From Octopus sinensis (Eukaryota): DNA of 36,525 bases. The number at the start of each line of letters is the position of its first letter. Position 1 is the stretch's first letter. The stretch covers positions 1 to 36,525 of the forward strand of contig NW_021826251.1 in the NCBI RefSeq assembly GCF_006345805.1. The letters are read 5' to 3'. Both the position numbers and the translations under genes were made by a program. Below the pieces are notes generated by a model. That model saw nothing but the letters and a program-made list of their open reading frames with translations. It was not told the DNA's origin and made no database searches. Shown piece after piece: positions 1-36,525 of this stretch.

Positions 1-144
1 CAAAACAATATTAACAACTTTTAAACGCAAAAAAAAGGCAAAATTACTCGGAGTCGATGTGACTAAGGTCCATATAGATAAACAGACAGAGAGACAGACA
101 GACAGATAGATAGATAATCAGTAAAACCTATATCATTAGGACAA

Positions 145-927
145 GGAAGCACTCCGTCGGTTACGACGACAAGGGTTCCGGTTGATCCGATCAACGGAAC
201 AGCCTGCTCGTGAAGTTAACGTGTAAGTGGCTGAGCACTCCACAGACACGTGTACCCTTAACGTAGTTCTCGGGGATATTCAGCGTGACACAGAGAGTGA
301 CAAGGCCGGCCCTTGGAATACAGGTACAACAGAAACAGTAAGTATGAGTGAGAGAAAGTTGTGGTGAAAGAGTACAGCAGGGATCACCACCATCCCCTGC
401 CGGAGCCTCGTGGAGCTTTAGGTGTTTTCGCTCAATAAACACTCACAACGCCCGGTCTGGGAATCGAAATCGTGATCCTACGACCGCGAGTCCGCTGCCC
501 TAACCACTGGGCCATTGCGCCTCCACATATATATATAGGCTGGCCCCTAGAAATACAGGTACAACAGAAACAGGAAGTAAGAGTGAGAGAAAGTTGTGGT
601 GAAAGAGTACAGCAGGGATCACCACCATCCCCTGCCGGAGCCTCATGGAGCTTTAGGTGTTTTCACTCAATAAACACTTACAACGTCCGGTCTGGGAATC
701 GAAACCGCGATCCTACGACCGCGAGTCCGCTGCCCTAACCACTGGGCCATTGCGCCTCCACTGGTGAAAGAGTACAGCAGGGATCACCACCATCCCCTGC
801 CGGAGCCTCGTGGAGCTTTTAGGTGTTTTCGCTCAATAAACACTCACAACGCCCTGTCTGGGAATCGAAACCGCGATCCTACGACCGCGAGTCCGCTGCC
901 CTAACCACTGGGCCATTGCGCCTCCAC
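145..927 (-). mobile_element. tRNA-derived SINE, three head-to-tail copies (145-527, ~538-761, ~762-927)
   Basis: Minus-strand head GTGGAGGCGCAATGGCCCAGTGGTTAGGGCAGCGG...GGTTTCGATTCC carries Pol III A/B boxes. The trimer is flanked by the direct repeat cattaggacaa (134-144, 928-938). Same family as 35840-36223. Confidence 0.85.
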
Positions 928-998
928 CATTAGGACAATGCTTTACAATAAAAAAAAAACAAAAGACAAAAAATAAGAAATCACAAAATATACCATTC

Positions 999-1198
999 TT
1001 ATGTCTCCGACGGCTTCTGGTGTACTAAATTATACGTGTTCTTGGTTTCATCCTCATGAGTTTCTTTCTTGCTCCGACGTTTCCATATGAATATGACCCC
1101 GAGAATGATGATGCCAAATCCAGCTACACACAGGATGGCTATGGCATAGCCGGGTATGCCGGTTCCTGATCCATTACCTCCCCCACCTGTTGTTTCAG
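999..1198 (-). CDS. Coding exon 8 (Gly-rich stalk, transmembrane helix, cytoplasmic tail, stop)
   Basis: ctttgcag|CT GAA ACA...; ETTGGGGNGSGTGIPGYAIAILCVAGFGIIILGVIFIW-KRRSKK-ETHEDETKNTYNLVHQKPSET*; hydrophobic run followed by a basic stop-transfer cluster; phase-1 acceptor matches exon 7. Confidence 0.85.
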
Positions 1199-1383
1199 CT
1201 GCAAAGCATACACCATTTGTTTTTAATAAAAGATAGTAATATCTGCCAGGCTTATTCCTTTTGATACTATCATGTTCAAAACTGCCTTCGTTTCTATTGT
1301 ACAAATTCGTTGCTTTAAGGAGATCTAAAGTAAAAACTTCCATCAAAGTTTCAAGTAAATTTGTGTTCCAAACAATACCTTAA

Positions 1384-1603
1384 CCCTTTCATTACTGTAT
1401 TTATTTTGAGATGTTCTGTGTTTCTTTCAATTAATTTTAAATATAACAAAGAATTTTGTAAAATAACTTAGTTATCATTAAGCTAGTGTTAGGAACATAA
1501 ATTGTGACTAGGTTTGGTGGAAGATTTTAATTCAACACTTATGAAAACAAGGCATTTGTACTACAGAGCCAGACCGGTTTCAGCCAGGTTAGTATCAAAA
1601 GGG
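1384..1603. mobile_element. piggyBac-like MITE
   Basis: TTAA|CCCTTT...AAAGGG|TTAA ends (1380-1389, 1598-1607); a second AAAAGGGTTAA end at ~1694-1704; no ORF. Confidence 0.7.
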
Positions 1604-1749
1604 TTAAGAATGACAAAGTTATTTTACTAAATTATTTATTTTTTCAAAATTATTTAAACAAAGACAGTGTATTTAAACAGGAACATGGTAAGAAAAAGGG
1701 TTAACACACACCAGTATCCTAGACTATTATATCTAAATGATTAAATGTT

Positions 1750-4434
1750 CCTCTCAACACATGACTATGATGCTCCCCCACTACTTCTGCTCATGATCAG
1801 AGATGCACATATCGTCAGCCACTAAGGGTCATGCTCAACTGGTTATGGTCAAACAACTGACAAGCAAATCTGTGGTATTGAGCAGAATATTTGCTGTAAA
1901 ACATATCTTTTATACCAAGACAAAACAATGTACATGATAACACTTCCAATCAGTTAAGATCAGAAGCCATGAGAGCCACTGCCTGGTACTGCATCAGGGT
2001 ATTCAAACCCCAAAGAATCCCTCTCAACATATGACTATGATGCTCCCCCACTACTTCTGCTCATGATCAGAGATGCACATATCGTCAGCCACTAAGGGAC
2101 ATGCTCAACTGGTTTAAGGTCAAGCAACTGACAAGCAAATCTGTGGTATTGAGCAGAATATTTGCTGTAAAACCCATCTTTTATACCAAGACAAACAATG
2201 TACATGATAACACTTCAATCAGTTAGATCAGAAGCCATGAGAGCCACTGCCTGGTACTGCATCAGGGTATTCAAACCCCAAAGAATCCCTCTCAACATAT
2301 GACTATGATGCTCCCCCACTACTTCTGCTCATGATCACAGATGCCACATATCGTCAGCCACTAGGGACATGCTCAACTGGTTTAAGGTCAAGCAACTGAC
2401 AGCAAATCTGTGGTATTGAGCAGAATATTTGCTGTAAAACCCATCTTTTATACCAAGACAAACAATGTACATGATAACACTTCAATCAGTTCAGTTAAGA
2501 TCAGAAGCCATGAGAGCCACTGCCTGGTACTGCATCAGGGCATTCAAACCCCAAAGAATCCTTCTCAACATATGGCTATGATGCTCCCCCACAACTTCTG
2601 CTCATGATCAGAGATGCACATATCGTCAGCCACTAAGGGACATGCTCACTGGTTTAAGGTCAAGCAACTGACAAGCAAATCTGTGGTATTGAGCAGAATA
2701 TTTGCTGTAAAACCCATCTTTTATACCAAGACAAAAAATGTACATGATAACACTTCCAATCAGTTAAGATCAGAAGCCATGAGAGCCACGCTGGTACTGC
2801 ATCAGGGCATTCAAACCCCAAAGAATCCTTCTCAACATATGGCTATGATGCTCCCCCACTACTTCTGCTCTGATCAGAGATGCACATATCGTCCGCCACT
2901 AAGGGACATGCTCAACTGGTTTAAGGTCAAGCAACACTGACAAGCAAATCTGTGGTATTGAGCAGAATATTTGCTGTAAACCCTCTTTTATACCAAGACA
3001 AAACAATATTACATGATAACACTTCCAATCAGTTAAGATCAGAAGCCATGAGAGCCACTGCCTGGTACTGCATCAGGGTATTCAAACCCCAAAGAATCCC
3101 TCTCAACATATGACTATGATGCTCCCCCACTACTTCTGCTCATGATCAGAGATGCACATATCGTCAGCCACCAAGGGACATGCTCAACTGGTTATGGTCA
3201 AACAACTGACAAGCAAATCTGTGGTATTGAGCAGAATATTTGCTGTAAAACATATCTTTTATACCAAGACAAAACAATGTACATGATAACACTTCCAATC
3301 AGTTAAGATCAGAAGCCATGAGAGCCACTGCCTGGTACTGCATCAGGGTATTCAAACCCCAAAGAATCCCTCTCAACATATGACTATGATGCTCCCCCAC
3401 TACTTCTGCTCATGATCAGAGATGCACATATCGTCAGCCACTAAGGGACATGCTCAACTGGTTTAAGGTCAAGCAACTGACAAGCAAATCTGTGGTATTG
3501 AGCAGAATATTTGCTGTAAAACCCATCTTTTATACCAAGACAAAACAATGTACATGATAACACTTCCAATCAGTTAAGATCAGAAGCCATGAGAGCCACT
3601 GCCTGGTACTGCATCAGGGTATTCAAACCCCAAAGAATCCCTCTCAACATATGACTATGATGCTCCCCCACTACTTCTGCTCATGATCACAGATGCACAT
3701 ATCGTCAGCCACTAAGGGACATGCTCAACTGGTTTAAGGTCAAGCAACTGACAAGCAAATCTGTGGTATTGAGCAGAATATTTGCTGTAAAACCCATCTT
3801 TTATACCAAGACAAAACAATGTACATGATAACACTTCCAATCAGTTAAGATCAGAAGCCATGAGAGCCACTGCCTGGTACTGCATCAGGGCATTCAAACC
3901 CCAAAGAATCCTTCTCAACATATGGCTATGATGCTCCCCCACAACTTCTGCTCATGATCAGAGATGCACATATCGTCAGCCACTAAGGGACATGCTCAAC
4001 TGGTTTAAGGTCAAGCAACTGACAAGCAAATCTGTGGTATTGAGCAGAATATTTGCTGTAAAACCCATCTTTTATACCAAGACAAAACAATGTACATGAT
4101 AACACTTCCAATCAGTTAAGATCAGAAGCCATGAGAGCCACTGCCTGGTACTGCATCAGGGTATTCAAACCCCAAAGAATCCCTCTCAACATATGACTAT
4201 GATGCTCCCCCACTACTTCTGCTCATGATCAGAGATGCACATATCGTCAGCCACCAAGGGACATGCTCAACTGGTTTAAGGTCAAGCAACTGACAAGCAA
4301 ATCTGTGGTATTGAGCAGAATATTTGCTGTAAAACCCATCTTTTATACCAAGACAAAACAATGTACATGATAACACTTCCAATCAGTTAAGATCAGAAGC
4401 AATGAGAGCCACTGCCTGGTACTGCATCAGGGCA
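1750..4434. repeat. Tandem array, ~270-bp unit x10 (intron 7)
   Basis: Unit cctctcaacatatgactatgatgctcccccac...gcatcagggtattcaaaccccaaagaatc recurs at ~1750, 2020, 2288, 2560, 2827, 3099, 3369, 3639, 3910 and 4180 with near identity. Confidence 0.95.
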
Positions 4435-4442
4435 TCATCATT

Positions 4443-4665
4443 GAGGTTGTGAGCTGACAGAATTGTTGCTGCACCAGAAAAAATGCTCAGTGGAATTTCT
4501 CCTGACTCTTTAATTCCTGAGTTCAAATACTGCAACGGTCAGCTCTTTGCCTTTCATCCCTTTGGGGTTGATGAAATAAAGGACCCGCTAAATATATCCA
4601 AATTAATGTAATCGAGGAACCTCTTCCAAATGAAATTGCTGACCTTGTGCCAAAGTTAGAAAGAA
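4443..4665 (+). mobile_element. Old degenerate SINE-like element
   Basis: Degenerate A box (gagctgacagaattg), B-box-like gagttcaaatac, central ttgcctttcatccctttggggttgatgaaataa motif, followed by an (ATT)n tail. Confidence 0.5.
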
Positions 4666-4667
4666 CT

Positions 4668-4689
4668 ATTATTATTATTATTATTATTA

Positions 4690-4731
<42 letters not shown>

Positions 4732-4753
4732 TATTATTATTATTATTATTATT
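4668..4753. repeat. (ATT)n microsatellite
   Basis: Direct reading. Confidence 0.95.
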
Positions 4754-4773
4754 AGCAAAAGTAATTCACTTAC

Positions 4774-5022
4774 CTTTTATCTTTAAGGAATAATTTCCAG
4801 AGCAGAGATAGAAGTCACAAAAATACCAAGTCAAATCTTGTTTGGTGACATTTCGGATCAAAAGCTTCGATGAGTTACCATTTTGTGTAACTTCATGGTT
4901 ACTACGATTATAACAAGTCATATCACATTCATATCTTCCATAGTCATTTTTCCAGCCAACTATTCTTTTCATCCCGGCTACTTCAATATGAAGTGTGACA
5001 CTGCCCCCTAATGCAACTGGTC
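4774..5022 (-). CDS. Coding exon 7 (Ig-like domain 3, 249 nt)
   Basis: tatttcag|GA CCA GTT...ATA AAA G|gtaagt; PVALGGSVTLHIEVAGMKRIVGWKNDYGRYECDMTCYNRSNHEVTQNGNSSKLLIRNVTKQDLTWYFCDFYLCSGNYSLKIK. Confidence 0.9.
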
Positions 5023-5329
5023 CTGAAATAAAAAGACAAATCAATATTATTGATTGGTTTTCCATATGAAAGATTTCATCATCATTGCCATTTTAACACC
5101 TACTTTTCCTTGCTTGGGAGCAGAGTTTTCTTTGTGCATAACTGGACACTCTTCTGGTCCTAATATCCCAATCTATTGAGCAACAAAGAACCTGGATATG
5201 TTTTACCTAGTGGACTGGAAAGAAATCACACCATATAAACGAGCCTTTTGTTTACGAAGGTTGTGCAGAGTAGGATACAACAAAGTCACCATAGATGTAA
5301 TCATGTTGTACAGAAAAGTGTCACATTAA

Positions 5330-6370
5330 CAACTGATGTAGCAGCATTGTAGTCAGATTTATAAGCGTAAAGGAGATACTTTCAAATTGGTGGACCAGGT
5401 CAAGAAAGTTAGAGAGAGAGTTAAAGCCTAATTAATTAAAGACAGAATTAGACTAGATGAGATGCAGTTTGGTTTTCTGCCAGGAAGAAGGACTATTGAT
5501 GTCATCTTCTTAGTAAAACAACTGCAAGAGATGTATTTAGCCAAAAGTAAATCATTGCATTTGGTATTCGTTGACCTGGAGAAAGCTTTTGACATGATTT
5601 GGTGGTTTCTGAGGAAGCTTGGAGATTGGGCAACAAAAGTTCTCTCAGAGTGAAAGGCTCGTTGTATGATGCTTGTATATTTTTCTTTTTTTGTTTGATC
5701 CTTCTCGAGCCATGCCTGGCTCATAAGGGCCAGTTTCCCAGTTTCCTTGGTGTGTAGGTTCCCCACCTGGACGGGACGCCGGTCCGTCGCAGGTGAGCTG
5801 CAAGATGCAGGAAGAAAGAGTGAAAGAAAGTTGTGGCGAAAGAGTCAGCAGAAGTTCGCCATTACCTTCTGCCGGAGCTGCGTGGAGTTTAGGTGTTTCA
5901 CTCATAAACACACACATCGCCCGGTCCGAGATTCGAACCCATGATCCCTCGACTGCAAGTCCGCTGCTCTAACCACTAGGCCATGTGCCTCCACAATGCT
6001 TGTATATAAACAGCAATGCTACATTATAGTGAGAGATGGGCCCTAAGTGCAAAGAACATGCAAAGACTAGAGAGGAATAAAGCTAGTATGCTCCATTGGA
6101 ATTGCCATGTCAGTGTACATACAAAACAATGTATTAAGGCATCAAAAGAAAAGTTAGGCAAAAGAGGAAACAGAGGTAGTGTACAGAAAAGGGGACAGCA
6201 CTGGTTTGGGGGTCATGCGATGTGTATGGATAGGGTCAGCTGCTTAAGGAAGTGCTTCAAGTGAATGGGACTTGTTGATGAGGGAAACCCAGGAAGACAT
6301 GGGACAAAGTAGTGAAGGCTGATCTCAAGATGCTGAGCCGGTTGGAGATGACAAAAAACTGGGATGATTG
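5330..6370 (+). mobile_element. Degenerate RTE-clade LINE reverse-transcriptase fragments
   Basis: QFGFLPGRRTIDVIFLVKQLQEMYLAKSKSLHLVFVDLEKAFD (RT motifs QFGF and FVDLEKAFD), then C-terminal MLHYSERWAL...HWFGGH and GKPRKTWDKVV; interrupted by stops and a SINE. Confidence 0.85.
5681..5995 (-). mobile_element. tRNA-derived SINE nested in the RTE fragment
   Basis: Head GTGGAGGCACATGGCCTAGTGGTTAGAGCAGCGG...GGGTTCGAATCTC; A-rich tail; 12-bp TSD atgcttgtatat (5669-5680, 5996-6007). A 5'-truncated plus-strand relative lies at ~24765-24948. Confidence 0.85.
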
Positions 6371-6852
6371 ACAAAACACAATGATTCAGACATCATCTTT
6401 TGCTGTCAATCACAGCAAAAAATGATGTCCTAAATGCATTCTGTTTATGCTCGTAAACCATTCTTCTGCCTCCTCAAGCATTCCCCACATCTCTTTCCCT
6501 TTAACACCCAGTTCTCCATCACTCATCTGTCTCTGGCATTAATCAAGGGCTGCATTCATTTGGAAGCAGAATCGTCACATATTACTCCACACCATTTTCT
6601 TTCCATTGCCATTTATTTCCCTCCCACCCTGCCAGAACAACTCCATCCCTTATTTCCAATATCCCTTCTTCCTTTCCCACACTAACTTCACTGGTCACAC
6701 TCATTCTGCACTTTCAGTTATCTCCCCTTCTCTTCAACCCTTGGAATTGACGAAGTCCTGCAGCCTGTCGGAACCTTTATAACTGTCCAACTCATGCCAG
6801 CATCGAAGGAGGCCATTAAATGGTGATGGTAATTTTTTGTGATCTCCAAAGG

Positions 6853-8447
6853 AAACATTATAAGCGGAAAGTGTAACCTCTCGAAAGAGCTGTTCTTCAC
6901 TCCTGCTCCAGAGCGTAGGCTGCGGGGTCACTCTGAAAAGCTCTATCTGCGACGATTTCATCTCAATCGAAGGAGAGGGGCTTTCTCCGTCTGGGTTGCG
7001 GATCCGTGGAATAAGCTGCCGGACGAGATAGTGAAGATGCCGACAACCGCTCGGTTCAAGGTCTCTCTTGACCAGAAATGGCCTGAACTCTTTGCATGAA
7101 CACCACCCTGTACATAATTCCATGTCCCCCTACATGGCCTTGCTTTTGCTTTTTGAGCCAATAAAAATTGAATTGAATTGAATTGAATATATATATATAT
7201 ATAAAGCTCTATCTACGACGATTTCATCTCAATCGAAAGAGAGGGGCTTTGTCCATCCAGGTTGTGGATCCGTGGAATAAGCTGCCGGATGAGATAGTGA
7301 AGATGCCGACAACCGCTCGGTTCAAGGTCTCTCATTACCAGAAATGGCCTGAACTCTTTGCATGAACACCACCCTGTACATAATTCCATGTCCCCCTACA
7401 TGGCCTTGCTTTTTGCTTTTTGAGCCAAATAATTAACTCAACTTAACTTAACTAACCTGTACAGCTAAGCGCTTTATAAATGCAAGACTGATGGTAAATG
7501 ACCATAACAAATGACCTTCTAAATATAAATATAGGCATAGGGGTGGCTGTGTGGTAAGACGCTCGACCTTTATTCTCTATAGAGGGGCTTTCTCCGTCCG
7601 GGTTGCGGTACCGTGGAATAGGCTGCCGGACAAGATAGTGAAGATGCCGATGACCGCTCGGTTCAAAGTCTCTCTTGACCAGAAATGGCCTGAACTCTTT
7701 GCATGAACACCCTCCCTGTACATAACTCCATGTCCCTCTACATGGCCTTGCTTTTGCTTTTTGAGCCAATAAAAATTGAATTGAATTGAATTGAATATAT
7801 ATATATATTATATATATATATATTATATATATATATATATATATAATATATATATATATAAAGCTCTATCTATGACGATTTCATCTCAATCGAAAGAGAG
7901 GGGCTTTTTCCGTCTGGGTTGCGGATCCGTGGAATAAGCTGCCGGACGAGATAGTGAAGATGCCAACAACCGCTCGGTTCAAGGTCTCTCATGACCAGAA
8001 ATGGCCTGAACTCTTTGCATGAACACCCTCCCTGTACATAACTCCATGTCCCCCTACATGGCCTTGCTTTTTGCTTTTTGAGCCAAATAATTAACTTAAC
8101 TTAACTTAACTAACCTGTACAGCTAAGCGCTTTATAAATGCAAGACTGATGGTAAATGACCATAACAAATGACCTAAATATAAATATAGGCATAGGGGTG
8201 GCTGTGTGGTAAGATGCTCGACCTTTATTCTCTATAGAGGGGCTTTTTCCGTCCGGGTTGCGGATCCGTGGAATAAGCTGCCGGACGAGATAGTGAAGAT
8301 GCCGACGACCGCTCGGTTCAAAGTCTCTCTTGACCAGAAATGGCCTGAACTCTTTGCATGAACACCTTCCCTGTACATAACTCCATGTCCCCCTACATGG
8401 CCTTGCTTTTGCTTTTTGAGCCAATAAAAATTGAATTGAATTGAATT
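6853..8447 (+). mobile_element. Cluster of CR1/L2-type LINE 3' ends, tandemly duplicated (~658-bp period)
   Basis: RRLRGHSEKLYLRRFHLNRRRGAFSVWVADPWNKLP...QKWPELFA*, with 3'UTR ending in (AATTG)n or (TTAAC)n; five copies here, a sixth at 10491-10747. Confidence 0.85.
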
Positions 8448-8628
8448 CATCATCATCATCGAATATATATATATATATAATATATATATATATAAGAAAA
8501 TAGTAAAGTGTGAAAAAACGACAGAAGGCTTAAATGTTATAAAATATATATATTTGTGTCAAAATGTCTGGAGAATATTGGAAAAATTTTTTTCGTTTCC
8601 TTAAAATGACATAATTTTAAAATTTTTA

Positions 8629-8668
8629 AAGAAATTACCGGTTTCGCGTGTAGCTTTTCAAATTTCTT
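8629..8668 (-). ncRNA. Minimal type I hammerhead ribozyme motif (U3-A8 variant)
   Basis: aagaaat UUGAAAA gc-uacac-gc GAAA CCGG UA auuucuu: 7-bp stem I, short stem II, palindromic ACCGGU stem III. Confidence 0.7.
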
Positions 8669-10229
8669 GTGACGTTATGTTTATATTGTATGGAATTATC
8701 GTTGTTTTTATTTCCAGGAGATTTCTAAATAAGGGGAGGTAGTGAGTGATTTTTTCCGGTGTAGGGGAGATACTCGCTTAAAAAATTTTTTTTCCATTTC
8801 CTTGTTAATTTCTCTGTGTCAGTATGTTCGGATGGTTGAGTCTGGGTTTGTACTTTTCAATGAAGAATGTTTCCTTGTTCAGTCTCATTTGTGTTGATGA
8901 TCCGAAAGTACATTGGTAAAATGGGAAGATTAAAAATTGTGGCAGTAGTTGCTTTGCGCATTTCTCAATGTGCTCACTAAAAGGTATCATTCTATATTCT
9001 GGGAATGCAATCTGTTGTCGATGCAGTGTGCATCTGCGCCTGAGTGATAGTCCCGTGGAACCTCAGTAGTTTTGGTTCATGGGGTAGTAGTGATTTGTGT
9101 GTGGTGTATTTCTTATCCTAGTGTCGTATTGTGCTGTATGGTGGTTGGGTCTGGTATTATGATGTTGTTGGTTTGTTCTGTTTTTGGTGTAATTTCTTTC
9201 ATAGACGCGTCCTCTTTCAGCTAGTTCCCTGTTAGGTCTAGCGTGGTTTGTAGAGGTTGGTTGTGGGTGATTTCTGTTTTTAGTGTATGGAGGATAGTTG
9301 GGGGTTGTTCGTGGGTTGTTAGGTTTTTCTTTTTTATTTATTGTAATTTTCTTAAGGAAGGGATTATTTGTACCCAATTCATTTTTGAAGGTTTCACTAT
9401 ATTTTTGGAAGAAGTCCATGTTTTTCTCCCAGCGTAGGAGAGAATTTCTCTCTTCTCTCTCACAGGAATCCTTCCAGTGATCCAATGTATTATCGAGGGG
9501 TTGTCCCTCGGTATATTTTTTTGATTGTGCATCTCCTCGTCTATGCTTTTAAGTTTTTCTTCATTTGTGGAGGCCCTGAGTCTTAGAAGCTCTATTTCTG
9601 ATTTAAAATTGAACAGAGCTGACTTTTCTCTAATAGATCTCTGTCCGTCAGGCTCGTTAGGAATTAATTTTATCTGGAATTTGCGTGGGAGGATAATTGG
9701 TGTTGAGTTTATCCATCCCTCGTAGATATCTGCTTTGTTGGAATTTTTTATCATGTTCCAGAAGGTGAGTTTTCTGTTGTGCAGGTTTGTATTCCAAACG
9801 TTTCCTATTTTTCTTTTTGTTGGGTTGGTTTGGGTGCGTATGGTATCCTGCTGTGTATCCTGCAGATGCACACTGCATCGACAACAGATTGCATTCCCAG
9901 AATATAGAATGATACCTTTTAGTGAGCACATTGAGAAATGCGCAAAGCAACTACTGCCACAATTTTTAATCTTCCCATTTTACCAATGTGCTTTCGGATC
10001 ATCAACACAAATGAGACTGAACAAGGAAACATTCTTCATTGAAAAGTACAAACCCAGACTCAACCATCCGAACATACTGACACAGAGAAATTAACAAGGA
10101 AATGGAAAAAAAATTTTTTAAGCGAGTATCTCCCCTACACCGGAAAAAATCACTCACTACCTCCCTTATTTAGAAATCTCCTGGAAATAAAAACAACGAT
10201 AATTCCATACAATATAAACATAACGTCAC

Positions 10230-10269
10230 AAGAAAATTGAAAAGCTACACGCGAAACCGGTAATTTCTT
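10230..10269 (+). ncRNA. Minimal type I hammerhead ribozyme motif (second Penelope arm)
   Basis: aagaaaa TTGAAAA gctacacgc GAAA CCGG TA atttctt; one stem I mismatch relative to the other arm. Confidence 0.6.
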
Positions 10270-10490
10270 TAAAAATTTTAAAATTATCATTTAAGGAAAG
10301 GAAAAAAATTTTTCCAATATTCTCCAGACATTTTGACACAAATATATATATTTTATAACATTTAAGCCTTCTGTCGTTTTTTCACACTTTACTATTTTCT
10401 TATATATTCACCCACGTGCTTTACCAAACAAACTTTCGTATCTATATATATATATATATATATATAATTATATATATATATATATATATA

Positions 10491-10747
10491 AAGCTCTATC
10501 TATGACGATTTCATCTCAATCGAAAGAGAGGGGCTTTTTCCGTCCGGGTTGCGGATCCGTGGAATAAGCTGCCGGACGAGATAGTGAAGATGCCGACGAC
10601 TGCTCGGTTCAAGGTCTCCCTTGACCAGAAATGGCCTGAACTCTTTGCATGAACACCTTCCCTGTACATAACTCCATGTCCCCCTACATGGCCTTGCTTT
10701 TTGCTTTTTGAGCCAAATAATTAACTTAACTTAACTTAACTTAACTT
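10491..10747 (+). mobile_element. CR1/L2-type LINE 3' end
   Basis: Near identical to 7861-8112; (TTAAC)n tail. Confidence 0.85.
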
Positions 10748-10874
10748 GAGCTGATCAGAGAAAGGTTTTAAAAAGTGGTTAAAAACTATGATTTATGAGA
10801 AAGAAATAGAAGGCAGAATTGAAAAGATAGGGTCTAGTATAAAAGAGGAAAAAAAGGTCTGTCAGTCTATTTAC

Positions 10875-10913
10875 CACTTTGAGTAATTTTGTAAATTTCT
10901 GTTCTTGTTGAAC
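10875..10913 (-). CDS. Coding exon 6 (39-nt mini-exon of domain 3)
   Basis: tttttcag|GT TCA ACA AGA ACA GAA ATT TAC AAA ATT ACT CAA AGT G|gtaaat = STRTEIYKITQS; phase 1-1. Confidence 0.85.
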
Positions 10914-10989
10914 CTGAAAAAGAAGAAAACAAAAATTTTTCATTTTCGGATTTTACATTTGATCGTCAAGATTGATTGCAGTTTATGCT

Positions 10990-11270
10990 AAATCGGAATC
11001 GAAATTGAACCAAATCCTATGACTGGCACCAGCCGTTGCCAGTGCCGCTGGACTGACCCCTGTGCAGGTGGCAAGTAAAGAAACACCGTTTCGGCCCCGT
11101 GCTTGAGGAGACCTATTGAGTCAAGTACATCAACATCAAAAATCAATGGAAATTGTAGTTGTGATCCCTGTGCCGGTGGCGCGTAAAAAGCACAAATTCG
11201 ATCATGGCCGTTGCCAGCCTCGCCTGGCACCTGTGCCAGTAGTACATAAAAAGCACCCACTACACTCATG
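10990..11270 (+). mobile_element. RTE-type LINE 3'UTR fragment
   Basis: Reverse complement of the gtgccaccggcacagg / gacgaggctggcaacggcc ~60-bp repeat family seen at 13330-13735 and 20075-20900. Confidence 0.65.
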
Positions 11271-11358
11271 GACAAAACCCTTTGTAACTTTTGTCCTGTG
11301 TTTTGTCCCTTTATGTTTTAATTAATTTTTATCAGCCCTTGTGGCCAATAAAAGAATT

Positions 11359-11748
11359 AATTATTATTATTATCATTATCATTAATAATTATGAATTATT
11401 ATTATTATCATTAATTATGATGAATTATTATTATTGTTATTATTATTATTATTAATTATTATCATTAATTATTATGAATTATTATTATTATTATTATCAT
11501 TAATTATCATTATTATTATTATCATTAATTATTATGAATTATTATTATTATTATTATTAAATTATTATGAATTATTATTATTATTATTATGAATTATTAT
11601 TATTATTATTAATATTATTACTTATTATGAATTATTATTATTATTATCATTAATTATTATGAATTATTATTTTTTTTTTTTACCGCCGCCGCCACCACCA
11701 CCACCGCCTCCATCATCATCATCATCATCATCATTATCATTATTATAA
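11359..11748. repeat. Degenerate (ATT)n tract plus compound (CCG)(CCA)(TCA)(TTA) microsatellite
   Basis: Direct reading. Confidence 0.9.
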
Positions 11749-11765
11749 TAAATCATTTCCCTTAC

Positions 11766-12014
11766 TGTGAATCTTCAAATCAAATTTTGATGATTCCAAA
11801 TTATCGTCTTCAAATTTCCAAGTCAATCGTTCCTTTGTTACGTTTCGGATCCAAAAAGTCGATATATCTCCATCCTGCGTCACTCTGTATTCGGGGCTGT
11901 TAGCGCATGTCCGATCACACTCATATTTATAATTGTTGAATTTCCAAACGGTCGGTCTTAACATGTTTGGTATTTTAATCAGTAGAGTAGCGCTTACACT
12001 GAGTGCACCATTAT
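11766..12014 (-). CDS. Coding exon 5 (Ig-like domain 2, 249 nt)
   Basis: tttcag|AT AAT GGT...ATT CAC A|gtaagg; NGALSVSATLLIKIPNMLRPTVWKFNNYKYECDRTCANSPEYRVTQDGDISTFWIRNVTKERLTWKFEDDNLESSKFDLKIH. Confidence 0.9.
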
Positions 12015-12063
12015 CTGAAATGTAAGTATAATAATTAAAGAAATCACAAACGCAAACTCAAAC

Positions 12064-12284
12064 ACAGGAGTGGCTGTGTGGTAAGTAGCTTGCTTACCAA
12101 CCACATGGTTCCGGGTTCAGTCCCACTGCGTGGCATCTTGGGCAAGTGTCTTCTACTATAGCCCCGGGCCGACCAATGCCTTGTGAGTGGATCTGGTAGA
12201 CGGAAACTGAAAGAAGCCCGTCGTATATAGGTACAGGAGTGACTGTGTGGTAAGTAGCTTGCTTACCAACCACATGGTTCCGGG
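12064..12284 (+). mobile_element. Abundant tRNA-derived CORE-like SINE, 5' portions
   Basis: ggagtggctgtgtggtaag (A box)...gggttcagtccc (B box)...cttgggcaagtgtcttct (CORE-like motif). Confidence 0.8.
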
Positions 12285-12816
12285 CAATACAATAGAAAAT
12301 ACTTGATCGAAAATGAAGGATGCTTTCATTTCATTATTAGAAGAATGCGTAGGGTGTGTAAACAGAAAGAATGAGACTTGATCACGAGAGACACTAATAG
12401 CCTTAGAAGTAAGAAAGAAGCGAAAGGAAAAATTACAATTGGCAAGCTTAGAAGTAGAGATAAATAAATGTCAGGGAAATTAGAAAATAAGGAAGTTAAA
12501 AAACAATTAAGAGACAAGCAAAAATATTTTGAAAATTTAGCAAAGACAGCAGAAAGTGCAGCTCAGGGCCAGAACACGAAAGAGTTGTACAACACAAGTA
12601 AATTAATATTGAGAAGAGAGTAAGAGTATAAAAGGCAGTAAAAGGGAAGGGTGGCCGGATGCTAAGATTAATTCTAGATCAAAAAAAAAATCGATGGAAG
12701 GAGCATTTTGAAGATTTGCTCAGTAGACTACCTCCAGACACAATAGCTAAGATTGTGCCAAGAAATTTGGATCTTAACATCAGCCTTGACCCACCGTCCA
12801 AGTTTGAAATAAGAAA
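12285..12816 (+). mobile_element. Degenerate RTE-clade LINE ORF fragment (EN-RT linker)
   Basis: Translates to DKQKYFENLAKTAESAAQGQNTKELYNTSK...RWKEHFEDLLSRLPP...NISLDPPSKFEIRK; RWxEHFxxLL is typical of RTE ORFs. Confidence 0.7.
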
Positions 12817-15000
12817 GTTAAAAAACAATTAAGAGGCAAGCGAAAATATTTTGAAAAGCAAAAGATTGGCTAAAAGTTATGAGTTGAGGGAAAGAAATAG
12901 AAGACGGAACTGAAAAGGTAATGCCTAGTTTAAAAGGGGAGAAAAGGGTTTGTTAATACCGGATGCAAGGCAATACAATAGAATATACGTGGTCGAAAAT
13001 GAAGGGTGCTTTCATTTCATTATTAGAAGAATGCGTAGAGTGTGTAAACAGAAAGAATGAGACTTGATCACGAGAGACACTAATAGCCTTAGAAGTAAGA
13101 AAGAAGCTAAAGGAAAAATTACAATTGGCAAGCTTAGAAGTAGAGATAAATAAATGTCAGGGAAATTACAACCAACAAAATATCATCATCATTTAGCATC
13201 TACTTTCCATGCTAGCATGGGTTGGACGGTTCAACTGGGGTCTGGGAAGCCAGAAGGCTGCACCAGGCCCAGTTTGATCTGGCAATGTTTCTATGGCTGA
13301 ATGCCCTTACTAATGCCAACCGCTCCGTGAGTGTAGTGGATGCTTTTTATGTGCCACCGGCACAGGTGCCAGACGAGGCTGACAAACATCCACAATCGGG
13401 TGGTGCTTTTTACGTGCCACCGGCAAGGGGGCCAGATGAGGCTGGCAACGGCCACAAACGGATGGTGCTTTTTATGTGCCACTTGCACAGGTGCCAGACG
13501 AGGCTGGCAAACGGCCACAAATGGATGGTGCTTTTTATGTGCCACCTGCATAGGTGCCAGACGAGGCTGGCAAACATCCACAATCGGATGGTGCTTTTTA
13601 CATGCTACCTGCATAGGTGCCAGATGAGGCTGGCAAACGGCCACAATCGGATGGTGCTTTTTACATGCCACCAGCACGAGGCCAGTCAGGGTGGCGCTGG
13701 CAATGGCCACGTTCGGCAGGAGGCCAGTCGGGGCGGTTAAAAAACAATTCAGAGACGAGCGAAAATATTTTGAAAAGCAAAAGATTGGCTAAAAGTTATG
13801 AGTTGAGGGAAAGAAATAGAAGATGGAACTGAAAAGGTAATGCCTAGTTTAAAAGGGGAGAAAAGGGTTTGTTAATACCAGATGTAAGGCAATACAATAG
13901 AATATACGTGGTCGAAAATGAAGGGTGCTTTCATTTCATTATTAGAAGAATGCGTAGAGTGTGTAAACAGAAAGAATGAGACTTGATCACGAGAGACACT
14001 AATAGCCTTAGAAGTAAGAAAGAAGCTAAAGGAAAAATTACAATTGGCAAGCTTAGAAGTAGAGATAAATAAATGTCAGGGAAATTACAACCAACAAAAT
14101 ATCATCATCATTTAGCATCTACTTTCCATGCTAGCATGGGTTGGACGGTTCAACTGGGGTCTGGGAAGCCAGAAGGCTGCACCAGGCCCAGTCTGATCTG
14201 GCAATGTTTCTACGGCTGGATGCCCTTCCTAATGCCAACCGCTCCGTGAGTGTAGTTGGGAGCTTTTTACGTGCCACCTGCACAGGTGCCAGATGAGGTT
14301 GGCAACGTCCACAATCGGGTGGTGCTTTTTACGTGCCACCGGCAAGGGGGCCAGGTGAGGCTGGCAACGGCCACGAATGGATGGGGCTTTTTACATGCCA
14401 CCGGCAAGGGGGCCAGATGAGGCTGGCAACGGCCACAATCGGGTGGTGCTTTTCACGTGCCACCGGCAAGGGGGCCAGGCGAGGCTGGCAACGGCCACGA
14501 ACGGATGGTGCTTTTTACATGCTACCTGCATAGGTGCCAGATGAGGCTGGCAAACGGCCACAAATGGATGGTGCTTTTTACATGCCACCTGCATAGGTGC
14601 CAGACGAGGCTGGCAAACAGCCACAATCGGATGGTGCTTTTTACATGCCACCGACACGGGGGCCAGGCGATGCTGGCAAACGGCCACGATCGGATGGTGC
14701 TTTTTATGTGCCACCTGCATAGGTGCCAGACGAGGCTGGCAAACAGCCACAATCGGAGGTGCTTTTTACATGCCACCTGCATAGGTGCCAGATGAGGCTG
14801 GCAACGGCCACGAATGAATGGTGCTTTTTATGTGCCTCCAGCACGAGGCCAGTCAGGGTGGTGCTGGCAATGGCCACGTTCGGCAGGAGGCCAGTCGGGG
14901 CGGTTAAAAAACAATTCAGAGATGAGCGAAAATATTTTGAAAAGCAAAAGATTGGCTAAAAGTTATGAGTTGAGGGAAAGAAATAGAAGATGGAACTGAA
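12817..15000. repeat. Local tandem duplication (~0.92 and ~1.17 kb units) with embedded ~60-bp minisatellite
   Basis: gttaaaaaacaatt...gcgaaaatattttgaaaagcaaaagattggc recurs at ~12817, 13736 and 14903; the units differ in the number of 60-bp repeats. Confidence 0.9.
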
Positions 15001-15049
15001 GTTACAGTGTCTTGTTTAAAAGGAGAAAAAGGCTTGTTAATTCATTTAC

Positions 15050-15088
15050 CATTTTGGATAATTTCATAAGTTTCTGCTTTTCTGAAAC
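15050..15088 (-). CDS. Coding exon 4 (39-nt mini-exon of domain 2)
   Basis: cttttacag|GT TTC AGA AAA GCA GAA ACT TAT GAA ATT ATC CAA AAT G|gtaaat = FRKAETYEIIQN; phase 1-1. Confidence 0.85.
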
Positions 15089-15248
15089 CTGTAAAAGATG
15101 AAGAATAAAGTTTTGATTTTCAGATTTAACATTTGAGCAACATGGTTATAGCCAGGTCCAGCCTGTCACACCTCCTCTACAATGCCAGTCCAAAGATAAA
15201 CAATCATATCATTAAAATGTCAAAAGAAGATAATGAGAACAAACAGAT

Positions 15249-15288
15249 CGCCGCCGCCGCCGCCGCTGCCACCACCACCACCACCACC

Positions 15289-15322
<34 letters not shown>

Positions 15323-15517
15323 TCATCATCATTATTATTATTTTTATCATTATTATATTTATTATTGTTATTATTGTTATTATTATTGTTATTATTATTA
15401 TTATTATTGTTATTATTATTATCATCATCATCATCATCATTATTATTATTATTGTTATTGTTATTATTATTATTATTATTGTTATCATTATTATTATTGT
15501 TATTATTATTATTATTA

Positions 15518-15550
<33 letters not shown>
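15249..15550. repeat. Compound (CCG)n(CCA)n(TCA)n(TTA)n microsatellite
   Basis: Direct reading. Confidence 0.95.
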
Positions 15551-15552
<2 letters not shown>

Positions 15553-15566
15553 AATCATTTCCTTAC

Positions 15567-15815
15567 CATTTGTCTTCAAATCAAATTTTCCAATGTTGTA
15601 GTTGTTGTCATGAAATGTCCAATCCAAAAGTTCCTTAGTTACCTTTCGGATCCAGAGAGAAGAAGAATTTCCACTCTGTGTCACTCTAAATTCAGCCCCT
15701 TTATCGCATACGTTGTCACACTCATACTTCCGAGTCCCACACCTCCACGTGACTGGTCTCTCCATATTTGGTACCTCAATGTGGAGAGTAGTATTTCCAT
15801 TGAGGACAACATTTT
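15567..15815 (-). CDS. Coding exon 3 (Ig-like domain 1, 249 nt)
   Basis: tttcag|AA AAT GTT...ACA AAT G|gtaagg; NVVLNGNTTLHIEVPNMERPVTWRCGTRKYECDNVCDKGAEFRVTQSGNSSSLWIRKVTKELLDWTFHDNNYNIGKFDLKTN; lies within ORF 15220..15918. Confidence 0.9.
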
Positions 15816-15831
15816 CTGAAATAAAGAAATC

Positions 15832-16075
15832 AGGTAAGAAGTTTGCTTTCCAACCACATGGTTCTGGGTTCAGTCCCACTGTGTGACACCTTGGGCAAGT
15901 GTGTTCTACTATAGCCACAGTCTGACCACTGTTGGTGTGTTTACATCCCTATAGCTTAGCAGTTTGGCAAAAGAGACCAACAGAATAAGTACTGGGGTTG
16001 GTTCATTCAGCTAAAACTTCTTCAAGGTGTTGCTCCAGCATGGCTGCAGTCTAATTACTAAAACAGGTAAAAGAT
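15832..16075 (+). mobile_element. CORE-like SINE, degenerate copy
   Basis: Head and 3' motifs (gctccagcatggctgcagtc...actaaaacaggtaaaaga). Confidence 0.7.
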
Positions 16076-16376
16076 CATCATTGTTATAATGCCTACTTTT
16101 CCACGCTTGAATGGATCAGAGTTTATGAGCGAAACACCTAAGCTCCCCGATGAGTGTTTCTAGTTCTTCGGCCTTGCTCAATGAGAAACGCCGAAGAGAG
16201 ATAACTCTGGGTAGATTCAAAGTTGTAACTTTATCTAAAGAACAGTCACTTTAAAGAAATCAAAAACCACAAATGGAGCAGAGAATAAACCTGTGAACTA
16301 AGAAAAAGAGATACAAGACAGATTTGAAAATACAGGATCTAGTTTAAAAGGGAAAAAGATTTGTTAATCCATTTAC

Positions 16377-16415
16377 CAGTTCGGAAAATTTTATAAATTT
16401 GTGCTTTCGTCAAAC
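16377..16415 (-). CDS. Coding exon 2 (39-nt mini-exon; end of signal peptide and A-strand of domain 1)
   Basis: cttttacag|GT TTG ACG AAA GCA CAA ATT TAT AAA ATT TTC CGA ACT G|gtaaat = LTKAQIYKIFRT; phase 1-1; homologous to the exons at 15050-15088 and 10875-10913. Confidence 0.85.
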
Positions 16416-16536
16416 CTGTAAAAGACAAAAATGAAAATATTTGATTTTCAGAATTTACATTTGATCATCAGGATTGTTTATTATTTATGTTATAATAATT
16501 AAATAATAATTAACACTTGTAGATATAATTATGCAT

Positions 16537-16925
16537 TGTGTGGTAAGTAGCTTGCTTACCAACCACATGGTTCCAGGTTCAGTCCCACTGCATGGCACCT
16601 TGGGCAAGTGTCTTCTGCTATAGCCCCGGGCCGACCAATGCCTTGTGAGTGGATTTGGTAGACAGAAACTGAAAGAAGCCTGTCGTATATGTATATATAT
16701 ATATATATGTGTGTGTGTTTGTCCCCCTAGCATTGCTTGATAACCGATGCTGGTGTGTTTACGTCCCCGTCACTTAGCGGTTCGGCAAACGAAACTGATA
16801 GAATAAGTACTGGGCTTACAAAGAATAAGTCCCGGGGTCGATTTGCTCGACTAAAGGCGGTGCACCAGCATGGCCACAGTCGAATGACTGAAACAAGTAA
16901 AAGAGTAAAAGAGTAAAGAGAGTAA
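16537..16925 (+). mobile_element. CORE-like SINE, near full length
   Basis: tRNA head, central (TA)/(TG) tract, 3' ggcggtgcaccagcatggccacagtcgaatgactgaaacaagtaaaa and (GAGTAAA)n tail. Confidence 0.85.
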
Positions 16926-16930
16926 CATGT

Positions 16931-17303
16931 GGTACAGGTGCAAGAGTGGCTGTGTGGTAAGGAGCTTACTTACTAACCACATGGTTCTGGGTTCAGTCCC
17001 ACTGTGTGGCACCTTGGGCAAGTGCTTTTGGATCTTTTCGGTTTGAATGGCAGTTTTTAAAAATAATTTCCACGTAACTAAACACTTTTAAACTTCGTAT
17101 ACTGGTAGAATGCCAAGAGAAAAAAATGTTTTATTTTGACACATTCTACCGGTATACTAAGTTTTAAAGTGTTTAGTTAACTAGAAATTGTGTTGACATG
17201 TGCCGTTCAAAAGGAAAAGAACCGAAAACACTTGCCCAAGGTGTCACACAGAGGGACATGTGGTTGGTAAGCAAGCTTCTTACCACACAGCCACTCCTGC
17301 ACC

Positions 17304-17372
<69 letters not shown>

Positions 17373-17550
17373 TATATATATATACGATGGGCTTCTTTTA
17401 GTTTCCGTCTACCAAATCCACTCACAAGGCTTTGGTTGGCCCGAGGCTATAGCAGAAAACACTTGCCCAAGGTGCCATGCAAGGGGACTGAACCCAGAAC
17501 CATGTGGTTGGTAAGCAAGCTTCTTACCACATGGCCACTCCTGCACCTAT
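16931..17550. mobile_element. SINE-head/MITE-end palindrome (16931-17305) plus a minus-strand SINE head
   Basis: Plus SINE head + GGATCTTTTCGGTTTGAATGGCAG end, mirrored by gccgttcaaaaggaaaagaacc + minus SINE head; a further minus head at ~17380-17550. Confidence 0.7.
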
Positions 17551-17794
17551 AGAATTTTTTTAAATGCTCAAGATTTACAGCTTAGACATTTCGTATTTGT
17601 GTTTCTATCACAGATGCCATCTAAGGATGAGTCTGAAGTCAAAACAATGATAAGGATGATACAAGCACTATTGTGATATGATTGTTGCCATATTGGTTTA
17701 GACCAAATAAATAAGATGATACATTTATAAAAATAAAAGTGAAAAACTAGCAGAAAAAAATTATTCACTAAGGTTATGTAAATTGTTTTTTTTT

Positions 17795-18195
17795 TTAATT
17801 TTATTTTATCTAGTTTCAGCTCACGAGCTGTGGCCATGCTGGGGCACCGCCATTTGGTGTTGCTACATGATTTTATTTCACGAATGCTTTTTAGCAATTG
17901 ACATTTGGTGCATAAGAGAGTTCAATGCAGCTGCCCTCATCTGCACCTCCTGCCGTGAAGTTGGTTCATCCGGGACACCTGACAAGAAGAGATCCAGTCC
18001 TACTTTAAAGACATCCGCATCCACCCCATGCAGGTCCCTCAGGTTCTTCGGGAGGATATTGAAGAGCTGTGGGCCTCTGAAGCCCAGGCTATCACAGTAT
18101 CTTGTCCTACATCTTGATGGCAAATTTGGAGTCTTTGGCACCACGCAGTGGCACCCAGTTCTGGCATTTGTGTAACTCTTGATGCCTAAGTTTGG
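17795..18195 (-). mobile_element. CR1/L2-group LINE 3' end
   Basis: NARTGCHCVVPK...SLGFRGPQLFNILPKNLRDL...FKVGLDLFLSGVPDEP...RAAALNSLMHQ*, short 3'UTR and (TAAAA)n tail. Confidence 0.75.
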
Positions 18196-18295
18196 GACAA
18201 ATGATATGTAAAACAATTATTTTTAGAAAAATAATTAATGTTAATGAAAAAGAATTTAATAAACAAAAATAAAACAAATATGAAAGAAAACTTAC

Positions 18296-18338
18296 AAAAA
18301 CACAATGCAAACACACAAAAAAACTGTGGACTGCCCAT
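18296..18338 (-). CDS. Coding exon 1 (signal peptide) of 3xIg-like type I membrane protein
   Basis: Minus strand reads ttttttacag|ATC ATG GGC AGT CCA CAG TTT TTT TGT GTG TTT GCA TTG TGT TTT T|gtaagt = MGSPQFFCVFALCF plus a phase-1 donor. It joins the next exon as TGT (C), giving MGSPQFFCVFALCFCLTKA/QIY. The acceptor 3 nt before the ATG implies an upstream 5'UTR exon that I could not locate. Confidence 0.8.
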
Positions 18339-18351
18339 GATCTGTAAAAAA

Positions 18352-18382
<31 letters not shown>

Positions 18383-18525
18383 TATATATATATATATTTA
18401 TATATATTGTTATATTTCGGAATGGTCATTTTGCCAGTTTAGCCAATAAAAACACACGCACTATATATTTGGTGTTACTTTTGCTTCAGTGTTATTTATT
18501 TTTTACTTAATCTTAATCTTATTTC

Positions 18526-18569
18526 GGCCAGAGTCTTTCGTCACACTCCTGTGACTGCATCAGTGGTCC
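18526..18569 (-). ncRNA. Degenerate hammerhead-like motif in a ~220-bp repeat between microsatellites
   Basis: ggacca CUGAUG(C)A gucaca-ggag-ugugac GAAA GAC UC uggcc; perfect 6-bp stem II, one extra nucleotide in the core. Confidence 0.4.
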
Positions 18570-18629
18570 TTTGTTTTTCTTCTTTCTTATTTGTGGCTCT
18601 CCTTACTAACCGTCAGCCATTTTGTATTT

Positions 18630-18982
18630 AGATAGATAGATAGATCCATCCATCCATCCATCCATACATACATACATACACCATACATACACACCTACAT
18701 ACATACATACATACATACATACATACACACATACATACACACCCACATATATACATACACACATACATACACACATACATACATACACACATACATACAT
18801 ACACACATACATACACACATACACACATGCATACATACACACATACATACACACATACATACACACATACACACATACACACATATATACATACACACGT
18901 ACATACATACATACATACATACATACACACATACATACATACACACATACACACATACATACATACATACATACATACATAC
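18630..18982. repeat. (GATA)/(CATC)/(CATA,CA)n compound microsatellite
   Basis: Direct reading. Confidence 0.95.
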
Positions 18983-19187
18983 TTCAATTAGAGGTTGTGT
19001 TAACCTTCAGAAGGGATGATTTCATCCAAAGAAATTCTGGTTCAATACCTAGTGTTTTGGGGATTTAATTTCCTTAAAATAATAGGTATGTAGTGATTAT
19101 ATATAGTCAGTACAAGGTGTTGATGTGGCTGTGTGTATATTATTACAAGAGTTCATAAAGAGATGAAGAATAAATTCAAGACTTATA

Positions 19188-19587
19188 TACTCTTTACTCT
19201 TTTACTTGTTTCAGTCATTTGACTGCGGCCATGCTGGAGCAACGCCTTTAGTCGAGCAAATCGACCCCGGGACTTATTCATTGTAAGCCCAGTACTTATT
19301 CTATCGGTCTCTTTTGCCGAACCGCTAAGTGACGGGGACGTAAACACACCAGCATTGGTTGTCAAGCAATGCTAGGGGGACAAACACACACACATACATA
19401 CACACATATACATATATATACATATATACGACAGGCTTCTTTCAGTTTCCGTCTACCAAATCCACTCACAAGGCATTGGTCGGCCCGGGGCTATAGCAGA
19501 AGACACTTGCCCAAGATGCCACGCAGTGGGACTGAACCCGAAACCATGTGGTTGGTAAGCAAGCTACTTACCACACAGCCACTCCTT
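19188..19587 (-). mobile_element. CORE-like SINE, near full length
   Basis: Reverse complement of the 16537-16925 family. Confidence 0.85.
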
Positions 19588-19896
19588 TATTTACTACATA
19601 AATATATATTTTATAAATATATATTTTATTTACTGGTCGATGATGATACAGAGAATTAATATGTAGCATCTAGTTGAATGAAGTAATCTATGCAAGAAAT
19701 TTCAGAGGCAGGAAATATAGAAATAACAGCTTAGTGGTGGTTTTCAGTCATGTGGTGTAGAGAAATAGAAGGACATAGCAATGTCGTGAATGGCTGGAGT
19801 GATGCATGAGACAGATTATTTTCTCTGTTAATTATGTGACGAAACGGGGGGTCTAACAGGAGGAAATTATGTCTAAACATAAGTGCAGAGCATAAT

Positions 19897-21270
19897 ATCA
19901 TCATCATCATCATCATCATCATCATTTAACGTCCGCTTTCCATGCTAGCATGGGTTGGACGGTTCAACTGGTGTCTGGGGAGCCCGAAGGCTGCACCAGG
20001 CCAGTCAGATCTGGCAGTGTTTCTACAGCTGGATGCCCTTCCTAACGCCAACCACTCCGAGAGTGTAGTGGGTGATTTTATGTGCCACCGACACAGGTGC
20101 CAGACGAGGCTGGCGAACGGCCACGCTCGGATGGTGTTTTTATGTGCCACCGACACAGGTGCCAGACGAGGCTGGCAGATGACCACGCTCGGATGTGTGT
20201 TTTTATGTGCACCGACACAGGTGCCAGACGAGGCTGGCGAACGGCCAGCTCGGATGTGTTTTTATGTGCCACCGACACAGGTGCCAGACAAGGCTGGCAG
20301 ATGACCACGCTTCGGATGGTGTTTTTTTTTTATTGTGCCACCGACACAGGTGCCAGATGAGCTGGCGAACGGCCACGATCGGATGGTGTTTTTATGTGCC
20401 ACCGACACAGGTGCCAGACAGGCTGGCAGATGACCACGCTCGGATGGTGTTTTTATGTGCCACAGACACAGTGCCAGACGAGGCTGGCGAACAGCACGCT
20501 CGGATGGTGTTTTTATGTGCCACCGACACAGGTGCCAGACAAGGCTAGCAGACGACACGCTCGGATGGTGTTTTTATGTGCCACCGACACAGGTGCCAGA
20601 CGAGGCTGGCGAAAGCCACGCTGGATGGTGTTTTTATGTGCCACCGACACAGGTGCCAGACAAGGTTAGCAGACGACCACGCTCGGATGGTGTTTTTATG
20701 TGCCACAGACACAGGTGCCAGACGAGGCTGGCGAACGGCCACGCTCGGATGGTATTTTTATGTGCCACCAACACAGGTGCCAGACAAGGCTAGCAGACGA
20801 CCACGCTCGGATGGTGTTTTTTTTATGTGCCACCGACACAGGAGCCAGATTTGGCTGGCGATCGGCCACGATTGGGTGGTGATTGTTACGTGCCCACAGC
20901 ATGGAGGCCAGTCGGTGCGGTACTGGCTACACCCACGTTCGGATGGTATTCTTGTGTGTCACCGGCACTGGTACCACAAAGATACAAATTCCATTGATGT
21001 TCATCTATTTTGATTTTGTTTGATTTTCACTTGCCTCAACAGGTCTTCACAAGTGTCACAAGAAGGAAGGTATGCACAGGTGGACTGACTACGTCCTAGG
21101 TAGGGGCCACGGGTTATGGCCTGACTAGTCTTGCCGGGTCTTCTCACGCACAGCATACTTCCATAGGTCTCGGTCTCTAGTCATTTCCTTGGTGAGACCT
21201 AAAGTTCGTAGGTCGTGCTTCACCACTTCGTCCCAGGTTTTCCTGGGTCTACCTCTTCCACAGGTTCCCT
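19897..21270 (-). mobile_element. RTE-clade LINE 3' end with long repeat-containing 3'UTR
   Basis: Minus-strand EGTCGRGRPRKTWDEVVKHDLRTLGLTKEMTRDRDLWKYAVREKTRQD* (~21270-21125), 3'UTR with ~60-bp repeats, (GAT)n tail. Confidence 0.85.
20075..20880. repeat. ~61-bp minisatellite x~13 inside the LINE 3'UTR
   Basis: tatgtgccaccgacacaggtgccagacgaggctggcgaacggccacgctcggatggtgttt; alternating gcgaacgg / gcagatga variants. Confidence 0.95.
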
Positions 21271-21779
21271 CATATATAAAACTGTAGTTGTGTGAGTGTC
21301 TGTCCCCTTCGATTTAGATTCCTAACTACTCCCACATTTTGCGGTGCAGTTTGACCAAATTCGGGTATCTTATAGTCGTGATTCATATCGAGCCCGTCTG
21401 GGTATTAGAGCGCGTCTACGATGAGTCTACGATTTTAAAAATAATTTAACATCATTTTTTATTCCATTTTAATGCATAATTTTTCGTGTGTCGATGGCGG
21501 CGGAGTTGGCGTCCACGCTCACGCCTGCACCTGTTTGCTTCTCCCACTCCTTCCCTACCTCGTGAAGCTGTGGGGAAGGGAGTGTAAGGAAATCAATGTC
21601 GTAAAGCGTTGTCAAGGAGACCAACGTTCTTTTAGAAGAACGACTTCATGGCTTGAAGACACCAAAACAGAAATGGCTAAGAAAGCCCGAATTGGCATCT
21701 ATAAGGGAAGTAACTCTCTAAAAATGCTTATATAGTTATTTCCCTTACAAACCCGAGCAACGCCAGGCGATACTGCTAG
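21270..21779 (+). mobile_element. Non-autonomous Helitron-like element
   Basis: 5' TCATATATAAAA start, subterminal cccgagcaacgccagg hairpin-like motif, 3' CTAG followed by T; no TIR or TSD. Confidence 0.65.
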
Positions 21780-21792
21780 TGATATATAATAT

Positions 21793-21830
<38 letters not shown>

Positions 21831-21957
21831 AATTATTGTATACAGTGCTCAGGTGCACCACAACTTGTCAGAAAGTGCGTATAAAGTACAAGCAGTAATG
21901 TACAAATGTCTGGGAAGCGAACGGTGTATGAGTCAGATACATGCTTGCGTGTGTATG
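21793..21957 (-). mobile_element. CR1/L2-type LINE 3'UTR fragment
   Basis: Reverse complement of the 27770-27910 3'UTR; (TAA)n tail. Confidence 0.75.
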
Positions 21958-22029
21958 TTTATTTACCATTATTTTACAATACCTTGCTTCAACGGGCAGG
22001 TTTTGATACATCCAAAAGCATGCAAAGTA

Positions 22030-22500
22030 AAGTTTGTGTTCTCTTCATTGTTTAGTAGTAATTCCAGAGAGAGATAGAATAATGTTGTAAGAGAACAGAA
22101 TTAGAGATAGAGAGAGTTGTAAGGTGTGGGATGTTGTCTCACAGTTGCTGACAGTAAACTTCATTCTCACTGAGTTATCACCGACTGTGACTAACTGATT
22201 TTTGCTTGGGGTGTGATTGTTTATATAACTATCCAGAAGTTTGTGTTTGTGTCCTCTTCATTGTTTAGTAGTAATTACAGAGAGAGATAGAATGATGTTT
22301 TAAGAGAACAGAATTAGAGCTAGTGAGAGTGTGGGGCGTTGTCTTTCTTTTCCCCTCTGGCCGTTTTGTCTTCCTGCTTCTATGATTCTAGTGGTCGGTT
22401 CACTAACTGATGTTAGCTCTCTCTCAACTCACAAGTTTGTCACCAAGGTGACTAACTGATTTTTGCTTGGGGTGTGCTTGCTTATATAAAGATCCAGAAA
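22030..22500. repeat. Diverged direct duplication (~210-270 bp)
   Basis: ctcttcattgtttagtagtaatt.cagagagagatagaat and gtgactaactgatttttgcttggggtgtg each occur twice. Confidence 0.8.
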
Positions 22501-22608
22501 GATAGATATATCATTGAGAACAATAGATTTAGTTGGTCTTGTTATCTATTCTAGCTTTTGGTGAAGTAGAAGAGGTTAGAAAGGGTCAAGTGGTGAAGAC
22601 ATTATTTC

Positions 22609-23521
22609 GGCCTAGCTAAAGGCATCTGGAAAATGTAAAACTGCTGTCAGAGAAAAACCATTGTTCCACCGTGGGAAAAGTTCTGTTGCAGTGTTAATTT
22701 AAATTTGGCTGTGGTGGATCAAATCCACTTCATGCAAGCAAGATTCGTTACATATTGATAAACGTAATTCATTACCTCTTCCTTACTTTCTGGCCTAGCT
22801 AAAGGCATCTGGAAAATGTAAAACTGCTGTCAGAGAAAAACCATTGTTCCACCGTGGGAAAAGTTCTGTTGCAGTGTTAATTTAAATTTGGCTGTGGTGG
22901 ATCAAATCCACTTCATGCAAGCAAGATTCGTTACATATTGATAAACGTAATTCATTACCTCTTCCTTACTTTCTGGCCTAGCTAAAGGCATCTGGAAAAT
23001 GTAAAACTGCTGTCAGAGAAAAACCATTGTTCCACCGTGGGAAAAGTTCTGTTGCAGTGTTAATTTAAATTTGGCTGTGGTGGATCAAATCCACTTCATG
23101 CAAGCAAGATCGTTACATATTGATAATGTAATTCATTACCTCTTCTTACTTTCTGGCCTAGCTAAAGGCATCTGGAAAATGTAAAACTGCTGTCAGAGAA
23201 AAACCATTGTTCCACCGTGGGAAAAGTTCTGTTGCAGTGTTAATTTAAATTTGGCTGTGGTGGATCAAATCCACTTCATGCAAGCAAGATTCGTTACATA
23301 TTGATAAATGTAATTCATTACCTCTTCCTTACTTTCTGGCCTAGCTAAAGGCATCTGGAAAATGTAAAACTGCTGTCAGAGAAAAACCATTGTTCCACCG
23401 TGGGAAAAGTTCTGTTGCAGTGTTAATTTAAATTTGGCTATGGTGGATCGAATCCACTTCATGCAAGCAAGATTCGTTATGTATTGATAAACGTAATTCG
23501 TTACCTCTTTCTTACTTTCTT
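22609..23521. repeat. Tandem array, ~183-bp unit x5
   Basis: ggcctagctaaaggcatctggaaaatg at ~22609, 22792, 22975, 23155 and 23338. Confidence 0.95.
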
Positions 23522-23762
23522 TAGCTTGGATATTTCAGTATTTTAACTTATTGAGCCAGAGACCATATATAATATAATATGTCAGCCTGGAGTACAATGT
23601 AATCGATTGTAGCTTATGGATAAGAGCAAGAGCAAAATGAAAGTGAAAGTAAATTAGTAGCACAATGGTGATTGGAAGAGAAAGTGTTGATACTGTGACT
23701 ACAAATCAATATTACTTTGCTAACACAGCAACACTTTCCTTTTGTCGGTTACCATCAGCTAT

Positions 23763-24170
23763 TGTGTGTGTGTGTGTGTGTGTGCGTGTGTGCGCGCGTG
23801 TGTGTGCGTGTTTGTGTGTGTTTGTGTGTGTGTGTTTGTGTGTGTGTGTTTGTGTGTATGTGTGTGTGTGTGTTTGTGTGTTTATGTTTGTATGTGTTTG
23901 TGTGTGTGCATGTGTGTGTACGTATGTTTGTGTGAGTGTGCTTGTGTATGTGTGTCTGTGTGTGTGCGCACACGCGTGTGTGTGTGTGTATGTTTGTGTG
24001 TGTGTGTTTGTGTGTGTGTGTTTGTGTGTGTGTGTGTGCGTGTGTTTGTGTGTGTGTGTTTGTGTGTGTCTTTGTGTGTATGTGTTTGTGTGTGTTTGTG
24101 TGTGTATGTGTACGTATGTTTGTGTGAGTGTGCTTGTGTATGTGTGTCTGTGTGTGTGCGCACACGCGCG

Positions 24171-24204
<34 letters not shown>

Positions 24205-24472
24205 CGTGTGTTTGTGTGTGTGTGTTTGTGTGTTTGTGTGTGTTTGTATGTATGTGTGTGTGTTTATGTTTGTGCGTGTTTGTGTGTGTGTATGTGTGTG
24301 TGTACGTGTGTTTGTGTGAGTGTGCTTGTGTGTGTGTGTGTGTGTGTGTTTGTGCGTGTGTGTATGTGTGTGTGTTTGACAACAGATGTTGGTGTATTTG
24401 TGTCTCGGTAACTTAGCAGCTAATCTATAAAAAGGAACATCTGTCGAGGTGATATGTTAGAACTGAATATGC

Positions 24473-24515
<43 letters not shown>

Positions 24516-24765
24516 CGTGTGTGTATGTGTGTATTTGTGTGTGTGTTTGTGTGTGCGTGTGTCTGTGTGTGTGTGCGTGTGTCTGTGTGTGTGTGCGTGT
24601 GTGTGTATGTGTGTGTGTGTGTGTCTGTGTGTGAGCGTGTGTGTGTGTGTGTGTGTGTGTTTAACAACAGATGTTGGTATATATATTTAATAGTTAAGCT
24701 ATAAAAAGGAACATGTCAAGGTGACATGTCAGAACTGAATATGTATGTGTGTGTGCGTGTGTGTG
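23763..24765. repeat. Imperfect (TG)n tracts separated by duplicated short SINE-body-like spacers
   Basis: TG tracts at 23763-24376 and 24475-24660; ttgacaacagatgttggt...ctataaaaaggaacat...agaactgaatatg occurs twice. Confidence 0.9.
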
Positions 24766-24978
24766 CAGCAGAAGGTAATGGCAAAACTTCTGCTGACTCT
24801 TTCGCCACAATTTTCTCTCATTCTTTCCTCCTGCATCTTGCAGCTCACCTGCGATGGACTGGTGTCCCTTCCAGGTGGGGAACCTATACACCACGGAAAC
24901 CAGGAAACCGGCCCTTATGAGCCAGGAATGGCTCAAGAAAGAACAAAACTATGTATGTATGTATGCATATGTGTGTAT

Positions 24979-25524
24979 CTCCTACCGCTCTATGTCATGC
25001 TGGTGAGACCCATATTGGAGTACAGGATTCAAGCCTCTTCTTATCTCCTCAAAGACATACATCATCTCGAAAGAGTCCAGAAGCTGGCTACCCGCATGGT
25101 TCTTGGTCTCAAGCATTTGTCTTATGAAAAAAGGCTGAAGATGCTCGACCTTTATTCTCTAGAAAAACGACGACGCCGTGGTGATCTCATTCTTGCTCAC
25201 AACATCATAAGCGAAAAGTGTAACCTCTCGAAAGAGCTGTTCTTCACTCCTGCTCCAGAGCGTCGGCTGCGGGGTCACTCCGAAAAGCTCTATCTGCGAC
25301 GATTTCATCTCAATCGAAGGAGAGGGGATTTCCACGTCCGGGTTGCAGATCTGTGGAATAAGCTGCCGAACAAGATAGTGAAGATGCCGACGACTGCTCG
25401 GTTCAAGGTCTCTCTTGACCAGAAATGGCCTGAACTCTTTGCATGAACACCACCCTGTGCACAACTCCATGTCCCCCTACATGGCCTTGCTTTTTGCTTT
25501 TTGAGCCAAATTAACTTAACTAAC
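24979..25524 (+). mobile_element. CR1/L2-type LINE 3' fragment (longest copy of the 6853-8447 family)
   Basis: LYVMLVRPILEY...LERVQKLATRMVLGLKHLSYEKRLKMLDLYSLEKRRRRGDLI...WNKLP; (TTAAC) tail. Confidence 0.9.
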
Positions 25525-25602
25525 TATCATCATCGTTTAACACCTGCTCTCCATGCTGGCAAGGGTTGGACGATTTGACTGAGGACTGGCGAACCGGACA
25601 CA

Positions 25603-25788
25603 TTAACCATGCATAAACATGTTTGTATAGGAAATAAACCATATCACTGCGATGTCTGTGGTTAGGCATTCTCAGTAAGTCATGGGTTGACTAAACACAA
25701 ATGTATTCATACAGGAAAGAAACTATATGACTATCACATCTGTAGTGAGTAGTTCTCTTAAGTAGATCACTTAACTAAACAAAAATAG
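25603..25788 (+). pseudogene. C2H2 zinc-finger relic (~2 fingers)
   Basis: LTMHKHVCIGNKPYHCDVCG*AFSVSHGLTKHKCIHTGKKLYDYHICSE*FS*VDHLTKQK*; CxxC...HxxxH spacing and HTGEKPY-like linkers with in-frame stops. Confidence 0.8.
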
Positions 25789-25925
25789 GACATTGTAACT
25801 GACCCTGTTGTCTATTGTTCTCTCAAAAAGAGATCATTTCCTCTCCAGATATGTAATAATATAGAACAGTAAATGTATTACTTTCAAAAAGTCATTTGTT
25901 GAAAATAAATATCTTAAATAACAAA

Positions 25926-27020
25926 CAGGAGTGGCTGTGTGGTAAGTAGCTTGCTTACCAACCACATGGTTCCGGGTTCAGTTCCACTGCGTGGCACCTT
26001 GGGCAAATGTCTTCTACTATAGCCTCGGGCCGACCAAAGCCTTGTGAGTGGATTTGGTAGACGGAAACTGAAAGAAGCCTGTCGTATATATGTATATATA
26101 TATATAGGCGTAGGGGTGGCTGTGTGGTAAGTAGCTTCCTTACCAACCACATGGTTCCGGGTTCAGTCCCACTGCATGGTATCTTGGGCAAATGTCTTCT
26201 ACTATAGCCTCGGGCCGACCAAAGCCTTGTGAGTGGATTTGGTAGACGGAAACTGAAAGAAGCCTGTCATATATATGTATATATACATATATAGGCGTAG
26301 GGGTGGCTGTGTGGTAAGTAGCTTGCTTACCAACCACATGTTTCCAGGTTCAGTCCCACTGCATGGCATCTTGGGCAAGTGTCTTCTACTATACCCTCAG
26401 GCCGACCAAAGCCTTATGAGTGGATTTGGTAGACGGAAACTGAAAGAAGCCTGTCGTATATATGTATATATATATAGGCGTAGGGGTGAAGGTGTGGTAA
26501 GTAGCTTGCTTACCAACCACATGGTTCCGGGTTCAGTCCCACTGCGTGGCATCTTGGGCAAGTGGCTTCTACTATAGCCTCAGGCCGACCAAAGCCTTGT
26601 GAGAGTGGATTTGGTAGACGGAAACTGAAAGAAGCCTGTCGTATATATGTATATATATATGTGTGTGTGCATGTTTGTGTGTCTTTGTTTGTCCCCCAAG
26701 CATTGCTTGACAACTGATGCTGGTGTGTTTACGTCCCCGTCACTTAGCGGTTCGGCAAAAGAGACCGATAGAGTAAGTACTGGGCTTACAAAGAATAAGT
26801 TCCGGGGTCGATTTGCTCGACTAAAGGCGGTGCTCCAGCATGGCCACAGTCAAAGGACTGAAACAAGTAAAAAGAGTAAACATAGTGGTTCGGCAAAAGA
26901 GACCGATAGAGTAAGTACTAGGCTTACAAAGAATAAGTCCCGGGGTCGATTTGCTCGACTAAAGGCGGTGCTCCAGCATGGCCACAGTCAAATGACTGAA
27001 ACAAGTAAAAAGAGTAAGAG
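25926..27020 (+). mobile_element. CORE-like SINE with four tandem heads and a duplicated 3' part
   Basis: Heads at ~25926, 26105, 26291 and 26475 (~185-bp period); 3' module at ~26745-26880 repeated at ~26881-27020. Confidence 0.9.
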
Positions 27021-27204
27021 TATCTGCGTATCTGATAACATTATATTTCTAGATTACTTCATTATTATCTCCGTTAGTCACATTGCATGTCATTCCGGGT
27101 TTTTTTACCTTTTTTTTAATAAAAGAAAATCATTTCTTCAAAATATTCACCATCATCACCATCATCATTTAACATCTGCTTTCCATGATGGCATATTCAT
27201 GTAT

Positions 27205-28270
27205 AATGAATACACCTTACTTCCCTGGGCATGGATACATTGAAACTCCGACGTCTGGCAGCTGACTTGGCAGACACCCAAAAAATTATTAACCCTCTTA
27301 CAAACAATAACTCTGAGCACCTTTTCAAACTCCACGCATCTAACACCTGTGGACATGTTTACAAAGACAGAAAACAGCACAGCTCCCACGACTTTTGGAA
27401 ACATTTTAGAATACCCTCCATCAGGCATTTGCCATATTCTGAACGCCTTGCTTCTCTGGGCATGGATACATTGAAACTCCGACGTCTGGCAGCTGACTTG
27501 GCAGACACCCATAAAATTATTAACCATCTTACAAACAATAACTCTGAGCACCTTTTCAAACTCCACCTGTCTAACACCCATGGACATGTTTACAAAGTCA
27601 CAAAACAGCACAGCTCCCATGACTTTCGGAAACATTTTTTCACGCTAATAGTTGCTGAAGCATGGAACAAACTGCCAGCATCAGTTGTTGGTTGTCGGAG
27701 CACTGCATCCTTCAAAACTTCCATGCTTCCTGAGATTCGCCAACACTACACCTGATCTTTCTCCCCTCCATACACACGCAAGCATGTATCTGACTCATAT
27801 ACTGTTCACCTCCCAGACATTTGTACATTACTGCATATGCTTTATACGCACTTTTGACAAGTTGTGTTGCACCTGAGCACTGTATACAACAATTTTATTA
27901 TTATTATTATTTAAAAACTCCAACTGTCTAACACCCGTGGACATGTTTACAAAGTCAGAAAACAGCACAGCTCCAATGACTTTCGGAAACATTTTTTCAC
28001 GCTAAGAGTTGCTGAAGCATGGAACAAACTGCCAGCATCAGTTGTTAGTTGTCGGAGCACTGCATCCTTCAAAACTTCCATGCTTCCTGAGATTCGCCAA
28101 CACTACACCTGATCTTTCTCCCCTCCATACACACAAGCAAGCATGTATCTGACTCCTACACTGTTCACCTCCCAGACATTTGTACATTACTGCATAGGCT
28201 TTATACGCACTGTTTGACAAGTTGTGGTGCACCTAAGCACTGTATACAATAATTACATTATTATTATTAT
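27205..28270 (+). mobile_element. Second CR1/L2-type LINE 3' ends, internally duplicated
   Basis: PSIRHLPYSERLASLGMDTLKLRRLAADL...FRKHFFTLIVAEAWNKLPASVV; (TAT)n tails at ~27895 and ~28255. Confidence 0.85.
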
Positions 28271-28271
28271 T

Positions 28272-28612
28272 TCAACACAACGTGACAGTCCCGTAAGGGA
28301 ATCACACCACCGCTGTTTAGCCCTAGGAAGCATCGACGCTTCCTGCCGGCTTTGACACATTTCCCGTGTCCTTATATTTGCGAAGGCTAGACAGGCATCT
28401 CAGCTAGCAGGGCTCACTATCCCGGACTGATGACGGGTTAAGACCCAGAAACATGCATGTCTTCAGGTGTGATTCCTAGCTGGTGGGGGTGCTTGCCTCC
28501 CCTTTGCAGATATGCCACAGGAAATGTGTCAAAGCCGACTTGAAGCGTCGATGCTTCCTAGGGCTAAACAACGGTGGTGTAATTCCCATACGGGACTGTC
28601 ACGTTATGTTGA
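28272..28612 (+). mobile_element. ~340-nt foldback (rod-like) element carrying a hammerhead ribozyme
   Basis: 28272-28369 pairs with 28515-28612 with about ten mismatches; pairing continues inward through G-U-containing helices to the hammerhead. Confidence 0.75.
28421..28467 (+). ncRNA. Type I hammerhead ribozyme motif
   Basis: cccgga CUGAUGA cgggu-uaag-accca GAAA caugcaug UC uucagg; canonical core boxes, palindromic ACAUGCAUGU stem III, predicted cleavage after GUC at 28461; C-A mismatch at the base of stem II. Confidence 0.8.
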
Positions 28613-28811
28613 CAGTATGCAACCACTCTATCTCTCCACCACCGCTCATGTCTCTCTGAGACATTTAGAAATTCAATATTTCCTGAGCACTGTATACAAT
28701 AATTTCATTATTATTATAATAATTCTTTCTAAGATATTTCCAGACGTAAGTAAATATGCTATTGATAGACAGGGTGAGACAAAAGTAACACAAAAAGACA
28801 TTTGACATTTT

Positions 28812-29426
28812 GGATCTTTTCCGTTTGAACGGCAGTTTTTTAAAATAATTTCCACGTAACTAAACACTTTTAAACTTCGTATACTGGTAGAATGTGTTTA
28901 TAAAACATCTTTTTCTCTTGGCTTTATTGAGAAAATTCTATAGTTTGTAAGATATTTGTTGTTTTTTTTTCTTCAATTTCTGCAATTTCAACCAATCACT
29001 GACGTCTATTGAGGTGAAAACATTCTGTGCCATATGAATATGTCCCTCGTTTAAGAAACAGATTGGGTTTATTTACATTTGTGAAGGAAAAAGATACCTT
29101 TCCCCCTAACCCTAACTCTAACCCTAAAACAGATTGAAATGCAATAGATCGATAGTAGGGTCATAATTATGGGCAACAATTTCAACCAATCAATGACGTC
29201 TATTGAGGTAAAAAAAAAAACATTCTGTGCCGTATGACTATGTCCCTCATTTAAGAACAGATTGGGTTTATTTACATTTGTGAAGAAAAAAAGATACCCT
29301 AACCATAACTCTAAACCTAACCCTAAAATAGATTGAAATGCAATAGATCGATACTAGGGTTATAATTATGGGTGAAAATTTCATATGACACCGGTAGAAA
29401 AAACTGCCGTTCAAACCGAAAAGATG
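28812..29426. mobile_element. Mutator-like MITE
   Basis: TIRs GGATCTTTTCCGTTTGAACGGCAGTTTTTT / AAAAAACTGCCGTTCAAACCGAAAAGATG; 9-bp TSD tgacatttt (28803-28811, 29427-29435); internal ~200-bp duplication. Confidence 0.8.
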
Positions 29427-29475
29427 TGACATTTTAAATTAATTATAAAGCGTTGTTTTTGAAATGAGCAATAAA

Positions 29476-29655
29476 TGAGGGGAAGTCAAAAATTACCTGC
29501 ACTTTCACCATAACGTATCTTTATTGTTGTTACACTGCTTTCCTCGTATGGTGCTTACGGTTGGTACTATTGTGGTTATGTGATCGAAGTTTGAACATGA
29601 TCACGCCATTTTTCTTTCTGCAATATGCACTGAAAAAGAACAAAGAACAGGTTCC
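29476..29655 (+). mobile_element. Possible mariner-like 5' end relic
   Basis: gaggggaagtcaaaaattacctgcac resembles a mariner TIR; downstream LSAICTEKEQRT resembles a mariner transposase N-terminus (CTxEEQRxV); highly degenerate. Confidence 0.4.
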
Positions 29656-29782
29656 GAGAAATAGTAATGACTCATTCGCTAGGAAACTTCTATACATTAA
29701 TTCTGTATATTCCCATGTAAAATTTTCAAGTGTGTGGTAGATAGTGGTGGTGGGGGTGGTGGGGGTTATGTATGTGTGTATG

Positions 29783-30121
29783 TAGGCGCAGGAGTGGCTG
29801 TGTGGTAAGTAGCTTGCTAACCAACCACATGGTTCTGGGTTCAGTCCCACTGCGTGGCATCTTGGGCAAGTGTCTTCTGCTATAGCCCCGGGCCGACCAA
29901 TGCCTTGTGAGTGGATTTGGTAGACGGAAACTGAAAGAAGCCTGGCGTATATATTATAGGTGTAGGAGGGGCTATGTGGTAGGTTGCTTGCTAACCAACC
30001 ACATGGTTCCAGGTTCAGTCCCACTGCGTGGCACCTTGGGCAAGTGTCTTCTGCTATAGCCCCGGACCAACCAATGCCTTGTGAGTGGATTTGGTAGACG
30101 GAAACTGAAAGAAGCCTGTCG

Positions 30122-30179
<58 letters not shown>

Positions 30180-30390
30180 TGTTTGTGTGTCTGTGTTTGT
30201 CCCCCTAGCATTGCTTGACAACTGATGCTGGTGTGTTTACGTCCCCGTCATTTTGTGGTTCGGTAAAAGAGACCAATAGAATAAGTACTGGGCTTACAAA
30301 GAATAAGTCCTGGGGGCGACTTGCTCGACTAAAGGCGGTGCTCCAGCATGGCCGCAGTCAAATGACTGAAACAAGTAATAGAGAGAGATA
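29783..30390 (+). mobile_element. CORE-like SINE with duplicated head
   Basis: Heads at ~29783 and ~29958, (TG)n centre, standard 3' module. Confidence 0.85.
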
Positions 30391-30556
30391 TGGTTACATA
30401 TGTAAGTACATGTGTATGTATCTGTGTATGTATGTATGCATATATGTATGTCATTGTTCAGTTTTATTTCAATATTTCTTGCCAATAGAGAAAGAGCTGG
30501 TTTCTAACCTAGATCCAAGGCTCCTTCATTGGAATTTCAACATCAACAACAGTTAA

Positions 30557-31549
30557 CAAGAGAAAAAGATGTTTTATAAACACATTCTACCAGTATACGA
30601 AGTTTAAAATTTTTTAGTTACTCTTTACTCTTTTACTCTTTTACTTGTTTCAGTCATTTGACTGCGGCCATGCTGGAGCACCACCTTTTAGTACTTATTC
30701 TATCGGTCTCTTTTTGCCGAACCGCTAAGTGACGGGGACGTAAACACACCAGCATCGGTTGTCAAGCAATGCTAGGGGGACAAACACAGACACACACACA
30801 TATACATATATATACATATATACGACAGGCTTCTTTCAGTTTCCGTCTACCAAATCCACTCACAAGGCATTGGTCGGCCCGGGGCTATAGCTGAAGATAC
30901 TTGCCCAAGATGCCACGCAGTGGGACTGAACCCGCAACCGTGTGGTTGGTTAGCAAGCTACTTACCACACAGCCACTCCTGCGCCTATTACGCGGAAATT
31001 ATTTTAAAAACTCCCGTTCAAACCGAAAAGATCTGTTAGGGTTAGGGGAAGGGTATCTTTTTTTCTTCACAAATGTAAATAAACCCAATCTGTTTCTTAA
31101 ACGAGGGACATTTTCATACGGCACAGAATGTTTTCACTTCAATAGACGTCAGTGATTGGTTGAAATTGCAGAAATTGAAGAAAAACAACAACAAATATCT
31201 TACAAACTATAGACTTTTCTCAATAAAGCCAAGAGAAAAAGATGTTTTATAAACACATTCTACCAGTATACGAAGTTTAAAAGTGTTTAGTTACCTAGAA
31301 ATTATGTTAAAAACTGCCATTCAAACCGAAAAGATCCGAATGTTTTCACCTCAATAGACGTCAATGATTGGTTGAAATTGCAGAAACTGAAGAAAAACAA
31401 CAACAAATATCTTACAAACTATAGACTTTTCTCAATAAAGCCAAGAGAAAAAGATGTTTTATAAACACATTCTACCAGTATACGAAGTTTAAAAGTGTTT
31501 AGTTACCTAGAAATTATGTTAAAACCTGCCGTTCAAACCGAAAAGATCC
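30557..31549. mobile_element. Rearranged Mutator-like MITE pieces with a nested minus-strand SINE (~30620-30987)
   Basis: The aaaactgccgttcaaaccgaaaagatc end occurs three times (~31030, 31335, 31548); the SINE interrupts ttagtta|cgcggaaattatt. Confidence 0.8.
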
Positions 31550-31900
31550 CAGAAGACACCTCCCCAAGGGGCCACGCAGTGCGAATGAAGCCAGAACAAT
31601 GTGGTTGGGAAGCATGTTACTACACAGCCACACCTATGCCTACATGTAAAGATACGCCCGTGCCTATGTATTTTATCAATATTAATGAAATATAAATGTC
31701 CATTTTTTCCCATTCACTGCACAGCAATAAAATGTCTGACCAAGAAGCAATTTATTGACATTTATTTATCAGGTTACGATACTTATTGATTGTAAAAAGT
31801 AGTGTGTTTAAAGATAGGATATTATCCAGAAGTTGACTATCAAATGTTATCATCTTAGTGTTTTTACTATTTGCATTGTATACTGCAATCTGGTTATTTC

Positions 31901-34226
31901 ATCATCATCATCATCATTTAACGTCCGCATTCCATGCTAGCATGAGTTGGACGATTTGACTGAGGTCTGGCAAACCAGACTCCAATCTGATCTGGCAGAT
32001 GTCAGGGAAATTGCAACCAACAAAATATCATCATTGTTTAGCGTCCTCATTCCATGCTAGCATGGGTTGGACGATTTGACTGAGGTTTTGGCAAACCAGA
32101 CTCCAATCTGATCTGGCAGATGTCAGGGAAATTGCAACCAACAAAATATCATCATTGTTTAGCGTCCGCTTTCCATGCTGGCATGGGTTGGACGATTTGA
32201 CTGAGGTCTGGCAAACCAGACTCCAATCTGATCTGGCAGATGTCAGGGAAATTGCAACCAACAAAATATCATCATTGTTTAGCGTCCGCTTTCCATGCTG
32301 GCATGGGTTGGACGATTTGACTGAGGTTTTGGCAAACCAGACTCCAATCTGATCTGGCAGATGTCAGGGAAATTGCAACCAAAAAAATATCATCATTGTT
32401 TAGCGTCCTCATTCCATGCTAGCATGGGTTGGACGATTTGACTGAGGTTTTGGCAAACCAGACTCCAATCTGATCTGGCAGATGTCAGGGAAATTGCAAC
32501 CAACAAAATATCATCATTGTTAGCGTCCGCTTTCCATGCGGCATGGGTTGGACGATTTGACTGAGGTCTGGCAACCAGACTCCAATCTGATCTGGCAGAT
32601 GTCAGGGAAATTGCAACCAACAAAATATCATCATTGTTTAGCGTCCGCTTTCCATGCTGGCATGGGTTGGACGATTTGACTGAGGTTTTGGCAAACCAGA
32701 CTCCAATCTGATCTGGCAGATGTCAGGGAAATTGCAACCAACAAAATATCATCATTGTTTAGCGTCCGCTTTCCATGCTGGCATGGGTTGACGATTTGAC
32801 TGAGGTCTGGCAAACCAGACTCCAATCGATCTGGCAGATGTCAGGAAATTGCAACCAACAAAATATCATCATTGTTTAGCGTCCGCTTTCCATGCTGGCA
32901 TGGGTTGGACGATTTGACTGAGGTTTTGGCAAACCAGACTCCAATCTGATCTGGCAGATGTCAGGGAAATTGCAACCAACAAAATATCATCATTGTTAGC
33001 GTCCGCTTTCCATGCGGCATGGGTTGGACGATTTGACTGAGGTCTGGCAACCAGACTCCAATCTGATCTGGCAGATGTCAGGGAAATTGCAACCAACAAA
33101 ATATCATCATTGTTTAGCGTCCGCTTTCCATGCTGGCATGGGTTGGACGATTTGACTGAGGTTTTGGCAAACCAGACTCCAATCTGATCTGGCAGATGTC
33201 AGGGAAATTGCAACCAACAAAATATCATCATTGTTTAGCGTCCGCTTTCCATGCTGGCATGGGTTGACGATTTGACTGAGGTCTGGCAAACCAGACTCCA
33301 ATCGATCTGGCAGATGTCAGGAAATTGCAACCAACAAAATATCATCATTGTTTAGCGTCCGCTTTCCATGCTGGCATGGGTTGGACGATTTGACTGAGGT
33401 TTTGGCAAACCAGACTCCAATCTGATCTGGCAGATGTCAGGGAAATTGCAACCAACAAAATATCATCATTGTTTAGCGTCCGCTTTCCATGCTGGCATGG
33501 GTTGGACGATTTGACTGAGGTCTGGCAAACCAGACTCCAATCTGATCTGGCAGATGTCAGGGAAATTGCAACCAACAAAATATCATCATTGTTTAGCGTC
33601 CGCTTTCCATGCTAGCATGGGTTGGACGATTTGACTGAGGTCTGGCAAACCAGACTCCAATCTGATCTGGCAGATGTCAGGGAAATTGCAACCAACAAAA
33701 TATCATCATTGTTTAGCGTCCGCTTTCCATGCTGGCATGGGTTGGACGGTTCAACTGGGGTCTGGGAAGCCAGAAGGCTGCGCCAGTCCCAGTCTGATCT
33801 GGCAATGCTTCTACAGCTGGATGCTCTTCCTAACGCAAGCTATTCCGAGAGTATAGCGGGTGCTTTTACGTGCCACCAGCACGAGGGCCAGTTTGGTGGT
33901 ACTGGAAACGGCCACGCCCAAATGGTGCTTTTTACGTGCCACCTGCACAGGAGCCAGTCAAGCGGCACTGGTGACGACCTCACTCAAATGTTTCACATGT
34001 CACCAGTACAAGTGCTAGTAAGGCGACGCGATAACGATCACGCTTGAATGGTGTGCTTAACATGCCACCGGCATGAAGGCCAGCTTGTTGCTCTGGCAAC
34101 GATCTCACTCGTATGGTACTCTTAGCGGTCCTCTAGCAACGGATTTCACTTGCCTCAACTGGTCTTCGCAAGCAGAGTTTAGCGTCCAATGAAGAAAAGG
34201 CACGCACAAGTGGACTGGTTACACCC
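31901..34226 (-). mobile_element. RTE-type LINE 3'UTR insertion with 20-bp TSD
   Basis: tactgcaatctggttatttc at 31881-31900 and 34227-34246; (CAT)n tail at 31901; body homologous to 19897-21090. Confidence 0.85.
31905..33748. repeat. ~120-bp minisatellite x~15
   Basis: gcgtccgctttccatgctggcatgggttggacgatttgactgagg...atgtcagggaaattgcaaccaacaaaatatcatcattgttta repeated with ~120-bp period. Confidence 0.95.
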
Positions 34227-34264
34227 TACTGCAATCTGGTTATTTCCAGTAATAATTGATTGAC

Positions 34265-34537
34265 TAATAATAATAATAATGAAATTATTGTATACAGTGC
34301 TCAGGTGCACCATAGCTTGTCAGAAAGTCAGAAAACAACACAGCTCCCATGACTTTCGGAAACATTTTTTCACGCTCAGAGTTGCTGAAGCATGGAACAA
34401 ACTGCCTGCGTCAGTTGTTGACTGCCATGACACTGCATCCTTTAAGGCCCTCATGCTTTCTGAAATCCGCCGAAACTACACCTGATTATATATACACTTT
34501 AGATGAGTTGTAGTGCACCTGAGCACTGTACACAATG

Positions 34538-34568
<31 letters not shown>
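34265..34568. mobile_element. CR1/L2-type 3' end (plus) preceded by an inverted terminal fragment
   Basis: KVRKQHSSHDFRKHFFTLRVAEAWNKLP...; aataatgaaattattgtatacagtgctcaggtgcac mirrors gtgcacctgagcactgtacacaat...ttatta. Confidence 0.75.
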
Positions 34569-34899
34569 CCTCAGCAGTCATGACCCATGTTTCACTGCCA
34601 TGTAGCATGGCTGTTCTATCATTATTAAAAACTGTCAGACCCTGTTGCTATTAAGTAGAAGCCAACATTTCACTGTCTCATGCTTCTGAAAAATCTATGA
34701 ACTCATTGCACATATTAAGCTGATTGGTCATCACAGTGACGTAAGTGGAAAGGCCCAGAGAATGAGTGTGTAGTTATTATTAACAACCACTCTATTTATT
34801 GCAAACAGGCACCTACTGTCTATCCGATGAATAAACATTTTATTAATACAAACACCATAGATACCAAATGGGGACATGACTAAGGACAATACTACTACT

Positions 34900-35034
34900 A
34901 CATCATCATTCGTCATTGTTCGACCGTGGTCGAGACAATGGAATTTACTATGTTACGCCAGACTTCACGGTCCATCATAGCATTACGGAGGTCCTGTTGC
35001 TGGATGCCTGTATCCCTGGAGATTACATCAGGGT
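34900..35034 (-). mobile_element. Short RTE-group LINE 3' end
   Basis: YPDVISRDTGIQQQDLRNAMMDREVWRNIVNSIVSTTVEQ* followed by (GAT)n; DRxxWR is a typical RTE terminus. Confidence 0.65.
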
Positions 35035-35360
35035 ACAACTACTACTACTGCTGCTGCTGCTACTACTACCATTACTACTACTACTACTAATGCTGCTGAC
35101 ACCACCACCACTACTATTACTACTATTACCGCTACGACTACTGCTACTACTACTACTACTACTATTACTACTACTACTGCTACTAATACTGCTACTACTA
35201 TTACTACTACTGCTACTACTACTGCTATTACTACTACTATTACTACTACTACTAATATTACTACTACAACTTCTACTATTACTACTACTACTTCTACTAT
35301 TACTACTACTACTTCTACAGCTACTACTATTACTACTACTACCACCACCACCACCACCAA
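35035..35360. repeat. (CTA)n imperfect microsatellite
   Basis: Direct reading. Confidence 0.95.
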
Positions 35361-35666
35361 TACTAGTATTGTATTAAATTACTTTTTCCCTCGTGACAAA
35401 GCAATTAATGTTTCATTTTCTCCAGCTAATAACTCGACTAACGATACTAATTAACTGTACAAAATGACTTCTGGTTGATTATAAGTTTTAACTGCTACAA
35501 ATATGTAAATGAGATTGTTTATCATAATAACTAGAAATTTTATCTTTACCCCGCTTACACACCTTGATATAAAGGTGATTTAATGATACAAGTCTAGACC
35601 TGTTTGATAGGGTTTCAGTGACCTAAAAATGTTTCTCTAGGTGTAATGTGACCCTAATTCAACGAG

Positions 35667-35798
35667 AGTTCGGCAAAAGAGACCGATAGAATAAGTACTG
35701 GGCTTACAAAGAATAGGTCCCGGGGTCGATCTGCTCGACTAAAAGGCGGTGCTCCAGCATGGCCGCAGTCAAATGACTGAAACAAGTAAAAGAAAAGA
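35667..35798 (+). mobile_element. CORE-like SINE 3' module
   Basis: gttcggcaaaagagaccgatag...gactgaaacaagtaaaag. Confidence 0.8.
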
Positions 35799-35839
35799 GA
35801 TATCTGTAGCTGCAGATGGCAGAAGTAATGTAGACACAA

Positions 35840-36223
35840 GTGGAGGCGCAATGGCCCAGTGGTTAGGGCAGCGGACTCGCGGTTTCAATTCCCAGACCGG
35901 GCGTCGTGAGTGTTTATTGAGCGAAAACACCTAAAAAAGCTCCATGAGGCTCCGGCAGGGGATGGTGGTGATCCCTGCTGTACTCTATCACCACAACTTT
36001 CTCTCACTCTTTCTTCCTGTTTCTCTTGTACCTGTATTTCAAAAGGCCGGCCTTGTCACTCTCTGTGTCATGCTGAATATCCCCGAGAACTACGTTAAGG
36101 GTACACGTGTCTGTGGAGTGCTCAGCCACTTACACGTTAATTTCACGAGCAGGCTGTTCCGTTGGTCGGATCAACCAGAACCCTCATCGTCGTAACCGAC
36201 GGAGTGCTTCCATCCATCCATCC
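35840..36223 (+). mobile_element. tRNA-derived SINE, full length
   Basis: 13-bp TSD aatgtagacacaa (35827-35839, 36224-36236); (TCCA)n tail; same family as 145-927. Confidence 0.9.
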
Positions 36224-36258
36224 AATGTAGACACAATGTTATTTTCATTAGAAATGTG

Positions 36259-36525
36259 GGATCTTTTCCGTTTGAACGGCAGTTTTTTCTAGCGGTGTCA
36301 TATGAAATTGTCACCCATAATTATGACCCTAGTATCGATCTATTGCATTTCAATGTTTTAAGGTTAGGTTTGGGGGGAAGGGTATCTTTTTTCTTCACAA
36401 ATGTAAATAAACCCAATCTGTTTCTTAAACGAGGGACATTTTCATACGGCACAGAATGTTTTTTACCTCAACAGACGTCATTGAAATTGCAGAAACTGAA
36501 GAAAAAAAACAACAAATATCTTACA
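36259..36525. mobile_element. Mutator-like MITE, cut by the window edge
   Basis: Begins GGATCTTTTCCGTTTGAACGGCAGTTTTTT; reverse orientation of the 28812-29426 interior. Confidence 0.8.

Follow-up and report, generated by a model that had tools for sequence, protein, structure and literature searches.

Predicted immunoglobulin domains without B-F cysteines in an expanded family of octopus receptor-like genes

Gene structure and its match to RefSeq

Does a gene whose three immunoglobulin (Ig)-like domains all lack the usual disulfide between strands B and F encode a genuine receptor, and what might that receptor recognise? We addressed this question for a minus-strand gene in a 36,525-nucleotide stretch of Octopus sinensis DNA (the window), for which a preliminary description had proposed eight exons encoding a signal peptide, three domains, a transmembrane (TM) segment and a tail. 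A frame check bore this model out. The spliced exons (18338-18296 and the seven that follow it in the list below) comprise 1107 nt and encode 368 aa plus a stop; all seven introns are GT-AG and in phase 1. The predicted single-pass product has the proposed layout, with a hydrophobic N-terminus suggestive of a signal peptide. The model is identical to RefSeq XP_029654121.1 from residue 7 and to XP_029654122.1 from residue 3. Their locus, LOC115227428, is annotated as uncharacterised, in keeping with the earlier remark that no named gene was recognised. The RefSeq isoforms start in a further upstream exon that ends at 29497 and has its ATG at 29511, a coding exon missed by the gene extent first given (999..18341). 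A GT three bases past this ATG would yield isoform X2.

29497..29511, minus strand: 3' end of the upstream first coding exon (MVKVQ, isoform X1); frame, GT donor and RefSeq protein
18296..18341, minus strand: putative signal-peptide exon, with the AG acceptor before 18341 and the first proposed ATG at 18338; hydrophobic N-terminus
16377..16415, minus strand: 39-nt mini-exon encoding the predicted A strand of domain 1; splice model and joint in public contigs
15567..15815, minus strand: 249-nt exon encoding the rest of Ig domain 1, with YECDNVC at 15726-15706 and the unpaired C59; splice model, contigs and structure prediction
15050..15088, minus strand: 39-nt mini-exon encoding the predicted A strand of domain 2; splice model
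11766..12014, minus strand: 249-nt exon encoding the rest of Ig domain 2, with YECDRTC at 11925-11905; splice model and structure prediction
10875..10913, minus strand: 39-nt mini-exon encoding the predicted A strand of domain 3; splice model
4774..5022, minus strand: 249-nt exon encoding the rest of Ig domain 3, with YECDMTC at 4933-4913 and the additional pair C294/C299; splice model and structure prediction
999..1198, minus strand: last exon with Gly-rich stalk, TM at about 1148-1083, 27-aa tail, YNLV at 1034-1023 and stop; splice model

Each of the three units spans 96 aa, encoded by one 39-nt mini-exon and one 249-nt exon, and pairs of units are identical at 42-45 of 96 positions. A 17-aa stalk separates domain 3 from the TM segment, the TM/tail exon is single copy by genome search, and the protein carries eight N-glycosylation sequons. 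Spliced sequence was sought for intron 2, which is bridged in contigs from all four public runs (two with zero exon mismatches); the remaining junctions rest on the RefSeq model, and the runs, whose samples are coded, include none recorded as RNA. The exons match in length and keep their frames intact; with 78 related genomic exons and this splice joint, that rules out a repeat artefact or chance open reading frames.

Cysteine pattern and predicted fold

Most of the motifs noted at the outset recur throughout the protein. Ile in place of the B-strand Cys (TLHI, TLLI, TLHI), LxWxF(H/E/C)D in place of DxGxYxC, and YECDxxC each occur in all three domains. LGGSVTL, previously given as a pattern of every domain, occurs in domain 3 only (LNGNTTL in domain 1, LSVSATL in domain 2). 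Likewise, the YECDxxC motif described as invariant holds for these three domains, but its exact form is found in 38 of 58 distinct family exons; across the family its two cysteines are the sole constant. This C'-loop CxxxC/CxxxxC pair is present in all 58 (second Cys one place off in 3); in the LOC115227428 protein it corresponds to C66/C70, C162/C166 and C258/C262. A disulfide between the two would fit both how well they are conserved and where they lie, at the end of strand C'.

The proposed loss of the B-F disulfide extends to the whole family, with Cys at neither position in any of the 58 exons and Phe at the F position in 56. The C-strand Trp (W57, W153, W249) is kept in 57, while the tyrosine-corner position is Trp in 56 and the motif is one residue shorter than DxGxY. 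Of 50 exons compared at the CD-EF salt-bridge positions, 24 have Cys and 12 have Asp at the Asp site, and the Arg site is mostly D/E/N. A canonical V-set or I-set domain was therefore rejected, as the B-F disulfide, the DxGxY tyrosine corner and the CD-EF salt bridge are all lacking. Beyond the constant pair, domain 3 carries a second one, C294 and C299, and C59 of domain 1 is unpaired; cysteines 25 and 62 occur together in 25 of 58 exons, are both missing in 28 and are discordant in 5, counts uncorrected for relatedness. Pairwise alignment can set C294 at the F position of domain 3, where a B-strand partner Cys is absent; the pattern of W65 and F67, conserved across the family, argues against this register.

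Although the B-F disulfide is indeed absent, its loss is not rare in itself. A 41-gene cnidarian family, the Hydractinia Alr proteins, does without it, and many Ig domains are said to do so (PMC9546547). This precedent means that B-F loss alone is not new.

The earlier assignment to the Ig fold was upheld by profile and structural comparisons. The whole protein matched Pfam I-set (PF07679) at 35.5 bits against a cut-off of 23.7, and all its Pfam matches were Ig families. Single exons fell under the I-set cut-off (domain 3 at 22.3 bits; domains 1 and 2 without a match), and at E 0.1 no single Ig family profile matched more than 5 of 50 exons. Most copies thus fail Ig profiles, which explains why annotation missed the family. 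Sequence matches in the PDB were weak (titin, E 0.15; antibody chains, E 0.02 or worse).

Structure prediction placed strands B, C, C', D, E, F and G in every unit, at a mean pLDDT of 66 for the 368-aa protein and below 50 for the mini-exon strands. Predicted domain 3 aligned with VH and I-set chains at Z 10-11 (rmsd 2.4-2.9, ~90 aa), and a single family domain with Kirrel3 Ig5 at Z 11.3 (rmsd 1.9, 85 aa). Foldseek and VIA lists for the 368-aa protein or domain 3 were topped by Ig structures, a viral fold search returned generic Ig proteins, and Atlas leads comprised mollusc hypothetical clusters (0.93-0.94) and adenovirus E3 and V-set clusters (0.94). The two-domain relative P0045 was predicted at pLDDT 90-97 and matched nectin-3, CD200R, butyrophilin and Neph1 at Z 11.9-12.7, its best matches overall being tied at Z 11.5-12.7. 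The three domains are accordingly predicted to be Ig folds, beta-sandwiches with the strand order of a V frame.

A diversifying octopod family and its possible roles

Paralogues are numerous and clustered. The genome holds at least 78 family exons, 66 intact and 12 not, broken copies being a trait of birth-and-death families; 35 lie on one chromosome-scale contig (C27), 18 of them inside 16.1-16.9 Mb. RefSeq loci with several units on C27 may reflect either combinatorial splicing or merged models. DNA-identical exons form six groups, the LOC115227428 gene is itself a mosaic of paralogues, and three small contigs join a near-identical domain 3 to differing domain 2 and TM. Strong conservation marks the core and the splice sites, whereas TM segments and tails diverge far more than ectodomains and are very short in several members. 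Dispersed members have a second, C2-like and cysteine-rich domain, and their predicted fold resembles that of nectin, CD200R and B7.

The family appears restricted in lineage, as first proposed. Among the 22 of 48 profile matches that were identified, drawn from a clustered library, named relatives were octopods plus a weaker abalone look-alike, with no squid or cuttlefish protein and no recognised Alr protein. The closest O. bimaculoides protein shares the three-domain order and 75-76% domain identity. Argonauta P0058, used as a query, matched only itself.

Site models on 58 exons (own implementation, fixed tree) gave 2dlnL of 29.7 for M2a/M1a and 23.2 for M8/M8a, with omega 2.1-2.5 at 5-6% of sites; the maximum in 16 null simulations was 5.2. 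The signal was present in each half of the data (6.9 and 15.8) and after collapse to 43 sequences (27.6), such that neutrality was rejected in five data cuts, although gene conversion, present in the family, can inflate such tests. Overall omega was 0.61 and that of short branches 0.9-1.3, values that a relaxation of constraint in young copies could also produce. The four selected positions fall in strand B and the CC', DE and FG loops, with no clear single face.

The best explanation is a diversifying recognition receptor, most likely immune, that binds variable ligands through exposed loops, probably in recognition of microbes or other cells; we assign it a probability of roughly 45%. The immune label is uncertain because its basis is purely an evolutionary pattern, one that may equally be displayed by neural, self-recognition and gamete receptors. 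In such a receptor, Ile, Trp and Phe would fill the core instead of Cys-Trp-Cys, and a C'-loop disulfide with optional C-strand/EF-loop and F-G pairs would brace the fold. Symmetric phase-1 exons would allow units to be duplicated, swapped or skipped in frame, while selection would diversify the four surface positions. The tail offers YNLV, with Asn at -2, as sole candidate motif and matches neither ITIM nor ITAM ([ILVS]xYxx[ILV] or paired YxxL/I, after PMC9546547); a short YxxV tail would send the protein or cargo inward, or signal via a partner. The family probably originated from a nectin/B7-like two-domain (V-C2) receptor by tandem repetition of the first domain, an ancestry drawn from an unrooted comparison. 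Prediction of a complex of two ectodomain copies scored 0.00 and carries no weight either way.

An adhesion code, in which paralogues bind in trans and label neural or other cell types like Dpr/DIP, nectins and Kirrels, would suit the three-Ig type I layout. DIP, IgLON, NCAM and sDscam Ig1-3 appear in the Foldseek list of the 368-aa protein, and V-C2 relatives resemble nectin and Neph1/Kirrel, but these fold matches are generic (10-18% identity) and a PDZ-type C-terminal end is absent. Positive selection, broken copies and 75-76% identity to the O. bimaculoides protein indicate faster change than is known for wiring receptors. The clustered protocadherins, which with zinc fingers and chemotactile receptors are the known octopus expansions, offer a precedent (PMC9068888). 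Overall, we regard an adhesion code as unlikely.

Slightly more doubtful is a polymorphic self/non-self marker whose homophilic binding would be allele-specific, like that of Hydractinia Alr1/Alr2, and which might act, for instance, in skin and suckers or on gametes. Octopuses are not known to undergo colony fusion, and the Fn3-like spacer and ITAM/ITIM motifs are absent. The three contigs with near-identical domain 3 could represent alleles, but a single assembly cannot tell alleles from paralogues. What speaks for it is the Alr-complex design of clustered IgSF genes with 1-3 domains and no B-F cysteines, together with divergent tails, pseudogenes and splice variants (PMC9546547). Improbable, too, is a broader version in which a clustered, recombining, alternatively spliced octopod Ig complex forms a polymorphic, Alr- or KIR-like self/non-self code. 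Split strand-A and body exons would then give combinatorial ectodomains, and the code could underlie the way suckers recognise the animal's own skin, or octopus immune discrimination.

It is equally improbable that these are ordinary structural or glycocalyx membrane proteins whose genes multiplied in tandem within a repeat-rich region and differ through drift, gene conversion and duplicated stretches of assembly: six DNA-identical exon groups (suggesting haplotigs or duplicates), an omega close to 1 on short branches, eight sequons and very short tails fit this account, but rejected neutrality, a tightly kept core and splice sites, and the three-domain order shared with O. bimaculoides oppose it.

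Searches with 18 LOC identifiers and by topic found no papers on the family, although the skin-mucus proteome supplement of PMC11431876 may list members. The word immunoglobulin is absent from the main text of PMC9068888, and the review PMC11999971 nowhere mentions octopus, cephalopod or squid. As a clustered family under positive selection, it offers a concrete candidate system of variable recognition, immune or of self, for cephalopods, a group for which that review names none.

Comparison with known systems

Two uncharacterised Haliotis rufescens proteins (LOC124119024 and LOC124122840) are likewise of type I and built from tandem domains, in which CxxxC follows the C-strand Trp and DAGTWxI replaces DxGxYxC. 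They matched the family profile over repeats (E 5e-17 and 5e-5) but differ in their canonical E-F spacing and extra cysteine pair; hhalign aligned ~49 columns at 48% probability, and the likeness may reflect shared Ig ancestry alone. A molluscan FREP-type Ig-lectin was rejected, as Pfam found Ig families alone and thus no C-terminal fibrinogen or lectin domain, the feature given for that group in PMC11999971.

Hydractinia Alr proteins likewise form a clustered single-pass IgSF family with 1-3 degenerate V/I-set domains, replaced B-F cysteines, non-canonical disulfides, divergent tails, pseudogenes and splice variants (PMC9546547). The octopus gene lacks their Fn3-like spacer with six invariant cysteines, domain 3 being followed directly by the 17-aa stalk and TM, and thus falls outside Alr. 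The octopus family further differs from Alr in keeping the C-strand Trp (57 of 58), and its tail has no ITAM or ITIM; YNLV fails the consensus for that immune receptor class. On this evidence, Alr is an analogue rather than a homologue.

Nectin, Kirrel-Neph, CD200R and B7-butyrophilin receptors are the best structural matches of P0045, with several families tied in Z score; identity is 10-17%. This fold-level match is limited to P0045. The LOC115227428 gene has no C2 domain, and neither the canonical disulfide nor the Tyr corner occurs in its domains, which excludes V-then-C2 membership.

V-type domains without a B-F disulfide also occur in CD2/SLAM, CEACAM N-domains and adenovirus E3 CR1. CD2/SLAM proteins pair the V domain with a disulfide-bonded C2 and an ITSM or proline-rich tail; the octopus gene has no C2 domain, and its NTYNLV is neither ITSM nor ITIM. 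Like the octopus protein, all three groups are of type I and built from short Ig domains in tandem, and E3 CR1-beta was the first Atlas match of the whole protein (0.94; a lead only). They are vertebrate or viral, without sequence match to the octopus family, and the C'-loop cysteine pair sets that family apart from them. The family adds an independent case of Ig domains in which the core disulfide appears to have been traded for peripheral ones.

Gene model and splicing

LOC115227428 is a real, annotated, unstudied gene of a clustered, diversifying octopod Ig receptor family that is apparently undescribed. No paper was found for 18 LOC ids of the family or on its topic in a search outside subscription journals and supplements, where prior mention is possible. 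The eight minus-strand exons of the preliminary description splice in frame to 1107 nt encoding 368 aa, with all seven introns GT-AG and phase 1. RefSeq LOC115227428 of Octopus sinensis encodes the same protein: identity begins at residue 7 in isoform X1 and at residue 3 in isoform X2. The gene observation itself was confirmed, and its interpretation was supported in part; the span of 999..18341 proved incomplete, having missed an upstream exon (end 29497) that encodes the first residues of the isoforms. The three 96-aa units share 42-45/96 residues pairwise, and third codon positions vary most. Each is encoded by a 39-nt mini-exon, predicted to form strand A, and a 249-nt exon.

Splicing was checked at a single intron by comparing contigs of four public sequencing runs (three presumed RNA, one of unknown kind) with window positions 15560-16430. 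A joint at 15815-16377 with splice-type ends was present in contigs of runs X1, X5, and X6, and run X15 contained the same joint with one letter different, such that the intron was bridged in 4/4 runs. Contigs from X1 and X6 had zero mismatches to the exon, and those from X5 carried paralogue-type letters. The window contains several other features:

1750-4432, last intron, 9.9 tandem copies of a 271-bp unit with 96% matches
13341-14830, 20071-20894, 22605-23520, and 31907-33774, further repeat arrays
25604-25760, plus strand, first-intron remnant resembling a degraded C2H2 zinc finger, spotted by eye

Family size and relatives

Two exon searches of an octopus genome (G000), in which the window is contig C2722, gave 77 and 78 matches, both lower bounds. 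Of these at least 78 family exons, 35 lie on the chromosome-scale contig C27 (18 within 16.1-16.9 Mb), 30 on 15 high-numbered contigs (15-85 kb for the 13 with stated sizes), and 13 on six further large contigs. An open frame with AG/GT ends was found in 66/78 and not in the other 12. As the 66 intact exons comprise 58 distinct sequences, some copies may be haplotigs. Nine O. vulgaris relatives were placed on a contig of the same length, 34.56 Mb, so the window contig likely belongs to the family cluster.

A family profile matched 48 of 1.84 billion representative proteins. Twenty-two were identified (15 Octopus, 2 Argonauta hians, 2 Haliotis rufescens, and 3 unnamed), and the other 26 comprised 10 short, family-like proteins and 16 long repeat proteins, of which the two scanned were canonical Ig repeats. 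The number of domains per member ranges from 1 to 5, and in some a cysteine-rich second domain follows; this two-domain form matched nectin-3, CD200R, butyrophilin, and Neph1 at tied Z scores of 11.9-12.7. The dispersed exons of the two-domain form make up one clade; because this tree is unrooted, we infer rather than assert derivation from a V-C2 receptor. At C5:47027720-47036132 and C5:133338792-133353962, two exons encoding a C2-like domain rich in cysteine lie 7-15 kb 3' of a family exon on the same strand, placing V-C2 members in G000 as well. On contig C4 near 39.57 Mb, P0046 (RefSeq 'zinc finger protein 239-like') fuses C2H2 fingers to a family exon and is probably a merged gene model.

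Several TM-like exons occur between domain exons at C27:16.29-16.60 Mb (matches L019, L021, L024, L026, L064, L065, and L077). Isoforms of LOC115225115 (P0023-P0025) pair differing first domains with common later domains over ~300 kb, which reflects either true combinatorial splicing across this distance or gene models that were merged. Annotated isoforms P0003, P0025, P0027, P0029, and P0030 skip a mini-exon or carry two consecutive mini-exons. As all exons are phase 1, any skip keeps the frame and would lose or exchange strand A. Tails of proteins P0029, P0037, and P0066 vary widely, some terminating in the PDZ-type ends VEV or DEV and one bearing two SIYNMM repeats. Given such divergent tails, members may differ in signalling.

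Predicted fold and cysteine pattern

The domains are predicted to adopt an Ig fold, in line with their original reading as Ig-like. Pfam I-set scored the whole protein at 35.5 bits (cut-off 23.7). Single window exons scored under the cut-off, and no Ig family was hit by more than 5/50 family exons at E 0.1, which accounts for the annotation of members as 'uncharacterised'. An AlphaFold model built on a 17-sequence alignment had a mean pLDDT of 66 (66-91 in domain cores, <50 in mini-exon strands). Ig structures led its Foldseek matches, titin I-set tandems foremost (E 1e-9), and VIA placed domain 3 alongside VH, CD8, Kirrel3, and obscurin domains, with Z scores of 10-11. The model of P0045, an O. 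bimaculoides relative (51% to domain 2), reached pLDDT 90-97 across the family domain. Here a short strand A arises from the mini-exon region, the first loop cysteine ends strand C', and a single bridge forms at the second. Fifty-five residues separate the B and F positions, an I-set-like size. Tests placed the window protein outside canonical V/I-set, CD2/SLAM, nectin, and FREP families; on fold and Pfam score, the family is filed as degenerate IgSF.

Residues were counted across the 58 distinct intact exons. The proposed lack of a B-F disulfide held throughout, with Cys at 0/58 B and 0/58 F positions. The C-strand Trp was present in 57/58, and F67 and W65 (the Tyr-corner position) each in 56/58. 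The YECDxxC motif, described as invariant in the three window domains, was exact in 38/58; its first Cys was retained in 58/58 and its second in 55/58, displaced one place in the other three. Two optional Cys pairs co-occurred, in counts uncorrected for relatedness: 25/62 (both 25, neither 28, discordant 5) and 68/73 (both 12, neither 41, discordant 5). Position 62 corresponds to the Asp of DxGxY, which contacts the residue two past the Trp in VH, making a 25/62 disulfide plausible. The putative peripheral disulfides comprise the loop pair, 25/62, and 68/73.

Diversification and possible recognition role

Family exons had an overall omega of 0.61, against which site models preferred a class with omega 2.1-2.5 at 5-6% of sites (2dlnL 29.7 and 23.2), using self-written code and fixed trees, with gene conversion able to bias the result. 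This class fell at exon positions 11, 26, 47, and 72, the first in strand B and the others in the CC', DE, and FG loops. The maximum of 16 null simulations was 5.2, and the signal persisted in both halves on separate trees (6.9, 15.8) and in 43 sequences >5% apart (27.6).

The window gene is a mosaic of paralogues. Where relatives P0010 and P0018 differ, it sides with P0010 in domain 1 (35 vs 3) and domain 3 (22 vs 0), and with P0018 in mini-exon 2 and domain 2 (14 vs 8). Its exon and intron DNA resemble different neighbours, and its TM exon is single copy. Within domain 2 (residues 155-170), O. vulgaris P0009 switches from LOC115231260 type to window-gene type, likely a conversion or recombination tract.

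These sequence patterns suggest a candidate immune-type recognition receptor (probability roughly 0.45). Phase-1 exons would permit modular exchange of domain units, variable loops could bind ligand, and the tail, which contains YNLV and no ITIM or ITAM, might signal weakly or indirectly. A neural or tissue adhesion code is an unlikely alternative, self or gamete recognition slightly more doubtful still, and drift the least probable.

Unusual Ig domains of this kind have been seen before, and the interest lies in the family and how it has evolved. Judged against PMC9546547, the octopus family tested outside Alr, and the Hydractinia Alr allorecognition complex is its nearest working analogue.

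Follow-up and report, generated by a model that had tools for sequence, protein, structure and literature searches.

The question raised by this locus is whether a foldback of some 340 nt, with a hammerhead motif at its apex, is itself a mobile, viroid-like RNA, or whether its rod shape was made when a more familiar kind of element inserted into the genome. The foldback occupies positions 28272-28612 of the window, by which is meant the whole 36,525-nt stretch of Octopus sinensis DNA (contig NW_021826251.1) that was analysed. A sequence-only reading had proposed a ribozyme-bearing mobile RNA with an unusual, single-copy rod architecture. The element is very probably a non-autonomous Penelope-like element (PLE)/non-LTR retrozyme that is mobilised in trans, the rod having been made at insertion by a head-to-head, 5'-truncated second copy of the unit. 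Since the outer stem varies from copy to copy and the insertion is probably of the head-to-head PLE type, the locus is likely to represent an element of a known kind, as opposed to an RNA of viroid-like nature. What stands of the original proposal is a non-autonomous hammerhead retroelement akin to PLEs and non-LTR retrozymes; the viroid-like, single-copy rod as the mobile RNA is given up.

Fold, extent and hammerhead motif

The stretch does pair from end to end, as had been recognised from its letters, with a minimum free energy of -227.6 kcal/mol (z -26.7; 0 of 100 shuffles). Folding of both strands, suggested earlier as a check, divided the structure in two: the reverse complement of the whole rod was equally stable (-230.7), while the inner 141-nt hairpin was specific to the plus strand (z -4.3, against -0.85 on the minus strand). 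Nine of the 54 pairs in this hairpin are G-U, and the same native hairpin is formed by a copy without inversion, L023 (z -6.7). That natural copy (L023:1465-1816, 352 nt) served as the ruler for unit positions u1-352. On this scale, the insertion in the window consists of a sense copy and, 5' of it, an inverted copy that ends at u276 (Table 1). Its right end had been set at 28612, which proved too short, as family sequence reaches 70 nt further, to 28682. The switch from inverted-arm to native 5' sequence falls at the same spot in L003, L004, L006, L008 and L014.

Table 1. Features of the insertion and its flanks, in window coordinates; u, position in the ~352-nt unit.
Feature	Position	Strand	Remarks
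3'-terminal part of the host repeat receiving the element, with its (ATT)n tail	28232-28270	+	
Inverted, 5'-truncated second unit copy (u276 to ~u162)	28272-28386	-	Left arm of the rod
14-nt microhomology where inverted and sense copies meet	28373-28386		Perfectly paired base of the native RNA stem
Sense copy of the ~352-nt unit (u37-346)	28375-28682	+	93% to L023
Native imperfect RNA hairpin prolonging hammerhead stem I	28375-28515	+	Found in non-inverted copies too
Type I hammerhead motif	28421-28467	+	Stem I 28421-28426/28462-28467; core 28427-28433
Hammerhead stem II, GAA and palindromic stem III	28434-28447, 28448-28450 and 28451-28460	+	
Predicted cleavage site	after C28461	+	C17
AC-rich stretch	28613-28631	+	Terminates at the family's short 3' end (~u295)
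One-sided 'tail'	28632-28682	+	From the short (u~295) to the long (u~350) 3' end
Second copy of the same 39 bp (92%)	28682-28720	+	Missing from sister locus L002

The motif has CUGAUGA at 28427, GAAA, a palindromic stem III and C17 at 28461, and all parts of a type I core (C3-A9, G12-A14, A15.1-U16.1, H17) are present together with three covarying helices. A loose hammerhead pattern matched three times in the window, only the match at 28427 having stems, and a pattern scan of both strands found no hammerhead motif on the minus strand of 28272-28612. The description of the motif as canonical holds for the core letters and the palindrome. It does not hold for the stems: stem II begins here with a C-A mismatch, its base being unpaired in 35 of 46 aligned copies, the canonical 10.1-11.1 pair next to the core is absent, and a further C-A mismatch, at 28423 in stem I, stands in place of the U-A found in 38 of the 46 copies. 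Nor did Rfam, to which the earlier reading had looked for confirmation, give a hammerhead match with either the whole window or the 141-nt core. Forcing the ribozyme fold on a monomer cost 5.8 kcal/mol for the window copy and 3.4 for L023, and stem III can pair with itself as a 10-bp duplex (-13.3). Given the cost of the fold, the unpaired base of stem II and the mismatch in stem I, monomer activity is predicted to be poor.

Across the family, both the core and covariation, on which the proposal had been staked, were found. CYGANGA was matched in 76 of 85 anchored rows, two of the 76 coming from an inverted arm. In an alignment of 46 rows (the window copy and 45 of the 85, near-duplicates and damaged or inverted cores having been left out), 90% of cells were paired, and 70 cells had changed on both sides, whereas shuffles gave 25 such cells and slid controls no more than 19. 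In reading these figures, it should be borne in mind that the 3' half of the motif served as anchor for the rows and that relatedness inflates covariation. Four of the six pairs of stem I and three of the four of stem II covaried. A younger subfamily of the repeat (L182-L211, 97-99% alike) keeps the core, with U4C, on different stems, and has the same tandem and inverted layouts.

The repeat family and the origin of the outer stem

With the rod as query, the 2.72-Gb, repeat-rich Octopus sinensis assembly returned 2403 first-look candidates; 40 were scored and 94 matches were listed. These figures, which are not copy numbers, dispose of a single-copy rod. At many loci, the sequence past 28612 loops back into the region upstream of the hammerhead, and the partial tandems share a fixed u352-to-u1 junction. 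Two hammerheads, spaced 352-354 nt, occur in each of L052 and L026, compared with one in the window copy; no long arrays of the short unit were seen, dimers being the most. What lies in the window is thus a single insertion belonging to a dispersed repeat, non-coding and ~352 nt long, the unit normally being without an outer stem. Contigs from four runs (RNA type guessed) covered parts of the family; they held no joints, and none spanned 28272-28612, a pattern that is neutral as to expression, cleavage and circles.

Inversion is frequent in the family whichever part is used for selection. Thirty loci chosen by the tail alone comprised 14 with a head-to-head inverted copy, 6 with a tandem only and 10 single copies. 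Selection by the hammerhead alone gave inversions in 8 of 25 independent insertions (30 loci before the window copy and a duplicate were removed and two repeatedly listed loci were merged). Of these 22 inversions, neither selection being based on the rod, only 2 have a junction in the stem register. In a set of 19 independent insertions chosen because they resemble the rod, 10 junctions are in register; these lie at several crossover points and in different sub-variants, from which it follows that rods arise anew. Free 3' ends lie within u290-309 or u340-352 in 88 of 113 cases, giving two preferred ends ~55 nt apart. The tail is confined to one arm in 16 of the 19 rods, the inverted arm in 8 and the sense arm in 8, and this even division is more easily reconciled with two priming events than with simple fold-back copying. 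No fixed-length TSD was found in 76 insertions; the flanks of 20 of them matched, for the most part as (TA)n or (ATT)n, and clean duplications of 11-12 bp were seen at L018 and L096.

G-U wobbles had been taken as a sign of selection on plus-strand RNA. As the inner 141 nt are strand-specific and the outer arms unbiased, this argument is valid for the native inner stem only. In the outer arms (u180-290) of 29 inverted pairs, 68 G-U were counted against 66 A-C on the hammerhead strand (p 0.93), and the transition mismatches in the outer 98-bp stem of the window copy amount to 0 G-U and 5 A-C on the plus strand. Outer arms diverge by 7.1% within a locus, compared with 9.4% across loci, and non-majority letters are common to both arms 3.3 times more often than across loci (0.019 vs 0.006 per base). 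Copying from one source would produce both the likeness of the arms and their common rare letters, and it can mimic covariation; the arms of the window copy are 8.2% apart and have no rare variants in common. What forms the outer stem is a second unit copy in inverted orientation; its junction varies among insertions, and it has no RNA-strand bias. Selection as plus-strand RNA seems to have acted on the inner stem and on the stems of the ribozyme.

The rival that survives best keeps the same family and has the inversion arise by fold-back: at the hairpin, either the first cDNA or an antisense template would prime itself and then copy itself. Self-priming is what PMC3846280, in the sections drawn on here, proposes for palindromic junctions, and the 10 rod-like insertions joined in register, together with the rare variants common to both arms, are as such a process would leave them. 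However, in 8 of the 19 rods the inverted arm goes ~55 nt beyond the 3' end of the sense copy that should have been its template, and 20 of the 22 unselected inversions are out of register; this route is considered unlikely.

Far less probable, and largely refuted, is the reading in which the 341-nt rod is itself a mobile viroid-like RNA, its pairing selected over the full length. The end-to-end fold is very stable, ~20 full-length rod-like matches were present among the 30 loci fetched with the rod as query, and the rare variants common to the arms look compensatory. Against this, junctions and arm lengths differ among rod copies, in-register joins are the exception among inversions from the searches not based on the rod (2 of 22), the outer arms lack a G-U strand bias, and the minus strand folds equally without a hammerhead motif in the stretch. 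In addition, the unit cannot be released by one linear hammerhead, and the sole sister with the same junction, L002, has 1.38 kb including flank in common with the window and so belongs to a larger duplication. Neither ribozymes in both polarities nor a fixed, full-length unit selected as RNA was found. A MITE or foldback DNA transposon with ~100-bp TIRs and a chance hammerhead-like motif, suggested by the long inverted arms and the lack of an ORF in the short form, is the least credible of all, as the ends are not fixed (two 3' ends, a one-sided tail), many copies have no inversion, none of the 76 insertions revealed the fixed-length TSD that, with perfect TIRs, would mark a classic DNA transposon, and the family includes head-to-tail partial tandems and covarying ribozyme stems.

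Insertion, partners and an ORF-bearing form

For the preferred retrozyme reading, insertion may be pictured as two priming events, a model read from genomic patterns only. The RT/GIY-YIG protein of a PLE would nick both strands of an (ATT)n target in the tail of a host repeat, and two cDNAs would be primed, one from the u~350 end and the other from the u~295 end. Their 3' ends would anneal by microhomology through the self-complementary stem under the hammerhead, which would place the ribozyme at the apex of the rod. Tandem transcripts would be cut to ~352-nt units, which may circularise; the hammerhead, presumably poor at cleaving as a monomer, would work in dimeric form, joined by the palindromic stem III, or be assisted by a protein. 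Among the papers listed in a literature search, none described twin priming in PLEs, and the way in which PLE inversions form is called undefined in the cited papers. The 8:8 division of the tail and the crossovers scattered along the ribozyme stem bear on this origin.

At the insertion site, the absence of a TSD had been claimed, yet the full insertion is flanked by a 39-bp direct repeat (92%) that is probably not a simple TSD. The plain reading is doubted because L002 is without the repeat and no other of the 76 insertions has a long unique duplication. L002 matches window positions 27303-28682 at 96%, host fragments included, and the outer flanks differ, so that one of the two loci is a later copy of the other. 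L002 ends at the full u352, where the window instead has a further 39 bp of host-repeat end; this suggests RNA-mediated copying with a template switch. The host repeat resembles the end of a CR1-type LINE, and its reading frame matched no Pfam family. Together, window 27303-28720 and L002:532-1911 show a 1.38-kb composite of LINE-like fragments and the inverted insertion. Elsewhere in the window are a perfect 304-bp inverted repeat (8734-9037 and 9862-10165, with 824 nt between the arms) and tandem arrays of ~120-nt, ~271-nt and ~62-nt units (31848-33886, 1752-4575, 13317-14858 and 20048-20995), the 62- and 120-nt arrays both coming after a common SINE-like head.

Several features of PLEs are present in the family: partial tandem, pLTR-like copies with 5' truncation, an inverted and 5'-truncated copy beside the 5' end (14 of 30 and 8 of 25 loci), an optional tail at one end, and a hammerhead inside the terminal repeat. 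The non-coding 352-nt unit with a type I hammerhead also lies within the 150-450 bp of retrozymes. The genome carries elements with RT and GIY-YIG, intact ORFs and hammerhead-like motifs of their own. None of 63 RT/GIY-YIG loci (20, 14 and 29, among thousands of candidates) shares DNA with the unit, and searches for a partner by GIY-YIG family, by tail and by junction gave no unit-bearing element. When 207 family loci were searched by tblastn with two PLE proteins, only L073, L170 and L173 matched; among L073/L242 and the 29 nearest RT relatives, none has the unit. At L242:1300-2960, a family copy lies head to head with a decayed PLE RT-EN fragment whose 3' end is unlike the unit and for which no matching terminal repeat was found. 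A PDB search with a PLE ORF gave no match. One two-ORF RT and GIY-YIG element (L082:1-7508), with a 479-aa ORF1 of no known family and a 781-aa ORF2, is arranged as a 5.9-kb tandem, carries a hammerhead-like motif of its own (at 1001 and 6936) and has many intact copies.

A longer form of the repeat was also recovered. At several loci, the sequence runs from u77 into ~1.7 kb and back to the hammerhead at ~u61-80, and the insert holds a single ORF, intact in L169 (459 aa from Met), with no RT found. The ORF has a weak zinc-knuckle match in Pfam (E 0.003, below cut-off), and its look-alikes in the Atlas were CCHC and ZCCHC3-like clusters (0.91-0.92, recognition being below the bar of the tool). 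It is unrelated to ORF1 of the L082 element. A query with a long-form fragment gave 9572 candidates, and at 17 of the best 30 loci unit sequence lay no more than 1.5 kb away. The RT-less form of ~2.1 kb with its ~450-aa zinc-knuckle ORF was seen at L169:2096-4225 and at L125-L128, L132, L133 and L164-L181; it also occurs in ~1.7-kb tandem arrays, some of them, as in L164, without the hammerhead repeat or other unit sequence.

The zinc-knuckle ORF of the long form is under purifying selection: when 11 ORFs, picked because they are open, were compared pair by pair along their first 240 aligned codons, the 50 printed pairs (of 55) had dN/dS values of 0.04-0.19. A tentative extension of these observations is a protein-coding retrozyme system, in which an RT-less element of ~2.1 kb, present in very many copies, carries a ~450-aa, L1/Tx1-ORF1-like (ZCCHC3-like) gene under purifying selection between hammerhead-bearing, Penelope-type ends. 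Its protein would chaperone the RNA or ribozyme, a PLE would give RT and endonuclease in trans, and the 352-nt unit would be its minimal satellite. The long form would then be a parasite of the PLE type, non-autonomous yet with a protein under selection, and a possible explanation of the very large zinc-knuckle gene expansion in this genome. Among the papers listed in literature searches, none described such an ORF-bearing form or a cephalopod hammerhead.

Comparison with known systems

Viroids of the Avsunviroidae type and viroid-like circles are of similar size, with a rod-like fold and a hammerhead. The element in the window differs from them in being a genomic repeat with a type I motif in one polarity, and its rod probably came from an inversion of DNA copies.

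Metazoan retrozymes, as defined in PMC7229834, are derived from pLTRs in bioRxiv 10.64898/2026.07.22.740005. The repeat resembles these non-LTR retrozymes, as far as the sections drawn on describe them, in its non-coding unit of 150-450 bp, its type I hammerhead and its dispersed monomers and dimers, and it has the weak stem II base of axolotl HHR_Amex2. Arrays beyond dimers were not seen here, and the longer, ORF-bearing form is a further difference; the word 'inverted' occurs 0 times in PMC7229834.

The hammerhead itself may be compared with those of PLEs, which in the relevant part of PMC4209133 have a palindromic helix III and low monomer activity. Like these and the Poseidon PAc of PMC11167929, it has the palindromic helix III, an unpaired base after A9, a predicted poor monomer activity, and an insertion end in an AC-rich stretch downstream of the ribozyme. 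It departs from what the two sources describe in a stem II of no more than 3-4 bp, an additional A ahead of G12, and a stem I prolonged into an imperfect hairpin of ~55 bp. The Poseidon hammerhead, according to the same portion of PMC11167929, needs protein and is dispensable for insertion in vitro, where both strands are cut and extended, ATT is preferred, and two RT starts bound the tail.

A close correspondence is to the pseudo-LTR insertions of PLEs. The extracts used from PMC8557442 and PMC3846280 tell of pLTRs with cargo between them, of partial tandem copies, of a 5' copy in inverted orientation and of a tail, 30-40 bp long, on one side only, and PMC3846280 reports a 15-bp overlap of inverted and direct pLTR. 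The octopus family likewise has 5'-truncated partial tandems, a head-to-head copy with a short overlap, a one-sided tail, microsatellite targets, a hammerhead in the repeat and unrelated cargo between repeats. It differs from those accounts in its tail of ~55 nt, in the position of the window copy's junction in the stem under the hammerhead, and in that no RT/EN element with the 352-nt repeat was found among the 63 loci. Such palindromes are frequent in PLE insertions, so the rod itself is ordinary, and they will recur as false viroid-like or miRNA-like matches.
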